Source: Candidatus Thorarchaeota archaeon (GTDB lineage Archaea; Asgardarchaeota; Thorarchaeia; Thorarchaeales; Thorarchaeaceae). Taken from it: a stretch of 55,061 nucleotides of DNA. Of this stretch, positions 1 to 55,061 are shown in pieces. The stretch is from contig JASFEF010000004.1 of the NCBI GenBank assembly GCA_050124975.1, positions 1 to 55,061 on the forward strand. The letters are read 5' to 3'. The notes beneath the pieces were generated by a model. It was not told the origin of the DNA. It searched no databases and saw only the letters and a program-made list of their open reading frames with translations. The position numbers were made by a program, and so were the translations under genes. Positions within the stretch are counted from its first letter, which is position 1, and every line of letters begins with the position of its first letter.

Positions 1-844
1 TCTTCTCCCAGTCACGGACACTCCAGACCACAGTCTGTGATTCTTCTTCATTCAAGGTGATTCCTCTTTCCACCTGAATCTTTGCTACATTTGGATGCAG
101 GCCATAGACAGACTCCACACCAACAAATGCAGGTTCGTGCCTCCAGAATGCGCCCTTAACAAGAATGGTTAGAAGAATCGGAGCTATGAAGAGGGTTCCA
201 AATTGGCCAATCAGAGAAACGATGATGAAACCACCATAGGCAAGACTCTGAGCAACCATTATTGCCAGGGGAACGAGGATTAGACTTGACGCATAAGTAA
301 AGATCAGAAACAGAATGACTGCACCGACTATGTCCGCAAACCATCTAGACCTTGGGACTCTCAAGAAATGAAATGCAAGAAGAGCCTCCCCACTCTCTGG
401 ACTCTTCATTATGAGATTGACCATCGGTTCCGACACAATGACTGCATTGAAGATCGGATTGAAAGTTGATGCAATGAAGACATCTTGACTCTGACGGACC
501 CAAACATGGGTGTTCGAGGACAAAACGACTCTCTGGTGGATTCGACCAATTAGGTCATGGAACTCTGTGTTTTGTGAAGGGTTGTTGAATCTGTTTTTCA
601 GGACGATTAGGTAGAGTATGTGTAGAAGAGCCCCTACCATTATTGAGAGTAGTAATGCAACCCACCAGTATATACCGATAATTGTGTATCCAAATCCAAG
701 GAAAAGGACAGCTGAAAAGGGGATGGCTCCGAACAGAACAAGAAGAACGACAAAACCTCTTGACACTGAGGGCACTCGAGTACCGAACCATTTTGCGTAT
801 CTGTCAGAGGTTTTCGTCAATCCACCCAGCCAACCTGCAGCCAT
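1..844 (-). CDS. Multi-pass membrane protein, degenerate M48/HtpX-like; 3' end runs off the window
   Basis: Manual translation gives an open frame from ATG 844 (alternative TTG 820) to the edge: MAAGWLGGLTKTSDRY...VWSVRDWEK. It has four hydrophobic segments and ESGEALLAFHFLR where M48 proteases have E..AVLAHELGH. Absent from the ORF track because no stop falls in the window. Confidence 0.75.
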   Translation of the reverse strand, partial: MAAGWLGGLTKTSDRYAKWFGTRVPSVSRGFVVLLVLFGAIPFSAVLFLGFGYTIIGIYWWVALLLSIMVGALLHILYLIVLKNRFNNPSQNTEFHDLIGRIHQRVVLSSNTHVWVRQSQDVFIASTFNPIFNAVIVSEPMVNLIMKSPESGEALLAFHFLRVPRSRWFADIVGAVILFLIFTYASSLILVPLAIMVAQSLAYGGFIIVSLIGQFGTLFIAPILLTILVKGAFWRHEPAFVGVESVYGLHPNVAKIQVERGITLNEEESQTVVWSVRDWEK

Positions 845-895
845 TCTGGCATAAGGCGTTATAACTTGTGCGTTTCAAGTGGCGATCTCAATCTG

Positions 896-939
896 AAAAA
901 GGGAGGAGGGAATCAGTGAGAATTACTGACACCCTTTTT
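896..939 (-). terminator. Candidate terminator hairpin downstream of the Fe-S subunit gene
   Basis: AAAAAGGG...TCAGT-N7-ACTGA...CCCTTTTT inverted repeats; T-run on the minus strand, ~40-80 bp after the stop at 977. Confidence 0.4.
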
Positions 940-976
940 GCTAATTTTCTTAGAACACTAAGACCGCTCAAGTTGG

Positions 977-1708
977 TCATAGATTCTTTAGTTTCCTTAT
1001 TGCACCTCCAGGTGCGACACCTTTCGGACAAGCTTTCACACAGTTCATTACGAGATCACAGAGTGGTGAACCTTCATTTTGCATCGCAACATCTGCATAT
1101 CTTTCTGTTTCAGGGCTGCGTGAGTCCTCATGGAACCTCCAAGCTTTGGCAAGGGCTGCAGGACCAACATACTCCTCCTTCTCAGCATTGACTGGACAAG
1201 AACCGTAGCAGAGAGCACAGAGAATGCAATTGACATACCTCTCGATCTTCTTACGTTCTTCAGGACTTTGCGACCGGGGTTTGTCGCCTTCCTTAGCATC
1301 ACTCCAAAGCTTCATCGACTCGAGAACATCGTAGAACTTTGTCATGTCAACCACGAGGTCCTTCAGAATAGTCATGTTTGGCAATGGTTCAATCAGTATC
1401 TCAACTTCAGGATTCCAACCAGCAGGTTTGTCGGAAATTGCTGGGAAAGGTTTCAGCTTCATGTCAGTAGTCTTCGCATCAGTAATCTGGGTTCGACACG
1501 CAAGTCGTGGCTCCTTGTTGATGAGCATGGAACAACTCCCACAGACTGCACCTCTGCACGAATACCTGAATGACAGAGAGGGGTCCATCACATCTTGGAT
1601 TTGAAACAAGGCATCAAGTACAGTCATTCCCTTCTTGGTATCTACTTTGTAAAGGTCATAGTGAGTTATTGTCCCGCCATCTCTGCTTCTAGCAATTCTG
1701 AACATCAT
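977..1708 (-). CDS. sdhB: Succinate dehydrogenase/fumarate reductase iron-sulfur subunit
   Basis: SCRGAVCGSC [2Fe-2S] motif, EPLPNM..LKDLVVD, and CILCALCYGSCP plus CDLVMNCVKACP cluster motifs. Confidence 0.93.
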   Translation of the reverse strand: MMFRIARSRDGGTITHYDLYKVDTKKGMTVLDALFQIQDVMDPSLSFRYSCRGAVCGSCSMLINKEPRLACRTQITDAKTTDMKLKPFPAISDKPAGWNPEVEILIEPLPNMTILKDLVVDMTKFYDVLESMKLWSDAKEGDKPRSQSPEERKKIERYVNCILCALCYGSCPVNAEKEEYVGPAALAKAWRFHEDSRSPETERYADVAMQNEGSPLCDLVMNCVKACPKGVAPGGAIRKLKNL

Positions 1709-3396
1709 CAGTAGGTCCTCTCCTTCACGTCAAACTTGCCCAAGTTCACATCGATGAGTTCGGTCTTGATGTAATCGTCAACCATAGTGAACAGTGAGTG
1801 TTTCAAGAAATTTTTATCATCCCTCTTAGGATAGTCCAGTCTCCAGTGGGCACCACGACTCTCTCTTCTCATGAGCGCACCCATGGTGATGACCTCGGCA
1901 AGAGCTAGCATATTCTCAAGCTCCAACGTCCGAATCAAAGCGAAGTTGAACTTTTCATCGCTCTGCCCCACACTCACATCCTTGAACCGCTCTTTGAGTT
2001 CCCGAATCATCTTGAGAGCAGCTTCTAGGGCATCAGACTTCCTATAGACACCAACAAGGACATCCATTGTCTGACCCATGGTTTCGCGAATGCTTGCAGG
2101 AGAGTCACCTCCTTCATGCAGGATTAAAGTCTGGAGGTTCTCACGCATCTTGAAAGCCTCCTCTCCCACGTGTGATTTGTCTGGCGGTTTTGCAGACGAG
2201 GTATACTCTCCAACCTTTTCTCCAACAACTCTGCCAAAAACCAAGGTCTCAAGAAGTGAATTCCCGCCTAGGCGGTTCGCTCCATGTACACTCATACAGG
2301 CGGTTTCACCCACTGCGTAGAGTCCTGCAACTAGAGTTTCCCCATGCTTGTCTGTGTGAATCCCTCCCATGGAATAATGCTGAGCAGGTTGGATTGGGAT
2401 TGGTTCTTCAATAGGGTCAACTCCTGCGAAATGAATGCAAATCTCTCGAATCCCTGGGAGCCTTTCCATGATTTTCTTCTTGCCTAGATGTCTGAGGTCA
2501 AGGTGAACATACTCATCCTCAAACCCTCGCCCCTCAAGAACCTCAGTACGAATTGCACGAGCAACAATATCTCGAGGAGCGAGTTCCATCTTCTCAGGAG
2601 CATATTTGTCCATGAACCTTTTGCCCTCTGCATTGACGAGATGACCACCCTCTCCCCTTGCTCCCTCTGTCATCAGAATGCTGGAACCGAAAAGACATGT
2701 AGGATGGAACTGGATGAATTCCATATCCTTCAAGGGAGCACCAGCCCTCAAAGCAAGAGCACAACCATCACCAGTGTTAATGAGAGCGTTGGTTGAATGA
2801 CCATAGACTCTACCAAACCCTCCAGTGGCAAGGACAACGGCTTTAGCTGTAAAGCCGTGGATTTCCCCAGTGGCAATGTCAAGAGCTGTCAAGCCACATA
2901 CCCGGTCGTCAGATTTCACTAATGATGTCACGAACCATTCAGTGTAGAACTTGATGCCTCTCTTTAGCGATTGTTCAAAGGTCGTATGCAACAAGTTGTG
3001 TCCAGTCCGGTCAGCAGCATAACAAGTTCTCGGGAATGCCGCACCACCGAAGGGTCTCTGTGCAATCTTTCCGTCTTCTGTCCGTGAGAAAGATGTGCCC
3101 CAACGTTCATTCTCAATAACTGCTCGTGGAGCCTCCTTTGCAAGGATTTCAACAACGTCTTGATCAGCGAGATAGTCAGAGCCTTTCACAGTGTCAAAGG
3201 CATGAGCCTCCCAAGAGTCATCCTCACCTAATGCGGCATTGACACCTCCCTGAGCAGCCACAGAGTGAGACCGCAGTGGATGGACTTTTGTAACAACAGC
3301 AACATCAAACTTTTCACAGAGTTCGATAGCGACTCGAAGTCCTGAGAGACCAGCACCCACGATGATGACATCATGTTCGAACGACGAAATCGTCAC
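1708..3396 (-). CDS. sdhA: Succinate dehydrogenase/fumarate reductase flavoprotein subunit
   Basis: GAGLSG FAD loop, RSHSVAAQGG (covalent-FAD His), QFHPT, EGARGEGG, HYSMGG, HGANRLGGNSL, RRESRGAH. Confidence 0.95.
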   Translation of the reverse strand: MTISSFEHDVIIVGAGLSGLRVAIELCEKFDVAVVTKVHPLRSHSVAAQGGVNAALGEDDSWEAHAFDTVKGSDYLADQDVVEILAKEAPRAVIENERWGTSFSRTEDGKIAQRPFGGAAFPRTCYAADRTGHNLLHTTFEQSLKRGIKFYTEWFVTSLVKSDDRVCGLTALDIATGEIHGFTAKAVVLATGGFGRVYGHSTNALINTGDGCALALRAGAPLKDMEFIQFHPTCLFGSSILMTEGARGEGGHLVNAEGKRFMDKYAPEKMELAPRDIVARAIRTEVLEGRGFEDEYVHLDLRHLGKKKIMERLPGIREICIHFAGVDPIEEPIPIQPAQHYSMGGIHTDKHGETLVAGLYAVGETACMSVHGANRLGGNSLLETLVFGRVVGEKVGEYTSSAKPPDKSHVGEEAFKMRENLQTLILHEGGDSPASIRETMGQTMDVLVGVYRKSDALEAALKMIRELKERFKDVSVGQSDEKFNFALIRTLELENMLALAEVITMGALMRRESRGAHWRLDYPKRDDKNFLKHSLFTMVDDYIKTELIDVNLGKFDVKERTY

Positions 3397-3426
3397 TCAC
3401 CTCTGTACTAGATAGAATGTCGCTCA

Positions 3427-3436
3427 GTTATAACGT
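3427..3436 (-). promoter_or_regulatory. TATA-box candidate (TTATAA) for sdhA
   Basis: GTTATAAC ~33 bp upstream of the GTG start; GAGGTGA SD-like sequence just before the start. Confidence 0.45.
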
Positions 3437-3453
3437 GTACGGCTTGATAGGCT

Positions 3454-4845
3454 TCAGACCATCTTTGATGGGTCAAGTATCTCATCAAGATCTCCATCAA
3501 TCTCAATTCCAGACTCGACGACAACTTCACGAATTGTCTTCCCAGTTTCATGTGCCCTTTTGGCTATCTCAGAAGCATTGTCATAGCCTATGACTGGGGA
3601 GAGTCTGGTCACTATCATTAGACTCTGGTCAAGCTGTTTCTGTATTCTCACTTCATCAGCTTTGAGACCCTGCAAACAGTTTTTCCTGAAGGAGTCAATG
3701 CCTCTTGATAGCAAGCGGATCGAATCGAGAAGGTTCACAATCATCACAGGTTTAGTGACATTGAGGTCCAATAAACTACCATGACCCTCAGAAGCCGCGA
3801 TGGTCGTATCGTTCCCTATCACTTGCAAGCACACTTGAATCAGAGATTCAGACTGCGTAGGATTAACCTTACCTGGCATGATTGATGAACCCTGTTCGTT
3901 GCTAGGAAGAATGAGTTCACCAAGACCTGCTCGTGGACCACTACCCATCCAGCGTATATCATTCGCCATTTTCATACATGCTAAGGCTATACTCCTGAGT
4001 GCAGCACTTGCTCTAACAATACTATTGTGTGAAGAGATTCCTTCAGCCTTCACAGGACTTTCTCTGAAATCATAACTCCCCATCATCTTGCTGAGTTCTT
4101 TCACAGCACGCTTAGCAAAATCCTTGGGTGTGTTGAGTCCAGTTCCAAGAGCTGTTCCACCAAGCGGGAGAATCAACAGACTTTCGACAACTGTGGGCAA
4201 GTCTTGCTTAAGCGAGGTTTCTATTTGAGACTTGTATACGGAGAACTCGGTTGATAGAGGAATGGGAACTGCATCTTGAAGATGTGTCCGACCAACCTTG
4301 ATAATACCATCGAACTCGTCTATCTTCTCTCCAAGGACAATTCGGAGGCGGTCTAGTGAAGGTATCAAGTGCGACCGCAACATTGAGAGTGCAGAGATGT
4401 GCATTGCTGTGGGGATGACATCGTTGCTGGATTGAGACATATTGACTGTGTTGTTAGGATGGACAGGGGATTTTGTTCCGCGTTGATGACCAAGAATCTC
4501 ATTCGCACGATTAGCCAGTACTTCGTTCATGTTCATATTTGTCTGAGTTCCAGAACCAGACTGAAACACATCGATTGGAAATTGATCCTGATATTTCCCA
4601 TCAACTACTTCATCAATTGCGATTTCAAGTGCATCGAAGATTTCCTGTGTGATTAGTTTCTCCGCCTTGTTTGCTAGTAAACAAGCCTTCTTCACCATGG
4701 CGAGTGAATGGATAAACTCATGTGAGAATGTCCTACCGCTTATCTGAAAGTTCATGAGTGCTCTCTGAGTGTTTATCCCCCAGTAAGCATCCGCAGGAAC
4801 ATCGAGTTCACCAATGGCATCCTTCTCTCTTCTGATCTTCTCCAA
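3454..4845 (-). CDS. fumC: Class II fumarate hydratase
   Basis: FQSGSGTQTNMN, HPNNTVNMSQSSND, GRTHLQDA, GSSIMPGKVNP signature. Start moved to TTG 4845, which follows a GGAGG SD. Confidence 0.92.
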   Translation of the reverse strand: MEKIRREKDAIGELDVPADAYWGINTQRALMNFQISGRTFSHEFIHSLAMVKKACLLANKAEKLITQEIFDALEIAIDEVVDGKYQDQFPIDVFQSGSGTQTNMNMNEVLANRANEILGHQRGTKSPVHPNNTVNMSQSSNDVIPTAMHISALSMLRSHLIPSLDRLRIVLGEKIDEFDGIIKVGRTHLQDAVPIPLSTEFSVYKSQIETSLKQDLPTVVESLLILPLGGTALGTGLNTPKDFAKRAVKELSKMMGSYDFRESPVKAEGISSHNSIVRASAALRSIALACMKMANDIRWMGSGPRAGLGELILPSNEQGSSIMPGKVNPTQSESLIQVCLQVIGNDTTIAASEGHGSLLDLNVTKPVMIVNLLDSIRLLSRGIDSFRKNCLQGLKADEVRIQKQLDQSLMIVTRLSPVIGYDNASEIAKRAHETGKTIREVVVESGIEIDGDLDEILDPSKMV

Positions 4846-4877
4846 TGCAAATATCCTCCGAGTGGTCTTTCCGACCA

Positions 4878-5750
4878 TCAACCAGTCATCAGATCATCAA
4901 TGATCTTTTGGACATCCTTAAGATTCGTAATGTGGTCCTTTAGAGGTACGTCTTGTGGCAAAGCTATGCCAGCCGCTAGATCTGGGGCATCCACCTTATA
5001 GAACACTCCAACTGGTATCTTGTCCTCAACGACAAGTGCTTTTTCTAGCGATTCCAATTTGTTGGAAGCATCATGTCCATTCTCTTGCAATGAGTAAGTG
5101 TTCTCATTGTAGAACTTCCAAGTCAACTGTCGGTTCCAAGTCTGACACGGCTGCAGAATGTCAACCACAGCAAAGCCCTTGTGTTTAATCGCCTCAACCA
5201 TGATTTTCACCAGAGCTTTCTGATCTCCAGAGAATCCTCGCGCCGCATATGTGGCGCCAGCAGTGATTGCTTGAGCAACTGGATTTGCGGGGGCCATTGG
5301 AGCTCCTGGTGGTGGAGGTGAAGTGTTTGAAACATAGCCTCTTGGAGCAGCAGGAGAGAACTGACCCTTTGTGAGACCCATGACTCCATTGTTGTGAATG
5401 AATACTGTAATGTTGACATTCCTACGAGCTGCATGAATCAAATGTCCAAGACCTTCGCCAAGAGTATCACCGTCACCGGCATGGACTATCACATCAAGGT
5501 CCTTGTTCGCCATGTGGATACCAGTAGCGACAGGAATGGGACGACCGTGTAGTGTGTGGAAACTATTGACACCTCCGATGTAATGGGGAATCTTTCCAGA
5601 GCAGCCAATTCCAGATGATATCACCAGATTATGGACTGGAGTGTCCAACTCGATGACTGCCTTTTTGAGTGCGGCCAAGATACCAAAGTTCCCGCAACCA
5701 GTACACCAAGTCACTTTCTGTGGTTCTTCAAGTTGTTCGGGTGTTGTCAT
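4878..5750 (-). CDS. korB: 2-oxoacid:ferredoxin oxidoreductase beta subunit
   Basis: WCTGCG, SGIGCS, HGRP, GDGD TPP motif, GLTKGQFSP, QPC. Confidence 0.92.
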   Translation of the reverse strand: MTTPEQLEEPQKVTWCTGCGNFGILAALKKAVIELDTPVHNLVISSGIGCSGKIPHYIGGVNSFHTLHGRPIPVATGIHMANKDLDVIVHAGDGDTLGEGLGHLIHAARRNVNITVFIHNNGVMGLTKGQFSPAAPRGYVSNTSPPPPGAPMAPANPVAQAITAGATYAARGFSGDQKALVKIMVEAIKHKGFAVVDILQPCQTWNRQLTWKFYNENTYSLQENGHDASNKLESLEKALVVEDKIPVGVFYKVDAPDLAAGIALPQDVPLKDHITNLKDVQKIIDDLMTG

Positions 5751-7465
5751 TTGATTCCAACCTCCTTGATCTCTTCAACAATCCATCTTGCTGTCATAGG
5801 TCTCCCATCATACTTGTTGATATGATGATGGACTGAGATTCCTGTAGCCATCTTGACAAGTTGAGCGAACTGAGATGTGACATTCTGCTCAACTGAAATG
5901 ATCTGTTTGGACTTTCCAAGGACCTTCCTCAGCTTGTCAGTTCGAAGAGGATAGATGTCACAGAAGTGTAGTTGATTGATTGATACTCCGGCATCCTTCA
6001 TAATCTGCATTGCTTCATTCGCTGCACCCCAGGTTGAACCCCATGTTAGAAGAGTCACTTCTTCTTCCTCATCGCCATAGAGGTCAGGGGGATTAAGCGA
6101 CTCCATTATTGCTGGGAGTTTGTTCATGAACTTGGCTACCATTTTATTGCGCATCTCAGCGTCCTCAGTGATGTGACCGTCCTCACGATGGACATTACCT
6201 GAAGAAACATTAGATTTTCCTTCATCGCCTGGAAATGCTCGAGGTGAAATTCCATCTTTCGTTAGTAGGTATCTTTTGTAGCCAGGGTCGGGTCCAGGTT
6301 TGGCGAGTTTTCCACGGTCCACTTTCACTCCGGAAACATCGATTCGTGAGACATTCATTGTAGAGTCAGCAAAGTACTGGTCTCCCAGAATCATGACCGG
6401 GATTTGGAACTTATCAGCCAGATTGAAGGCACGTGTAGCAATATCAAACGCTTCAAGGGGATTCTTAGGTGCAAGTATAATACGTGGGAATTCTCCCTGA
6501 CTTGCGAACGCCATGAAGAACAAATCTGATTGTTCGGTACGTGTTGGTAACCCAGTGCTAGGTCCTGGTCGCTGTGCATTGTAAATCACAACGGGAATTT
6601 CAGCCATTGCTGAAAGACCAACAGCCTCAGACATGAGGGCAAACCCACCACCCGAGGTCGTGACCATAGAGCGAGCACCAGCGTAAGACGCTCCAATCGC
6701 CATACAAATCGAAGCAATCTCATCCTCGGTTTGCAAAGCGCCAATGTTCAGGTCTCGAGAGTAGGATACGATATCCATGAAGAGTGACGTGGAGGGACTC
6801 ATGGGGTATGATGAGATCCACTTCAGATTTGCAGCTATAGCTCCGAGAGCTAGTGCTCGGTTCCCTGTGAGTAGCAGCTTGTCCATACAGGGTCCAGACT
6901 CCAGAGTGGCGAGATTGTATCGACAGGTCCCAGTAAACTTCTCCATGGTCAAGTCATAGAGGACTTTAGCAACAGCAACATTGCCTGCTACTATCTTGTC
7001 ACCTTTCCTTCCGAAGATTGCGTTCAAAGCCTCCTCAGCAAGCTTGAATGGGAATCTAATAACAGATAGAATTGCGCCTAGAGCAGCAGCGTTCATCATA
7101 CGGATGTTGCCGCCCACCTCTTTCGCAGTCTTCTCAAGTGGGGCAGGAAAATGACATACCTCGAGGTCATCAAACTCGATCGTTTCTTCAAAGATAATGA
7201 CTCCTTCCTCCACAAGCTTATCACGCTGTCCAACGACCGCATCACGAGATAGTGCAACAATCACATCGATGTAATCTACTGGTGCGTGGATTGGTTGGTC
7301 GCTCACTCGAACCTGAGTGAAGTTGTATCCACCTCTTATTCGAGATTCGAAATCTTTGATTGTAAATGTGTAGAAACCAGCTTGAACGAAGACCTCAGTC
7401 AGTAAGTCGCCAATCGTGTCAATACCTTGTCCGGCTTCTCCACCAATGTTGAATGTAATGTCCAT
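5747..7465 (-). CDS. korA: 2-oxoacid:ferredoxin oxidoreductase alpha (gamma-alpha fused) subunit
   Basis: GGEAGQG, ESRIRGG, YPMSP, EDEI, TSGGGF, QRPGPSTGLPT. Overlaps korB by 4 bp. Confidence 0.92.
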   Translation of the reverse strand: MDITFNIGGEAGQGIDTIGDLLTEVFVQAGFYTFTIKDFESRIRGGYNFTQVRVSDQPIHAPVDYIDVIVALSRDAVVGQRDKLVEEGVIIFEETIEFDDLEVCHFPAPLEKTAKEVGGNIRMMNAAALGAILSVIRFPFKLAEEALNAIFGRKGDKIVAGNVAVAKVLYDLTMEKFTGTCRYNLATLESGPCMDKLLLTGNRALALGAIAANLKWISSYPMSPSTSLFMDIVSYSRDLNIGALQTEDEIASICMAIGASYAGARSMVTTSGGGFALMSEAVGLSAMAEIPVVIYNAQRPGPSTGLPTRTEQSDLFFMAFASQGEFPRIILAPKNPLEAFDIATRAFNLADKFQIPVMILGDQYFADSTMNVSRIDVSGVKVDRGKLAKPGPDPGYKRYLLTKDGISPRAFPGDEGKSNVSSGNVHREDGHITEDAEMRNKMVAKFMNKLPAIMESLNPPDLYGDEEEEVTLLTWGSTWGAANEAMQIMKDAGVSINQLHFCDIYPLRTDKLRKVLGKSKQIISVEQNVTSQFAQLVKMATGISVHHHINKYDGRPMTARWIVEEIKEVGIK

Positions 7466-7533
7466 CTAACTAGACACTCCCGTATTAGTTCTCGGGAGTT
7501 CTTGGCATTCTTATGTTCTTTGCTAGTGGCGGA

Positions 7534-8094
7534 TTACTCCTCAAGCCAATCTTCGTGTTTGGTAGCTTTTTTCTCCTCTTCAAATGGGTCCCAGTCATCT
7601 TTTCGTTTGGACTGACGCCATTTCCACCAAGACAAATCAAGCCTCATTCCAGACCAAGGGGATATGACTTCAGGACCTTCAATTCTGTGCAGGATAATCA
7701 GTCCGATTATGAATTGCAAAGGAAGGGGATAGATGATTATGAAACTACCAAACATCCCTGAAATGTACAAGATGATTGCAGTAGGCAGTAAAACGCTCAA
7801 TAGACCCATCAGATAAACACTATCTCTGGAACTTTTAGCTTGATAGTATCTCACTAGACGATGAGCATAGAGAATGTTAAGCAGACACAAAGGAAGGTAG
7901 ACGAAAGGATTTACGAGTATCCAAAACAGTCCATACATCCCTGGTAGCATATAGAAGACTCCAAACACGCCCCTCTCAAACCCAGGAATGAAACCAAAAG
8001 GAGAAAATACAGTAACAATAATCATAATCAGCCTTATGATTCCTGGACTCACACCATAGAGCTCCATCTCCGTCGAATACTCGTCAGTACTCAT
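7534..8094 (-). CDS. Hypothetical membrane protein (one copy of a ~140 aa 4-TM unit)
   Basis: Hydrophobic 186 aa ORF, paralogous to 8239..9138 (MSTDEYSTEMELYGV vs MNTDEYSTEMELYGV). Confidence 0.8.
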   Translation of the reverse strand: MSTDEYSTEMELYGVSPGIIRLIMIIVTVFSPFGFIPGFERGVFGVFYMLPGMYGLFWILVNPFVYLPLCLLNILYAHRLVRYYQAKSSRDSVYLMGLLSVLLPTAIILYISGMFGSFIIIYPLPLQFIIGLIILHRIEGPEVISPWSGMRLDLSWWKWRQSKRKDDWDPFEEEKKATKHEDWLEE

Positions 8095-8238
8095 TACAGA
8101 CCCTCATCTAACCTAATCATTATTACGCTGATAAGCTCTGTGAAAGTCAGAGATCTGTACATCGAGAATCTATTCGTAGTGAAAGTGAGAACTAGTTGTT
8201 CTTTGTAAATAGAACTACCAGGTGACTTAGTTGTTGAG

Positions 8239-9138
8239 TTATTCTATTGAAGAGCTTACAAGTTCAGGACCAGGGATTTTGTAAAGAAGGATGAGACCAA
8301 TGATAAACTGGACTGGGATTGGCAAGATAATTCCTATCATGGATATAGAAACATATCCAACTGTAGACATGAAATCTAGTAGAGGGGGATAGATAAGACT
8401 CGCAATACCGATGAGCAATACTCGCCGCAACGATGTCTGTCTCTGGTAGTACTTCCATATCTGAAAAACAAAAATGATATTGAAGATGCTTAGAATAAAG
8501 GTAGGGACCATTACACTGGGTTGTAAGAAATGAAGACCACGGTTGAATTCAACCCCAGAACCAAGAAACCAAAGTAGTCCATATGCTCCAATAGCACCAA
8601 GATTCGACAGTGGGATTGAATGCCACCCAGGGGAAATGTAGCCAAGTGGAACAATCAATGTCACTAGTATCATAATTTGTGCCATCAATTTAGGATTTAC
8701 ACCGTATATTTCAGGATACATTCCAGACCAAGTTGGTATGACTTCTGGCTTCTCGATTTTCCAAAGAATGATAGTTCCAGTTATGAATTGAATTGGAAAA
8801 GGATAGATAACGTAGAAAGCTCCCATCAATCCCGAAATTGAGAGAATAACTACGGTAGGGAAAAAAACACTCAATAAACCAAGGAGGAATACTCTATCCT
8901 TCGTTGTCTTGTCTTGGTAGAATCTGACAATCCAGTATGGATAGAGAATATTCAGAAATAAGAAAGGAAGGGCTTGAAAAGGGAAAACAATTGCAAATAG
9001 AAGAGAGATTGGTAAAATACCTCCTTCAATGACAAATCCAAGTGGAAAAACTAACGATACAAAAAGCATGATGATCGCAATAAATTCAAGTTCCACTCCG
9101 TAGAGCTCCATCTCTGTTGAATACTCATCTGTATTCAT
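8239..9138 (-). CDS. Hypothetical membrane protein (two tandem copies of the same unit)
   Basis: Internal repeat: YGV..PLG..NI..YQ....RV.L.G..S...P..P.P.QFI.G.I.L.KI..PE occurs twice. Confidence 0.8.
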   Translation of the reverse strand: MNTDEYSTEMELYGVELEFIAIIMLFVSLVFPLGFVIEGGILPISLLFAIVFPFQALPFLFLNILYPYWIVRFYQDKTTKDRVFLLGLLSVFFPTVVILSISGLMGAFYVIYPFPIQFITGTIILWKIEKPEVIPTWSGMYPEIYGVNPKLMAQIMILVTLIVPLGYISPGWHSIPLSNLGAIGAYGLLWFLGSGVEFNRGLHFLQPSVMVPTFILSIFNIIFVFQIWKYYQRQTSLRRVLLIGIASLIYPPLLDFMSTVGYVSISMIGIILPIPVQFIIGLILLYKIPGPELVSSSIE

Positions 9139-9256
9139 TGCAGACCCTCACGAATAATCCAGATTAGGAAATTGATAAACTCTATGTCAGTCGAAGAGCG
9201 TATTCACTAATTGACTGAAATGATGTACACCTTATTTGTTGTGGCCTTTGACAAGC

Positions 9257-9333
9257 TTTAAAAACGAACTACATGCACAGTTTTCTCAGAAGTATATGCC
9301 GAAGTGCATGTACAGTTTTACAATATGAACAGT
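9257..9333 (+). promoter_or_regulatory. Thermosome promoter (TATA TTTAAAAA) with adjacent operator-like repeats
   Basis: TATA at 9257-9264. Inverted repeat TACATGCAC (9270-9278)/GTGCATGTA (9304-9312). Direct repeat CATGYACAGTTTT at 9272 and 9307. Confidence 0.55.
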
Positions 9334-9392
9334 ACGCTATTCCATCCTAGGAAAACGAATGGTGCTACTGAAAACCATAAGGGGAAAATAAA

Positions 9393-11054
9393 ATGGCACA
9401 GTTGTCTGGAACACCCGTCCTGATTCTAAAGGAGGGTACTTCAAGAACACGCGGTAGATCCGCACAGTCCAACAACATCATGGCTGGTATTGTTATATCA
9501 GATGCTGTCAAATCCACTCTTGGCCCACGTGGCATGGACAAAATGCTCGTGGACAGTCTGGGAGACGTGACCATCACAAACGATGGCGCTTCAATCCTGA
9601 AAGAGATAGATGTACAGCACCCAGCTGCAAAGATGCTCGTAGAAGTGGCGAAGAGCCAAGACCAGGAGACCGGTGACGGTACAACAACATCCGTCGTCAT
9701 TGCCGGAGAGCTCCTGAAGAGAGCACAGGAGTTGTTGGAAAAGAAGATTCATCCAACAATCATTGTTGGAGGTTATCACAAGGCAGCCGAACAAGCCACC
9801 AAGATACTCAAGGACATTGAAGTATCGATGGAAGGCACAGACAAGAAGATCTTGACTAGTATCGCATCAACATCTATGAACAGCAAGTCTGTTGTTGGTC
9901 AAAAAGACCACTTCGCAAAGATTGCCGTCGATGCAGTTCTTCAGATTGCTGAGGAGAAAGATGGCGGTGTCGAGGCGGACATCGAGATGATTGAGATCAT
10001 CAAGAAACAAGGCAAAGGCCTAACTGAAACCGAGCTGGTCAAGGGCATGGTCATTGACAAGGAAGTAGTTCATGCTTCAATGCCAAGGAAGGTCGAGAAA
10101 GCAAAGATCGCTCTTGTCAACGCTGCTATCGAGGTTGAGAAGACCGAGTTCGACGCTGAGATCAAGATTGATAGTCCTGAGCAAATCAAGGCATTCCTCG
10201 ATGAGGAAGAACGCATGCTCACACGTATGGTCGACAAGATTGTCGCAACCGGTGCAAACGTTCTCGTCTGTCAGAAGGGCATTGACGATGTCGCACAGCA
10301 CTATCTGGCAAAAGCTGGAGTCCTAGCAATCCGCAGGGCAAAGAAGAGCACACTTGAGAAGCTCGCTAAAGCCACAGGGGCAAAGATTGCCACAAGCCTT
10401 GACGAGTTGAATGGCGACTACCTTGGCTCTGCTGGAATTGTCGAAGAGGTCAAGATTGCTGATGACAAGCTTGTCTACGTCAAGGACTGCAAGGATCCGA
10501 AAGCTGTATCAATCGTTATTCGCGGTGGTACTGAGCACGTTGTTGATGAGGCCGATAGGGCACTTCACGATGCGCTCTGCGTTGTAAGAAACGTTGTAGA
10601 GGATTCAACATACGTTGCTGGCGGTGGATCAATAGAGGCTGAGATTTCCAGGAGACTGGAAGCATACGCCAATAAAGTTGGAGGTCGTGAGCAACTAGCA
10701 ATCGAGGCATTCGCAGAATCTCTACTAATTGTACCAAAGACTCTCGCTGAGAACGGAGGTCATGATCCCATAGATATCATTGCTGACCTGAATAAGGACC
10801 ACTCTAAAACCACAGGTATTTGGTTCGGGGTTGACGTGATGAAGGGCAAGACCACTGACATGATGAAGGCGGGCGTCATTGAACCAGCTAGAGTAAAGAG
10901 CCAAGCAATCCGCGCTGCTGCTGAAGCAGCTCAGATGATCCTCAGGATCGATGATGTCATTGCCGCTAAAGCTACTGCTGGTCCACCTCCGGGTGCAGGC
11001 GGTGGAATGGGTGGCATGCCCGGTGGAATGGGCGGAATGCCTGGAATGATGTAA
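9393..11054 (+). CDS. ths: Thermosome subunit (group II chaperonin)
   Basis: STLGPRGMDKMLV, TNDGASIL, GDGTTT, ILRIDD, C-terminal GGM repeats. Confidence 0.97.
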   Translation: MAQLSGTPVLILKEGTSRTRGRSAQSNNIMAGIVISDAVKSTLGPRGMDKMLVDSLGDVTITNDGASILKEIDVQHPAAKMLVEVAKSQDQETGDGTTTSVVIAGELLKRAQELLEKKIHPTIIVGGYHKAAEQATKILKDIEVSMEGTDKKILTSIASTSMNSKSVVGQKDHFAKIAVDAVLQIAEEKDGGVEADIEMIEIIKKQGKGLTETELVKGMVIDKEVVHASMPRKVEKAKIALVNAAIEVEKTEFDAEIKIDSPEQIKAFLDEEERMLTRMVDKIVATGANVLVCQKGIDDVAQHYLAKAGVLAIRRAKKSTLEKLAKATGAKIATSLDELNGDYLGSAGIVEEVKIADDKLVYVKDCKDPKAVSIVIRGGTEHVVDEADRALHDALCVVRNVVEDSTYVAGGGSIEAEISRRLEAYANKVGGREQLAIEAFAESLLIVPKTLAENGGHDPIDIIADLNKDHSKTTGIWFGVDVMKGKTTDMMKAGVIEPARVKSQAIRAAAEAAQMILRIDDVIAAKATAGPPPGAGGGMGGMPGGMGGMPGMM

Positions 11055-11072
11055 CATCAGACCACAACAATT

Positions 11073-11103
11073 TGGAGCCGCAAGGCTCCACTCAATTCTT
11101 TTT
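11073..11103 (+). terminator. Hairpin terminator after the thermosome gene
   Basis: TGGAGCC-GCAA-GGCTCCA (GNRA loop) followed by CTCAATTCTTTTT. Confidence 0.7.
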
Positions 11104-11120
11104 CAACGAGGTTCAATAGT

Positions 11121-11969
11121 GTGACCAAACGCGTCCTGCTTGTAGGAATGAATAGTTTTGAATCAGGAAAGACGCAGTTTGCGATTCAGTTGAGTAAGTC
11201 TCTTTCCGCAAGAGGACATTCTGTTGAGTACTTCAAACCACTGAGTGGGCACAATTACTGGTACAATCATGAGCACACAAGATTCTGTCTTGAGAATGGC
11301 ATCCTCGTGTCGAAGGATGCAATGACAGTCCGTGGATTCTTTAAGCCAAAGAGCCCAATTGAACTCGCAAACCCTGTCCACAGCCTTTTCGCACCAATGC
11401 GGGTTGAGAGACCCTTGCAGAATATGACAAACACCTTGGGATTAGCTGGAGCCAGTTCGATTCTCACAATGGAACGATTCAGCCGACCAACTGACTCCGG
11501 TATTGACACAACGGTGCTAGTTGCTCAGGGGCTTGTTGAGGAAGAGCGACTGATCATCAGGCTAGAAGAGGTTGGAATGCTCACAAGGGGTGCCGCTATA
11601 CTTCCAATCAGTGATCTCGAGGCAGTTCAGGAATATGAACGATTGAATTTTGAGGAACATGTGTCAGAGTCATTCACCGAGGTTGAGAAGGCTGCTGATG
11701 TTGTAATAATAGAAGGCTTCAATGATGCAGCATGGCCATGGGATGGTCTCGAAACTGTCGATACTGTTCTACTTGTCAACCCAGCGCATATCTTCTCATA
11801 TGATCCTGAGAGATTCAGAAAAGCCGCATACTTGATGAACCGAGGTAACCTACCAATAAGAGAAGTGACATTCAGGAGGATTTCTGACCTACTCAAACCA
11901 CTTAATCGACTGGAAATTAGACCCGATACCGAACTGACTACTGATGAACTTGAGCATCTTGGAATTTAG
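11121..11969 (+). CDS. Predicted archaeal P-loop ATPase/GTPase (dethiobiotin-synthase-like, COG4028-type)
   Basis: LLVG...ESGKT, FKPLSGHNYW, NPV, VIIEGFND. Confidence 0.7.
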   Translation: MTKRVLLVGMNSFESGKTQFAIQLSKSLSARGHSVEYFKPLSGHNYWYNHEHTRFCLENGILVSKDAMTVRGFFKPKSPIELANPVHSLFAPMRVERPLQNMTNTLGLAGASSILTMERFSRPTDSGIDTTVLVAQGLVEEERLIIRLEEVGMLTRGAAILPISDLEAVQEYERLNFEEHVSESFTEVEKAADVVIIEGFNDAAWPWDGLETVDTVLLVNPAHIFSYDPERFRKAAYLMNRGNLPIREVTFRRISDLLKPLNRLEIRPDTELTTDELEHLGI

Positions 11970-11998
11970 TTCCGCACAGGAAAGAAAGATATTCAGTA

Positions 11999-13000
11999 TT
12001 GAAGAAATCAGAATACATAACCGGGTTCAAAGACGGAGACATTAGATTGACAGAGGACTTGAACTGGGAACTCATTGTTATTGGTGGCGGCCCCGCTGGA
12101 ATGACAGCAGCGATTTATGGGGCACGATATGGACTCAAGACACTGCTTTTAGAATCCAAAGTCCTGGGAGGCGCCCAAGCCACAAGTCCAGGAATAGAAA
12201 ACTACCCTGGTTACACCTTCATCGTGGGATTGGATCTAGCAAATAAGATGAAAGAGCAAGTCAAGAAATGTGGAGCGTTCATCAGAGAGATCACTGAAGT
12301 CAAGAGCGTAAAGAGAGAAGGAGATGATGGTGACTTTCTCCTCGAAACTCGACGTGGAGTGTATCGAGCTCCAGGAATAATCTTTGCAACTGGGGGAGGT
12401 CATAAACATCTCAATGTGCCTGGAGAAGACCAACTTACTGGGCGAGGTGTTTCCTATTGCGCAACCTGTGATGGCCCCCTCTTCAGGGACAAGACTGTCG
12501 CAGTTGTGGGCGGTGGAAACACTGCAGTCACTGAGGCACTCTATCTCTCAGAAGTTGTTGGCAAGGTCTATCTCATTCATAGAAGGGATGAACTGAGGGC
12601 TGAGAAGATCATTCAGGATTATATTTTGAACTCCAGTGTGGAGATACTCTGGGACACGATTGTTAAGGAGATTCGAGGTGATGACCTTGTCAATGAGTTA
12701 CTTCTCCAAAACGTGAAAACCGGAGAAGAGAGAACTCTTCCAGTGGATGGCGCATTCATTGCTCTTGGGTCTAACCCAGAGAGCTCTCTTGCCAAGAGTA
12801 TTGGTGTTGCTACAAATGATCGTGGAGAGGTTATCGTTAACGCGAAACAAGCCACGAATGTCCCAGGAGTCTTTGCTGCAGGAGATGTTGTAGAATCGAT
12901 GAAGCAGATTGCAGTGGCTGTAGGACATGGTGCCATTGCTGCAGATTCTGCGTATTCATATATCAGAAAAATACAGAGAGGACCAATTGGCTACGCTTAG
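11999..13000 (+). CDS. trxB: Thioredoxin-disulfide reductase
   Basis: GGGPAG, GVSYCATCDG, GGGNTA, HRRDELRA, GVFAAGD. Confidence 0.95.
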   Translation: MKKSEYITGFKDGDIRLTEDLNWELIVIGGGPAGMTAAIYGARYGLKTLLLESKVLGGAQATSPGIENYPGYTFIVGLDLANKMKEQVKKCGAFIREITEVKSVKREGDDGDFLLETRRGVYRAPGIIFATGGGHKHLNVPGEDQLTGRGVSYCATCDGPLFRDKTVAVVGGGNTAVTEALYLSEVVGKVYLIHRRDELRAEKIIQDYILNSSVEILWDTIVKEIRGDDLVNELLLQNVKTGEERTLPVDGAFIALGSNPESSLAKSIGVATNDRGEVIVNAKQATNVPGVFAAGDVVESMKQIAVAVGHGAIAADSAYSYIRKIQRGPIGYA

Positions 13001-13126
13001 ACATTTCGAGTCAGCCTTAGGTAGTACATCCTTTGTTGTGGGGAAACGTTAATAACCGCGCCCATTTCCGATGCGTAAAGCGCTGAGTAAAATCTCAGTG
13101 ACATTCAGCTTGACTGTGATGTCATC

Positions 13127-14329
13127 ATGAAGAAGGTCAAAGTCGTAGCAATTGCATTCGCGATAACTCTAGTACTGATCACCTTTACAGCTCAACCAGT
13201 TGCGGCAGCTAGTCGTTACGATTCTCTTAGGTCATATGTGAACAGCAGATACGACGCTGTCAGGGGGGGCTACAACATTCCTGGCGAAGGAGTGGCAAGA
13301 GTTGACCCAACATATGGTGCAATTTCTGTAATGAACGAAACCGGTACTCTTGAGAACAGACCTCCGCCGGTTACGATTGTAGATGTTTTGGACTTCTTGG
13401 TGACACATCAATGGACAACAGGGAATCCGGATGATGAACCTAGATACGGAGGGTTTATGGAGTACCTTCTAGGACCAATTACGAACGGAGGTAACTACAG
13501 AGCTCTTGTCACATGGCAGACATTGAAAGCGCAGGATGACATCCCAGGGACAGAATCCTATGACATCAATGCCACGGCCAATCTAGTTTGGATAAATAAG
13601 ACGCAAGCCGATTCAGGAGGCTTTAGTGCAGACTCTGAAGGAACATATCCCGATCTGATATCTACTGCTTATGCGTTAATGTCGATCAGAATCATAGACA
13701 CAATGTATTCTCTTGAGAATGCATGGGACTGGCTACGGAATGAGACTGCAACGATTGAATATATTGAGAGTTGCAAGGATGGCGATGGTTACAAACTGAG
13801 TCCTATCTCAAACCGAGCGGGTGTCAGCGCAACTGCGGCAGCCGTGCTAGCGTACAATGCCTTAGACCCCCAAGCTTCAATCCCAGAGGCAGGGAGCATT
13901 CAGTCATGGCTAGCTTCCCGTCAAATAATGGATTATGAGGAAGAAGAACTGATTGGTGGTTTTGAAGAGGCAGTTAGTACTACTGACCCGAATCTAAGGA
14001 GTACATATTTTGCACTCTCAGCCTTGAATATTCTCAACACACTCTCTACCATCAACGCAACAGCAGCTGAGAATTTCATTCTTAATTGCCAGTCTGAAGA
14101 TGGCAGTTTCGGGATTATTCCAGAGCTTAGTACTGGAACCCTTGTCCAATCAGGATATGCATGTGAGATTCTGAACATGCCAGGTTTCAGTGGAGCGTAT
14201 GATAGCCTGTCGTCCTCAACAGACCCATATTCGAGTAGCGACCCAGGCTTCGAATGGCGTATGGTCCTTGTAATTGGAATCATTGTTGTGGCGCTCGTTC
14301 TTGCAGTTCTATCCGTGCGACACGACTAG
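13127..14329 (+). CDS. Secreted, C-terminally anchored prenyltransferase/squalene-oxidase-repeat (alpha/alpha barrel) protein
   Basis: Signal peptide (MKKVK-hydrophobic-AAA); repeats Q..SGGF / CQSEDGSFG / DLISTAYAL / NLRSTYFAL; C-terminal TM helix. Confidence 0.75.
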   Translation: MKKVKVVAIAFAITLVLITFTAQPVAAASRYDSLRSYVNSRYDAVRGGYNIPGEGVARVDPTYGAISVMNETGTLENRPPPVTIVDVLDFLVTHQWTTGNPDDEPRYGGFMEYLLGPITNGGNYRALVTWQTLKAQDDIPGTESYDINATANLVWINKTQADSGGFSADSEGTYPDLISTAYALMSIRIIDTMYSLENAWDWLRNETATIEYIESCKDGDGYKLSPISNRAGVSATAAAVLAYNALDPQASIPEAGSIQSWLASRQIMDYEEEELIGGFEEAVSTTDPNLRSTYFALSALNILNTLSTINATAAENFILNCQSEDGSFGIIPELSTGTLVQSGYACEILNMPGFSGAYDSLSSSTDPYSSSDPGFEWRMVLVIGIIVVALVLAVLSVRHD

Positions 14330-14397
14330 GTGATGCAATAGCTTTATCTCAACTGAGATTCAATCAGCACCGAAGGTCGTGTTAAATCGATCCTAGG

Positions 14398-15987
14398 GTG
14401 TATCAAATGTCCTACTCAGAGATAGATGATGATTCAATTCCTAGATACAAGCGTGGGTATGAGTGGTTCTCGCATCTAGCCAACTCTGAATTATCTAGAA
14501 GAGCTTGGAGACGACTTGGCATCTTCTCATTCTTTGATGCACCGTTTGCCGAGAGTGACCTCCTCTATCTTTCACCGAAACAAGTTATGCTGACAATGGC
14601 AAAGATGTCCAAAGCCAAAGAAGCTGGTCTTGTATTCGTTGTGGATGCCATGGAAAAGGAGGAGATGGGACTGAGTACCAGAGCTGGGTTTGACCAGTTT
14701 ATGGAGATTTTTGACGGTCTCTTTCCTGTTTCATCAAAGTTCTATTTTGGTCCCAAAGAATCTGATAGACTATGGTTGCATGAGTTTTCGTCTCTGAAAA
14801 TACCTCTCAATTGGCTTGTGAAGAGACCCGTGGTTTTCGCTGAGGTTTTATCTGACGCTTCACCGGTGGGTGAACGAGTCGGACCAGGAGATGCCTCCTT
14901 TGAGGACTTTGCAGGAATGATAGAAGTCCTTGTGGAGAAGCTCGGACCTCCTTCTCTCACAGAAGAGGTAATGGGTAAAATTAGAGGCACAGAAGCGAGT
15001 GAGTACGCAGGAGAAGCTGTTGGCATGATGACTGTGTTCATTAGTCCAGCGACTGCAGTATCTAGAGGAGTAAGATATCTGGGCAAGTTCATGAGCATGG
15101 TGAAGGACCGAAGAAAGCAGGAAGTCAAGGATGTCTATTCAGAGTGGACTGAGCGTGTAGAAAGAGGGTATTCTGAGGAGAAGCTGAAGAGATTCTTTGA
15201 TGCATCTCCTGATTTCGACTCTGGTCTTGTCAAGGCGGTTGCGTCATTCAAGCCAGTATTAGTCATTTTGGAAACTCGAGGAACGCTCTATGACTTGTTT
15301 CTCCCTCTAGTACTTCAACACCTAGTTGAAGAGATTGGATATATACCTCCTCACAGACGTCCGAGGAAGAAGGAGGATGGCAAGAAGAAGGGGAAGAAAG
15401 CGGAGGAGTGGGAGAGTGAGGCTCTCTCCTATGAATCAATAGAAACCATTGAGGATGGTGATCTCCCGCCGGTCACCGACCAGTTGATTCAATCTGTAAT
15501 GGACCAAGAAGAAGAAATCACCGGTCCCAAGTTGGACATCTCTGAGGATGAGTTTGAAGGAAAACCGGAAACCATCCTATTCCTTGATGCAGCTACACAC
15601 CTTTCCAAGTTCAATCGCTCATTCAAATTCGCGCTAAATATCCCAGAGAAATTTCCCAACATGTCTATTGCGGCATCATTCTTCACAGATCGAGAAAAGA
15701 TAAGTCAGGCATTGCAGGAAGGTGTTCTTGAATACATGAAGGAACGTGCGCTTATCTTTGATCTCCATCCTGCGCTCTTTGATATGGCAACTGCTCGTAT
15801 GCCAGTCTCCAAGAAAGCTTGGTTAAACGGCAGATTGCAGGAGATGGAAAAAATACGTTCTGAAGGAGAGGTGGCATTCCTTGAATTTTCAAGCTCTGAA
15901 CAGCCTGATTGGACTCTCCGAGTTGTGGACAAGCCAGAAAGTGAAGCTTTGGCGAAAATTCGAAGCTGGTTTCGTCGTGGAATCTGA
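14398..15987 (+). CDS. Hypothetical cytoplasmic protein
   Basis: 529 aa ORF with host-like codon usage; no family recognised. Confidence 0.75.
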   Translation: MYQMSYSEIDDDSIPRYKRGYEWFSHLANSELSRRAWRRLGIFSFFDAPFAESDLLYLSPKQVMLTMAKMSKAKEAGLVFVVDAMEKEEMGLSTRAGFDQFMEIFDGLFPVSSKFYFGPKESDRLWLHEFSSLKIPLNWLVKRPVVFAEVLSDASPVGERVGPGDASFEDFAGMIEVLVEKLGPPSLTEEVMGKIRGTEASEYAGEAVGMMTVFISPATAVSRGVRYLGKFMSMVKDRRKQEVKDVYSEWTERVERGYSEEKLKRFFDASPDFDSGLVKAVASFKPVLVILETRGTLYDLFLPLVLQHLVEEIGYIPPHRRPRKKEDGKKKGKKAEEWESEALSYESIETIEDGDLPPVTDQLIQSVMDQEEEITGPKLDISEDEFEGKPETILFLDAATHLSKFNRSFKFALNIPEKFPNMSIAASFFTDREKISQALQEGVLEYMKERALIFDLHPALFDMATARMPVSKKAWLNGRLQEMEKIRSEGEVAFLEFSSSEQPDWTLRVVDKPESEALAKIRSWFRRGI

Positions 15988-16030
15988 TTATTGGTAGCTC
16001 CCGCAAGAGATATAATCACCACAAGATATC

Positions 16031-16474
16031 ATGGCAAGTGAGTCCCGGAGGCAGAATGGATTGACTAAGGGTAACATGACGCAGGCAAGAGTACTCAAAA
16101 TCGAGAAGGGTGATACAATCACTTTGCCAGCGGAATTTGTTGACAAAATTGGTCAACAATATGGTCTAGCAATTCTCGTTGTCAAGGATGGAAATGTCAA
16201 GTTATATCCTGTTGACAGTAGTAGCGTGATGTATCTCAAGCTCGTCATTGAAAAGCTAAGCAAAAGCTTTCTTGAAGAATTGACTATGGTCTTTATGGAA
16301 GTTGGTCTGGAGGACATTCTGTTCACGAGTGGAATCTGTCAAGCTGCAGACGAATGTTTCTATGAATGTTATTTCACGCCCCAGCAATTGAATGTTGAAG
16401 TTAAGAAGCTGGAAGACCGTCTGCAGGGAATTACTGGTGTAAAGCAAGTCATGCTTCACGAAGTGCAGACTTAG
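16031..16474 (+). CDS. Hypothetical protein, AbrB/SpoVT-like N-terminus plus ACT-like C-terminus (start may be ATG 16076)
   Basis: KIEKGDTITLPAEF resembles a swapped-hairpin DNA-binding motif; the C-terminal half ends L..ITGVKQV, as ACT domains do. Confidence 0.55.
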   Translation: MASESRRQNGLTKGNMTQARVLKIEKGDTITLPAEFVDKIGQQYGLAILVVKDGNVKLYPVDSSSVMYLKLVIEKLSKSFLEELTMVFMEVGLEDILFTSGICQAADECFYECYFTPQQLNVEVKKLEDRLQGITGVKQVMLHEVQT

Positions 16475-16485
16475 TGTTGAGCATC

Positions 16486-17949
16486 ATGGCAGGTATTGCA
16501 GGTTTACTTGTCACAAGTGAAGACACCGATTCCAAACTCATGCTTCAGAAGATGTCAGAAGCAATTAGGCATAGAAGATGTGAAACATACCATGCAATAA
16601 AGCACAATGATGCTCTTTGCATGATTAGTGGACCTTCTTTATTTCAGGGTCCTGAAGATGACACCTTCTTCATTGACTTTAATGAGGATCTCATTTTCTC
16701 TGAAGAAACTCAAGATATTGTATCCATATCAGGAATATTCGGAGTTGTTGCAGTTATAGTAGACAACTCAGGAGCAAGTGTCCTTAGAACTCTCGACGGC
16801 ACACGTGCACTCTACTACGGAACATTCGAGAACGGTATCGCATTTTCATCAGAGAGGAAGAGTCTGTGGAGCATTGGTATCAAATCCGCGAGAGTATTGG
16901 AACCCGGTCAGGGGGTTACCTATTCTTGGGATGGAAAACTCACAATGGAGAGTTTCGCTACTCTTGAAAAACCCTCAAGAAAAGACGCATCACGAAAAGA
17001 AACCCTTGAAGTCCTACAAAATGCACTAACAAAATCTTTTGACAGAATTAACAGAAGCACTTCTTGTGCAGTTCTCTTCTCCGGAGGTGTCGACAGTTCC
17101 CTCGTTGCACTTCAGATGACGAACCGGTGTGCGAACACACACCTCGTGACTGCACGGTCAGAGGGGGCACATGATACTATTGCTGCAACTAGAGCAGCAT
17201 CCATTTTGGGATTGCCGCTCATCACTATAGAATTGAGTCCAAAGACAATTTGGGAAACACTCCCAGAAGTCATCTTCTCAATCGAAACAAGTAGACAGAT
17301 GGATGTAGAGATTGCACTTCCGTTCTATCTAGCATCAAAGAAAGCCGCTGAAATCGGTTGCACAACTGTTGTTTCTGGTCAGGGACCAGATGAGCTTTTT
17401 GCGGGGTATGCAAGACATGTCAGGACCTTTCTCGAGAAAGGGCCTGAGGTTTTAGCTGAGCAGCTGTGGAGTGAGGTGTCAGTCACTCATGATGTTAACA
17501 TAGAACGTGATGAACGCGCTATTGCCGCTCATGGGGTAGAGAGCTTCTTTCCCTATCTCGATCAAGAGTTCGTACATGCATCACTCTCGGTTCCAGTCGA
17601 ATGGAAAGTGAGTCCTGATGGATCACCCCAGAGGAAGGTCATATTCAGGGAGCTAGCTCAACTTATGGGAGTTCCTGAGGAGATTACCAGTGTTCCGAAA
17701 AGTGCGACTCAGTATAGCTCTGGGTCCGCAAAGGCACTTCTCCAGTCTATAATCGAGTATGTCAATGAGTTCAGTGGATTGAGTAAGAAGAAGGTGTCGA
17801 AACAAGTCCAAGATGTTCTTGATGAGATTGCCTATCAAATTCGGATGCCAACTGTTCAGAAGAGGGACAGGAAATTACGTTTAGACCTAGAATCAGTGAA
17901 TAGGTTTCTCGAAAAACTCGAGGGATCATCCACCAGCAATACGTGGTAG
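16486..17949 (+). CDS. Asparagine synthetase B-like protein lacking the N-terminal catalytic Cys
   Basis: MAGIAG instead of MCGIAG; LFSGGVDSS PP-loop, SGQGPDELFAGY, PYLD, K.ATQYSSG. Confidence 0.85.
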   Translation: MAGIAGLLVTSEDTDSKLMLQKMSEAIRHRRCETYHAIKHNDALCMISGPSLFQGPEDDTFFIDFNEDLIFSEETQDIVSISGIFGVVAVIVDNSGASVLRTLDGTRALYYGTFENGIAFSSERKSLWSIGIKSARVLEPGQGVTYSWDGKLTMESFATLEKPSRKDASRKETLEVLQNALTKSFDRINRSTSCAVLFSGGVDSSLVALQMTNRCANTHLVTARSEGAHDTIAATRAASILGLPLITIELSPKTIWETLPEVIFSIETSRQMDVEIALPFYLASKKAAEIGCTTVVSGQGPDELFAGYARHVRTFLEKGPEVLAEQLWSEVSVTHDVNIERDERAIAAHGVESFFPYLDQEFVHASLSVPVEWKVSPDGSPQRKVIFRELAQLMGVPEEITSVPKSATQYSSGSAKALLQSIIEYVNEFSGLSKKKVSKQVQDVLDEIAYQIRMPTVQKRDRKLRLDLESVNRFLEKLEGSSTSNTW

Positions 17950-18132
17950 GACTACAACACTGTCATTCTCCTGTAGCTGATAATCAAGACCAACTCGTTT
18001 ACCATCAATAAGGACAACGTGATCATTTGCAAGCTTCAACTCAACAAGAAGTTCAGCCACTGTCTTTGGTTCAGTGACTATGAATTTTCTTATGCGAGTC
18101 TTGCTGATTGTGTCTGACAAGTGTGTCACCAT
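17926..18132 (-). CDS. Ubiquitin-like sulfur carrier (ThiS/MoaD/SAMP family)
   Basis: 68 aa, TVAELL..L, VLIDG, LQEND.V...P.IAGG with C-terminal diglycine. Confidence 0.85.
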   Translation of the reverse strand: MVTHLSDTISKTRIRKFIVTEPKTVAELLVELKLANDHVVLIDGKRVGLDYQLQENDSVVVLPRIAGG

Positions 18133-18426
18133 AACCTCATTCTCTCGTGGGCTTATAGGGTTACTTCAATCAGCATCATGATAATTCGACAAAGCTCTAC
18201 TGACCCACCAGCAATCAGCGTTGTTCATTCAAGCAATTTATTATGTAGGGAGTTCACAGAGTGTCGTCATCCTCCAAAGGATGCAGGGAACATTCGATGA
18301 GTGTCGTAGATTCTTTGGGGGCCGGATAATAAGCTTCATAAGGGTGTTGAGGCCAAAATCGAAGAATAATCAACTGACGTATATGAGTTCGACATTTAAC
18401 GAATTAGAGAATTAATAATTGAGGAG

Positions 18427-19473
18427 ATGATTGGTATGGTTGGTATTGTTGGCTATGGAGTATACGTACCACGCTATCGAATTAAAACCACAGATATTGC
18501 AGAAGTCTGGGGAGACAGTAGTGGAAGAATTGGAAAAGGGCTTGGAGTTTTTGAGAAATCAGTACCAGGACCTGATGAGGATGTAGCTACCATATCTGTT
18601 GAAGCAGCAAGGAATGCTGTTAAGAGGGCACAAATTGATTCAACCGATATTGGTGCTATCTATGTAGGTTCCGAGTCACACCCTTACGCAGTCAAACCAA
18701 CTGGTACAATTGTTGCCGAGGCAATAGGCTGCTCACATGAAATGACGTGTGCAGATTATGAATTCGCATGCAAGGCAGGTACAGCAGCCATACAGACTAC
18801 AATGGGTCTCGTGTCATCAAAGATGATCAAGATAGGTCTAGCAATCGGATCAGATACAGCACAGGGTAGACCTGGAGACGCACTGGAATATTCTGCGGCT
18901 GCAGGTGGAGCAGCATTCTTGATTGGAATGAAGAACGTAATTGCTACCATTAATGAAACGGTATCATTCACAACTGACACTCCGGACTTCTGGAGACGTG
19001 AAGGTGAAGATTATCCAAGTCACGGTGCGAGATTCACTGGCGAGCCCGCTTATTTCAGACATGTTGGTGAGGGAGCGAAGTTACTATTCAAGAAGACAAA
19101 AACAACAGTCGACGATTACGATTACTTTGTCTTCCATATGCCAAATGGTAAGTTCCCAATCGCAATGGGAAGACAGCTCAATGTCCCACCGGAGAAGCTG
19201 GAAGAGAGTCTTGTTGTGCGCCAGATAGGAAATACATACTCTGGTTCAGCTATGATTGGACTTGCGAGACTTCTAGATATTGCCAAACCAGGTGAAAAGA
19301 TATTCATGGTTGCATATGGCTCCGGAGCAGGGAGTGACGCGTTCTCAATAACTGTTGAGGATGCCATTGAGAAACGACGTGGAGAAGTTCCAACCGTTGA
19401 CGATTACATTGAACGAAAGACGTACGTTGATTACGCAACATATGCAAAGTATCGACGCAAGATCAAGGGGTAA
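18427..19473 (+). CDS. hmgS: Archaeal hydroxymethylglutaryl-CoA synthase
   Basis: [19 protein letters not shown] (catalytic Cys), [23 protein letters not shown]. Confidence 0.95.
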
Positions 19474-19485
19474 GGAGGTATCACA

Positions 19486-20646
19486 ATGAGCAATAGAGTA
19501 GCTATTATCGGAGTTGGGATGTGCAAGTTTGGTGAACTGTGGGACAGGAATCTTAGAGATATCTCTCTTGAGGCAGGAATGTATACTATCTTTGATTCTG
19601 GTGTCAGGGGAGCGGACATTGATGGATTAGTTATCGGAAACATGAGTGCAGGTAGGTTCACAGGACAAGAACACCTTGGTGCACAGGCAGTGGATATGGG
19701 CGGACTTGGTGACATGCCTGCGTATAGTGTCGAGGCCGCATGTGCAAGTGGTGGAGCAGCAGTAAGACAGGCATACATGGCTATCAAGTCAGGAGAGCAC
19801 GACATGATGCTAGTGATTGGTGCAGAGAAAATGAGTGATGTGAATCAAACAGAGGCGATGAACACAATCTCTGTTGCTGCAGACTGGGAATGGGAAGGAA
19901 TGTTTGGAGCAACATTTCCAGCACTCTATGGATTCATGGCCCGACGGCACATGCACGAGTTCGGGACAACTGAAGAACAACTAGCTATGCCCACAGTGAA
20001 GAATCACGCAAATGCTGCGAACAACGAATGGGCTCAGTTCCAGAGACCAGTTCCTATAGGAGTTGTAATGGGTTCAGGTTTGCTTGCAGATCCTCTGAGA
20101 GTGCTTCACTCTGCACCAGTAACTGATGGTGCAGCAGCCTTGGTGATGTGTAGAGAGGACCTCGCATCGAAATATTCTGATACACCAGTCTTTATTGAAT
20201 CGTCAGAGCAATCTGGGGACACATTGGCGCTACATGATAGACCATCAATCACAACAATGAATGCTGTGGTAAAATCAACAAGATCTGCACTCAAAGAGGC
20301 AGGACTTGAACTCAAGGACATTGACGTTCTTGAACTTCACGACAGTTTCTCAATCGGAGAGATAATCCTGACAGAAGATGTCGGTATTGCTAAGAAGGGA
20401 GAGGGCGGAAAGGCTGTTGAAGAGGGTATCACTGAGATTGGAGGAAAATTCCCTGTCAACACCTCGGGGGGACTCAAAGCAAGAGGACATCCAATTGGTG
20501 CAACAGGTGTAGCACAGATTGTTGAGCTAGCCCTGCAGCTCCGTGGTGATGCTGATAAGCGTCAAGTCGATGGTGCGGAGAAAGGACTTGCAGTTAATAT
20601 AGGAGGAACAGGTGCAACATCTATTGTGCACATTCTAGGGAGATGA
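19486..20646 (+). CDS. Acetoacetyl-CoA thiolase (archaeal type)
   Basis: EAACASGG, DGAAA, ELHDSF, NTSGGLKARGHPIGATG; lies between HMGCS and DUF35. Confidence 0.93.
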   Translation: MSNRVAIIGVGMCKFGELWDRNLRDISLEAGMYTIFDSGVRGADIDGLVIGNMSAGRFTGQEHLGAQAVDMGGLGDMPAYSVEAACASGGAAVRQAYMAIKSGEHDMMLVIGAEKMSDVNQTEAMNTISVAADWEWEGMFGATFPALYGFMARRHMHEFGTTEEQLAMPTVKNHANAANNEWAQFQRPVPIGVVMGSGLLADPLRVLHSAPVTDGAAALVMCREDLASKYSDTPVFIESSEQSGDTLALHDRPSITTMNAVVKSTRSALKEAGLELKDIDVLELHDSFSIGEIILTEDVGIAKKGEGGKAVEEGITEIGGKFPVNTSGGLKARGHPIGATGVAQIVELALQLRGDADKRQVDGAEKGLAVNIGGTGATSIVHILGR

Positions 20647-20652
20647 TCAAAG

Positions 20653-21078
20653 ATGGCAGAACAAGGAGTAGCACAAGTCTGGAGACGCATCAGATCCATC
20701 TACAACATTCTGGGAAACAAATGTGAAACATGTAGCTCACACTACTTCCCTCCCAGACCCGTCTGTCCAGAATGCAGAAGAAAGGGAAAGCTTGTTGACT
20801 ATCAGTTCAAGGGGCTTGGATCAATCTATTCATTTGCTATTGTTCGTCAGGCTCCTGACGATTTCAAAAGACAGATCCCATATGTGATTGCTCAGGTTGA
20901 GCTTGATGAAGGAACTAGACTCACAGCTCAGATTGTTAACGTTGATCCGGAGGATGTGAAGATAGGTATGCGGGTCCGAGCCTGTTTCCGTAAGATTAAG
21001 GAGTTCGGACAAAGTGGAGTCATTGTGTATGGTTACAAGTTTGAGCCAACAATGAAAGTAACTGGTCATGAGGATTAG
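20653..21078 (+). CDS. DUF35 Zn-ribbon/OB-fold scaffold of the thiolase-HMGCS complex
   Basis: CETC...FPPRPVCPEC, YGYKF; canonical triad position. Confidence 0.92.
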   Translation: MAEQGVAQVWRRIRSIYNILGNKCETCSSHYFPPRPVCPECRRKGKLVDYQFKGLGSIYSFAIVRQAPDDFKRQIPYVIAQVELDEGTRLTAQIVNVDPEDVKIGMRVRACFRKIKEFGQSGVIVYGYKFEPTMKVTGHED

Positions 21079-21173
21079 ACTCTGAGATTAACCTAAGGAG
21101 CTCTGGTAGCTCTAAAGGTGAGTGGGATTGATTTAACTGTAAAGAATGATAGTCAGTGGAAGGTAGAACACAC

Positions 21174-22451
21174 ATGACTTTTGAAACAGCCTTTACGATG
21201 GATAGCTCCAGTATCAAATATGGTCCGGGTGCTACCAAAGAAGTAGGCTATGATATGAAAAAACTTGGCGCAAGCCGAATATTGGTTGTTACCGACCCAA
21301 ACATCGCTGAAAGTGAACCAGTAGAAGTTACCCTTGAAGCTTTAAGAGATGAGGGTTTAGAGGCAGTATTGTTTGATGGAGTTCGAGTTGAACCTACTGA
21401 TGGGTCCCTAAAAGAGGCAATTAGATTCGCAGTAAAAGGAAACTTCGATGGATTTCTTGGAGTTGGTGGTGGATCGAGTATGGATACCGCCAAAGTTGCG
21501 AATCTGTATTCTACTCATCCAGCTGATTTTCTTGATTACGTTAATCGACCAATTGGTAAAGGAAAACCCATTCCTGGACCATTAAAACCCATGATTGCTA
21601 TTCCAACCACAGCAGGGACAGGAAGCGAAACAACAGGAGTAGCTATTTTTGATTTAGAGAAAATGCATGCAAAAACAGGAATTGCACATCGAGCATTACG
21701 GCCAAACATGGGAATTATAGATCCGAATAACACCAGAACAGTACCCAAGATCATCACTGCGTCTTGCGGGTTTGACGTTCTTTGTCATGCGTTGGAATCA
21801 ATAACAGCACTTCCCTACAATAATCGCCCCACTCCAGAAAGCCCTGATCTAAGACCAGCGTATCAAGGTGCTAACCCGATCAGTCACTTATGGGCCTCTA
21901 AAGCAATAGAGATGGTTTCTAAGAACATCATACGTGTAGTTCAAAACTCTGATGACGATGAGGCTCGATCAAATATGATTCTAGCATCAACATATGCAGG
22001 TATAGGATTTGGAAATGCTGGTGTACATCTGGCTCATGGAATGTCGTATCCTGTATCTGGAATGGTCAAAGAATATGTTCCTGAAGGAATTAAATCAGAA
22101 CACCCAATAATTCCCCATGGAATGAGTGTCGTTCTCGTTTCTCCCGCTGTATTCCGTTTTACATCAGAGATTAATCCTGAATTACATCTGTATGCTGCCG
22201 AATTGATGGGTGTATATACGTCTGGAGCAGATCCGAAAGATGCCGGTGAAATTCTCGCGGGTAAAATCATTGAGTTAATGAAAGCTACTGGAATACCCAA
22301 TGGTCTTACTGCTGTTGGATTTGGTAAAAGTGATGTTGAAAATCTAGTTCAAGGTACTTTACCTCAACATCGAGTGACCAAATTATCTCCTCGACCAGCT
22401 AATACTGAAGATTTGAGAGAGTTGTTTGAAGAATCGATGGTAATTTGGTAA
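21174..22451 (+). CDS. Hydroxyacid-oxoacid transhydrogenase (ADHFE1/HOT-type Fe-dependent alcohol dehydrogenase)
   Basis: GGGSSMDTAK, PTTAGTGSETT, DVLCHALES, RPAYQGANP, GNAGVHLAHGMSYP, PHG, LPQHRVTKLSP. Start ATG 21174 (track uses GTG 21156). Confidence 0.88.
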   Translation: MTFETAFTMDSSSIKYGPGATKEVGYDMKKLGASRILVVTDPNIAESEPVEVTLEALRDEGLEAVLFDGVRVEPTDGSLKEAIRFAVKGNFDGFLGVGGGSSMDTAKVANLYSTHPADFLDYVNRPIGKGKPIPGPLKPMIAIPTTAGTGSETTGVAIFDLEKMHAKTGIAHRALRPNMGIIDPNNTRTVPKIITASCGFDVLCHALESITALPYNNRPTPESPDLRPAYQGANPISHLWASKAIEMVSKNIIRVVQNSDDDEARSNMILASTYAGIGFGNAGVHLAHGMSYPVSGMVKEYVPEGIKSEHPIIPHGMSVVLVSPAVFRFTSEINPELHLYAAELMGVYTSGADPKDAGEILAGKIIELMKATGIPNGLTAVGFGKSDVENLVQGTLPQHRVTKLSPRPANTEDLRELFEESMVIW

Positions 22452-22462
22452 CAGACCTAATC

Positions 22463-23122
22463 CTAGACATTCAACTCTGTGATTGACCCAGTTGCAGGTA
22501 GGGCTACGTTCCTTATGACCGTAGGCCCTATCTTCACTTCGTTTTTGATTGAGTCGTGTATATGTCCATGAATGATATGACTTGGCGGATTCTTCTCAAT
22601 TGCTTTTGATATCCACCAAGAGAACTCTGTTGAGTATACCTCCTTTAGTGGACTGAAGTGCATCAAGAGAACCACATAATCTGCATATTGCGAGGATGAC
22701 TGTAGAAGACCTGAAAGACGGTGTGAGCGAGCTTCAAACTTTGTACGCATCTCATTGACTGAATTTGACTGAGGATTTGCTGCAGACATTCCAATAATAG
22801 AAATCCGAACTCCAGAAATGTTGATTGTCCATCCTTTCTCATCGAGGATTGTAATCCTGTCCTTTGTAGATAGCCGGATTTCGTCATGGCAATCCTGTGG
22901 TTCCTCGTTCCCAAAGCATGCTACAACTGGAAAGCCTGAACCCAGTTGTGATTCAACAGCGTCTAGGACTTTGGGGTATTCATTAGCCTTGCCTCGATTG
23001 ATCATGTCCCCTGCAAACAGGAAGAGATCAGGCGTTTCACACCTCGTAAGTGCAGCTCTGAACTCATTCAGAAACCTTGGGCTATGAACATCTGCAACAG
23101 CAGCTACCTTAATGGGATTCAT
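22463..23122 (-). CDS. Calcineurin-like metallophosphoesterase (copy 2)
   Basis: ADVHSP, AGDMINRG, GNEE, MHFSP, HGHIH. Likely start ATG 23122 (MNPIKV). Confidence 0.85.
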   Translation of the reverse strand: MNPIKVAAVADVHSPRFLNEFRAALTRCETPDLFLFAGDMINRGKANEYPKVLDAVESQLGSGFPVVACFGNEEPQDCHDEIRLSTKDRITILDEKGWTINISGVRISIIGMSAANPQSNSVNEMRTKFEARSHRLSGLLQSSSQYADYVVLLMHFSPLKEVYSTEFSWWISKAIEKNPPSHIIHGHIHDSIKNEVKIGPTVIRNVALPATGSITELNV

Positions 23123-23132
23123 TGTCAGACCT

Positions 23133-23849
23133 TCAGCCCATTTCTCTGTCCCAGACATTCAACTCTGTGATTGATCCAACGGCTGGAAAGGAAACGTTCC
23201 TAACGATTGCGGTTCCTATAGCCACTTCATGTCTGGTTGAATTATGAACATGGCCGTGGATGACTAGGTCTGGTTGATGTTCAACAACCACTCTGTAGAA
23301 CTTCCTACTTCCTAACCAAGAGAACGCCTTGGTGTCCTCACCCTCACAGGTTTCTAGACAAGGGCTATAGTGCATCAGGAGAATCCTATGGTCCACCTTG
23401 TCCTTCATTTTCTTCAGGAGGGAAGCAGCTCTCTTTGCCCTTCTCTTAAACACTCCTTTCACACTAGGGATATTTCTTCGTTGCCAGCTTGTTGCTTTAT
23501 CGAGAGACCCCTGTGTTCCTACAATGCCAACCTTCAAGCTGTTGGTCTCCAAAATCGTTGATTTCTCATCAAGGAAAATCATCCGGTCTCCGACAATAGA
23601 AATGATTTCTTTCCGAACCTCACTGTATTCTTCATTACCAAAACAACCAATGACTGGAAAATCAGCACCTAACACCTTTTCAATAGTGTCTAGTACATTC
23701 GTGTACTCCTCTGCGTTTCCGCGATTTATCATATCCCCTGCAAGCAAGAACACATCTGGTTGCTCGTGTTGAGCAAGAGATTCTGCAAACTCGTCGAGGT
23801 ACCTTGGGCTATGAACATCTGCGACTGCTAGTATTCTCACCATTGCCAC
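23133..23849 (-). CDS. Calcineurin-like metallophosphoesterase (copy 1)
   Basis: ADVHSP, AGDMINRG, GNEE, MHYSP, HGHVH. Confidence 0.87.
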   Translation of the reverse strand: MAMVRILAVADVHSPRYLDEFAESLAQHEQPDVFLLAGDMINRGNAEEYTNVLDTIEKVLGADFPVIGCFGNEEYSEVRKEIISIVGDRMIFLDEKSTILETNSLKVGIVGTQGSLDKATSWQRRNIPSVKGVFKRRAKRAASLLKKMKDKVDHRILLMHYSPCLETCEGEDTKAFSWLGSRKFYRVVVEHQPDLVIHGHVHNSTRHEVAIGTAIVRNVSFPAVGSITELNVWDREMG

Positions 23850-23926
23850 TTATCAGTATGATATGATTTAGTGGTTAAACGAGGATATTAAATGTTCCAA
23901 ATGGTTGAAGGATTGGTGTGAAATAG

Positions 23927-24919
23927 ATGCCTGGTACCTGGGGTCTCAACTTGTTCGACCGGTTTCATATCGGCCATCAAGTCATGGTTGACAGACTTTC
24001 AGAGATGCCAGATCCTGTCGCTTGCGTAACTGGAGGGGAACTAGTCGGTTCAGGGCTTGAACTAGAAACACTCATCCAACCAATTGAGCTTCGTGAAAAG
24101 AACCTGAGAAGATACATTCAGAGTGTAAGACTTGATGATGTGGTTTCAGTGCAATCAGTCAGCAAGGTTGATGATCTGCTGTCAATCAAGGGAGATACTA
24201 CCTTTGTGATGTATGAAGGGCCCTGTTGTACTGAGATTGAATCAGGTGCATTGAACATTCGAAAAGAGAAAATGGCAGTCAATGACAAAATAGAGTACCT
24301 GAAACCTGTGCGTGCACACGATGGTGGAAAGCTGGCTTCAGCTAGAATTAGGCTAGGAGAAATTGATAGGGAGGGGCGCCGCTTACGTGGTACCGAAGAA
24401 CCTCCGCGCGAACTCCAACTCGAGGGGAGGGCGGGTTTGAAGACTCCAAAAGGGGAGGTGTTTGCTGAGAAGGATGGTCCTCCTGAGAAGCGTGTTGTAA
24501 GTAAGATTCGAGAGGAATTACCAGATTGTGTTATCGCGGTTGGAGATGTCACAACAAGCACATTACTGAAGGAGGGATACACGCCCAGAGTAATGATTGT
24601 GGATGGAATAACCAAGAGAGGTCCTTTCGAGGAACAATTTACCGCAGAACGAGTCTACACTATATTCAATCCGCAAGCTGTTATCTACCCTGAAGCATGG
24701 TCAGTCATTGACACTGCTATTCAAGATGATGAAAACTCCCTGATTTTGGTGGAGGGTGAAGAAGACCTGATGGGATTTCCAGCTGTTCTTCTTGCACCTG
24801 ATAATTCAGTCGTTCTCTATGGTCAGCCCGATGTTGGAATCGTCTGGATTCCAGTGAATGATGAGAATAGAAAGATTGCTAGGGGCCTACTTGAAGAGAT
24901 GCAAATTATTAATTCGTAG
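23927..24919 (+). CDS. Fusion of phosphopantetheine adenylyltransferase-like and DUF359 GTP-dependent dephospho-CoA kinase domains
   Basis: N-terminal FDRFHIGH (HIGH) and DGGKLASARIRLGEIDREG; C-terminal LKTPKG, AVGDVTT, VDG.TKR, NP, VEGEEDL, VLYGQP. Confidence 0.85.
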   Translation: MPGTWGLNLFDRFHIGHQVMVDRLSEMPDPVACVTGGELVGSGLELETLIQPIELREKNLRRYIQSVRLDDVVSVQSVSKVDDLLSIKGDTTFVMYEGPCCTEIESGALNIRKEKMAVNDKIEYLKPVRAHDGGKLASARIRLGEIDREGRRLRGTEEPPRELQLEGRAGLKTPKGEVFAEKDGPPEKRVVSKIREELPDCVIAVGDVTTSTLLKEGYTPRVMIVDGITKRGPFEEQFTAERVYTIFNPQAVIYPEAWSVIDTAIQDDENSLILVEGEEDLMGFPAVLLAPDNSVVLYGQPDVGIVWIPVNDENRKIARGLLEEMQIINS

Positions 24920-24933
24920 GATAGGTTGTCCTA

Positions 24934-26448
24934 TTAGAGATCAAACGCTTTGTGTATATTTTCAATGCAGTCAGTTGCTACAATATGATTGCCTCGTTCA
25001 TCGAAAGCAATTTCTCCAGCCATTCCAGAAACGAAGGCTGCTGCATTCGCAGCCCGAAACGCTGGCAGGTCAGTCGCTAGCAGTGCAGCTACAATTCCAG
25101 TCAAGACATCACCAGTCCCCCCGACAGTCATCGCAGGAACTCCAGTCCTATTCAATTTGAATTGTCCAGTAGGAGTGGCTATAACATCAACTGGGCCCTT
25201 TAGCAGTACGACCGAGTTGTATTTCTTCGCACAAGCGGTTGCTTGGTCCACTCTATTAGGCAGAAGTGTATCATCACCTAGATTTTCATCCATGAGGATG
25301 GACAGCTCACCCCAGTGAGGAGTCAATACTGTCAAATCAGGATTAAGTTTGAGCTCAGATGAGGCTAGAGCCTTGAGACCATCAGCATCAATAACTAGTG
25401 GGCTTTTCATTTTTACGAGATTCTCAACAATAGCGGTCACTGCCAACTTAGTCTGTTGCTCAAGCCCCAGACCAGGACCCAAAGCAACGACGTTGTTGTT
25501 TGTTGCATATTCAATGACTGTTTCTACTGTTTCTTGAAGCAAAACCTGAGTCCCAAGGCTAGTCACCATCAAGTTGGGACTGTACGATCTTATGGCTGAA
25601 ACAACAGGTTCTGGAGCTAACACACTCACAAGGTCGGCTCCTGTCCTTAAGGCTGCCATCCCTGCAAGGGCGGGTGCTCCTGAATAGACATCACTCCCTC
25701 CAACCACGAGGATACGACCATAGTCCCCTTTCTTTGAATGGAGGTCACGTAGCTGTTTGAAGGGTTTCAGGTCACCAGGTCCGCAGGTATGCTTTGCCTC
25801 TTTTGGAATTCCAATCGAAACAATGTGGAGTTTCCCAACGAATTCCTTTGCTTTTTTCATTCCAATTTTTGGAGCGTGAAGTGCTATGGTATGGTCGGCT
25901 TTTACTGCAGCTCCATGGACTTTGCCAGTTTCCGAGTCGATACCGCTTGGGACATCGATAGCATATTTCACAGCACTGGATTTGTTGAACATCTTTACAG
26001 CTGTGAGTAAAGGCTCTCTGAGTTTGGAGCGAAGTCCAAATCCCATTATCCCATCGACTAGAATGTCAGCATCTTTGAGGGCTCTGCAGGATTTCACAGC
26101 TGATTCAGTAACAATTTCTGCACTCAAGATGTCATGAAGGTTGCGAAGAATCTCCCAGTTATGGATCGCATCTTTATTCCTGATTAGCGCTTCATCACCA
26201 AGGAGGTAGACATCAACTTCAGCTCCCTCTTCGTCAAGATATCTTGCTGCGACAAAACCATCCCCTCCATTCCCGCCCAGACCACATATAATCGCTATGT
26301 GTTTTCCAGCAACCTTGGAGGTTTTTGTGATAACTCGAGCAACCTCTCTCCCTGCATTCTGCATTAGCATACTATGAGTGACACCGAGATATTCTGCATT
26401 CAACTCAAGGATTCGCATATCTTCAGTGGTAATGGGTTCTTTTTCCAT
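24934..26448 (-). CDS. nnr: Bifunctional NAD(P)H-hydrate epimerase/dehydratase
   Basis: LMQNAG, G.GGNGGDG, DVPSG, KGDYGR, GPGLG, IDADGL, TPHWGE, GGTGDVL. Confidence 0.95.
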   Translation of the reverse strand: MEKEPITTEDMRILELNAEYLGVTHSMLMQNAGREVARVITKTSKVAGKHIAIICGLGGNGGDGFVAARYLDEEGAEVDVYLLGDEALIRNKDAIHNWEILRNLHDILSAEIVTESAVKSCRALKDADILVDGIMGFGLRSKLREPLLTAVKMFNKSSAVKYAIDVPSGIDSETGKVHGAAVKADHTIALHAPKIGMKKAKEFVGKLHIVSIGIPKEAKHTCGPGDLKPFKQLRDLHSKKGDYGRILVVGGSDVYSGAPALAGMAALRTGADLVSVLAPEPVVSAIRSYSPNLMVTSLGTQVLLQETVETVIEYATNNNVVALGPGLGLEQQTKLAVTAIVENLVKMKSPLVIDADGLKALASSELKLNPDLTVLTPHWGELSILMDENLGDDTLLPNRVDQATACAKKYNSVVLLKGPVDVIATPTGQFKLNRTGVPAMTVGGTGDVLTGIVAALLATDLPAFRAANAAAFVSGMAGEIAFDERGNHIVATDCIENIHKAFDL

Positions 26449-26542
26449 TGCTTCGTTCCCTCCAGAGGAGAGTGGATTTGAAATGCGTGCGCCCCTATAT
26501 CAATTCATTTCTTAGGGGGAGTAGCAAGATTCATTGTGAGGT

Positions 26543-27229
26543 ATGGTATCCTTAGCGATGATGAATCGTTATTATACAGACACTCTCGCTGCAAGAAATT
26601 TGGAACGGTGTTATGAAATCGCTCCGAAACGCATTCGTCAATATCTTGAAGCTGAGGTTGATTTCGTTAAAAGAATCCTAAGACCGTCAGACAAAGTGGT
26701 TGAATTGGGATGTGGGTATGGTCGTGTCTTGAAGGAGTTTCAGGAAGTCACTCCCACTATTGTAGGTCTAGATACCTCCTATGGAAGTCTTCTCTATGGA
26801 AAACCAAATTTGGGGGAGTCGTCAGAAGCTCAGCTCGCACAGATGGACGCTGGAATGACAGCACTAAAGGATGATTCGTTTGATGTCGTTATCTGTATCC
26901 AGAATGGAATATCTGCATTCAAAGTGGATCCGGTAGTTTTGGTTAGAGAGAGTCTGAGAATCGCAGTTCCTGGAGGCAAATGTCTGTTTTCAACCTACTC
27001 TGAGAAGATATGGGAAGATAGATTGAACTGGTTTGAACTCCAAGCTCAAGAGAATCTCTTGGGAGATATTGACAGAGATAAAACAAAGAGAGGGACTATT
27101 GTATGCAAGGATGGTTTTATAGCAACCACCTTCTCAAAGGAAGATTTTCGTAAGATTGCTCGTAAGTTGGGAGTTTCTTGTGAGATAAAAGAAGTTGATT
27201 CCTCTAGCCTATTCGGAATTTTCTCCTAG
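26543..27229 (+). CDS. Class I SAM-dependent methyltransferase
   Basis: VVELGCGYG motif I, GLD, FDVVIC, PGG. Confidence 0.85.
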   Translation: MVSLAMMNRYYTDTLAARNLERCYEIAPKRIRQYLEAEVDFVKRILRPSDKVVELGCGYGRVLKEFQEVTPTIVGLDTSYGSLLYGKPNLGESSEAQLAQMDAGMTALKDDSFDVVICIQNGISAFKVDPVVLVRESLRIAVPGGKCLFSTYSEKIWEDRLNWFELQAQENLLGDIDRDKTKRGTIVCKDGFIATTFSKEDFRKIARKLGVSCEIKEVDSSSLFGIFS

Positions 27230-27282
27230 ATTTTTGCAACCTTTCACAATGCTTTTATGACGCCTATTGGCGAGGCGAGTTC

Positions 27283-27726
27283 ATGCTCGAACCTTCCTCT
27301 GCAGAGTTACTACAACATCAAGTGATTCCAATGCTTCAGGAGATTCAGGAGCAATTTGGATACATTCCTTGTGAGGCTGTTAACTGGCTTGCTGAGAAGC
27401 TCAAGATCAGTAAACAAGAGATCTATGGAGTAGCAACCTTCTACAATCACTTCAGACTCAATCCACCTGGTAAACATGAAATCAAAGTGTGTCTTGGAAC
27501 AGCATGTCATGTTGGTGGTGGAGAGAAGCTTCTCGATACTATTGCGGAAAAGCTTAGTATCAATCCTGGTGAAACAACGCTTGATGGGAAATTCAGTCTA
27601 GAAAGAGTTGCGTGTGTTGGAGCCTGTGCTTTATCTCCCGCAGTCGTTCTTGATGGTGAGGTTCATGGCAGGATGACCCAAAGGTCACTCAAACGACTTC
27701 TGGATAAGGTCCAGAAAGAGGATTGA
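27283..27726 (+). CDS. nuoE: NuoE/HydC-like [2Fe-2S] subunit
   Basis: YGVATFY, VCLGTACH, ACVGACALSP. Confidence 0.92.
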   Translation: MLEPSSAELLQHQVIPMLQEIQEQFGYIPCEAVNWLAEKLKISKQEIYGVATFYNHFRLNPPGKHEIKVCLGTACHVGGGEKLLDTIAEKLSINPGETTLDGKFSLERVACVGACALSPAVVLDGEVHGRMTQRSLKRLLDKVQKED

Positions 27727-27731
27727 TTCTC

Positions 27732-29564
27732 ATGGCTGAACAGGACAAAATCGAAGTTCTTGTCTGTCTCGGAACTGGTTGCGAGTCAGCCAAATCAGAC
27801 GTGTTGTTTGACGCACTCGAGGAACAGGTCAAGAAACGCAAACTTGGAGAGAAGGTTGAGGTCAAAAGAATTGGGTGCCATGGTCTCTGTGAACAGGCTC
27901 CAGTCATTGCGATTGAACCAGAGGGGCTTTTCTATTGTCAGGTCAAACCTGATGACATTGAAGAAATCGTTGAATCACACTTTGTCAATGGCAAACCTGT
28001 TGAGGCGTTGTTTTACGAGACCCCCACTGGAGAGAGGATTCCGAAATACGAAGATATTCCATTCTACAGCAAACAACATAGAATAGTCTTGAAAAACTCA
28101 GGTCATATTGATCCAGCAAGCATTGATGATTACATCGCTGCTGGTGGTTACAAGGGTCTTGAACGAGCATTGAAAGAGATGACTCCTGAAGAAGTCGTTG
28201 AAGAGGTTCTTCAGTCAGGACTGAGAGGTAGAGGTGGAGCAGGCTTTCCAGCAGGTCTGAAGTGGAAGTTGGGAAGAAATGCTCCTGGTGATAAGAAATA
28301 TGCAATCTGCAATGCTGACGAAGGAGACCCAGGTGCTTTCATGGATGGCTCTATCTTAACAGCAGACCCACATTCCGTCTTGGAAGGTCTTTCAATATGT
28401 GCTTATGCAATTGGTGCAGATGAGGCATACGTATACGTGCGACATGAGTATCCATCATCTGTTGCGGCATTGAAGAAAGCACTCAAAGACTCCTACAAGA
28501 GAGGCTATCTTGGAAAGGGAATCATGGACACTGAGTATGATTTAGAGATTCACCTAATGGAGGGTGCAGGAGCTTTTGTTTGTGGAGAAGAAACCGCACT
28601 CATGGCATCAATCGAAGGCAAGAGAGGAATGCCGAGACCTCGACCTCCATTTCCAACTGAGTCGGGTCTCTGGGGAAAACCCACAGTAATCAACAATGTC
28701 AAGTCCCTAGCAAATGCTTCAATCATCCTTCGGGAAGGTTGGGAGTGGTTCAAATCAATCGGTACTGAGGGTTCATCAGGCACAGCAATCTTCTCCCTGA
28801 CTGGTAAGGTCAAAAACACAGGACTTGTCGAAGTACCAATGGGAGCTACTCTTCGTAACATCATCTTTGATGTTGGCGGAGGAGTCAAGGAAGACCGTAC
28901 ATTCAAAGCAGTCCAAACTGGGGGCCCAGCAGGTGGTTGTCTTCCTGCAGAGAAACTTGACTTACCTGTAGACTTTGACTCACTGAAAGATGCTGGAGCA
29001 ATCATGGGCTCCGGCGGTATGATAGTAATGGATGAAACGACATGCATGGTGGATGTCGCAAGATACTTTCTTTCATTCACACAGCAAGAGTCGTGTGGGA
29101 AGTGTACTCCCTGTAGGATGGGAACTCTACAGATGTTGAGAATTCTTGACAAGATTAGAGAGGGAAGGGGTGAGGAAGGAGATATTGAGAAGCTCCTCGA
29201 GCTCTGTGATACTGTTGTCAATGGGTCATTGTGTGGACTGGGTCAGAATGCGCCAAATCCGGTACTCACTACAATAGAGTACTTCAGAGATGAATATGAG
29301 GTACACATCAAAAATAAGGTCTGTCCATCCATGGTCTGTCGCGATTTAGTGAAATTCACTATTGATCCAGACAAGTGTATTGCTTGTACTGCCTGTAAGA
29401 GAATCTGTCCAACTGGTGCAGTACAAGGAGAGAGAGATGTCATTCACACAATAGACCAGGACCTCTGCATAAAATGTGGAGCCTGTTTCGAGGTCTGTCC
29501 GCCAAAGGCTGATGCAGTCTTGAAAGTGCCAGCATTTGGTAAGTCAAATGGAGGTGCTCACTGA
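27732..29564 (+). CDS. nuoF: NuoF/HydB-like FMN/NAD(H)-binding subunit with extra Fe-S domains
   Basis: N-terminal thioredoxin-like [2Fe-2S] Cys, GRGGAGF, NADEGDPGAFMD, CGEETAL, ESCGKCTPCRMG, C-terminal 2x[4Fe-4S]. Start ATG 27732. Confidence 0.93.
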   Translation: MAEQDKIEVLVCLGTGCESAKSDVLFDALEEQVKKRKLGEKVEVKRIGCHGLCEQAPVIAIEPEGLFYCQVKPDDIEEIVESHFVNGKPVEALFYETPTGERIPKYEDIPFYSKQHRIVLKNSGHIDPASIDDYIAAGGYKGLERALKEMTPEEVVEEVLQSGLRGRGGAGFPAGLKWKLGRNAPGDKKYAICNADEGDPGAFMDGSILTADPHSVLEGLSICAYAIGADEAYVYVRHEYPSSVAALKKALKDSYKRGYLGKGIMDTEYDLEIHLMEGAGAFVCGEETALMASIEGKRGMPRPRPPFPTESGLWGKPTVINNVKSLANASIILREGWEWFKSIGTEGSSGTAIFSLTGKVKNTGLVEVPMGATLRNIIFDVGGGVKEDRTFKAVQTGGPAGGCLPAEKLDLPVDFDSLKDAGAIMGSGGMIVMDETTCMVDVARYFLSFTQQESCGKCTPCRMGTLQMLRILDKIREGRGEEGDIEKLLELCDTVVNGSLCGLGQNAPNPVLTTIEYFRDEYEVHIKNKVCPSMVCRDLVKFTIDPDKCIACTACKRICPTGAVQGERDVIHTIDQDLCIKCGACFEVCPPKADAVLKVPAFGKSNGGAH

Positions 29565-31870
29565 TGCCTATAATTTACATTGATGGTAAGAAAATCGAGT
29601 TTGACGGAAAGGGTGAGTCAATACTCGATGTGGCTCGAGCTGCTGGAATCTACATCCCAACATTGTGCGACCATGACGAGCTTGAGTCATACGGTGGTTG
29701 CAGACTCTGCATCGTTCAGGTTGAAGGAATGAGAGGTTTCCCACCAGCATGCACGACTGCTGCTAAAGATGGTATGAAGGTCACGACCTCAACTGATGAC
29801 CTTATGGAGCTAAAACGAAACATCCTGCAACTCCTATTAATGGAGCACCCGAGTGCATGTATTATCTGTGAGGAAACTGAGAGATGCACTGAGTATCGAC
29901 CTCAGCCATACAAGTCAGGAAGTGTCACAGGCTGTACCACTTGTCCAAACAGGTATATCTGCGATCTTCGCAGTGTTGTTGAGAATCTCGGTATCAAAGA
30001 ACTCGACTATGAACCGCAGTACAAGAAGGTCCCTGTCGAGAGGAATGATCCCTTCTTTGATCGAGACTACAATCTCTGTATCCTATGTGCTAGGTGTATC
30101 AGGGTCTGCGATGATGTAAGAGGAACCTCAGCAATCACATTCGCCAATAGAGGACATGAAACAAGGGTCGACACTGCATTTGGTGGGTCGCACATAGACA
30201 GTGGATGCTGGTTCTGTGGAGCATGTATTGATGTTTGTCCCACTGGTTCACTCTACCCAAGACTCACAAAGTGGACAGGAGCACCAGACTCAGTAGAGGA
30301 AACGACTTGCACACTCTGTGGAATGGGTTGTCAAGTAGAGTTCGACTTGAAGTGGGAGAGGATTATGAGCTCCCGGCCAGGAAAACCTGAGAGTCTGCCC
30401 AACAATCACCACATGTGTGTCTTGGGAAGGTTCTGTATTCCATCTCTCGTAAACGCTCCTGATAGGATTAAAATGCCATTCCTCTTGAGGAATGGTGAAC
30501 ACATACCAATCTCTTGGGAAGCAGCCACTGAAGAGGTGGCTAGAGTGCTCTCAGAGGCAGACCCAGAGAAGATTGGTTTCATTGGAAGTCCTAGCCTAAG
30601 TACTGAGTCAGCATATACCTTAACGAAACTTGCACGAGTCGCAGTCAAGAGCTCTAACATTGATTTCAGAGGTTCAGACTTCCCAGCACTCATTCACAAG
30701 GAACTAGCCGTCGCAGAGGACTTTATGAGAATTAGAACTCTTGATTATCTCAATGAAGTCGATTGGATCATCTCAGTGGGAGGTGACTTCGTCAAGAACC
30801 ATCAGGTAGTGGCGAAGATTGTCTACAAAGAAGTCAGAGAGGGCACACCATTAATCGTTCTAGGAGAGGTTGGTCAGAACCTCCAGAGGTGGGCCACAGA
30901 GTATGTTGCTCTAGCTCCAAAGAATTTCGGGAAAGTTCTCTCAAAACTTGCAGAAAGTGATAACAAACTACCTGGAGTTGACTCATCACAGGCTGAACGA
31001 ATGGTAAAGATCACACAGAACGGTAAAGGCGCAATTCTTGTGGGATCACGTATTTTCGAATCATCTCAACCTGGTGAAGTGCTTCGTGCATTGGTCAGAG
31101 TCGCTGGTGATGATGGCGCAATATTCCCACTCTATCCTCTGGGTAATGAAGCAGGTGTCATCAAGGCGGGACTTCGTCCAGAACTACTGCCTGGACCAAC
31201 ATCTGTCACGGAAAAGGATGCAAGATTACAGGTTGAGAAGACTTGGGGAGGAGGGAATGTTGCTGATGGTCTAGACATATCTGAGATGCGTCAGAAGGCC
31301 AAGAAGGGAGACCTGGATGTCCTCTACATTACCGACGGTTCAGTCCCACTTGATGAATTTGAGAAAGTTCCAATAATCATTTACCAGTCACCATATCCAT
31401 CTGATTGGGTCGACAAGGCAACCGTTATTCTTCCATCAACAACATTTGTCGAAGAGAACGGGACATTCGTCAACCTTGAATTGAGGACTCTGAATCTTGT
31501 ATCACTCGCCAAAGCTCCTGGGACAGCAAAAGAAGACTGGAATATATTCACAGAGATTGGCAACAAAATACTAGGCAAAGGATTTGGATTTGTCAAGGCA
31601 AGTGATGTGTGGGATGAACTCTCTCGTTTCACGAGAAATATCGAGGTTGGAGGTCAGGCTCAAAGAGCTTCATGGAAACCAGCAACCACAGATGAGAGCG
31701 AGTGGAATCCGAAGTACCGTGGAGCCACCATTGCAAATCGTATTGAGGACTTAGCGAACTTCATGGAGAAGCTACCTGAACGTGATACCACACCTTCAAA
31801 GCTAAGTCTTGAGGAGCTGGTGAAACACGTCGAGAAAGAACGCAAGCGTAAATCGCAGGAGGTTGTCTGA
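29564..31870 (+). CDS. NuoG/FdhA-like multi-Fe-S subunit with a degenerate molybdopterin-oxidoreductase body
   Basis: IPTLC..CRLC, HxxxCxxC, CILCARC, CWFCGAC, CTLCGMGC...C. SNIDFRGSDF replaces the FDH NNVD..ARx(C/U)H metal-ligand motif. Confidence 0.85.
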   Translation: MPIIYIDGKKIEFDGKGESILDVARAAGIYIPTLCDHDELESYGGCRLCIVQVEGMRGFPPACTTAAKDGMKVTTSTDDLMELKRNILQLLLMEHPSACIICEETERCTEYRPQPYKSGSVTGCTTCPNRYICDLRSVVENLGIKELDYEPQYKKVPVERNDPFFDRDYNLCILCARCIRVCDDVRGTSAITFANRGHETRVDTAFGGSHIDSGCWFCGACIDVCPTGSLYPRLTKWTGAPDSVEETTCTLCGMGCQVEFDLKWERIMSSRPGKPESLPNNHHMCVLGRFCIPSLVNAPDRIKMPFLLRNGEHIPISWEAATEEVARVLSEADPEKIGFIGSPSLSTESAYTLTKLARVAVKSSNIDFRGSDFPALIHKELAVAEDFMRIRTLDYLNEVDWIISVGGDFVKNHQVVAKIVYKEVREGTPLIVLGEVGQNLQRWATEYVALAPKNFGKVLSKLAESDNKLPGVDSSQAERMVKITQNGKGAILVGSRIFESSQPGEVLRALVRVAGDDGAIFPLYPLGNEAGVIKAGLRPELLPGPTSVTEKDARLQVEKTWGGGNVADGLDISEMRQKAKKGDLDVLYITDGSVPLDEFEKVPIIIYQSPYPSDWVDKATVILPSTTFVEENGTFVNLELRTLNLVSLAKAPGTAKEDWNIFTEIGNKILGKGFGFVKASDVWDELSRFTRNIEVGGQAQRASWKPATTDESEWNPKYRGATIANRIEDLANFMEKLPERDTTPSKLSLEELVKHVEKERKRKSQEVV

Positions 31871-31871
31871 A

Positions 31872-32744
31872 ATGGCAGGCAAGGTTCTCATTAATGAACA
31901 GGTTGTTCCCAACGTACATAGACTCGTACTTGAAGCACCGAGAATCGCACAACGTGCGCAGCCAGGGCAGTTCATTATGATCATCCCCGATGCGGAAGGA
32001 GAGCGTGTTCCATTCACTCTCTCAGATTGGGACACTGAGGCTGGAACAATCACGATCTTCTATCAAGAGGCAGGGGTCTCCACTATGAAGCTCACAGCAA
32101 TGAAGCCTGGAGAGAGTGTCAACGTTGTTGTGGGGCCTCTCGGTAGACCCACTAAGATAGAGAAACATGGTACTGTCCTTGTGGGTGGTGGTTGTTATGG
32201 ACTTGGAGCTATATACCCCCTCGCTAAAGCATTCAAAGAAGCCGGGAACAAAGTGATCGCGATGCTCGAAGCCAGGACCACCTACATTGTCTACAATGAG
32301 GAGAAACTCCGTGAGGTCACTGACGAGATCATTGTTGTCACTGCAGATGGCTCTCGAGGTGTCACTGGACACATCAAGGATGGAATGAAGTTCCTTGAAG
32401 AGAGGAATGAGAAGATAGACCATGCTCACTTTGTTGGATGCACTTTCATGATGATGTTGTCAGCTGAGGCAACCAAACCCTATGGCATTCCAACAGTTGT
32501 AAGTCTGAACACACTGATGGTCGATGGAACTGGAATGTGTGGGGTTTGTCGTGTCCTTGTTGATGGTCAAACAAAGTTTGCGTGCGTTGACGGACCCGAT
32601 TTCGATGGGCACTTAGTTGATTGGGACCTGGTTTTTGCTAGAAAGAGAGCATATGAGGGTGAAGAGAACCTCGCGTACCAGTTCTATAAATGCAAGAGAG
32701 ACGGGGCAATCTTGGAATCTACAAAGACACAGGAGGCGGTCTAG
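31872..32744 (+). CDS. nfnA: NfnA/SudB-type FAD/[2Fe-2S] subunit
   Basis: AQPGQF, GERVPFT, VGPLG, MVDGTGMCGVCRV, FACVDGPDFDGH. Start ATG 31872 after a GGAGG SD. Confidence 0.9.
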   Translation: MAGKVLINEQVVPNVHRLVLEAPRIAQRAQPGQFIMIIPDAEGERVPFTLSDWDTEAGTITIFYQEAGVSTMKLTAMKPGESVNVVVGPLGRPTKIEKHGTVLVGGGCYGLGAIYPLAKAFKEAGNKVIAMLEARTTYIVYNEEKLREVTDEIIVVTADGSRGVTGHIKDGMKFLEERNEKIDHAHFVGCTFMMMLSAEATKPYGIPTVVSLNTLMVDGTGMCGVCRVLVDGQTKFACVDGPDFDGHLVDWDLVFARKRAYEGEENLAYQFYKCKRDGAILESTKTQEAV

Positions 32745-34196
32745 ATGAGCAAGAGATCAGACGGTCTGACGCCGAAAGAGAGAATGGCAATTCCGAGAGC
32801 TAAGATGCCAGAACAGAATCCAGATGCTCGTGCATCTAACTTCGAGGAAGTCCCACTAGGACTAACTCCTGAACAGGCCATGGAGGAAGCAAAGAGATGT
32901 CTGGATTGTAGAAAGCAGCCCTGTGTGGGCGGGTGTCCTGTCGGTGTCCAGATTCCTGAGTTCATCGCACTTGTTGGTGAAGGAAAGTTCGTTGAAGCTG
33001 CGCGACTCATTAAGGAAACTAATGTGCTACCTGCTGTGACAGGACGAGTTTGTCCACAGGAAAGTCAATGCGAAGGTGTCTGTACGCTAACTAAGAGATA
33101 CGGTGGGGTTTCCATAGGTGCTCTGGAGAGGTTTGTAGCCGATTACGAGAGAGATAATCACTTAGTTGAGATTCCTCCAAAGCCAAAACAGACTGGCAAG
33201 AAAGTTGCCGTGATTGGTTCAGGTCCCTCAGGACTGACGGTTGCCGGTGACCTGATTCTCGAAGGTCACGAGGTCACAATTTTTGAAGCTCTTCATGAGG
33301 CAGGAGGTGTTCTCGTCTATGGTATCCCTGAGTTCAGACTACCAAAGGAGATAGTCCGTGCAGAGGTTGACTATCTTGCTAAACAAGGAGTCGATATCCA
33401 ACTTAACGCAGTAGTAGGCATGTCAATTTCAATGGAAGAACTCCTAGAGGAGTATGATGCTGTCTATATCGGTGTAGGTGCAGGACTACCAACATTCATG
33501 AGAATTGAGGGTGAAGAGCTGAATGGTGTGTTCTCGGCTAATGAATATCTGACTAGATCCAATCTAATGAAAGGATATCTGTTTCCAGACTATGACTCGC
33601 CTTTACCCCCTGGAAAACACACATGCGTTGTGGGAGGAGGAAACGTCGCAATGGATTCTGCTAGAACAGCTAAAAGACTCGGTGCAGAAGTTACCATCGT
33701 CTATCGTCGTGCACGAGAGCAACTTCCAGCAAGAGCAGATGAGGTTCATCACGCTGAAGAAGAGGGCATCAATTTTCAACTCCTTACAAATCCTGTCAGG
33801 ATAATTGGACGGGATGGCAAAGTCGCTGGAATGGAATGCATCAGAATGGAACTTGGTGAACCAGATGATAGCGGAAGACGTAGACCAATTCCTATCGAAG
33901 GTTCAAATTTCGAGTTCGAATGTGACCAAGTTGTGATTTCGATTGGAGCAGGAGCTAACCCTCTACTTGTCCAGACAATGCCAGATCTTAACCTCAACCG
34001 ATGGGGTTACATCGAGGTTGACAAGAACAATCGTACAAGTATTGAGAAGGTATGGGCTGGTGGCGACATCGTTACAGGCGCAGCTACAGTCATCGAGGCC
34101 ATGGGAGCTGGAAGAATCGCGGCAAGATCTATTCAAGCATACCTGACCGGACAACCTCAGCCTGGAACAGAAGAAGAGCAAGAAGAAACAGAGTGA
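32745..34196 (+). CDS. nfnB: NfnB/SudA (GltD-like) flavoprotein
   Basis: RCLDC..PCVGGCP, GRVCPQESQCE, GSGPSG, YGIPEFRL, GGGNVAMD, GDIVTGAATVI. Confidence 0.9.
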   Translation: MSKRSDGLTPKERMAIPRAKMPEQNPDARASNFEEVPLGLTPEQAMEEAKRCLDCRKQPCVGGCPVGVQIPEFIALVGEGKFVEAARLIKETNVLPAVTGRVCPQESQCEGVCTLTKRYGGVSIGALERFVADYERDNHLVEIPPKPKQTGKKVAVIGSGPSGLTVAGDLILEGHEVTIFEALHEAGGVLVYGIPEFRLPKEIVRAEVDYLAKQGVDIQLNAVVGMSISMEELLEEYDAVYIGVGAGLPTFMRIEGEELNGVFSANEYLTRSNLMKGYLFPDYDSPLPPGKHTCVVGGGNVAMDSARTAKRLGAEVTIVYRRAREQLPARADEVHHAEEEGINFQLLTNPVRIIGRDGKVAGMECIRMELGEPDDSGRRRPIPIEGSNFEFECDQVVISIGAGANPLLVQTMPDLNLNRWGYIEVDKNNRTSIEKVWAGGDIVTGAATVIEAMGAGRIAARSIQAYLTGQPQPGTEEEQEETE

Positions 34197-34202
34197 TTCA
34201 GT

Positions 34203-35939
34203 CTACTCCACATACACTTGACGTACTTCTCTAATGACTAAGCCAGGTAAATCTTTCACCGACTTGATTGGATACACATTTGCACCTGCTTCTTCAAGAG
34301 ATCTATGTGTCATTGTCTTCCTTTTGCCGCTACTACCAATATGGAAAAGAAACAGCTTGTGACCCTTCTTTGTGAGTGACCGAATCGACTCAACAAACTT
34401 GTCCCAGTTGGCAATCTCAGCATCCGTCATCATCAAGACCATGACGTTTGACTCAGCTGAGTCGCAAGCCTTAGCAATCTTCTTGATGGGTACAACTGTA
34501 CCTCCACCCTGATAGGCGAGTAGGATACGCTCAGCTTCAGCTTTTGGGGTTGACCATTTGCTTGATCTACTACCACTCGAGAAATTGATCGCAGCTACCC
34601 GAGACCCCCTTCGCAATGCTACATCCATGGCCGCAAAAGCAGCTACCAGTGCGGTATGATAAGAACCTCTGACAGTTTTGGAGGACATCCCCCATGTCAT
34701 CGAGCCACTAGAGTCAATCACGAGAAGCATGTCGGGAAGTGATTTGGATTGCTCCAATCCCTCAGACATCACCTTCATCCACTTACGCGTTGACATATTT
34801 GGGATGAGTACGGGAAACGCCTGAAGAGACTGTACGATATCTAACTCTTCCATGGGATTACCCATCCTCCATACCTGAGGGGTGAGTGGAGCAAGACCAG
34901 AGAATTTCTTCTCTTCAACATCAAATCTCAACAATCCTTTAGCCTTGGCTCTGTACCAGAATTGTATCCATGATTCTCGAGGATTCCCATATCCAGCAGT
35001 GAGATACACACCCTCCAAGTCCTCTAGATTCCCTCCACGTTGTTCGACCTCCACTGCAAGGTCTTCCATCTCAGCTTCCAAGTCAGAGGGAGCGTCCTTC
35101 TGCATACACCTTCGAGCCATGTCACCATTTCTGACCTCTATTGGACTCCCCATAATGGTGTCAACATCAAGAGGGACCATGATAGTTTTGACACCGCCAT
35201 CATCTACTCCTTCGGTTTCCTTTCCTCCTTTAGCCTTATCAACACCTGGTAGTTGCTCGTTTTCATCCTCAGGCATCCACTTTGCAATGATCTCCGCAAT
35301 CTTCTCACATGCCTTTGGCCATCGTTTCTCATTGTCAATCGACTTGCGAGCTATGTCAGCAATTGTAGTTGCTACCTCAGAGGTTGATTCATCAATCTTA
35401 GCTAAGGCAGGGATAGGAAATCCCCACATAGCGCGATAGGATGCAACAATCAATGTCCAGAGAGGACTGTGTTCTTTCACCCTCATTGCAGAATCATGGA
35501 TTGACTCATTGATTCGATTATGTGTCAAGGAAGGATATCGCTTCAGAAGTTTGGAGTCAACAACAAGGTCGGCAAACAAGTTGCACACGAACATTGCTGT
35601 TGCATCGTTTACTTTCTTTCGGGCAGCAGCAAACATCAGTCCATTGGTGACTCCATCATAGGGACACAGAAGGTAGTGTTGGATCTCGTGGTGGCACACA
35701 GATCTCAGATATGGCTCAGCCTCGTTTGCATCCATATGAAGAGGGACACCTGCAACATTGAGATGAACTGTCCAGTTCTCAGAGTCAATGTAGAAGAAAC
35801 TGGCTGCCTCAATCACATTCTCAATCTCTGGTTCAGGAAGGGGTGGATGATAGAAATCGATGAGAGCCTGTCGCCACGATCGTTGAGCCACTTCAATGAG
35901 TCCATGGTCTTCAGGTGATTTTGTCGAAGTTCTCCACAA
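34203..35939 (-). CDS. vWA (MIDAS) protein with N-terminal HExxH metallopeptidase-like domain
   Basis: HHEIQH, NLFADLVVD, IDSSGSM, GGT, MTDAE. Confidence 0.85.
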   Translation of the reverse strand: MWRTSTKSPEDHGLIEVAQRSWRQALIDFYHPPLPEPEIENVIEAASFFYIDSENWTVHLNVAGVPLHMDANEAEPYLRSVCHHEIQHYLLCPYDGVTNGLMFAAARKKVNDATAMFVCNLFADLVVDSKLLKRYPSLTHNRINESIHDSAMRVKEHSPLWTLIVASYRAMWGFPIPALAKIDESTSEVATTIADIARKSIDNEKRWPKACEKIAEIIAKWMPEDENEQLPGVDKAKGGKETEGVDDGGVKTIMVPLDVDTIMGSPIEVRNGDMARRCMQKDAPSDLEAEMEDLAVEVEQRGGNLEDLEGVYLTAGYGNPRESWIQFWYRAKAKGLLRFDVEEKKFSGLAPLTPQVWRMGNPMEELDIVQSLQAFPVLIPNMSTRKWMKVMSEGLEQSKSLPDMLLVIDSSGSMTWGMSSKTVRGSYHTALVAAFAAMDVALRRGSRVAAINFSSGSRSSKWSTPKAEAERILLAYQGGGTVVPIKKIAKACDSAESNVMVLMMTDAEIANWDKFVESIRSLTKKGHKLFLFHIGSSGKRKTMTHRSLEEAGANVYPIKSVKDLPGLVIREVRQVYVE

Positions 35940-35945
35940 TGAAGA

Positions 35946-37664
35946 TTATCCCCCAATTTGCTGCTCGATTTCTTTCTTCAGTTTCATCGCATCAGTCCCT
36001 CCAGATATCTCAAGAAACACTGCAGAGTCTGGAGAGTCACCAGTAGTGTAAATGACAACAGTGAGACCATCAGTTCTCACAATCTTTCTCTTTGGAGGTG
36101 TGAGGGTTTCTTTCAGGATACTGGTTAGTTTTGGATATTGCAGACTGATTGTTGTCCAGAGATCCTGCCATTGCTCAAAGGTGATGGCAAATTGGGTCAG
36201 TGTGAGTCTATGGAGAGCATCGGACACCTGTTTGAGAAGCATACTCCTGTTAGGGAACTCTGTGTCCGCAAGCAAGTCATCATACACCTTAGTCAGTTCT
36301 TCGACATTCCGATCTTTAATCCCCTTCTCAATATTCTTCACAGTCTTGGTATAGCCAGATCTTCTCAATTCCTTTGCAAATGCAGTGTAGTCCAAACGGA
36401 CAAGAAGGTCACTCTTTGCCATCTCCTTGAGTTCACCCATTGCATCTTTTGCGTCCTTACCCTGCTTCAGCCTCTCCATGATAGCGATTGCGGGAGCACG
36501 CTGTGCAAATCTAGATGAAGCAAGCTCAACAAGATGCTTCGTGTAAGCATAGACATCACCATAATAGGGAGAGCGTTCGAGTTCATCTCTCACTAGTCGA
36601 GTACGATGCCAGAAGACAAGGGGAGCAAGAGATTTGATGATCTCTACGCTAACTTCCTGTGCGCCTACAAGCCAGGCAGCAGCCTTGGAGTATCTGTTGA
36701 GGTCTTTGGCTGCACGCACACTCAGGGGGATTATCACTTTGTTACAGACACTCTTTACAGTGTTGAAGTGACACCCATCACAGAGACCAGTATCAACTGT
36801 TAGTCCTGAGGATTGACTCTTGTCAGCACGGATGCATGCTCCGAACTCTCGAACAAGCGAGCGCATAAATTCAGATGCTTCGGATGAAACATGCACCTTA
36901 TCAGCCAAGTTCCAGATCGTGAGAAGATTTTCTTCGGTGAGTACTGCTGGGACCTGCCAGAGCTCGTCGAATCCAAAGAGACGTTCATCGCGAGCTGCCA
37001 GGATGAGTTCCAAATCGTTCACCGTGGGCATTGTGATTGGAACTGCAAGTCCGAATCTATCTAGAAAGGGGGGACCGATTTCGAATGTTCCTGCATCAGC
37101 AGGATTCAGGGTTGCATAGAGACAGTATTCCTCGCACCGTTTGATTTCGTCGTAGTACTTCACCTCACCTTCTGCTAGAAGGGAGAGCAGAATGTTCTGG
37201 GCATGAGGCGTGAGTCTGTTTACCTCATCGATTATCTTCCAGAAGTCAGTGACAAATCGGCGCCATACAACAATCTCAACCCCTTCCTTCATCAAAGGAC
37301 CAGGTTTCAATGTAGCAACCATCTTCTCTTCTGTCAGTTGTGGATGCCCTCGGAGAATCCCATCCTCAATCTCTTCAAGAGACCTCCCCGTCATCATTCT
37401 TCCTAGCAGTTTTACAAGTGTGGTCTTACCGCCGCCATGACCACCCACCAAAAGCATAGCTGATCTAGGGGCAAGAGCGTTGAGGATGCATGACCCCACA
37501 ATCAACGGGAATCTAGTTGTCTTAACAGACCTCCTCCTTGAACTAGGGTCATTGTACTTGATTTCAAGATCTGACGAGTGAACAAAAAGACCCCTACTCT
37601 CTACTGTGGACATAACATTCAGTACAAGCTCCCGAAGTTTCTCACTCTGACTCATTGGAACCAC
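35946..37664 (-). CDS. MoxR-type AAA+ ATPase with C-terminal extension
   Basis: Walker A GGHGGGKTT, Walker B IIDEVNR, ATLNP, FLDRF, LSVRA. Co-oriented with the vWA gene. Confidence 0.85.
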   Translation of the reverse strand: MVPMSQSEKLRELVLNVMSTVESRGLFVHSSDLEIKYNDPSSRRRSVKTTRFPLIVGSCILNALAPRSAMLLVGGHGGGKTTLVKLLGRMMTGRSLEEIEDGILRGHPQLTEEKMVATLKPGPLMKEGVEIVVWRRFVTDFWKIIDEVNRLTPHAQNILLSLLAEGEVKYYDEIKRCEEYCLYATLNPADAGTFEIGPPFLDRFGLAVPITMPTVNDLELILAARDERLFGFDELWQVPAVLTEENLLTIWNLADKVHVSSEASEFMRSLVREFGACIRADKSQSSGLTVDTGLCDGCHFNTVKSVCNKVIIPLSVRAAKDLNRYSKAAAWLVGAQEVSVEIIKSLAPLVFWHRTRLVRDELERSPYYGDVYAYTKHLVELASSRFAQRAPAIAIMERLKQGKDAKDAMGELKEMAKSDLLVRLDYTAFAKELRRSGYTKTVKNIEKGIKDRNVEELTKVYDDLLADTEFPNRSMLLKQVSDALHRLTLTQFAITFEQWQDLWTTISLQYPKLTSILKETLTPPKRKIVRTDGLTVVIYTTGDSPDSAVFLEISGGTDAMKLKKEIEQQIGG

Positions 37665-37827
37665 CTACCACGAGATATTGTCTGTCTTAACCGTTATGAA
37701 CATAGCACAGAACGGCGCGGAAGTGAATCTGAATATGGAAGATTCAGAATCCGTAAGGTACAAATAACACGTACGTATGGTTCTGGCAACCTGAATAAAC
37801 AGCTGGCTTCGAGTAATACTGACTCTG

Positions 37828-38820
37828 GTGGTTCTGATTTTGGATTTGATTAACTTCCTTGCTCTCACCGTCATCGGAATCGGAGTCGGCATCATAGCTT
37901 CATTGGTTGGAATAAGTGGAGGTGCATTTAAGACTCCGATACTGATCATAGGATTTGGAGTGATTGCTGAGATTGCTGCAGCTTCTTCCTTGATATCGGC
38001 TCTATTTGTTGCTGTGGCAAGCACTATAGGCTACTATAGACAGGATCCTAAGCTAATTGGATTCAAAATTGGTCTTCTGTTTATTTTCACAACAATCCCA
38101 GGTTCATACGTTGGTATCTTACTTAGGACTTACATTGCTGACAGAGAGATGCTTCAGTTCATCTTTGGTGTGGTTCTCTTTCCAGTTGCAGTGAAATTAC
38201 TTCTTGCACTGCCACAGACTCGAGATCAGGAGAAACAAGAAATACGGGCACCACCTTTCTACCAATTGGGTGCGAAGAAAGTGCTGATCGCTGTTCTTGC
38301 AGCGTTCTTCGCAGGTGTACTGGCAGGTTTCATAGGTCTGGGCGGGGGTACTGTCATCGTACCAGTATTGTGCATGTTACTAGAGTTTCCCATGATTGCT
38401 GCAGCTGCGACATCTATGTTCACAATGATGTTCACCTCTTCAGCGGGGACCATTATTAATTTCGCATTCATACATCAAAGTGAGTACCTGTTCACATTCC
38501 TGTTCTATGGATTAGCATTAGGGATAGGTACACTTCTTGGAGGATCCATTGGATCAAGATCTGCATACAAGGTAGAAACAGCACAACTTCAGAGGCTCTT
38601 TGGATTCCTTCTCATTTTCCCACTGGTTACGATGATGAGATTGGGACAGTTCTGGTTTGACCCAACAGGCTCAGATTACTTCTTAATCACAACTGGAAAC
38701 ATAATCATCTGGTTGATACTTGGAATCCCAATTTGGTTACTGGCAACACATTACATAACTCCTCGAAAAAGGAGAGAGAAACAAAGCATCACAGACGAAA
38801 CATCACCATCAACTGGATGA
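37828..38820 (+). CDS. TauE/SafE (TSUP) family permease
   Basis: Duplicated GISGG..P / GLGGG...VP motifs, A.ATS, about 9 TM segments. Confidence 0.85.
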   Translation: MVLILDLINFLALTVIGIGVGIIASLVGISGGAFKTPILIIGFGVIAEIAAASSLISALFVAVASTIGYYRQDPKLIGFKIGLLFIFTTIPGSYVGILLRTYIADREMLQFIFGVVLFPVAVKLLLALPQTRDQEKQEIRAPPFYQLGAKKVLIAVLAAFFAGVLAGFIGLGGGTVIVPVLCMLLEFPMIAAAATSMFTMMFTSSAGTIINFAFIHQSEYLFTFLFYGLALGIGTLLGGSIGSRSAYKVETAQLQRLFGFLLIFPLVTMMRLGQFWFDPTGSDYFLITTGNIIIWLILGIPIWLLATHYITPRKRREKQSITDETSPSTG

Positions 38821-38932
38821 TACTCAAACCATACTTGCATAATATTGAACGGCGCGAAACTATACCTCGTTCGAAGACATAATATGCCTTCAGACGAACG
38901 ACCGAGAAGCCAGCAGTCAGTGGGGTTGAAAG

Positions 38933-40006
38933 TTGGGCGAAGATAGAGAATTCGTTGAAACGGTGACTCTTACCACTCCAGAACAGGTTCCAACAGAGCG
39001 AGTTAGTCAGTACTCTGTTGTAAACTATGCGATGGAGTTTCTTCAATTAATAAGACGACATGATGTCCTTAAAGTCAAAATGGCAGAAAGAGGGCTGAAG
39101 TTTGGAGGACGAGTCCTACTCATAGGTCCACCAGGAACTGACTTTGATGCATTTCCACACTTTCTTGCAAGTGAAGTGCCTATCAAGATAGTCCGCTTCA
39201 AGTTAGAAGGAGTTCTTGACGAGAACAAAAGGAGTAAGGATGCACTAAGGGAGGGATTTGAGTTCGCTCGAAGGAATTCACCGACGTTGCTCTACATTGA
39301 GAAGATGGAAGCAATTGCCCCGAGGAACTCTGTCCAATCAATAGTACTCCAAGATGAAATCAGGAGTACTGGTTGGAGTGGGGAAGAAGTGATCACCATT
39401 GCGGCCACAACAAGACCTGAACAGGTTGATAGAGAGTTGCTCTCGCTGTACGACAGAACATACATCGTGGAGGGAACCTCAATTGATGACAGGATGCGTG
39501 TTCTTGAACAGGTCTTGAAAGATCGAGAAGACCTTGATGTGTCAGTTATTGCTGAACTGACTGATGGTTGGGGCTTCTCGGACGTAAACCACTTGGCAAT
39601 GAGCTTATACATGCAAGAAGCTGGTGAAGGTGGAGAAATGCCAAGGGAAAAGGTCGAGGAACTCATTAAACAGAGCAGAGTTGCTGCTTTTGGTGATACA
39701 AAGTTCCTTGATGCGGTTGTGAGAAAGACTAGGGGCACTCGGCAGCCTGAATTAAGCAAGCTGAGTGAAGAGTATCCAGACGAGTTTCTGGATCAGCTCT
39801 ACTTAATGGCGGTTGGTGAGGATTATGCTGAAACTCAACGTGTGATAGAGGTCCTTAACGAGGGGTTGCCTTTATCGGCTAAAGACCGTGAATTTCTTGG
39901 TCGACATCCTTTCCTACTAATCGGGTCTGCTGAGGACAGGTTGACACGTCTTCTCAGAGCCAAAAAGAGCAGCGATAGACTTCATAGAATAATGGGAAGA
40001 CAATAG
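38933..40006 (+). CDS. Degenerate (pseudo) classical-clade AAA+ ATPase
   Basis: VLLIGPPGTDFD (Walker A lacks GKT), FEFARRNSPTLLYIEKME (Walker B altered), AATTRPEQVD, IAELTDGWGFSDV. Stop abuts the SMC start. Confidence 0.75.
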   Translation: MGEDREFVETVTLTTPEQVPTERVSQYSVVNYAMEFLQLIRRHDVLKVKMAERGLKFGGRVLLIGPPGTDFDAFPHFLASEVPIKIVRFKLEGVLDENKRSKDALREGFEFARRNSPTLLYIEKMEAIAPRNSVQSIVLQDEIRSTGWSGEEVITIAATTRPEQVDRELLSLYDRTYIVEGTSIDDRMRVLEQVLKDREDLDVSVIAELTDGWGFSDVNHLAMSLYMQEAGEGGEMPREKVEELIKQSRVAAFGDTKFLDAVVRKTRGTRQPELSKLSEEYPDEFLDQLYLMAVGEDYAETQRVIEVLNEGLPLSAKDREFLGRHPFLLIGSAEDRLTRLLRAKKSSDRLHRIMGRQ

Positions 40007-43000
40007 ATGAGTGAAACTAGGGTTAATATCGAGTCAGTAAGATTGGGAAATTTCCTGTCATTCTACGCTGGAACAGTAGAATTTGACAAAGGTCTAACTG
40101 TACTTGCGGGACCTAATGGTTCAGGTAAGACCTCAATCTTCCATGCGCTGAAATTTGCCCTTGGTTCAAATCAAAGAGAGAATCGGTACAGCAAGTGGAG
40201 TGACTTCATCCGGCATGGAGCAAGTACGGCGGAGGTTGAGATATCCGTCAAGGTGAATGGCCAGAGTCGCAAGTTTCTCAGGAGAATTGATAGAGATGGC
40301 ATTCCTCGAGCATACACAGATGGACGTCGAGTGAAAGCCGCAGAACACAAGCAATTGATCAATGCTCTAGGTCTTGAAACCGACAATCCACTTGTCTTCA
40401 TGCCACAAGAGAGAATCAATGCAATACGAGAGATGGACCCATTTGAGGTCAGGAGACTTGTGGAGGAAGGAACGGGACTCGATATTCTTAGAGATAGGAT
40501 TGGTCTTCAGGAAACCGAAGTGAGTCAAAGTCGCCAAAAACTTGAGGTGGCTCTCGCTGAGTCCAAGACTGTTGAACGAGAGCTGGAGTTACTACAGCAT
40601 GATATCTTTCGTCTTGAGAAGAAGAGGGCTTTACAGACACAGGAGAGAGAGCTAGAACAGGAACTGAAATGGTCAAGTTTTGATGATCTGTCTGAAAGGA
40701 TCCAACAAACAAAAGATGAGATTGAAACAAAGGAGTCTGGTTTGGTAGGAGTCCTTGAAGAACAAAGCACGATTGAAGGACAGATTTCTGAAGAGGAAGA
40801 GAATAGTACAAAACTTGAAGCCAGTATGTCAATACTCCAGACTGAAATTGGCAGGATTATTGCCAATATTGAGGAAGAAGAGAGGAACCTTGCCAAGCTC
40901 AAAGGAGATTCGAAGAAACAAATAGTGGAACTGCGGCAACTTGAAAGCAATGTAAAGGCTGAGAAACGAAAAGAAGAGAAACTCAAGGATGACCTAGAGA
41001 GAGTATCAGCTGCGCGAGAACAGTACCTAGACCAGCAAAAGACGTTGAGTGAAGAGATCAAAGGACTGGAGGAAGAGCGAACAAGAATTAGAGATGAACT
41101 TGCCGCATTTGCTGAATGGAATACAAAGAGAGCAGAAGCACATGGTCATTATAAAGCACTTCAGGCTGAGATTGAGGGCAAGGACCTCCTCATGAGGAGT
41201 CTTCGTGAAAGACTTCAGGTAGAGGAAGCTGAACTACAAGCAATAGAAAGCAAGTGGTCACATGTGTGGGATAAGATAGAGGAAACAGATGCAAAAGAGC
41301 TAGAAGGAAGGAAATCTCAACTAGAGAGAGAGATTGCATCCCTTAACGAGGAACGGTTCAGAAAAACAAGTCGAGTAGCTCAACTTCAGAAAGAGATAGA
41401 CGATATCAAGGTCAGACTATCTGAAACATCCAAGCGAATCCCTGAATCTGTTAGAGACCTTAGTGAGGCGATTTCAGAGCACAATCTTGAGAGCGTTAAG
41501 GGACCCCTCATCAGTTTATTCACTGCGGATGACGAGATTTCGCCAGCTGTGGAAGGAGTCCTCGCAGGGAACCTCCCATTAGCGTTTGTCACCACAGATT
41601 TTTCTGACTATCAACTACTACTCAAACTTCGAAACAAGGAGGAAGCACCATCTCCAATTATCTTCCTAAGGGAAGAAGAAGTACAGGAGAGACCGGAGCT
41701 ACCTCAGGGGGCAGGAGTTGAGGATTGGCTCTGGGACAGACTCTCGGCAGACGAAGAGATTCAGTCGCTCCTTGGTATAGTATTTGGTAATTTCGTGCTT
41801 GTCAAGAATTCACAGACTGCAGCACGACTTGCTAGCAAGCGGAATTTCAGAGTCGTCACACGAGATGGCTCAATTACAATACCAAGTGATTCACAGATAG
41901 TCAGTCATCCGAAGAGTGAGCCCTCAGGAATGGTTTCCACTGCACCACTACAGTCACGGCTGGTGAAGTTGGAAAAGGATCTAACAATAGAGCGTAGACA
42001 TGTTACAGACATAATGGCGAAACTAGAAACTCTCTCGAATAGCCGAGAGGAAACATTGGAACTGATAAGCCAGATGACTCGCTGGGGTTCAACTTGGGAG
42101 CGTAGACGGAAGCTCAATGAGAGCATTCCTGAGCTTGAGGAGCGAATAGTGAGCATCGATGATGAACTGAAGACTCTACAACGAGATTATGGAAGGTCAG
42201 AGAGAAACCTCAGAAAACTAGATAATACGCAACCCCCTGAGCGCAGCAGATTGGTAGGACAGGAGTCTGCAATCAGAACAAAACACCGTCGTCTTCAGAG
42301 TGACTTGACCAAAGTGGACACAAAGGCATATGCCTCTGAGAAGGATGAGGAACTCAAGCGGCAAGAACTGAAGGGGGTCAAAGAAAGCATAACGGTACTC
42401 TCTGACAGCCTCGCCGACCTACGAGAAGAGATTAAGCAATCAAAGGATGCAACGTCGTCAATTCTTGAGAAGATAGAGATTATGCGTGAGGGTAAAGAAG
42501 AAACCAAGAAAAGGCAAACTGAGATTAGAGAAGAACTTGCAGAGGTCCGGACCACTATTAGAACACTGAGTGAAACGTTGGTTGAACTAAATCTACATGT
42601 CAAGAATCGCAGACTTGAAGTCCTGCAGTCAAAGAGACAGCTGACGAATCTTGAATATGAACTAGAGTTGATTGAACAGGAGATTCAAGGGAAGACGAAA
42701 CCTGAAAGTATTCGATCTATAGATTTAGTGAGAAGAGAACTTGTGAAACTCCGACACATCTTAGATGACTATCAAGATGTTTCAGAAACAGTTGCACACA
42801 CAGAGAACCAGTTGAAGGGCAGACTTGGAGAACTCGTGAAACGTGTTGCTGAGCTGGGTGAGGAACTAGAGGAAGCAGAGTCTACCGTTCGCACCATTAG
42901 AGAGCAGTACCACAATGGCATGAATGAAACACTTCGTAAGGTGGAGAAAGGAGTCAACGAGGTTCTAGGAAGAGTTCAATTCCCTGGTAGTGTGAGGTTC

Positions 43001-43375
43001 GAGCTTGCTCTGAGAGATGGGAGATATGGTGTTGAATTCAAGTCTCGAATCAAAACCGAGGGTTTTGGGGATATTAGTGCGGGTTCGGGTGGAGAGAGGT
43101 CTCTAATTGCCATTGGTCTGATTCTAGCCCTTCAGCGGTTCAATCCTGCACCAGTATATGTGATGGATGAGGTTGACACATTCCTTGATGCAACTAACAC
43201 AGAGCTGGTCAGTCGTCTCTTTCACGATGCATCCAGACGTAGCCAGTTCATTCTACTAACACCAGCAAAGAGTACGCATTTACTGAAACATGCTGACAAG
43301 ATACTGGGAGTTGTTTCACCGAATGGTGTTGAGCCTTCGGTGATCATCGAAAGTCCCAAGTTCAAAGCCCAATAG
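40007..43375 (+). CDS. smc: SMC protein, Smc5/6-like
   Basis: GPNGSGKT, DNPLVFMPQER Q-loop, long coiled coils, hinge GPLISLF...AVEGVLAG..LAFV....D, signature SGGERS, ALQ....P.YVMDEVD. Confidence 0.9.
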   Translation: MSETRVNIESVRLGNFLSFYAGTVEFDKGLTVLAGPNGSGKTSIFHALKFALGSNQRENRYSKWSDFIRHGASTAEVEISVKVNGQSRKFLRRIDRDGIPRAYTDGRRVKAAEHKQLINALGLETDNPLVFMPQERINAIREMDPFEVRRLVEEGTGLDILRDRIGLQETEVSQSRQKLEVALAESKTVERELELLQHDIFRLEKKRALQTQERELEQELKWSSFDDLSERIQQTKDEIETKESGLVGVLEEQSTIEGQISEEEENSTKLEASMSILQTEIGRIIANIEEEERNLAKLKGDSKKQIVELRQLESNVKAEKRKEEKLKDDLERVSAAREQYLDQQKTLSEEIKGLEEERTRIRDELAAFAEWNTKRAEAHGHYKALQAEIEGKDLLMRSLRERLQVEEAELQAIESKWSHVWDKIEETDAKELEGRKSQLEREIASLNEERFRKTSRVAQLQKEIDDIKVRLSETSKRIPESVRDLSEAISEHNLESVKGPLISLFTADDEISPAVEGVLAGNLPLAFVTTDFSDYQLLLKLRNKEEAPSPIIFLREEEVQERPELPQGAGVEDWLWDRLSADEEIQSLLGIVFGNFVLVKNSQTAARLASKRNFRVVTRDGSITIPSDSQIVSHPKSEPSGMVSTAPLQSRLVKLEKDLTIERRHVTDIMAKLETLSNSREETLELISQMTRWGSTWERRRKLNESIPELEERIVSIDDELKTLQRDYGRSERNLRKLDNTQPPERSRLVGQESAIRTKHRRLQSDLTKVDTKAYASEKDEELKRQELKGVKESITVLSDSLADLREEIKQSKDATSSILEKIEIMREGKEETKKRQTEIREELAEVRTTIRTLSETLVELNLHVKNRRLEVLQSKRQLTNLEYELELIEQEIQGKTKPESIRSIDLVRRELVKLRHILDDYQDVSETVAHTENQLKGRLGELVKRVAELGEELEEAESTVRTIREQYHNGMNETLRKVEKGVNEVLGRVQFPGSVRFELALRDGRYGVEFKSRIKTEGFGDISAGSGGERSLIAIGLILALQRFNPAPVYVMDEVDTFLDATNTELVSRLFHDASRRSQFILLTPAKSTHLLKHADKILGVVSPNGVEPSVIIESPKFKAQ

Positions 43376-43388
43376 AGAGTGAGCAAAA

Positions 43389-44048
43389 GTGAGCGAAAAC
43401 GAGAGCCTTGCCGAAAATGTCTTCAACATGGTGCAGGCCGTTCGTTCTGGTGAAATCGATCCACTTGAACTAAGATTGACTCAAGCATACAAAGACCTTC
43501 GGGATTTGGCCGCAAAAATCGACAGTAAGATAGACATAGATGAAATGCTGAACGAGATTCTCAGCACTAAAGTCGATCGAGTACACGAGCTTGCTCGAAT
43601 TTTAGCAGCCCCAGAAATCTATGTAAACAGGTTGAAGGAGCTATCGATGAGAAATCTCGCTAAACTCGCGGCATCTAGACAACCTGTAGTCATTGGACAT
43701 CTAGAACATGATTCACTTGGTAGTGCCCTCAGTCGAGTTGTTACATTGATTGACGCAATGTCACGTGAGCCAGTAGAGGACCCAGTTCCAAAGATTACTG
43801 AGCTTCCAAATGGGTTTGCTCTTGATACTGAAGACTCGGTCTTTCTAGAAGACCTAGATAGGTTCCTTTCAACGATTCCAAATGGAGATAGGACACAGTT
43901 CGATGATCTTGTGATGAACGAGGAGCTAGACCTGTTTCTGAAACACTTCCTCTATGTTGTAATCCTCGTTTCCAAGGGAAGATTGCATTATGACCCTGAA
44001 ACTCGGGAGGTCTGGAGACCCTCAATAACTGATGAAGATATGACCTGA
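43389..44048 (+). CDS. Kleisin (ScpA/Nse4-like) subunit
   Basis: 13 bp after smc. GEIDPLEL resembles the ScpA N-terminal EIDPWDI; the C-terminal FL.VVILVSKGRL resembles the ScpA winged-helix motif. Confidence 0.6.
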   Translation: MSENESLAENVFNMVQAVRSGEIDPLELRLTQAYKDLRDLAAKIDSKIDIDEMLNEILSTKVDRVHELARILAAPEIYVNRLKELSMRNLAKLAASRQPVVIGHLEHDSLGSALSRVVTLIDAMSREPVEDPVPKITELPNGFALDTEDSVFLEDLDRFLSTIPNGDRTQFDDLVMNEELDLFLKHFLYVVILVSKGRLHYDPETREVWRPSITDEDMT

Positions 44049-44074
44049 AAAAAGAAAGAGGTCTGCTTGATTTC

Positions 44075-45415
44075 TCAAGCAGAAACCTCAACAACTAATT
44101 CTTGTGAAATATCTGACTCTTCATCAACTGGTTTTGATAAACTAGCGTGAAGATTCAGCTTGGCAACAACTAAGAAACCAAGAAGTGAAACTAGTACAAG
44201 TACGAGAGCAGCACCTGTCATAGGAGGACCTGTTGCCGCGACAGTTTCCGCCCAAATCCCGCCAATAGCCATTCCAACAACTTGCAGGGCTGTGAAAGTG
44301 ACACTTAGGAGTGAGAAGACACGCCCTCGAAGTTCGTCTTCAACGAGCTCTTGCATGAGAACTGTCAGGGGAATAATCAGAACAACATCTACTGCACCAA
44401 TAATTACCCAAGACAGCATGGCTGTCACCAAGTCAAATGCAAGGACAAGTCCAAAGATTGCAATACCTGCCAAGAGCTCTGCTAATACTATCAGATAGAG
44501 AGGTTGGTCAATCTTCTGCTTGCGGCTGAAATATACTGCAGCGGCAGCTCCTGAAGCAGCTCCTGCACTCAGCACAAGACCAACTTGAGCTGAGCCTAGA
44601 CCAAGCTCGCCCTCTAGTAATGGCATGAACAGGGCGTTCAGGATACCTGATGATACTGCGAGGAGCATAGCGAAGACGAAGAGGAATGACAGGATTGAAC
44701 TACCAATGACATAGTGAGCACCTTGCTTAATCTGAGCCATCATAGACTCCTTGTCATCTATATCTCTATTCGGGATGAGATTAGTTCGGATTCCTCGAAG
44801 TGCAAGTGCAGAGAACATGAAGGCTGCAGAATTTATTGCGAATGCAAGTAAGTAGTCAGGGGCAAGGAGTGCAACCAAAATTCCACCGATTGGGGGGACA
44901 ACCAACTGAACAATCTGGAATGTCATCTGAGATAGAGAGTTTGCTGCTACCAACTCATCACCTTCGACGAGATTGGGGATTGCTGCACTCCTTGCGGGAA
45001 AGAACCATGCATTTGCGGTTGCATAGAGAAATGTGAGTAAGTAAACCCAATAGATTGTGGGCATGAATGAAGGGAAGTATATTGCGAGAGGAATGAGGAG
45101 AATGGTAATTGCGCGAACGATATCAGAAGCAACCATAATCTTCTTGCGGTTCCATCGATCAATGTATACACCAATTGGACCGGCAAAAGCAACGACAGGT
45201 AATGTTTGGGCAATGGCAAGTATAGCCATGGCCATTGGAGAACCAGTCAGGTCGTAAGCATAGAACATGAGTGCAAGATATGCAATCGCTGTTCCAATGT
45301 TAGATACTAGTTGACCAGACCATAGTAATGAGAAGTCACGATGAGCAAGGACTGCTCTGAATCCTTTCGGATCATCGTTGTCCTCGAGTTCTACAGTGGT
45401 GACTACTTCAGACAT
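44075..45415 (-). CDS. MFS transporter (DHA3/macrolide-efflux-like)
   Basis: F.LLWSGQLVS..G, G.YIDRWNRKKIM..SD..RA, PA.SA.IP..V, ELRGRVFS; 12 TM segments. Confidence 0.9.
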   Translation of the reverse strand: MSEVVTTVELEDNDDPKGFRAVLAHRDFSLLWSGQLVSNIGTAIAYLALMFYAYDLTGSPMAMAILAIAQTLPVVAFAGPIGVYIDRWNRKKIMVASDIVRAITILLIPLAIYFPSFMPTIYWVYLLTFLYATANAWFFPARSAAIPNLVEGDELVAANSLSQMTFQIVQLVVPPIGGILVALLAPDYLLAFAINSAAFMFSALALRGIRTNLIPNRDIDDKESMMAQIKQGAHYVIGSSILSFLFVFAMLLAVSSGILNALFMPLLEGELGLGSAQVGLVLSAGAASGAAAAVYFSRKQKIDQPLYLIVLAELLAGIAIFGLVLAFDLVTAMLSWVIIGAVDVVLIIPLTVLMQELVEDELRGRVFSLLSVTFTALQVVGMAIGGIWAETVAATGPPMTGAALVLVLVSLLGFLVVAKLNLHASLSKPVDEESDISQELVVEVSA

Positions 45416-45420
45416 CAGAT

Positions 45421-45519
45421 CTATCTCCTAAAATATGTCCTTGCTACTGCGGTCGTGGAAACGACAGTCTTTGTCTTCTTCCAAACCCGTGGAGTTCCAT
45501 CGATTTTAGCAAGTGCCAA
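45421..45519 (-). CDS. 32 aa cationic micropeptide P2 (MALAKIDGTPRVWKKTKTVVSTTAVARTYFRR)
   Basis: TTG start 7 nt after a GGAGGT SD; stop 5 nt before the MFS ATG; homologous in register to P1. Confidence 0.7.
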   Translation of the reverse strand: MALAKIDGTPRVWKKTKTVVSTTAVARTYFRR

Positions 45520-45524
45520 TCGAA

Positions 45525-45626
45525 TTACCTCCGATAGGTGTAAGCGTGTGTCAGAGCAAAGGTCGAAACCTTAGCTTTTTTGTTCTTGAGCAGGTATGTT
45601 TTTCGTGAGTTAGTTGTTAGAGCCAT
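45525..45626 (-). CDS. 33 aa cationic micropeptide P1 (MALTTNSRKTYLLKNKKAKVSTFALTHAYTYRR)
   Basis: ATG ~32 bp downstream of a TATATATA box; stop 5 nt before the P2 start; homologous to P2. Confidence 0.7.
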   Translation of the reverse strand: MALTTNSRKTYLLKNKKAKVSTFALTHAYTYRR

Positions 45627-45658
45627 GATATTTCACAAGAAATACTGCTCAATTTTGG

Positions 45659-45666
45659 TATATATA
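45659..45666 (-). promoter_or_regulatory. TATA box of the P1-P2-MFS operon
   Basis: TATATATA at canonical distance from the P1 ATG. Confidence 0.55.
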
Positions 45667-45696
45667 GCGGAGCCACTTTTCAGGGTCACAGATTGA

Positions 45697-45713
45697 AGTC
45701 ACATATTGTGACT
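45697..45713. promoter_or_regulatory. Palindromic TF-binding site candidate AGTCACA-TAT-TGTGACT
   Basis: Perfect 7-3-7 inverted repeat plus an extra GTCACA half-site at 45685-45690, between divergent promoters. Confidence 0.55.
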
Positions 45714-45790
45714 ATGTAAGATTGAGGCGCCCTTTGTCAGGATGAGAAACCGAAACCCTCAGACTTTAAACAACTCAGGAGGTTGGGAGG

Positions 45791-46309
45791 ATGTTGTGCA
45801 GAATGAACGAGTATGCCATCCTAATGAAGCTCCTAACAAGGTCAGGAGACCCCATAGGTGCAGGTGTAGATGACATGCTTGATGCACTCGGTCTTCCCGA
45901 GGATATAGGAAGGGAAATCCTATTCAGACGGTTGGGGGAGTTACACTCCAGACTTGAACCTGTAGGACTGACAATCAAACACAATCCGGTAAGCAGTGTA
46001 TTCTATGTCGACACAATACACCAGTCAAAGATGAAACAAGACTCGATGCTCCCAGATAGGTTGGCTGCTACTCTTCTTATTGTAATCACACTTGCGTACC
46101 AAGAAGGGGGATGGGTTTCCTATGACCGAGTGCGAGAGTTTCGGAAGAAGAGTCTGCGAGGAGTCATGGAGGACTTGAGGGAGCTTCAGAATCAAGGATA
46201 CATTGAGTTAGACCCAGCTGATAAGAGGGTGCGGTTAGGTCTTCGTGTCCCCTTTGAGATTGATTATGAGGCATTCTTTAGAGACCTTGTAGCAGAGAGA
46301 GAACAGTGA
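45791..46309 (+). CDS. KITE-like tandem winged-helix protein (ScpB/Nse1/Nse3-like)
   Basis: 172 aa with two wH-like halves: L..L.S.L...GL.I......FY, then L..LAATLLIVITLAY...VS, and L..L.NQGYI......RLG.R. Near smc and the kleisin. Start may be ATG 45803. Confidence 0.6.
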   Translation: MLCRMNEYAILMKLLTRSGDPIGAGVDDMLDALGLPEDIGREILFRRLGELHSRLEPVGLTIKHNPVSSVFYVDTIHQSKMKQDSMLPDRLAATLLIVITLAYQEGGWVSYDRVREFRKKSLRGVMEDLRELQNQGYIELDPADKRVRLGLRVPFEIDYEAFFRDLVAEREQ

Positions 46310-46358
46310 CTTCGTTAGTTTTATCAAGGCAACGTCTGAGGACAACTCGGTCTGAATC

Positions 46359-46718
46359 ATGTCACACAGACGTTCACTAAGATTCTCAAAAACGACCTGC
46401 CCGATCTGCGGTAGCAAGGAAGTTGCCCGTGATGATCACAAGGGAGACCTCCTCTGCACAAACTGCGGTCACATCATAGTCCGTACTGAAACAAGATCAG
46501 TTGGGAAATTCGATGTCGCTCAACATCTCAAGAGAAACGGAAAGATGAATTTCTCAGGTCTACAACAGGTGACGGCTGCCTCCGACGACAAACTGTTCGG
46601 TGTAATTCAGAACATGCTCAATATGGGCTTGATCACAGACATTGGTGGGCAGTACTCACTCACCAAGAAAGGACAGAGATGGTACCGTCAGAGGTTAGGG
46701 CAGGAATGGGGATACTAG
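46359..46718 (+). CDS. TFIIB-type Zn-ribbon plus winged-helix protein
   Basis: CPICGS....D...GDLLCTNCG; C-terminal wHTH ending MGLI....QYSLTKKG. Confidence 0.75.
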   Translation: MSHRRSLRFSKTTCPICGSKEVARDDHKGDLLCTNCGHIIVRTETRSVGKFDVAQHLKRNGKMNFSGLQQVTAASDDKLFGVIQNMLNMGLITDIGGQYSLTKKGQRWYRQRLGQEWGY

Positions 46719-46738
46719 CCCCTTGCGGGGCATACCCC
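46708..46738 (+). terminator. GC-rich hairpin overlapping the Zn-ribbon gene stop
   Basis: GCCCC-TTGC-GGGGC (46718-46731) with an outer GGGG/CCCC extension. Confidence 0.45.
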
Positions 46739-46818
46739 TCACATTAGTGGACACTATTTTCTGGGAAATAGCAAATCAAGGCGCCTTCAATTTTGTGCAA
46801 TATTCCGGCAAAAATAAG

Positions 46819-46826
46819 TTTATTAA
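46819..46826 (+). promoter_or_regulatory. TATA box (TTTATTAA) with purine-rich BRE for the candidate ncRNA
   Basis: AAAAATAAG-TTTATTAA; the TATA begins 30 nt before the 5' G of the terminal stem. Confidence 0.55.
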
Positions 46827-46848
46827 CCGACACCAAGCGGTCAACTCA

Positions 46849-46952
46849 GGATTCGATTCGTCGATTTCTACAAATCTTCAATCTCCCTCCTACCACGCGA
46901 TAAACGTGCTGGCTCAAAAGGCTAGCGCGAACACACACACCGAATCGGATCC
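46849..46952 (+). ncRNA. Candidate ~104 nt structured small RNA of unknown family
   Basis: 12-bp terminal stem GGATTCGATTCG/CGAATCGGATCC, internal hairpin 46905-46929 with G-U pairs, upstream TATA, downstream pyrimidine/T tract. Confidence 0.6.
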
Positions 46953-47009
46953 CATCTTCTCCTTTTTCACTCTTCAAGAATCTGAATAGATGACTTTGCG
47001 AAGCTTCTT

Positions 47010-47834
47010 CTAATTAGCCAATCCCTTGAATGCTTTTGCGACCATCTCTCTCTGGGATTCCATGTCCCCGACGATGTTTATACGGTCTATGTTGATTTCA
47101 CCAAGACCTCTCTTTCTAGCCTCTTGTAGGACGGGCATTTTTGTAGGTTCAAAACCCACTAGATAGCCTCCAACAGCCTCGACTGCAAAAGCATCCCTTC
47201 CCACAATGAGAAGATTTGGTTGGACCGTGACTCTCTTCTTACCAAAACCTAGGTAGCAGTTGGTCGCATCCAACACTGCTAGGTCAATTCCACCGATGGC
47301 CTCATAGATGTCCAAGAGAACAGTGGTCAGTTGTTTGTGGAATCTGTGCTTCTTCACATCAGGAATCATACCAAGTAGATTCTTGATGACAAACCCGAGG
47401 TTCATGAGGTCTTCGAGACCAGCGTCCTCGTACCTTCTAGGGACATGTGTACTGATGAAGGTGTTTGGTTGTGAGAAGACCTTAGGAAGTGGAACAATCT
47501 CACCAGCAATCTCTACATCTATTGTATCCTTGTCATCCGAGAGATTGAATGGGACTACTCTATCATTGTAGCAGTCATTCCATATCTCTAATCGTTTTAG
47601 TCCTGGCCCAGCTCCACTATCAGACTCTGTTACTCGGATCTCTGGTGTCCTATCGAAAGAATCGATGACTGATTGCAGAGTCTTCACTGTGGTGCATATC
47701 CCTGTTTCAGGATTATAGATTCCAACCTTGATGATAGTCTTCTTCTCGGAGGTGTTAAGGTCATCCATGCCCTCAATGTGATCAAGTGCATGGAAGAAGG
47801 AATTGCTGTCAACCACGACGACAGTTGGTTTCAT
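47010..47834 (-). CDS. DUF362 family protein
   Basis: VTESDS, FVIKNLLG.IP..K...H, DLAVLDA, VGRDAFAVEAV, A..RGLG. Likely start ATG 47834 (MKPTV). Confidence 0.75.
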   Translation of the reverse strand: MKPTVVVVDSNSFFHALDHIEGMDDLNTSEKKTIIKVGIYNPETGICTTVKTLQSVIDSFDRTPEIRVTESDSGAGPGLKRLEIWNDCYNDRVVPFNLSDDKDTIDVEIAGEIVPLPKVFSQPNTFISTHVPRRYEDAGLEDLMNLGFVIKNLLGMIPDVKKHRFHKQLTTVLLDIYEAIGGIDLAVLDATNCYLGFGKKRVTVQPNLLIVGRDAFAVEAVGGYLVGFEPTKMPVLQEARKRGLGEINIDRINIVGDMESQREMVAKAFKGLAN

Positions 47835-48061
47835 AGAAATCACCTGGGTGGCAATCAAGGGTATGCCTTTATTAAACAATACAGGATTCAGCAATAGACA
47901 CGTTTTCGAAATTCGCTAATCTGTCCTTTTTTTCGTTAATTTACATGCTACATAGTCTCAAAAATACTCAGATTTCTATTAAAATATGTAACTCCGTATT
48001 TGAGATTCATCTCCATATACGGGTTATGATGATTATCGCTAATCTACTCGACGTGATTGAA

Positions 48062-51000
48062 ATGATGAAAAAACGACCTGCGAGCAGCTATAGACCTTCT
48101 GTTAAACCATTCAGCAAGAATCAGAGAGAGTTGCTCAAAATAGGACTGCCGCTTGCTGTGGTGATTCTGCTATTCATGCCTATGTGTGTGATGGATAACA
48201 CCACTCAACCGTCTACTTATTCAAACATTGTAGTAGATGAGCGATATGAACTTGGGTCAAACCTGATAGGAATCAACTTGCCCTACTATGTCAACTCTGT
48301 GGCGGCAGGGAACACGACTCATGGTCGAGGAGTCGTTTGGATTTACAATGATACACTCCGCTTCAGAGACCCAGTAAATGTGATTGATGCTTCAGTGAAT
48401 ATTGGATTTGGAGACCCATTCCACCAAACACTCATTGGAGCAGATGTGGATTTAGATGGACACACTGAGTTTCTGTTCATGATGTATAATTTCACGAACA
48501 CGAACCTCATGGTAGTTGATTTTGACGGAGGAGGCTCAGCAACAGAGTATAACTATGATCCAATTCCAGACCCAACGGAAATTATCGTTGGTGATTTCAA
48601 TGGGGACAGCTTGATTGATGTGGGTGTCTACAGCCGCATTCGATTGATAACTAAAGATCTAGCTAGTGACACAATGATTGGTGTCTTCCCTCAGATACCA
48701 TTTACTACAGAAGAGATTGTAAGAGCTTGTACAGGAAACTTCTCGATTGTCGTTGGTGATGAGATTGCCGTCATGTATGTCCAAGACCCATGGACATCAA
48801 GTAGCAAGGTTACCGTTGACACCATATTCGGAGATGGTATGTCTATCAATCCATCTCCTATTGAGTCTGCATCTCATGTTCATGGATGGGATATGGTGTC
48901 ATTCGAGTACGGAAGTGACTTTGACAACCTAGCAGTAACAATGGTAGATATGGATCTTGGAGAGAACATTCTGATTGCTATAAACGCCAATCTTACCCCA
49001 AGGTTTGAGTTAAGGGATGCGAAGTATCTAGGAGATTCATACGTGAAGACGGGGAAATTCGACATGGACGGTCAGGAGGACCTTGTTGTTGTCCCCGGTC
49101 AGAGATCCGACGTGATCTTTGTCAACGGAGAAGATGGAAGAATGATGAGAATCTCACAAGAAGAATGTGTGAGTATGTCTCCTCGTGGTTTTGCTACAGA
49201 TTATCTTGACTCGGACAGCCACATGGATGTTATACTAGAGGGTCCAACAGGCCAATTTTCCTTGGTCAGAGGTAGCAGTGGTGAAATAGGCTACGAAGAC
49301 CCGCGACTTCCTGGACCTTTTGAACAGGTCCTCTCATATGACATCAATAACGACGGTAGAAGTGACGCAATCATGCATTATGGACAAATCAAGGTCTTAC
49401 TCAGTGATACAGAACCACCTGATGTGACTCTTGATCCTATCTACCCAATTCATCCAACCATCTACGATCCCTATCTCAAGGTGGAACTAACTGCTACAGA
49501 TGAGATGTATGTCAAAGATGCGAGGGTCTTTATCCGCCCTGCAGACTTCGCAGTAGGTGGCTATCAACAGAATGAAATGACTGAAGCACAAGGTGGCAAG
49601 TTCATCTTCTTTGAAACGGACTTGCAGGCTGGAAACTACGAATATTACGTTGAAGTTGTGGACCCATATCTGAATACTTACTCGTATGGCAATTTCACCA
49701 ACCCTCACATTCTGAAAGTGGAAGGGCACCTTGCATCAGGTGTTCACTATAATGTCACGTTCGACGAAGCCCAAAAACATGTCTTGACTCTCGGCAATGA
49801 TTCTCTTGGAGATAGTCGAATATACAACGTTGTTTCTGATTCGATAGCTAAAACCACAAGCTTGAGAGTCTTCAGCTCAGACTTCACAAAGCTTGGAGAA
49901 TTCACAATTAATGGTTCTGCAACAGATGAGGTGTTTGAGGTATACACAGGTATGTTTGATGGTGACAATGTCCTGGATCCAATACTCATCAGCAACAACT
50001 ATACTCATGTCAAGATTTGGGCATTTAATGGCGACACATTCACATCGTGGAAAAATGCCACTTACAATCTTCATCCCGCAAGATCAGAACATGGAATGGT
50101 TATTGTAGATGATGATGGGGACAATATTGACGAGCTAGCATATGTTGGTGAGAATAGCACAGGCTATTTCCTGATTAGAGCAGATGATAGTTTTGCCACA
50201 TGGACTGATGTGGCTTTGAAGGAATGGGCGGCAATCGTGGATTATGTGTCAATCAATATGTACGGTTCTGATCCTCAGCTCGCAATATTGAGAGGTGATA
50301 ATGCAGTCTATCTGTACCAGCTCAATAATGTGACTCATTTGAAGACACTGAATTATACATCTCCAGGTTCAACAATCTTTGATGACCCATTCAGAATTCA
50401 GGTATACAAGAATTCTACACATTCAAGCGACCAACTACTAGTGGTCTACCGCAGTTGGCTAGTTGATGTGCCAACAAATTATGTGTGTCTAGTGGACGAA
50501 AACACAGTGAATGTTGGTGATTGGCCTAGCTACATGTTTACAGGTCAGCATATCAGAATCACCTTACCCTATGACGTTGATGATGACGGTGTCGATGAAT
50601 TATCATTTCTCGATGCGGGTGGAAATGCATCACTTTATGAACTATCGACCACAGCAGTTCAATCTTGGACAGTGTTTGTAAGTGATGCTATACCCAGAGG
50701 TGGCATTGTACTGGATTTCGATGGAGATGGTGAGAATGAGTTTGCCATTTCAACATCCGACGACCTTCTAACCGCAATTAGTTTCAGCGGCACGATTGAC
50801 TACACAGCCAATCCAGGTATCGCCTTCAACATGGCACCTATTGGGAATGTGGATGTTGGGGCTGGAGAGGACATTGTAGCATTCCCGATATTCAAGTCAC
50901 GAAACACATTAGCAACAATCCGTAATATTGACCTTCTATACAAGCTTGATGTCACTTTTGAGCTTGAAACAAATCTAACACTTCAAGGAAGCAGCATATG

Positions 51001-54000
51001 GGCAAATACAACAGTCCTGAATGTACATAGTGATCCAGTAAGTGATGCATCAGTGTCTCTTGTTGCCTCATATCGATTCGGAGGAGGTACATCTGTGCAG
51101 ACAATGGGCATGGTCTATGATGATTTATCTGACCTTTATACTACTACTGTTGCTCCAAATTGGCCCATGGGACTGGCGAACTTGTCCCTCTCTGTCAATC
51201 ATGACTATTATGACGGTGTAGGAAGGGAATTCGAGAATGCATTGAGAGTTGAGTCTCCACTAAGCATCTCATTGTTCACGGAGTCTGAGGTATTGCAGGG
51301 AAGTGACTTTGACATCAACATCACTATTACAGACAGCTTAGGTGCGAAAGTCACAGATGCAGAGGTCAATGTGACACTTGATGGTGTGGATTATCCTGTA
51401 TCCTATGTAGGAGGGTCATACTACACCTCTGTCACAGGAATCGATCTTGCGCCTGGAAGCTTCACAGTATATGCTTCAGCTGATCATGAGTATGCCACTA
51501 GTGGGGCCAGTCATTCGAAGTCTGTTTCAGTAGTGGTTGACACTCTGATTATCCTAAGAAGCTCTCCATCTCAGGCAGTGCAAGACCAATTCTTCACAAC
51601 ATGGCTAAACATAACCGATCCCTTCGGAAACCCACTTGACGGTGCGACTGTATCGGTGGACTTTGGGGTTACAGAATTCATACTAGTGGAAATCGAACCT
51701 GGAAGATACCTACTAGATAGTTTGGCATCAATGCCAGTTGGTAACTACACAGCAGAGATCATCATCCAACACCCATATGTCGAGAGTATTGAGTTAGATC
51801 CGTACTACATGGCAGTGACCGGAACCCTCGCACCAGCAGTCGGTTATGAGTCCACAGTCGACGGTGGAACGAATTTCACTGTTTCAGTATTTGTGTACGA
51901 CTCGTATGGCGTTACACCAGTAGGAGCTTGGGCTGAAGTTGAGCTTGGTGGAGTCAACTATACTGCCACACACATAGAAGGAGCTGAATTCAGAGTCCAA
52001 TTAAATGCATCATTGAGTATCGGTCAACACAGTTTTGTAGTCTATGTAGGGGCAGACTTCGGAGTACCACGGGCTGATTCACATGACTTGTATGTGTACT
52101 CATGGCCTGATACTTTTGTGGAATCTTCGATGGGATGGATTATTGAACAAGGCAATTGGACGACACTGACTGTCACTGTGAATGATTGGCAGGGGAATCC
52201 AGTTGTTGATGCAACGGTGACTCTTCTGAGTCCTGCTAGTATCTTATTCACACCATATGGCGATGGATCATACTGGGCTGACTTGGACACCCTTGGTTAT
52301 GCACCATACAACTACTCACTGCTTATCTTGATAGAACACACGTATCTGTATCCAGATGATTCCTATCAGATTCTGACTGTCAACGGACAGGCAGTAGTGG
52401 ATGTTTCTGTGCCGGATATGGTGTTCAATCACCAGATGGCGAGGTTCGATTTTGTTGTTGTGGACATTTACGGAAACCCACTGTATGAATACGATTATAG
52501 CTGTGAATATACTGGAACCTTCACTACATCAGGAACACCATACTACTATGAGTTCTCATGGGAGTTCCAGCCTAATCTCTATCCCGGCACATATCCGCTC
52601 AATATAACAATTGACGGACCATTCCTATCTCATAGTGAGTTTATTGTCTGGGTGGATGTCATTGGAAGTCCATCGTCAATCGTACCTTCGCCTCTCAATC
52701 AATCAATATACCTACAAGGCAATGAGATTAACTTTACAATCGTTGTCCAGGACTTGGCAGGCTACTCCATCTCAGGAGCTCAGGTGACTGCAACGATTCA
52801 CGGGAGTACATATACACTTACAGAAGGAGTTGCAGGGGTCTACTCAAGACAGGTCCCGACGGCAGGACTTCCGCTTGGACAGTACAATGTGACTCTCGGA
52901 ATCTTGCATGACTATCTATTGTCACAGTCGCTTTCGCTAGAGCTATTTGTAAAGGGCTATGCCAGTTTCGACCTTTCAATCTCACCAAGCCCTGTGTTAA
53001 ATCAATACAACGTGACTTTCGATTTCACAATTACAGATGCTTATGGAATCCCACTGACCGGATTCAACTACACACTTAGTTTTGCAGGAGTCTATAATAC
53101 GTCAGGAACATCGATGTCCCACAAGATTTCGTGGGAAGTAGACCCTAGTTTCATTCCTGGAAGCTACTGGCTTAACATGACAGTAGAGAGTAATCTAATT
53201 CTAAGATCAACTCACAATGTGACAATAGGCGTGCAGGGAATTGTTGCTGCGCAAATCCTTCAGCCTTCTCCAGGTGAATCGTTCCCGCAAGGAAACAACA
53301 TCAATTTTGTTGTTCGCGTGAGAGACAATGAAACCTCATACATCACTGGTGCGACTGTAGTCCTGTTTCTACATGGAACTACCTACCCACTCATTGAAAC
53401 GAGTGAGGGGATTTATGGAATCAATGTCACCACTGAAAACCTCCCGTTAGGTGAATACAGCGCACAGATAACGGTGTCAGGGGCTTTCATGGAAACTCAG
53501 CAATTAGCAATTGGATTTGACATAAGTGGATATGCTGATGTTAGAATAGATACAGATCCCTCGATCCTACTCAATTATGAGAATGCGACATTTTCAATAT
53601 TCGTCGAAGACCAAAACGGCAACCCAATCAACGAATACAGCTATATACTCGACTTTGGCAGCCAATACAGCGTTTCAGGAAGCTCCGATTACTTCAAGCT
53701 CCAGTGGAAGTTCATTCCAGAACTGGTTCCAGGAGCTTACACTCTCAATGTGACGATTTCAGGTCCTCACATCCCAACCAATTCGACACAGTTTCTGTTT
53801 CAGGTTATGAGCCAGCTGAACGCAACTGTGCTTTCGCCGATTGAGAACTCGACATTTGTGCAAGGTACAGATTCTGTACTCTTCAAGGTCGACCTGTTAG
53901 ATATGCTTGACAATGTCATGGATGGTGGTTCTGTATCTGTCCTCATACATGATTCATTCTTTGTCCTGACAGATCATGGCAATGGAACCTATTCACGAGT

Positions 54001-55061
54001 CGTTTCAACTGCAGGGTGGGCGGCTGGTGTTTACAATTACACTCTGACAATGAATCACCCATATTTAGCACAAGAAGCTACAGTCAGGAGAACGATAGAA
54101 GTACTTGCTGAGTTGGAGTTCCAGGTAGAGTACCTACCAGAAGTACCTCAACAGGGAGAGTTGCTTAACATCACCATTGAGGTGACCGACAAATATGGTA
54201 ATCCTGTGTCAGATCTAAGCATCTCTGTAACGTTCCAGAACCAAACAGTGCAGGCTCTCGAAACAACTCAGAATGGAGAGTACTTCGTGAGCTTTGTTGT
54301 AGCAAGTCAAGGCTATGGAGATGAAAACATTACCATAGCAGCTGAAGGAGTTATGTGCGTACCATTTTCAGCACAGCCATTATCTAAAGTGCCAGTTGTT
54401 GTGGCAGTGCCTCGTCTAGCAATGGATGTTGAAACATTCACTCCGACTTTCCTCATCGCCTTCATCATCAGCTTTGTAGGTCTTGTCATCTACTTCAGAA
54501 TCTCATCTGGAATATCATTCACTAGAGGATCACAAGAACAACTTCTGAGAGGAATACGAAAATTAGATTACTTGTACGGTATTATTGTGGGTCTCGCAGG
54601 TCTTACAATAGTCCATTCATATGTTTCAGCTGGGTCCGGCGATTATGGCATAGCGGTGCTTGAGAGTATCTTGCTATTGGGCATCTCATTAATACTGTAT
54701 GGCATTTGGTTGTACAGAGATGCATCCTCATCGATTCTCCACACACAAAAGATTAGCAGAAGAAGAATGTTCCTTGGACTTTGGCACTTGATATTTGTGC
54801 CAATCGTAATCATACAGATTTTTGATTGGGGGCAGAATATCGAATGGTTGAAGTTCTATGTCTTGGATAACGTCTTTCACCTAGGAGAACTCCGTGTACC
54901 AACAATTATGATGACCATATTTGCGGCATACCTTTCTTCCATCGTGATAGTCGTTGTGAACCTCTATAGAGAGATCAGAAGAGGAATTTCGAGGCTTAAT
55001 GAGATGGCTGTCTTAGGGACACCACCGATAGTCGTCGAACAGGAGTGTGCAGACCTTGTCG
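48062..55061 (+). CDS. Giant (>2330 aa) cell-surface protein: FG-GAP/VCBS propellers, Ig-like repeats, multi-pass TM domain; 3' truncated
   Basis: In-frame translation at start, middle and end (MMKKRP...EQECADLV). The track lists no stop-terminated ORF in this frame. DxDxDG motifs, V.D..G.P...A.V repeats, many N-x-S/T sequons, at least 5 C-terminal TM helices. Confidence 0.88.
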   Translation, partial: MMKKRPASSYRPSVKPFSKNQRELLKIGLPLAVVILLFMPMCVMDNTTQPSTYSNIVVDERYELGSNLIGINLPYYVNSVAAGNTTHGRGVVWIYNDTLRFRDPVNVIDASVNIGFGDPFHQTLIGADVDLDGHTEFLFMMYNFTNTNLMVVDFDGGGSATEYNYDPIPDPTEIIVGDFNGDSLIDVGVYSRIRLITKDLASDTMIGVFPQIPFTTEEIVRACTGNFSIVVGDEIAVMYVQDPWTSSSKVTVDTIFGDGMSINPSPIESASHVHGWDMVSFEYGSDFDNLAVTMVDMDLGENILIAINANLTPRFELRDAKYLGDSYVKTGKFDMDGQEDLVVVPGQRSDVIFVNGEDGRMMRISQEECVSMSPRGFATDYLDSDSHMDVILEGPTGQFSLVRGSSGEIGYEDPRLPGPFEQVLSYDINNDGRSDAIMHYGQIKVLLSDTEPPDVTLDPIYPIHPTIYDPYLKVELTATDEMYVKDARVFIRPADFAVGGYQQNEMTEAQGGKFIFFETDLQAGNYEYYVEVVDPYLNTYSYGNFTNPHILKVEGHLASGVHYNVTFDEAQKHVLTLGNDSLGDSRIYNVVSDSIAKTTSLRVFSSDFTKLGEFTINGSATDEVFEVYTGMFDGDNVLDPILISNNYTHVKIWAFNGDTFTSWKNATYNLHPARSEHGMVIVDDDGDNIDELAYVGENSTGYFLIRADDSFATWTDVALKEWAAIVDYVSINMYGSDPQLAILRGDNAVYLYQLNNVTHLKTLNYTSPGSTIFDDPFRIQVYKNSTHSSDQLLVVYRSWLVDVPTNYVCLVDENTVNVGDWPSYMFTGQHIRITLPYDVDDDGVDELSFLDAGGNASLYELSTTAVQSWTVFVSDAIPRGGIVLDFDGDGENEFAISTSDDLLTAISFSGTIDYTANPGIAFNMAPIGNVDVGAGEDIVAFPIFKSRNTLATIRNIDLLYKLDVTFELETNLTLQGSSIWANTTVLNVHSDPVSDASVSLVASYRFGGGTSVQTMGMVYDDLSDLYTTTVAPNWPMGLANLSLSVNHDYYDGVGREFENALRVESPLSISLFTESEVLQGSDFDINITITDSLGAKVTDAEVNVTLDGVDYPVSYVGGSYYTSVTGIDLAPGSFTVYASADHEYATSGASHSKSVSVVVDTLIILRSSPSQAVQDQFFTTWLNITDPFGNPLDGATVSVDFGVTEFILVEIEPGRYLLDSLASMPVGNYTAEIIIQHPYVESIELDPYYMAVTGTLAPAVGYESTVDGGTNFTVSVFVYDSYGVTPVGAWAEVELGGVNYTATHIEGAEFRVQLNASLSIGQHSFVVYVGADFGVPRADSHDLYVYSWPDTFVESSMGWIIEQGNWTTLTVTVNDWQGNPVVDATVTLLSPASILFTPYGDGSYWADLDTLGYAPYNYSLLILIEHTYLYPDDSYQILTVNGQAVVDVSVPDMVFNHQMARFDFVVVDIYGNPLYEYDYSCEYTGTFTTSGTPYYYEFSWEFQPNLYPGTYPLNITIDGPFLSHSEFIVWVDVIGSPSSIVPSPLNQSIYLQGNEINFTIVVQDLAGYSISGAQVTATIHGSTYTLTEGVAGVYSRQVPTAGLPLGQYNVTLGILHDYLLSQSLSLELFVKGYASFDLSISPSPVLNQYNVTFDFTITDAYGIPLTGFNYTLSFAGVYNTSGTSMSHKISWEVDPSFIPGSYWLNMTVESNLILRSTHNVTIGVQGIVAAQILQPSPGESFPQGNNINFVVRVRDNETSYITGATVVLFLHGTTYPLIETSEGIYGINVTTENLPLGEYSAQITVSGAFMETQQLAIGFDISGYADVRIDTDPSILLNYENATFSIFVEDQNGNPINEYSYILDFGSQYSVSGSSDYFKLQWKFIPELVPGAYTLNVTISGPHIPTNSTQFLFQVMSQLNATVLSPIENSTFVQGTDSVLFKVDLLDMLDNVMDGGSVSVLIHDSFFVLTDHGNGTYSRVVSTAGWAAGVYNYTLTMNHPYLAQEATVRRTIEVLAELEFQVEYLPEVPQQGELLNITIEVTDKYGNPVSDLSISVTFQNQTVQALETTQNGEYFVSFVVASQGYGDENITIAAEGVMCVPFSAQPLSKVPVVVAVPRLAMDVETFTPTFLIAFIISFVGLVIYFRISSGISFTRGSQEQLLRGIRKLDYLYGIIVGLAGLTIVHSYVSAGSGDYGIAVLESILLLGISLILYGIWLYRDASSSILHTQKISRRRMFLGLWHLIFVPIVIIQIFDWGQNIEWLKFYVLDNVFHLGELRVPTIMMTIFAAYLSSIVIVVVNLYREIRRGISRLNEMAVLGTPPIVVEQECADLV

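Follow-up and report, generated by a model that had tools for sequence, protein, structure and literature searches.

The window, the whole stretch of 55,061 nucleotides of Candidatus Thorarchaeota DNA that was analysed, carries on its minus strand two tandem short open reading frames (sORFs), P1 and P2, followed by a DHA3-like MFS gene, and the sequence together with the ORF listing places both stop-to-start gaps at exactly 5 nt (Table 1). Both peptides are cationic and have no signal sequence. An earlier note on this DNA had claimed this spacing, a TATA box upstream, a series of gapless P1/P2 identities and the double use of each terminal Arg-Arg codon pair as the Shine-Dalgarno (SD) site of the next cistron (GGAGG and AGGAG); all are borne out by the sequence, and the gapless alignment adds R32 to the shared residues, for an identity of 34%. 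At both the P1/P2 and the P2/MFS junction GGAG begins 13 nt ahead of the start of the following cistron. Across 1340 long ORFs in the genome GGAG peaks at -12 to -15, and GGAG or GAGG is present in 31.3% of stretches upstream of long ORFs versus 9.2% of random stretches. P2 begins with TTG here; in 18 of 19 orthologs the start is ATG.

Table 1. Features of the P1-P2-MFS locus, in positions of the window
Feature	Position	Strand	Description
P1, first cistron	45626..45525	-	ATG start, 33 aa, net charge ~+8, end YRR-TAA
P2, second cistron	45519..45421	-	TTG start, 32 aa, net charge ~+7, end FRR-TAG
DHA3-like MFS transporter, third cistron	45415..44075	-	446 aa; Pfam MFS_1 and MFS_3
GGAGG Shine-Dalgarno for P2	45532-45528	-	within CGG AGG, the last two Arg codons of P1
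AGGAG Shine-Dalgarno for MFS gene	45429-45425	-	within AGG AGA, the last two Arg codons of P2
TATA box TATATATA	45666-45659	-	3' end 33 nt upstream of P1 ATG
Candidate operator	45698..45712	.	15-bp palindrome, GTCACA-N3-TGTGAC type; GTGAC(C) repeats then run toward TATA box
Terminator-like hairpin	44044..44089	-	13 bp, two stacked stems, GAAA loop; U-run follows (read from sequence)

The TATA box is kept in the orthologous loci whose promoters were compared. The usual archaeal spacing between TATA box and transcription start is the basis for placing the start of the P1 mRNA, and the TATA-to-start distance implies a 5' UTR of probably about 10 nt or less. P1, P2 and the MFS gene are likely to share a single transcript behind this one TATA box. 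At the far end, the MFS stop codon sits inside the terminator-like hairpin, between the convergent MFS and 219-aa genes; the hairpin folds at -18.8 kcal/mol (z-score -3.46), and 0 of 200 shuffles fold equally well.

The third cistron matches Pfam MFS_1 (115.2 bits, 4.1e-33) and MFS_3 (103.3 bits, 1.5e-29), both above their cut-offs. Its best NCBIfam match is TIGR00900, the DHA3 H+ antiporter, with 217.9 bits against a cut-off of 319.6 and thus below it; the EntS and Mef models score weaker still. The pump has an extra N-terminal tail, which is acidic. Orthologs share 68-88% identity within the genus, and a 56%-identity ortholog in another genus likewise stands behind a P1-P2 pair. In several genera such pairs precede two unrelated MFS types.

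The palindrome upstream, and with it the entire 89-nt promoter block, recurs before P1-type sORFs on contigs C45 (95.5% identity) and C29 (89.9%), and a palindrome of the same type also precedes a nitroreductase-like gene on contig C8; its recurrence suggests that the palindrome acts as an operator. The divergent 172-aa gene encodes a highly conserved Thorarchaeota hypothetical protein, with wHTH matches only below threshold in Pfam, and was dropped as a local regulator, the promoter block being found also at loci without that gene. RNA-library contigs, from three runs each holding 7-19% of the sampled words, are uninformative about P1-P2-MFS expression, the six short ones mapping only to 45814-46400 (the divergent 172-aa gene and beyond). 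A spacer ORF of relatives (MKLSERLINW...) was rejected as a fourth peptide: its conserved TGGTCA repeats do not keep to one frame, and in several loci the reading frame is not open. Downstream of the C29 triad, ARAGORN detected no tRNA.

Homologous sORFs, one to four in number, lie upstream of the MFS gene in all 21 ortholog loci examined, and P2-type sORFs score in 19 of the 21; locus L021, on a contig without the 5' end of the gene, was left out of this count. The family profile gives E values per genome of 4e-14 for P1 and 2e-13 for P2, and P1 and P2 are not a chance ORF pair but lie far beyond chance. For P2, pN/pS is 0.43 in frame versus 1.21 and 1.79 in the shifted frames (19 orthologs, gapless), and for P1 it is 0.63 versus 0.91 and 1.13 (20 P1-type sequences from 19 orthologous loci). 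The middle-copy sORF gives 0.60 in frame, the shifted frames of the three types span 0.8-1.8, and in triad loci the ratios are 0.42 for P1 and 0.37 for P2. Conservation upstream of MFS orthologs and selection on the reading frame were among the checks that the earlier note had proposed, and both speak for its view of the sORFs. Differences fall mostly at the third codon position (0.32, 0.24 and 0.57 per site at positions 1, 2 and 3 of P2), replacements are conservative (D/E, I/L/V, K/R, Y/F/W/H), and in the antisense frames of P2 stops interrupt 11-18 of 19 sequences, with no antisense ORF kept. The conserved T22, A24 and Y29 of P2 are encoded by 4, 4 and 2 codons, all the synonymous codons being used, and the terminal residues are AGG for R31 in 16 of 19 orthologs and AGA for R32 in 13 of 19, codons fixed in the way an SD would need. 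By these measures P1 and P2 are homologous, conserved sORFs under purifying selection, and are read as real small basic proteins that would be translated. Conservation of the peptides is strongest in the last ~13 residues, a pattern that an exit-tunnel element would also show, and the P1 ratio is only moderate; both observations count against a role of the peptides in trans.

Beyond this genome, 78 of 85 others in the same GTDB family contain 1-14 profile matches each, and the 314 genomes that represent other families of this phylum contain none. Judged by these matches (~550 in all, with 60 loci compared together with their neighbours), the peptides occur only in the GTDB family of Thorarchaeota to which the window belongs. 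This genome has five loci, P1-P2-MFS and four more; in two of the four no gene longer than 40 codons follows the sORFs before a terminator. On contig C272 a stand-alone pair keeps the motif although 50 nt separate its end from the terminator and no cistron is coupled to it. Most loci of the family are without any transporter. The commonest operon elsewhere, in other genera, consists of a basic P1, a basic P2 and an acidic P3 and ends in a terminator, and every cistron junction compared shows the same stop/SD/start geometry. The pair thus heads an MFS operon here, as the earlier note put it, but the five loci of this genome, the stand-alone triads and the second MFS type show that P1 and P2 are not specific leaders of this gene; the extra loci and the P1-P2-P3 triads count in favour of a role in trans. 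P1-type and P2-type sequences form distinct subfamilies kept across genera, with N6 of P1 invariant and R8 near-invariant, and the two are read as anciently diverged paralogues; distinct, maintained subfamilies would suit two non-redundant subunits. P2 and P3 carry complementary charges (positive and negative), and three natural ORFs, all singletons on contigs of 0.6-1.6 kb, fuse P2 to P3.

Database searches returned no relatives. In Pfam, P1 falls into no family and P2 draws only a chance match of 12.4 bits, NCBIfam gives none for P1, P2 or P3, PDB profile searches with two family alignments yielded 0 hits at E<=1, and the ESM Atlas had no usable match. Nor is the family described in the portions covered of the Thorarchaeota and Asgard literature on small proteins, sORFs and leader peptides. 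It is an undescribed, lineage-restricted peptide family, which upholds the earlier proposal of an undescribed archaeal peptide system; the label 'unannotated' holds within the window, but public sets list some few relatives as 'hypothetical protein'.

Selection might act at the RNA level, on SD sites, small hairpins and the 5' end of the short-leader mRNA, with the peptides as translated spacers or by-products. The first P1 codons and the terminal Arg codons are indeed conserved at the nucleotide level, small hairpins form at the S-T-x-A codons in some orthologs, and at the junction 82.7% of cells are paired in a stem joining P2 codons 29-31 with codons 2-4 of the MFS gene. Shuffled alignments pair equally well at the junction (82.1%), with only one pair covarying, and the local hairpin is broken at two pairs in 8-10 of 19 sequences. 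RNAalifold on 19 orthologous regions, each covering P2 and its junction, predicted no conserved structure (0 pairs, energy 0), and Rfam on 45300-45900 at E<=10 returned only a 12-bit lncRNA chance match. At P3 the invariant end coincides with a hairpin: the stop codon falls within the 3' arm of a 13-bp stem that covaries and is followed by a U-run, with 89.4% of cells paired, 4 pairs showing compensatory change and 0 of 500 shuffles reaching the observed score. Against selection on RNA stand the third-position excess and the pN/pS below 1, both confined to the annotated frame, the free use of synonymous codons for the conserved T, A and Y, and the conservative character of the replacements, and this explanation is considered very improbable. 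Part of the C-terminal conservation could still be RNA-level, given the P2/MFS junction stem.

The peptides might instead be exported. P1 and P2 would then be leaderless cationic antimicrobial or signalling peptides, possibly RiPPs modified in trans, which the MFS pump exports or to which it gives immunity, with the acidic P3 neutralising them in stand-alone loci. Tandem homologous peptides of 30-35 aa, strongly cationic and without signal or leader, speak for such a proposal; the complementary charges of P2 and P3 and the repeated linkage of pairs to two MFS families fit as well, and the layout is that of multi-peptide leaderless bacteriocin genes as outlined in the cited accounts (PMC6131525; PMC7332713). 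The predicted structure fits poorly: with the family alignment, AF2 leaves residues 1-21 of P1 disordered and forms a helix at 22-31 (block pLDDT 84; the model overall is of low confidence, mean pLDDT 68), that is, a 10-residue helix with a hydrophilic disordered remainder in place of an amphipathic, membrane-active fold. The Pfam scan of 13 neighbouring ORFs at the five loci of this genome revealed no ABC exporter, immunity gene or protease, and none of the radical-SAM, YcaO or lanthipeptide enzymes that a RiPP cluster would contain, in keeping with the statement in the earlier note that no modifying enzyme is adjacent and leaving its RiPP suggestion without enzyme support. Most loci, the stand-alone ones included, have no transporter, and the sequence is conserved across genera and not diversifying. 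The known cargo of MFS pumps is small molecules or modified peptides of very few residues and does not include chains of 33, which counts against export. Taken together, the exported or antimicrobial role that the earlier note entertained fits poorly and is improbable.

A more serious alternative is that P1 and P2 are regulatory uORFs acting in cis. The nascent C-terminal S-T-x-A-h-x-x-A-Y-x-x-R-R-stop would act in the exit tunnel at termination, so that a ribosome pausing on the stop codon covers the SD and start of the next cistron; its release, possibly under the influence of a metabolite, a drug or release-factor activity, would set reinitiation on the next sORF and then on the pump and, in triads, would decide whether the P3-stop terminator hairpin can form. 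The conserved C-terminal stretch matches in length the nascent segment that lies near the peptidyl-transferase end of the tunnel, the stop/SD/start geometry is uniform at every junction, and the stop codons of both P3 (within its covarying hairpin with U-run) and the MFS gene lie inside terminator hairpins. Precedents exist in the partial accounts cited, with leader-peptide control known for bacterial DHA3-type pumps in mef(E)/mel (PMC4335068) and termination-arrest sensors in SpeFL and TnaC (10.1101/604074; PMC8450073). On the other side, no conserved alternative RNA structure spans P2 and the junction, N6 and R8 in the N-terminal part of P1 are conserved across genera too, and the C272 pair keeps the motif with no coupled cistron and a terminator 50 nt on. 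Two to four serial homologous gates, with up to 14 matches per genome, would be unusual for leaders, and the natural P2-P3 fusions take out one gate. We know of no arrest peptide described in archaea. Short ORFs do lie directly upstream of the MFS gene, as in an attenuation leader, and mutually exclusive hairpins were not found; the double leader-peptide switch of the earlier note survives as a live rival, though its classical form with alternative hairpins is unsupported by the 0 pairs of RNAalifold. Control in cis is possible on this balance, though not the expected outcome. Rather unlikely is an archaeal conserved-peptide uORF cascade in which P1, P2 (and P3) sense the metabolite, drug or release-factor state at Arg-Arg-stop and meter reinitiation on the pump and, in triads, formation of the P3-stop hairpin. 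Such a cascade, if real, would to our knowledge be the first archaeal ribosome-arrest or attenuation system and would make this Asgard system formally comparable with eukaryotic conserved-peptide uORFs.

The preferred reading, to which a probability of about 0.42 is given, is that P1 and P2 form a translationally coupled, trans-acting small-protein pair. A short-leader mRNA would begin ~25 nt after the strong TATA box, and ribosomes would pass from cistron to cistron, the Arg-Arg codons serving as the next SD and each stop lying 5 nt before the next start; through this coupling, P1, P2 and the DHA3-like pump would be made by one ribosome stream and therefore in fixed proportion. Coupled gene pairs are enriched for heteromeric complexes, and short gaps with embedded SDs are the coupling geometry in the accounts cited (PMC10666635; PMC6728339), one of which reports that ~20 nt between cistrons abolishes coupling (PMC10666635). 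The gaps and the SDs inside the upstream genes are present here, and dependence of downstream translation on the upstream cistron is predicted. The peptides would work in trans and paired, with a putative binding partner. In each, an N-terminal tail rich in Lys/Arg would be disordered and be followed by a short C-terminal helix, S-T-x-A-h-x-x-A-Y, likely to make contact through its Ala-x3-Ala/Tyr face. Complex prediction for P1, P2 and P3 of the C29-type triad gave no answer (ipSAE 0.02), and AF2 renders a natural P2-P3 fusion as two isolated helices (mean pLDDT 59.8, pTM 0.22). At the present locus, the pump with its acidic N-terminal tail would take the place held by acidic P3 in most family loci, and the pair is therefore read as a small-protein module, one that may accompany or modulate a co-regulated efflux/stress regulon.

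No part of archaeal genomes is less well charted than their small proteins, and genetic work on Asgard archaea is not yet possible. The family described here is clear-cut, multi-copy and under coding-type selection, and nearly all genomes of one Thorarchaeota family carry it. Its operons follow an unusual grammar in which SD sites in C-terminal Arg codons chain two basic peptides to an acidic one, stop codons lie within terminator hairpins, and the loci have an operator-like promoter in common. Whether they prove to be a small-protein complex, a modulator of transporters or a nascent-peptide switch, peptides of ~30 aa and hairpins of ~30 nt are defined, synthesisable targets for work in vitro, and they show that a conserved part of what Asgard genomes encode is overlooked or passed over by gene callers.

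Several known systems invite comparison. Small-protein modulators of transporters such as AcrZ, SgrT and MgtS are likewise shorter than 50 aa and co-expressed with, or acting on, a membrane transporter; they are mostly single transmembrane helices and separately encoded, whereas P1 and P2 are soluble and basic, come as a pair and are present in multiple copies. Leaderless bacteriocins of the garvicin KS/enterocin DD14 type resemble the present pair in comprising two to four tandem homologous cationic leaderless peptides of ~30-45 aa, but as summarised in the cited accounts they are hydrophobic or amphipathic and helical, have dedicated exporters and immunity genes and come from Firmicutes (PMC6131525; PMC7332713). 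P1 and P2 share the tandem cationic leaderless layout and neither the compact amphipathic fold nor exporter and immunity genes were found with them; unlike those bacteriocins they are hydrophilic, with a single short helix, are conserved, and usually have no transporter nearby.

In mef(E)/mel a short ORF lies just upstream of a DHA3-type MFS pump on the same transcript, as is probably also the case here with a DHA3-like pump; that system, as far as the cited account goes, is bacterial and combines one short leader with terminator/antiterminator hairpins and drug-stalled ribosomes (PMC4335068), in contrast to the tandem homologues at this locus, which are under protein-level selection, have no conserved alternative fold and occur also without a pump. 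SpeFL and TnaC are similar in size (~24-34 residues), in their position upstream of a transport or metabolic operon and in their conserved C-terminal residues, and they act at the stop codon, where stalling by P1 and P2 is putative; in the accounts cited they are single-copy, bacterial and Rho- or hairpin-dependent (10.1101/604074; PMC8450073), and searches of Pfam, NCBIfam and PDB gave no sequence relation to P1 or P2. Closest to the preferred reading are the coupled archaeal and bacterial gene pairs, which share with the present locus co-directed cistrons a few nt apart and an SD in the upstream 3' end and which, in the published descriptions cited, mostly have 4- or 1-nt overlaps between genes of ordinary size (PMC6728339; PMC10666635). 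The operon described here differs from them in its 5-nt gaps, in linking two to four homologous 30-aa cistrons in series, and in an SD fixed as two C-terminal Arg codons.

The stretch 45380-45800, read on the minus strand, presents in order a palindrome, a TATA box, P1, P2 and a 446-aa gene, with 5 nt between P1 and P2 and 5 nt between P2 and the third gene. The product of the latter matches Pfam MFS_1 (4.1e-33) and MFS_3 (1.5e-29), and among NCBIfam models TIGR00900 (DHA3) scores best with 217.9 bits, short of its cut-off of 319.6, followed by EntS and Mef models at 73-84 bits. The MFS stop codon lies within a hairpin (-18.8 kcal/mol, z -3.46, GAAA loop) that is followed by a U-run and marks the operon end. 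This terminator-like hairpin is common to the MFS gene and a convergent 219-aa gene, beyond which lies an SMC gene; on the other side is a 172-aa gene, whose product is a hypothetical protein highly conserved in Thorarchaeota, its winged-helix matches lying below threshold, and which alone is represented among RNA-library contigs, in three runs. One might guess that genes flanking the operon beside SMC would be ScpA and ScpB, an identity for which Pfam gives no support. The earlier note's description of P1 and P2, including their shared residues, 'aromatic-RR' ends, two Shine-Dalgarno (SD) motifs and exact 5-nt gaps, is borne out by the sequence, except that the start of P2 needs correction: it is TTG here and ATG in 18 of 19 orthologs.

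A protein search of 41 related genomes recovered same-genus MFS orthologs at 68-88% identity, and upstream DNA was compared at the 21 loci holding the MFS 5' end (the window's own and 20 relatives, which are non-independent samples; L021, in which that end is absent, was left out). Every genome is a MAG, and that of the window is 87.9% complete with 4.67% contamination. The earlier note had proposed a profile search for such sORFs upstream of MFS orthologs, and sORFs homologous to P1 or P2 are present at all 21 loci, two to four of them at every locus except L005, which is cut by a contig end. At 19 loci a scoring P2-type sORF overlaps the MFS start or ends no more than 5 nt from it; at L018 and L019 a 32-codon ORF in the P2 position is too diverged to score. 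The sORFs occur in four arrangements: [P1][P2], [P1][spacer][P2], [P1][spacer][Pmid][P2] and [P1a][P1b][spacer][Pmid][P2], Pmid being a middle family copy.

Features of the operon, its relatives and their peptides (C, contigs of the window's own genome; L, fetched loci; other coordinates are those of the window)
Feature	Location	Strand	Description
Palindrome	45698-45712		upstream of P1
TATATATA box (TATA box)	45666-45659	minus	
P1	45626..45525	minus	ATG start, 33 aa, TAA stop
P2	45519..45421	minus	TTG start, 32 aa, TAG stop
MFS gene	45415..44075	minus	446 aa
MFS N-terminal tail	45380-45415		MFS codons 1-12
Hairpin	44044-44089		holds MFS stop codon
SMC and 219-aa genes	40007-44048		neighbours, one side
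172-aa gene	45791-46309		neighbour, other side
C29 locus	8324-8525		P1, P2, then 38-aa acidic ORF, terminator
C45 locus	11843-12262		P1, spacer, two further copies; ~430 nt on, 503-aa MFS of another type
C105 locus	773-1099		two copies, acidic ORF, terminator
C272 locus	about 160-383		diverged copy, one clear copy, hairpin terminator
89-nt promoter block	45627-45745; C45 11754-11842; C29 8235-8323		palindrome, GTGAC repeats, TATA box, short 5' UTR
C8 palindrome	3786-3800		ahead of 203-aa nitroreductase-like gene
Spacer	C45 11944-12092 (L032:1943-2096); 15 related loci		~145 nt, alignment A6
P1-type sORF (other genera)			33-36 aa; N6 invariant, R8 nearly invariant
P2-type sORF (other genera)			26-31 aa; MALAK-like start, ..AYFRR end
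P3 (other genera)			29-40 aa; acidic, ..EVLALEAT end
P3 in own genome	C29 8532-8648 (L031:2033-2179); C105 983-1129 (L033)		relatives L042-L113
In-frame P2-P3	L031:1931-2146; L033:887-1096; seven more		
L103	G354:C1, about 122139-125231		shortened pump, another genus

The evidence favours coding sequences over an RNA element. Under the dN/dS-type comparison also proposed earlier, here computed as simple Nei-Gojobori proportions, pS being close to saturation in P2, mean pN/mean pS over 19 gapless P2 orthologs is 0.43 in frame versus 1.21 and 1.79 in shifted frames; the ratio is 0.63 for P1 (20 sequences, 19 loci; 0.91 and 1.13 shifted) and 0.60 for Pmid (13 sequences; 0.82 and 1.15 shifted). 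Differences per site in the 19 P2 orthologs are 0.32, 0.24 and 0.57 at codon positions 1, 2 and 3, stops interrupt the antisense frames in 11-18 of the 19, and conserved residues are written with several codons (four for Thr22, four for Ala24, two for Tyr29). RNAalifold predicted zero pairs over P2 and its junction, an Rfam search of the operon region gave no match, and a small hairpin at the S-T-D-A codons is confined to one subclade, two of its six pairs being broken, in 8 and 10 of the 19 sequences. That the sORFs act purely at the RNA level is highly improbable, and fits the data worse than either a peptide pair acting in trans or a nascent peptide acting in cis.

Embedded GGAG-type motifs can reasonably be read as SD sites in this organism: GGAG or GAGG occurs at -18 to -4 of 31.3% of 1340 long ORFs of the genome versus 9.2% of random places, and GGAG starts most frequently at -12 to -15 genome-wide and at -13 at both operon junctions. 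Of the two terminal Arg residues in the 19 P2 orthologs, the first is encoded by AGG in 16 and the second by AGA in 13, a bias expected if the SD site holds these codons. A possible 7-bp stem joins P2 codons 29-31 with MFS codons 2-4, enclosing SD, stop and start; 82.7% of cells are paired versus 27-50% for slid partners, with column shuffles giving the same value as observed (82.1%) and one covarying pair only. This putative stem may help to tie MFS translation to that of P2.

Searching all six frames of the window's own assembly with the family profile revealed four further loci, the other-type MFS of C45 matching Pfam MFS_1 at 3.4e-16. The promoter block of the window operon recurs at the C45 (95.5% identity) and C29 (89.9%) loci, and on C8 a nitroreductase-like gene has a palindrome of this type upstream; together these suggest one regulon, perhaps with a common stress or detoxification role. 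A 17-codon ORF overlaps the start of the C8 gene (ATGA). Many loci, the window's own operon not among them, have a conserved spacer between sORFs that contains three TGGTCA repeats at intervals of about 11 nt, followed by GTCTCAGAAA and GTGACCA, and the GTGAC motif also flanks promoters. RNAalifold pairs repeat 1 with GTGACCA and repeat 2 with repeat 3 (16 pairs, mostly invariant, one clearly covarying), and the spacer could serve as a structured RNA or as an array of protein-binding sites.

Five further genomes, representing five other genera, usually have a three-part unit of a P1-type sORF, a P2-type sORF and an acidic P3. Orthologs of the window's pump (56% identity) and of the second MFS type (55-57%) also lie behind P1-P2 pairs, so the P1/P2 duplication is old and both copies have been kept. 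The link to MFS pumps, on which the earlier note built its operon, is recurrent but not obligatory, and the family extends far beyond that operon. At L103 a DHA3-type pump that follows a P1-P2 pair lacks its first ~60 in-frame codons, starting at a residue aligned to position 63; the gene could be frameshifted, a pseudogene or wrongly assembled.

P3 closes most P1-P2 operons. Its N-terminal part is variable and its end invariant, the latter coinciding with a 13-bp hairpin that carries the P3 stop codon in its 3' arm and is followed by a U-run; with the MFS stop codon, this makes two different kinds of locus in the genome with stops in terminator-like hairpins. Over 21 loci with P3, pairing holds in 89.4% of cells versus 18-44% for slid partners, compensatory changes occur at four pairs, and the observed score was reached by none of 500 shuffles, so part of P3 conservation is at the RNA level. 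P3 nevertheless looks translated, judging from an ORF open at all 21 loci, a pN/pS of 0.61 in the variable part of seven orthologs (0.85 and 1.15 in shifted frames) and indels there that are both of 3 nt. At nine of ten loci a single stop codon (eight TAG, one TAA) separates P2 from an in-frame P3, and in three metagenomic ORFs (P0018, P0037, P0041; singletons on short contigs) Gln replaces the stop and joins the two peptides. Either fusion and fission or read-through of the stop codon could account for this. The extra, acidic N-terminal tail of the pump, which in many orthologs reads M-[ST]-E-V-V-x-[VI]-E-x-T, resembles by eye the P3 end E-V-L-A-L-E-A-T at peptide and nucleotide level (alignment A5); a P3 cistron may have fused to the pump and left this remnant, or the two may have a docking motif in common.

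Searched against 400 genomes of the phylum, the 35-member family alignment A1 matches the window's genome and 78 of 85 others of its GTDB family, in 15 of 16 sampled genera, with 1-14 matches per matching genome; it matches none of 314 genomes from 32 other families, a result that holds for this profile, built from one genus and own-genome paralogues. When 1.84 billion cluster representatives were scanned in full with HMMER, 48 proteins scored at E<=1e-3: 40 of 29-46 aa, six of 59-103 aa (the three P2-P3 fusions, and three longer called ORFs with one family copy at their C-terminus), and P0003 and P0031, long and repetitive with many short stretches. Source names, where any, are 'hypothetical protein', and record titles of the orthologous loci are Candidatus Thorarchaeota. 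Pfam, NCBIfam, PDB and ESM Atlas searches gave no family or structure relative and no literature description was found; the peptides are members of no curated family. The earlier proposal of an undescribed archaeal peptide system survives in this respect, but the exported antimicrobial, signal or RiPP peptides that it envisaged are unlikely, fitting the data worse than a trans-acting pair or a cis-acting gate.

The AlphaFold2 model of P1 made with A1 is of low confidence (mean pLDDT 68), with residues 1-21 unstructured and 22-31 a helix (block pLDDT 84) that corresponds to the conserved S-T-x-A-h-x-x-A-Y segment; two Ala, an aliphatic residue and Tyr would share one face. From the short-leader promoter, three chained cistrons with embedded SDs, coding-type selection and a multi-locus family that includes loci without a downstream gene, we infer both coupling and a function of the peptides' own. 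Translation of P1 and P2 would feed that of the pump, and the peptides would act, most probably as a trans-acting pair that has acidic partners: P3 elsewhere, perhaps the pump's tail in the window. To this function we give a probability of about 0.4. The chief rival is a nascent-peptide gate acting in cis at each Arg-Arg-stop junction. Such a gate would account for conservation concentrated near the C-termini and for stop codons lying within SD sites and hairpins; it is harder to reconcile with peptides that are multi-copy, stand alone or are fused, and we consider it rather doubtful.

The window operon may be set beside known systems. Leader-peptide-controlled DHA3 pumps (PMC4335068) resemble it in gene order only, and their defining alternative hairpins were not found in it. 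Multi-peptide leaderless bacteriocins share the gene layout but differ in predicted fold and gene neighbourhood. The P1-P2-MFS geometry matches the termination-reinitiation cases of PMC6728339 and PMC10666635. According to the latter, genes must lie very close together to be coupled, and subunits of complexes are over-represented among coupled genes; the window operon would work like such translationally coupled operons.

Follow-up and report, generated by a model that had tools for sequence, protein, structure and literature searches.

Between an upstream TFIIB-like gene and a DUF362 gene (47010-47894), the window, i.e., the whole 55,061-nt stretch of contig JASFEF010000004.1 analyzed here, contains an intergenic region for which the first-pass annotation proposed a self-contained small RNA (sRNA) gene with a closed terminal stem and an exposed loop resembling the anti-Shine-Dalgarno (anti-SD) sequence. 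The question raised by this locus is whether it indeed encodes an RNA of its own and, if so, what the exposed strand is complementary to.

Structure, strand, and promoter of the RNA gene

All elements listed by the first-pass annotation (TATA, the 12-bp stem with one G-U, inner hairpin, (AC)5 run, tail, and G-poor loop) are present in the sequence (Table 1). The ends of the RNA are joined by helix P1, formed by 12 bp with one U-G; CUCCCUCC, contained in the G-poor unpaired strand, is a part of a longer 26-mer that is unpaired in both MFE and centroid folds and is invariant or at least 90% conserved in 17 homologues. Hairpin P3, in turn, varies between homologues in both length and sequence. 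The linker following it is not conserved, a second subgroup of homologues having CUUGGAUUG, CCUUUGAUUU, or similar sequences instead, and at the position of the tail the homologues carry YAUCUUCUUCUU.

Table 1. Features of the RNA locus, with positions in the window
Feature	Position	Strand	Basis or remark
Archaeal promoter, A-rich BRE-like AAAAATAAG followed by TATA box	46810-46826	+	Sequence
TATA box TTTATTAA	46819-46826	+	Ends 22 nt ahead of the RNA's first G (G46849), with its center ~26 nt upstream
P1, 5' strand GGAUUCGAUUCG; probable transcription start	46849-46860	+	Onset of blastn conservation; pairing
P2, small hairpin GAUUU-CUAC-AAAUC	46863-46876	+	MFE fold; covariation
Invariant single-stranded 26-mer CUUCAAUCUCCCUCCUACCACGCGAU; proposed antisense (seed) strand	46876-46901	+	Folds, alignment, target pairing
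P3, variable hairpin CGUGCUGGCU (46905-46914) / CAAAA / GGCUAGCGCG (46920-46929)	46905-46929	+	10 bp, three G-U
Variable 3' linker A(AC)5, with (AC)5 at 46931-46940	46930-46940	+	Alignment
P1, 3' strand CGAAUCGGAUCC	46941-46952	+	Fold, alignment, covariation
Pyrimidine tail CAUCUUCUCCUUUUU; probable termination region	46953-46967	+	Tails of homologues

The plus strand of region 46849-46964 folds with an MFE of -33.6 kcal/mol, compared to -17.6 +/- 2.8 kcal/mol for 200 shuffled sequences, none of which is as good (z = -5.64). The reverse strand of the same region yields z = -1.09, with 26 of 200 shuffles folding as well. An alignment of 20 homologues, fitted to the covariance model and hence biased toward the structure, has 94.7% of cells paired and changes on both sides in 14 of 27 pairs; no shuffle out of 500 is as good, and slid partners are paired in at most 51% of cells. 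A separate MAFFT/RNAalifold run recovers P1 and P2. By helix, the paired cells amount to 99.2% for P1 (4 of 12 pairs compensatory), 89.5% for P2 (2 of 5), and 91.3% for P3 (8 of 10). One-sided changes in P1 are all to G-U, where the opposite strand would have had broken A-C pairs; they are tolerated on the plus strand alone, the strand that the first-pass annotation had proposed for the RNA.

The TATA box is followed by 20 nt that vary among the 17 homologues and separate it from the helix. Its equivalents (AAATAAGTTTATTAA, AAATATTTAATAAA, or AAATAGATTTATTAG) are found at the same distance in all 17 homologues aligned with their flanks. The conservation seen by blastn starts at query positions 27-31, that is, at 46845-46849, at the first G of P1. 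From this promoter and the conservation starting at P1, the sRNA has, in silico, a putative intergenic transcription unit of its own.

A riboswitch or a 5' cis-leader would lie on the same strand upstream of the gene it regulates, and the next gene here, DUF362, is convergent. The locus does sit between two gene ends and, in seven relatives, it and a related RNA (type B, see below) flank the DUF362 gene, as would be expected if the structure belonged to the 3' UTR or terminator of either the upstream TFIIB-like gene or DUF362. We consider such a cis element very improbable, since the BRE/TATA promoter 22 nt upstream is conserved, the conservation begins exactly at P1, the minus strand does not fold, the two RNAs lie ~210 nt apart in G001 and G018, and, as weak evidence, the metatranscriptome contig of the upstream gene ends at 46658.

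Comparison with known RNA classes gives negative results throughout. No Rfam 15 family is found in the window at the gathering score, and a permissive scan of 46600-47100 returns noise alone (E > 2). Neither ARAGORN nor the Rfam tRNA model detects a tRNA in the window. Both the C box (RUGAUGA) and the D box (CUGA) are absent from 46849-46967, the only match to a C/D model being noise at 13.5 bits with the gathering score at 85; the first-pass annotation had likewise seen neither a tRNA nor C/D boxes. Inspection by eye shows no defining motif of K-turn, H/ACA, hammerhead, or permuted or split tRNA. Judged by its predicted fold and covariation, the locus is a genuine gene for a small RNA on the plus strand, lineage-specific and supported by structure, with a predicted product of about 105-118 nt. 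We refer to it as type A.

Type A as a branch of a wider RNA family

The 149-base query is present as a single copy in the 3.08-Mb, 87.9%-complete assembly. By blastn, it has matches with E below 1e-6 in 16 of 24 genomes of the same genus, and none better than E = 0.01 in 16 genomes from other families. Of the 28 genomes of the genus, 21 are positive with the covariance model R1, all but one at 73 bits or more; in the rest of the order, 59 genomes representing 16 genera have no match at E <= 1e-4. The gene order is the same in the relative G002: a 170-aa gene, a small gene with a TFIIB Zn ribbon and wHTH, the sRNA, and the convergent DUF362 gene. Lack of homologues or of covariation, or many dispersed copies, had been named in the first-pass annotation as grounds for abandoning an sRNA gene; the homologues, the covariation, the fixed-distance promoter, and the single-copy synteny instead bear out its self-contained plus-strand sRNA.

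Weaker R1 matches, at 33-41 bits, form type B. In the seven relatives mentioned above, B lies ~1.1 kb downstream of A, on the far side of DUF362; the type B copy of the genome studied here is found on a different contig (C126:608-713). Searching this genome for the motif further reveals type C at C81:5256-5348 and a longer type D on C32. Common to types A-D are an end-to-end helix of 12-15 bp with type-specific sequence, the core CUCC..CCUCCUA(A)CCACG, and a pyrimidine tail, which in types B and C is of the same kind as in A. Hence, the description of a novel regulatory or scaffold sRNA stands as far as the sRNA is concerned, while its apparent isolation does not: type A is one branch of a multi-copy Thorarchaeota family.

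Type C is multi-copy, with one to nine blastn matches per genome, many at contig ends; it is present in all 28 genomes of the genus, and its helix shows compensatory changes in 10 of 13 pairs. With model R2, derived from type C, every one of the 26 genomes sampled from the family, covering 14 genera, is positive, as is the single genome of the sister family; 123 genomes from 25 other families of the phylum have no match. R2 does not report type A in the genome studied here; the kinship of A and C thus rests on the shared motif and architecture. An Rfam scan of the type B and C loci returns noise alone, with no model for either.

We also scanned 185,579 species for the exact 15-mer, finding at least 119 stretches, of which 30 were scored with the models, namely, 10 bacterial ones and every one of the 20 whose titles are archaeal. 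Eighteen archaeal stretches are type C (56-114 bits) and one is type A (103 bits); the bacterial ones reach at most 16 bits with R2 and 20.4 bits with R1. The archaeal matches listed belong to records titled Thorarchaeota, Promethearchaeota, or Hermodarchaeota, of the lineage Thorarchaeia (Asgard). A viral origin was considered as well and rejected, as the 12 exact-motif hits in IMG/VR score at most 15.4 bits with R2 and are attributed to chance. On these searches, the family is confined to one Thorarchaeota order and absent from Rfam 15, and type A is a genus-specific, single-copy, syntenic branch of it.

The multiple copies of the related RNAs, many of them at contig ends, could suggest a MITE-like mobile repeat, or the structure might be a chance hairpin. 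Both are contradicted by the data and have a near-zero probability. Type A is single in its genome and occupies a syntenic site with the same neighbors in the relatives; the covariation supports a folded RNA; the viral-contig hits are all low-scoring. Beside 53 family copies lie metabolic genes of unrelated kinds (radical SAM, PhzF-like, H+-PPase, methyltransferase), and clustering of the flanking ORFs yields orthologous synteny groups and no functional clue. As the copies occupy orthologous positions beside ordinary genes, they appear to be stable genes and not mobile repeats. A convergent gene lies within 20 nt of 10 of the 53 type C copies.

Types A and C share a covarying P1, the core CUCC..CCUCCUACCACG, the pyrimidine tail, and the lineage, and differ in several respects. 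The conserved type C promoter AAACTTTAATA is located ~75-80 nt upstream of its P1, and the RNA begins with a 5' leader of ~50 nt that forms a G-rich hairpin; one arm carries GGAGGG or GUAGGA and the loop GGGCA, and these sequences are complementary to type C's own C-rich motifs. The leader-core duplex is better than that with shuffled leaders (p < 0.05) in 21 of 50 copies, with a mean z of -1.53, and across the terminal helix the C-rich strand of type C probably pairs in cis. In types A and B, with the promoter 22 nt before the helix, this leader is lacking, and their C-rich strand has no partner inside the RNA. Type A also lacks the second motif AUGCCCUCA, has the additional hairpin P3 and the additional invariant flanks CUUCAAUCU and CGCGAU, and is limited to one genus and to a single copy. 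No gene family is prominent among start regions scored against the type C motifs, the best scorers being antisense strands of family members. Coding within the type C loop was rejected: the frames opened by ATG differ between subtypes through 1-nt indels, and in type A the motif's frame lacks a start codon.

Given that type A has the same CCCUCCUACC core and no leader, the leaderless RNAs A and B might compete for the G-rich leaders of type C, opening or closing those RNAs, and the type C complementarity just described would be in line with this. Such a role is quite improbable, as CUUCAAUCU and CGCGAU, the invariant parts specific to A, have no counterpart in type C leaders, and these leaders vary from copy to copy.

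Complementarity to the leaders of a surface-protein gene family

The 26-mer was scored against regions -35..+18 of all 3788 ORFs of at least 100 aa in the genome studied here, giving a mean of -10.6 kcal/mol with s.d. 4.2 kcal/mol. The two best start regions, C23:19562 (-33.3 kcal/mol) and C77:6648 (-30.9 kcal/mol), belong to paralogous genes, and a third paralogue ranks 20th of 3788. No shuffled motif out of 35 reaches -33.3 kcal/mol on any start region, although the margin is small, the best shuffle being at -32.0. In the duplex with the top-ranked leader, 23 of 26 nt are paired in blocks of 9, 7, 4, and 3 bp covering the SD and the spacer: CCACGCGAU with GUCGCGUGG, CCCUCCU with AGGAGGG, AUCU with AGAU, and UUC with GAA. 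The leader itself contains a small hairpin, CUUUGUC/GACAAAG, whose loop is GCGUG, and the SD GGAGGG 7 nt before AUG. When full-length molecules are cofolded, the duplex is retained, the net gain being -17.4 kcal/mol for each of the two targets.

The encoded proteins, ~260 aa long, consist of a signal peptide followed by a beta-sandwich and, at the C-terminus, a membrane helix with RR(R) at its end; they match no Pfam family. The AlphaFold model (pLDDT 63, i.e., moderate) shows TM ~0.5 to the calreticulin lectin domain and GH16 glucanases; the modeled fold is ConA-like.

Genes next to the sRNA perform much less well. The starts of the DUF362, giant-ORF, and TFIIB-like genes yield -5.8 to -10.1 kcal/mol. 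The neighboring 172-aa gene with a double GGAGG was rejected as a target: it gives -21.6 kcal/mol with the whole loop, but ranks only 256th of 3788 with the 26-mer.

The exposed anti-SD-like loop of the first-pass annotation is thus retained in part. It is complementary to the SD leaders of one gene family, and the proposed functional strand is the entire 26-mer, not CUCCCUCC alone. The loop does contain CCCUCCU, whose core is that of the anti-SD, a plain GGAGG is enough for -23 to -27 kcal/mol at several start regions, and several sibling genes per genome have the same motif, so that the RNA might pair via CCUCC with any GGAGG-type SD and dampen translation globally. A general competitor of this kind is nonetheless rather improbable: an SD match of 5-7 nt leaves the invariance of 26 nt unexplained, including CCACGCGAU and CUUCAAUCU; the best sites come from one paralogous family and not from SD-led genes generally; and extended complements are not enriched at starts, with GGTAGGAGG found at none of 569 start-like sites and 16 times genome-wide. 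The use of SD in this genome is modest, with a long ORF following 569 of 6094 GGAGG sites, which weighs against the RBS masking proposed below.

Homologues of the target proteins are found in 21 of 28 genomes of the genus. At 30 homologue loci, every 50-nt window scoring -26 kcal/mol or better maps to the leader or the start of one of these genes. These are 16 distinct sites in 10 genomes (two each in G000 and G015; three each in G019 and G022; one each in G002, G004, G009, G011, G014, and G020), and type A is also present in eight of the ten. The site in G009 differs in build, having 12 contiguous nt AUCGCGUGGUAG and AGAUUG over a UUG start; it independently supports the view that what recurs is the complementarity and not one leader sequence. 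The strict bipartite pattern TCGCGTGGN{1,3}AAGGANGG has 10 matches, spread over 7 of the 28 genus genomes, and no control hits. The 13-mer of the leader hairpin, CTTTGTN{0,1}CGCGTGG, is essentially confined to the genus and has 12 hits, nine of them true sites in six genomes; the remaining three (G007, G003, G201) have no SD or start context and are treated as chance, cf. seven control hits. For leaders with GUCGCGUGG, type A is the better fit, by 2-7 kcal/mol, and for those with UUCGCGUGG the sibling type B (CCACGCGAA) is slightly better; the type C motif fits the target leaders much worse, at -19 to -23 kcal/mol.

The co-occurrence of RNA and sites is not complete. Target leaders are present and no type A is found in G011 (92% complete) and G020 (74%). 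In G001 (97% complete), G013, G018, and G017, types A and B are present, no target site is detected, and the 26-mer is nevertheless unchanged. The looser pattern CGCGTGGN{0,8}AGGAKGG finds, in five genomes with A and B (these four and G009), only the antisense strands of the RNA genes themselves. Where no target site is detected, another partner may keep the motif constant. Furthermore, the C-rich core is older than the genus, as type C carries it across the order; since the core is common to type C, where it is apparently paired in cis, its conservation may predate the targets. Some of this constancy must come from elsewhere, e.g., from a cis lock or from a partner that is a protein or belongs to the ribosome.

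These observations bear on a further alternative, in which the RNA is a scaffold or decoy for a protein: the C-rich strand would bind a poly(C)-binding factor, e.g., of the KH type, or one that normally recognizes the CCUCC-containing 3' end of 16S rRNA, with the complementarity to leaders being secondary. The core shared by the otherwise differing types A, B, C, and D, its near-constancy in type C over 14 genera, exceeding what a fast-evolving mRNA target would demand, and the four genomes with the RNA and no detected target are all consistent with a scaffold. We nevertheless regard it as unlikely, given that no candidate protein gene is linked to the RNA, the 53 family copies adjoin unrelated metabolic genes, and no TROVE/Ro60 gene is found in the genome.

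Proposed mode of action and related systems

For type A, we favor, with a probability slightly above even, a trans-acting antisense sRNA that masks the ribosome-binding sites (RBSs) of surface-protein mRNAs and represses their translation. The RNA, of ~105-118 nt, would be transcribed independently from the plus strand, and P1, together with the two small hairpins, would keep the invariant C-rich strand of 26 nt open. This strand would base-pair with the short 5' leaders of mRNAs for paralogous, fast-evolving secreted beta-sandwich proteins with a C-terminal anchor: CCACGCGAU would pair with the loop and flanks of the leader hairpin GUCGCGUGG, and CCCUCCU, AUCU, and UUC with the SD GGAGGG and the spacer as far as the start codon. 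The RBS would thereby be masked, and initiation blocked. The gene with its strand, fold, and conservation, and the recurring complementarity, are in silico results; production of the RNA, the duplex in vivo, and the repressive effect are what we infer from them.

In four metatranscriptome runs, the contigs map to the two upstream genes alone (45792-46658, depth 2-3.6) and none to the sRNA; 6-11% of the words of 45700-48200 are present in five RNA runs. Small structured RNAs seldom persist in the contigs of standard libraries.

The closest functional parallels are the archaeal intergenic sRNAs that mask RBSs, namely, sRNA41 and loop 2 of sRNA154 of M. mazei (PMC5867862). Going by the parts of that account used here, they share with type A an intergenic location, a separate promoter, and an exposed pyrimidine-rich loop complementary to the RBSs of targets; the proposed effect in each case is translational repression, which for type A is a prediction. 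There is no sequence or structural homology on the same basis, and type A comes from a different phylum (Asgard). Unlike the loops described there for sRNA41 and sRNA154, its antisense strand is 26 nt long and lies in an internal loop that the 12-bp helix of the two RNA ends closes, with a second block that pairs with the loop of the leader hairpin; its predicted targets are the 5' leaders of surface-protein paralogues, whereas those reported for the M. mazei RNAs are internal RBSs of polycistronic metabolic mRNAs. Assignment of type A to the class of RBS-masking antisense sRNAs, with these archaeal RNAs as the nearest in function, carries, as judged from sequence, the same slightly better than even chance.

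A different parallel is provided by the cuckoo RNAs (CcsR/RSs0680 group) of Alphaproteobacteria, built, in the portion of the source considered, of two to four adjacent hairpins with CCUCCUCCC in each hairpin loop (PMC4615179). Within that description, the cuckoo RNAs and the Thorarchaeota family are alike in having sibling sRNA genes per genome with the same C-rich anti-SD-like motif and freely varying stems; type A differs from the bacterial cuckoo RNAs by one longer, different motif in a multi-branch internal loop closed by the two ends of the RNA.

The first-pass annotation also noted a shape recalling Y RNAs. Both are ~100 nt long and have an end-to-end terminal helix, a pyrimidine-rich internal loop, and a U-rich tail. 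The likeness is superficial, and the comparison does not hold: the terminal helix of type A has no bulge, and its sequence differs between types A, B, and C. The Rfam Y RNA models do not match, and PF05731 (TROVE) has no matches in the genome studied here (87.9% complete), Deinococcus and Bacteroides serving as positive controls. The same annotation did not see the bulged-helix motif of Ro60, and P1 is indeed an uninterrupted 12-bp helix.

A broader scenario, which we offer as speculative and rather unlikely in its entirety, would unite types A-D into an Asgard riboregulatory system based on one C-rich anti-SD-like module. Type C would be ancestral and locked in cis by its leader through a pseudoknot across P1, possibly acting as a switch; the leaderless, permanently open types A and B would have been recruited, via added flanking complementarity, to silence an expanding surface-protein family. 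The module may originally have mimicked the 3' end of 16S rRNA, acting on the ribosome or on assembly factors. In the genome studied here, a contig end truncates the 16S gene, which is absent or partial in five relatives, and a pattern search for its 3' region finds nothing in 28 genomes.

RBS masking is an established mechanism in other archaea and in bacteria, and Asgard archaea are the closest known relatives of eukaryotes. A literature search, mainly at the listing level, found no description of a small RNA family from Thorarchaeota or other Asgard archaea. What is new is a predicted sRNA-target pair, i.e., a conserved sRNA and the defined surface-protein mRNA leaders that it should silence. 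With it, an orphan RNA family of Thorarchaeota gains its first candidate function, and type A suggests a route by which a cis-paired RNA module may become a trans-acting regulator.

Sibling RNAs of Type A

Two relatives of the type A small RNA, types B and C, were found in the same family of Thorarchaeota RNAs, together with the longer variant, type D. The terminal helix of type B spans 15 bp; the RNA also contains the motif CUUCAAACUCCCCUCCUAACCACGCGAAU and a hairpin of 8 bp, and its sequence is almost unchanged among eight genomes. Its top match among start regions of the own genome (-30.9 kcal/mol) is C174:5922 on the minus strand, where GCGUAGGUUAGGAGG precedes the gene for a 209-aa protein with a signal peptide.

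Every genome of the family carries between one and nine type C genes. Type C has a covarying 14-bp helix and GCC-ACC at the 3' end; the core between them, roughly 50 nt long (UUUUUCGUUACAUGCCCUCAAUUACGAAACUCCCCCCUCCUACCACGAU), hardly varies. Its own promoter, AAACTTTAATA, lies approximately 75-80 nt upstream. Since the G-rich 5' leader of type C is complementary to both of its C-rich motifs, the sequence suggests a pseudoknot or a switch. The sister family has one type C copy only, and a tRNA gene (L107 (G025:C21) 1171-1260, minus strand; Rfam tRNA, 53 bits) lies some 240 nt away from it.

In type D, the terminal helix is extended and interrupted, and an additional GGGG-UUU-CCCC hairpin is seen; the covariance model R2, derived from type C, did not find type D in the own genome.

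Coordinates of the RNAs, the giant ORF, and the surface-protein loci (G000, own genome; G002, genus relative; Cn, contig)
Feature	Location	Strand	Remark
Type B RNA	G000:C126:608-713	+	own genome
Type B RNA, relative	G002:C8:69489-69594		downstream of type A
Type C RNA	G000:C81:5256-5348	+	own genome copy
Type D RNA	G000:C32 ~10830-10990	-	longer variant of the type A-C family
Giant ORF, >2372 aa	window 47945-55060	+	continues past window end; FG-GAP and Big_1 matches
Beta-sandwich protein family	C23:19562-20341		own genome
Beta-sandwich protein family	C77:5656-7436		own genome
Beta-sandwich protein family	C36:2352-2996		own genome

Giant ORF and Surface Proteins

In the relatives, type B is located about 0.2-1.5 kb 3' of type A and follows the DUF362 gene, whereas the own genome has the giant ORF at this position; hence the own genome is either rearranged or assembled differently there.

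The fast-evolving beta-sandwich proteins (~260 aa) combine a signal peptide with a sandwich of the ConA-like type, are anchored through a C-terminal TM+RRR segment, and belong to no Pfam family. Their genes also form tandem arrays, e.g., in the genus relatives (G019:C200 and G022:C230), and in many of them the leader (G/A)UUCUUUGU(U)CGCGUGG(A)CAAAGGAKGGGAG is conserved.

Genes Upstream of Type A

A perfect GC-rich hairpin, GCCCCUUGCGGGGC (window 46718-46732), overlaps the stop codon of the TFIIB-Zn-ribbon gene (46716-46718). It matches a CRISPR repeat model at noise level only (13.5 bits), and may mark the 3' end of the TFIIB-Zn-ribbon mRNA.

Two genes upstream of type A, the 172-aa gene has a doubled SD-like leader, CAGGAGGUUGGGAGGAUG (window 45765-45793), with a pairing energy of -21.6 kcal/mol with the type A loop; with the type A 26-mer, this gene ranks just 256th of 3788 start regions. 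The two upstream genes (window 45792-46658) are matched at 95-100% identity by contigs from four wetland or sediment metatranscriptome runs; the organism itself or a near relative is therefore transcriptionally active in samples of this kind.

Follow-up and report, generated by a model that had tools for sequence, protein, structure and literature searches.

A giant propeller-tipped, putatively adhesive surface protein of a Thorarchaeote with a C-terminal 7TM module defined in Asgard archaea

Integrin alpha subunits combine a propeller head of FG-GAP-type repeats with DxDxDG Ca-binding loops, Ig-like legs under the head, a membrane anchor, and a short cytoplasmic tail. Adhesion G protein-coupled receptors (GPCRs) and polycystin-1 place a very large adhesive ectodomain ahead of a polytopic membrane domain, which in GPCRs consists of seven helices with the N terminus outside and the C terminus inside. 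Adhesins of the intimin/invasin/FdeC type present a distal binding module on a Big_1/Invasin_D3 rod, Vibrio cholerae Bap1/RbmC have an 8-bladed propeller head of the FG-GAP/VCBS kind, and among prokaryotic proteins the bacterial 7TMR-DISM receptors fuse an extracellular module to seven transmembrane (TM) helices. Counterparts of these features are predicted together in a single gene of a Thorarchaeote, an Asgard archaeon. To our knowledge, sequence-level descriptions of such Asgard surface proteins are very few. For a cultured and imaged Lokiarchaeon, the accessible part of one report (PMC9834061) describes many complex surface proteins and no ordered S-layer, and proposes that these proteins mediate the cell-cell contacts behind eukaryogenesis.

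The window, i.e., the whole stretch of 55,061 nucleotides that was analyzed, is an entire contig (C4), the end of which truncates the gene. A single open reading frame runs from position 47945 to the last base, its 3' end open, as had been seen earlier. The orthologues share the start at 48062 (MMKKRP), which also agrees with the 2,493-aa length of two public orthologues; 48062-55061 covers the 5' 94% of the gene. The last 157 residues probably lie on another contig of the same genome (G000:C126, positions 1-474), with about 3 codons missing in between. In the profile match, the window ends at position 228 and C126 begins at 232, and the piece on C126 shares 69% identity with the C terminus of the G014 orthologue. 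The join, deduced from sequence, would probably give a protein of about 2,493 aa (~2,500 residues). The features within the window are the following.

48062..55061, + strand: giant surface protein gene, residues 1-2333 (ORF open at the 3' end)
48062..48193, + strand: basic segment and hydrophobic helix, residues 25-43 (hydropathy 2.32)
48257..49411, + strand: propeller 1, residues 66-450, predicted 8-bladed, FG-GAP-like, four DxDxDG-type loops (Pfam and model)
49412..49723, + strand: beta-sandwich (Ig-like) spacer, residues 451-554 (all-beta in the model)
49724..50926, + strand: propeller 2, residues 555-955, predicted 8-bladed, three DxDxDG-type loops (model and motifs)
50927..54391, + strand: stalk of ~12 bacterial-type Ig-like domains, residues 956-2110 (Pfam and internal repeats)
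54404..55060, + strand: helices 1-5 and part of cytoplasmic loop 5 of an orphan 7TM module, from residue 2115 (hydropathy)

The domain order (N-terminal signal or anchor, propeller 1, beta-sandwich, propeller 2, Ig stalk, 7TM module, acidic tail) and the predicted folds uphold the architecture given in the earlier note, i.e., a signal followed by two propellers of the FG-GAP type, a stalk of Ig domains, and a polytopic domain at the C terminus. The hydrophobic N-terminal stretch that it had taken for a signal is present, whether as a Sec signal peptide or as a signal anchor left uncleaved. The motif R...[FY]RP is kept in all six aligned N termini, while those of distant family members are short, ordinary, and signal-like. 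The helix may remain embedded in the membrane, in which case both ends of the protein would be tethered and its geometry altered.

All seven propeller motifs quoted earlier were found, at residues 128, 177, 331, 427, 683, 838, and 885 (window positions 48443, 48590, 49052, 49340, 50108, 50573, and 50714), and the Asp/Gly positions of the loops are invariant in an 18-row alignment spanning 23-83% identity. With Pfam FG-GAP_3, propeller 1 passes the cutoff of 26.9 bits (37.3 bits, E 4.2e-9) and propeller 2 stays under it (21.2 bits, E 4.6e-4); the matches of the spacer (X25_BaPul_like, Big_13) are all subthreshold. In the AlphaFold model of residues 45-960 (mean pLDDT 83.4, about 90 in propeller 1), two beta-propellers of about 31-32 strands each flank a beta-sandwich. 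The best fits of both propellers are 8-bladed (Rsa4, Tako8, Cdc4, Bap1, and BamB; VIA Z 25-28). Propeller 1 aligns with Rsa4 at Z 28.0 (rmsd 3.0, 327 residues aligned) and with V. cholerae Bap1 (6mlt) at Z 25.5 (rmsd 3.6, 341 aligned), and propeller 2 with BamB at Z 25.1 (rmsd 3.2, 317 aligned). Both are accordingly modeled, and predicted, as 8-bladed, against the 7 blades of integrin alpha. Since WD40 and BamB propellers match as well as the FG-GAP-type Bap1, the fold says nothing about the ligand.

In the stalk, Big_1 (43.6 bits against a Pfam cutoff of 34.9), Invasin_D3 (37.7 against 33), Wzt_C, ZirS_C, and YtkA all score above their cutoffs, and a PDB profile search matched the invasin-like 4e9l (E 2.4e-5). 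A two-domain super-repeat of 190-200 aa recurs along it, with internal repeats down to E 1.7e-35. The roughly 12 Ig-like repeats counted earlier are borne out by the length of the stalk, since at ~96 aa per domain residues 956-2110 make about 12 domains. One of them, a Big_1 domain at 2036-2093, stands immediately ahead of TM1.

At least five TM helices had been proposed to follow. Four hydrophobic helices in the window are above threshold, a fifth lies at the position seen in orthologues, and helices 6 and 7, beyond the window edge, are encoded on C126. Hydropathy, the model of the G014 module (82% identical to that of the window; pLDDT 78.4, core above 90), and a positive-inside bias (K+R 21.6 in inside loops versus 1.1 in outside loops, 42 rows) predict seven helices, N-out and C-in. 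The module is the best-conserved region of the protein: identity to G017, G018, and G006 is 73-77% here, 54-55% in the stalk, 43-46% in the propellers, and 35-37% in the tail, and identity to the paralogue is 46% versus 26-34% in other regions. It is C-terminal in all 52 family hits of at least 1,200 aa, preceded by 847-2,060 aa and followed by at most 110 aa. Its motifs are WLYRD (inner end of TM3), GLWH (TM4), the outer hairpin G..I.W...G....P, and K..FL (TM6), and TM1-5 of the window carry their share of these, which places the protein in the family. An Asp is invariant, and Arg, His, Tyr, and Lys residues in helices or at helix ends are nearly so; predicted cytoplasmic loops also hold conserved residues (YRD, loop 5).

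No relative of the module was found in Pfam, NCBIfam, PDB sequences, or PDB folds. Pfam at E <= 10 gave noise only, with the 7TM models, including 7TMR-DISM_7TM, unmatched; among 1.84 billion proteins only 101 clusters matched, and the ESM Atlas gave no transporter or enzyme family match. The best Foldseek hit of the model had an E of 0.4, not a convincing match to a solved fold, and the top VIA hits (Z 10.4) were designed 100-aa bundles. The sole GPCR row had a Z of 8.0 at rmsd 11.9 A, and weak rows that included the four-helix TM domains of pentameric channels (Z 8.3-9.0, rmsd 3.4-4.4) fall within the range of VIA for unrelated helical bundles. The bundle occurs only in Asgard archaea, and we define this unnamed C-terminal 7TM module as a family without known relatives.

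The cytoplasmic tail is acidic and 93 aa long in clade A, about 11 aa in the paralogue, and down to 0-13 aa in roughly half of the family's long proteins. No globular cytoplasmic domain was found, and the tail has no recognizable domain. Its last 40 residues, though, form a motif common to other giant surface proteins, among them a single-pass one, and present twice in a conserved soluble HEAT-repeat protein, which was found with both copies in all five relatives examined. At E <= 1e-6, the motif occurs in 40 of 43 genomes of the archaeal family and in none of 157 other genomes of the phylum. The paralogue and most members of the wider 7TM family have neither this tail nor the motif, so docking cannot be the general role of the 7TM module. 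Distant family members carry cytoplasmic double zinc ribbons.

We consider it rather probable that the product of the gene is a giant, heavily N-glycosylated, Ca-dependent adhesin of the cell surface, with a specialized 7TM anchor and a tail that docks in the cytoplasm. The ectodomain has 50 NxS/T sequons versus 18.5 +/- 4.0 in shuffles, and the TM part none (enrichment z 6.1-7.2 in four orthologues and 3.5 in the paralogue), which suggests the glycosylation. Once exported by the Sec route, the Ig-like rod (about 12 domains, roughly 45-50 nm long if the domains are of typical size) would stand out from the membrane, with the two predicted 8-bladed propellers at its tip. The conserved DxDxDG loops of the propellers would bind Ca2+ and form the ligand-binding face, the ligands being glycans or proteins on partner cells, on particles, or in the cell's own coat. 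The conserved seven-helix bundle would hold the protein in the membrane in place of a single helix or a lipid anchor, and the helical 40-residue motif at the end of the tail would probably dock it to a cytoplasmic partner, of which the HEAT-repeat protein with its two motif copies is the likeliest. An adhesin role fits what the part of the Lokiarchaeon report cited above says of surface proteins, though in another Asgard lineage (PMC9834061).

Conservation of the 7TM module and its polar residues (WLYRD, the TM4 His) exceed the needs of an anchor and hint at a further function; together with the conserved cytoplasmic loops and the tail motif shared with the HEAT-repeat protein, they favor more than a passive anchor. 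Signaling through the protein is possible. An outside-in receptor, in which a ligand or a pull alters the bundle and the loops and tail relay the change, as an unrelated analogue of adhesion GPCRs, would account for seven N-out, C-in helices behind a giant adhesive ectodomain, the conservation of the bundle and of its cytoplasmic loops, the motif held in common with a soluble protein, and the zinc ribbons of distant members. A stand-alone receiver-domain gene also lies two genes away from clade B paralogues in 24 loci; these come from closely related genomes and are therefore weak evidence for signaling. We nevertheless regard a receptor as unlikely, given that the protein shows no GAIN/GPS domain, no convincing sequence or fold likeness to GPCRs, and no output domain, and that tails have almost no length in roughly half of the long proteins of the family. 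Nor did its surroundings speak for it: no GTPase, roadblock, or longin gene, for which the earlier note had suggested looking, was found downstream of the gene, either on the contig that probably continues it or in orthologues, and no kinase or other signaling gene, or conserved partner gene, adjoins the clade A genes. In 8 clade A loci a vWA gene without a signal is present downstream, but none is beside this gene. The earlier proposal of adhesion-GPCR- or polycystin-like outside-in signaling is thus not supported by these tests. It was to fall if the C terminus had no cytoplasmic domain and the bundle matched a simple anchor or a permease; the former is the case, but the bundle matches neither.

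A structural coat protein, the main block of an S-layer-like envelope or glycocalyx with the 7TM module as a strong foot, appears more doubtful still. Archaeal envelope proteins often contain Ig-like arrays, and the heavy sequon enrichment described above would suit a coat as well. The gene occurs in one or two copies in 20 of 24 relatives' genomes, i.e., in most of the genus, and two metatranscriptome runs hold 151-nt contigs 99-100% identical to it. However, 4-5 genomes of the genus with a completeness of 89-99% gave no match to it, and neither did many genera of the family (26 of the 76 genomes from the family), which is odd for an essential coat. The two Ca-type propellers at the tip, moreover, resemble a binding head, and for putative Asgard S-layer proteins, according to the accessible part of one study, no lattice model could be produced (10.1101/2024.05.28.596244).

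That the bundle is a channel, transporter, or membrane enzyme, for instance gated by force on the stalk, with the ectodomain as a sensor or substrate-catching arm, we hold to be very improbable, for although its high conservation, its invariant and near-invariant polar residues, and the weak pentameric-channel rows would suit such a role, those Z values are typical of unrelated bundles and no transporter or enzyme family matched in Pfam, NCBIfam, PDB sequences, or the ESM Atlas.

The adhesin reading could be extended to a Thorarchaeote-specific adhesion-receptor system in which giant integrin-like or Ig-like proteins, held by the Asgard-only 7TM module as transducer or by single helices, dock through the shared tail motif onto a HEAT adaptor. 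Such a system is a distant prospect; if real, it would be the archaeal equivalent of a receptor coupled to an adaptor, as integrin is to talin, and would connect the cell interior with contacts to other cells or to a matrix in those prokaryotes that are most closely related to eukaryotes. Apart from that, a concrete conserved family is gained, in which head, stalk, and anchor are defined, the membrane module has no known relatives, and the tail motif indicates a candidate cytoplasmic partner; head, stalk, anchor, and tail motif are each open to expression and testing.

Compared with intimin, invasin, and FdeC, which have an outer-membrane beta-barrel anchor and a lectin-like tip, the present protein is archaeal, with an alpha-helical 7TM anchor and a propeller tip. 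Bap1 is secreted and has no membrane anchor, unlike the protein here, and since 8-bladed WD40 propellers, though unrelated, reach equal scores (Z 28), the match to it is at fold level only. The present protein differs from the 7TMR-DISM receptors in having neither a cytoplasmic kinase or cyclase output domain nor a Pfam 7TM match. The profile match to integrin alpha-V is weak (E 0.009 over about 105 residues), and Integrin_alpha2 gave no match in the Pfam scan of the protein. Integrin alpha has a 7-bladed propeller, thigh and calf domains, a single TM helix, and a beta subunit as partner, whereas here there are two predicted 8-bladed propellers, ~12 Big_1/invasin-type domains, seven helices, and no such known partner. 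FG-GAP repeats are widespread in prokaryotes, so the likeness points to shared repeat ancestry and not to an integrin. Adhesion GPCRs have a GAIN/GPS domain right before TM1, where a Big_1 domain stands here, and GPCRs couple to heterotrimeric G proteins, whereas no G-protein-type partner is known here and no GTPase gene is nearby; polycystin-1 has 11 TM helices versus seven. GAIN/GPS, PKD, REJ, and PLAT were all absent from the Pfam scan at E <= 1, and the bundle has no detectable sequence or fold relation to GPCRs or polycystins and no PDB sequence match. The resemblance to these is one of architecture only, and an over-reading is corrected in that the likenesses summed up as "integrin" and "GPCR" are architectural and not proof of ancestry.

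The open reading frame (ORF) that holds the gene extends from position 47945 through the window's final base, with no stop at its 3' end. The ATG at 48062 (MMKKRP) is the start common to the orthologues, and 2,333 residues are encoded inside the window. Since the window is the whole of contig C4 (genome of 3.08 Mb in 289 contigs, 87.9% complete), the gene is truncated by the assembly and not by biology. Searching the same genome with a profile of the C-terminal module gave a third match, located at the extreme start of contig C126; this match opens at profile position 232, and the match of the window ends at 228. Nucleotides 1 to 474 of C126 code for 157 residues, comprising two further transmembrane (TM) helices and a tail, which are 69% identical to the C-terminus of the closest complete orthologue (in the relative's genome G014). 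By register and identity, they are probably the rest of the gene, whose retrieval the earlier note had proposed. Joining C4 to C126 would yield a single protein of 2,493 aa, three missing residues included; two public orthologues (87 to 88% identity) are exactly 2,493 aa long. Orthologues have E-S-L at the place of the gap. As no synteny was found between C126 and the genes downstream in G014, the case for the join consists of sequence register and clade identity. In a public run, one DNA contig reaches 117 bases past the window's end. RNA was represented by only four 151-nt contigs from two metatranscriptome runs, and such libraries can contain DNA.

The seven DxDxDG-type motifs on which two FG-GAP propellers had been proposed were all found in place, and their Asp and Gly positions do not vary across 18 aligned homologues (23 to 83% identity). 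The AlphaFold model of residues 45 to 960 is all-beta (mean pLDDT, 83.4) and contains two predicted beta-propellers, separated by a 104-residue beta-sandwich. Each propeller of the model has approximately 31 to 32 strands, hence eight blades. When model residues 22 to 406 were compared with known structures by VIA-align, they matched the 8-bladed Rsa4 (Z, 28.0; root mean square deviation [rmsd], 3.0 A; 327 residues aligned), the 8-bladed designer proteins Tako8 and Cake8, and Bap1 of V. cholerae (Z, 25.5; rmsd, 3.6 A; 341 aligned), while residues 511 to 911 matched the 8-bladed BamB (Z, 25.1; rmsd, 3.2 A; 317 aligned). The best Foldseek rows for the head model were multi-propeller proteins, DDB1, SF3B3, and CPSF160 among them (E, ~1e-15). 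The propeller of integrin alpha has seven blades, whereas both propellers here are predicted to have eight. Propeller 1 passed the Pfam FG-GAP_3 cut-off of 26.9 bits (37.3 bits) and propeller 2 stayed below it (21.2 bits); the family profile matched integrin alpha-V weakly (E, 0.009). As to whether the N-terminal helix may be retained in the membrane, an N-terminal R..[FY]RP motif was present in all six close N-termini and in 3 of the 45 long representatives only.

The stalk (residues 956 to 2110) gave matches above the Pfam cut-offs to Big_1, Invasin_D3, Wzt_C, ZirS_C, and YtkA, and its profile matched the structure of the invasin-like FdeC (E, 2.4e-5). It contains a two-domain super-repeat of 190 to 200 residues; at approximately 96 residues per domain this gives about 12 domains, in agreement with the earlier count of some 12 Ig-like repeats. 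The ectodomain contains 50 NxS/T sequons, compared with 18.5 ± 4.0 in shuffled sequences, and the membrane part contains none. The same enrichment was found in four orthologues (z, 6.1 to 7.2). Judging from sequence, this is the pattern to be expected for an N-glycosylated archaeal surface protein.

The polytopic membrane domain, for which at least five TM helices had been noticed, turned out to have seven. Seven hydrophobic helices follow the stalk both in the complete orthologues and in a complete paralogue encoded on another contig of the same genome:

C94 (locus L005), 673-6207, minus strand: complete paralogue of 1,844 aa, same layout with fewer Ig domains, 11-residue tail.

The model of the module, built on a 42-row alignment (mean pLDDT, 78.4; core, >90), likewise shows seven long helices, and the loop connecting helices 4 and 5 contains a small beta-hairpin. 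The predicted cytoplasmic loops carry on average 21.6 Lys and Arg residues and the outer loops 1.1, a bias which places the N-terminus outside and the C-terminus inside. Asp115, part of a WLYRD motif located at the inner end of helix 3, never varies, and neither does Pro175; Arg114, His137 (helix 4), Tyr197, and Lys238 are among the near-invariant residues. The module had no family match in Pfam at E ≤ 10 and none in NCBIfam; a sequence profile against the PDB returned LptF only (E, 8.9), and the best ESM Atlas score, 0.76, was under the tool's lead level. Foldseek of the model against the PDB gave nothing at E ≤ 0.001 (best E, 0.4). Against 48,161 chains, VIA-align returned generic bundles with Z ≤ 10.4 over approximately 100 to 155 residues, the best being a designed one (Z, 10.4 over 97 residues), and the tool warns that values of this size are common between unrelated helical bundles; the single GPCR row had an rmsd of 11.9 A. 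The module is thus without a recognised relative in these searches, which does not show that its fold is novel.

A HMMER search of 1.84 billion representative proteins gave 101 matches to the module at E ≤ 0.001, 42 of them at E ≤ 1e-30. In every one of the 52 matches of at least 1,200 aa the module is C-terminal, preceded by 847 to 2,060 residues and followed by at most 110; most of the remaining 49 shorter matches start or end within the module or the ectodomain and look like fragments. Among distant members the ectodomains vary, some proteins terminating in double zinc ribbons, and those with a named organism are all Asgard (Sigynarchaeum or Promethearchaeota). Named public relatives at the 67 loci are nearly all Candidatus Thorarchaeota or Promethearchaeota, which places the window in an Asgard archaeon of the Thorarchaeia, and the proteins are recorded as "hypothetical," "Ig-like domain-containing," or "FG-GAP repeat domain-containing." The module was found in 67 of 301 genomes of the phylum and in 50 of 76 of the window's family. 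In the module tree the genus forms two clades, each with a support of 100/100: clade A (~2,500 aa, long tail), containing the window's gene, and clade B (~1,850 aa, short tail), containing the C94 paralogue.

Relative to the orthologues in the genomes G017, G018, and G006, identity was 73 to 77% for the module, 54 to 55% for the stalk, 43 to 46% for the propellers, and 35 to 37% for the tail; relative to the paralogue it was 46% for the module and 26 to 34% for the ectodomain. The module is the most conserved part of the protein, which would be unexpected for a mere hydrophobic foot. No cytoplasmic domain was found, and in roughly half of the long family members the tail is just 0 to 13 residues long. 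Of the small GTPase, roadblock, and longin genes that the earlier note had suggested looking for downstream, none was present on C126 or in the G014, G017, G018, and G006 loci, nor was any other signalling gene. The order downstream on C126 is two small proteins, an SBP_bac_5 protein, a PIG-U-like membrane protein, a WD40 protein, and an H+-pyrophosphatase. The genes for the SBP_bac_5 and PIG-U-like proteins occupy C126 (locus L107) 1791-5786, ~1.3 kb downstream of the probable gene end: the SBP_bac_5 solute-binding protein has a TM helix at its C-terminus, and the 613-aa polytopic protein has a weak likeness to PIG-U and DolP-mannosyltransferase and is possibly a glycosylation enzyme close to a sequon-rich gene. 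No neighbouring gene was kept throughout clade A (67 loci), and upstream neighbours are conserved within subgroups only. At eight clade A loci, including L018 of G017 (11364-12257), a convergent 297-aa vWA gene without a signal peptide lies just downstream, followed by a DUF6989 membrane protein; on C126 the window's gene has no such vWA neighbour. The clade B loci of relatives continue with a convergent ~500-aa gene without a known family (29 loci) and then a gene for a stand-alone receiver domain of the response-regulator type (24 loci).

The tail has 33 Asp and Glu and 10 Lys and Arg among its 93 residues. Its last 40 residues, LSKAEIIEMLPDELKEIVSMEEIQKLTKAQLLELL, are predicted to be helical (pLDDT, 81 to 95 in the G014 model) and carry the pattern ..L[ST]K.EL...LP.E.[KR]E......EL..L.K..L..L.., encoded here at C126 337-471. 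A Pfam match of the tail to CAAP1 (E, 5.5e-4; 20.8 bits, under the cut-off of 25) was dismissed as noise. In the same genome, the motif recurs at the very end of a surface protein on contig C62 (locus L110, 3-878), which has an Ig-like ectodomain, a single TM helix, and a long acidic linker, and a soluble HEAT-repeat protein of 385 aa on contig C232 (locus L111, 871-2028; HEAT_2 E, 9.3e-15) has two copies, which flank a poly-lysine linker. A HEAT protein with two copies was present in all five relatives examined, and the motif occurs twice in the tails of the relatives' single-pass giants of 3,357 and 3,848 codons. With a threshold of E ≤ 1e-6, 40 of 43 family genomes carried the motif, compared with 0 of the 157 others in the phylum; among its carriers are giants in g17, a genus without a match to the 7TM module. 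The simplest reading is that of a family-specific putative docking motif, by which the tails of several kinds of giant surface proteins would attach to one shared partner in the cytoplasm, the HEAT protein being a candidate.

Elsewhere in the window, four groups of genes were recognised:

45791-46718, upstream of the gene: 172-aa protein and 119-aa TFIIB-type zinc-ribbon protein.
40007-44048: SMC protein of 1,122 aa (SMC_N, hinge) followed directly by a 219-aa ORF.
34203-37664, minus strand: MoxR-like AAA_5 ATPase (572 aa) and 578-aa protein with a weak vWA_2 match.
27723-34196: cluster of a NuoF-like flavoprotein, a NuoG/molybdopterin-type Fe-S protein, and a Fer4_20/Pyr_redox_2 oxidoreductase.

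The first pair shows 86% and 82% identity, respectively, to its counterparts upstream of the orthologue in G014, and at other clade A loci its place is taken by a different small Cys-rich protein; a zinc-ribbon gene of the TFIIB type in this neighbourhood agrees with an archaeon. The 219-aa ORF had no Pfam match and is possibly the kleisin partner of the SMC protein. The 27723-34196 cluster resembles a soluble complex of the electron-bifurcating or formate/NAD(P)H-linked kind.

Taken together, the observation and the architecture described in the earlier note are real. The best-supported function, which we consider moderately probable, is that of a Ca-dependent glycosylated surface adhesin with a long stalk, an Asgard-specific seven-helix anchor, and, in clade A, a cytoplasmic docking tail. 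Integrin repeats in Asgard genomes are credited to Liu et al. 2021 by the papers citing it (PMC9258230, PMC9197732), and on that attribution the FG-GAP part is not new. In the literature searched, the family, any 7TM-anchored Asgard surface protein, the 7TM module, its strict tie to giant ectodomains, the two-propeller head, and the tail motif shared with the HEAT protein were undescribed; Liu et al. 2021 and its supplements, outside that search, may bear on these points or list the family. With adhesion GPCRs and polycystins, to which the protein had been likened, it appears to share its layout only. In its working it somewhat resembles integrins and intimin-type adhesins, while being a member of neither family.
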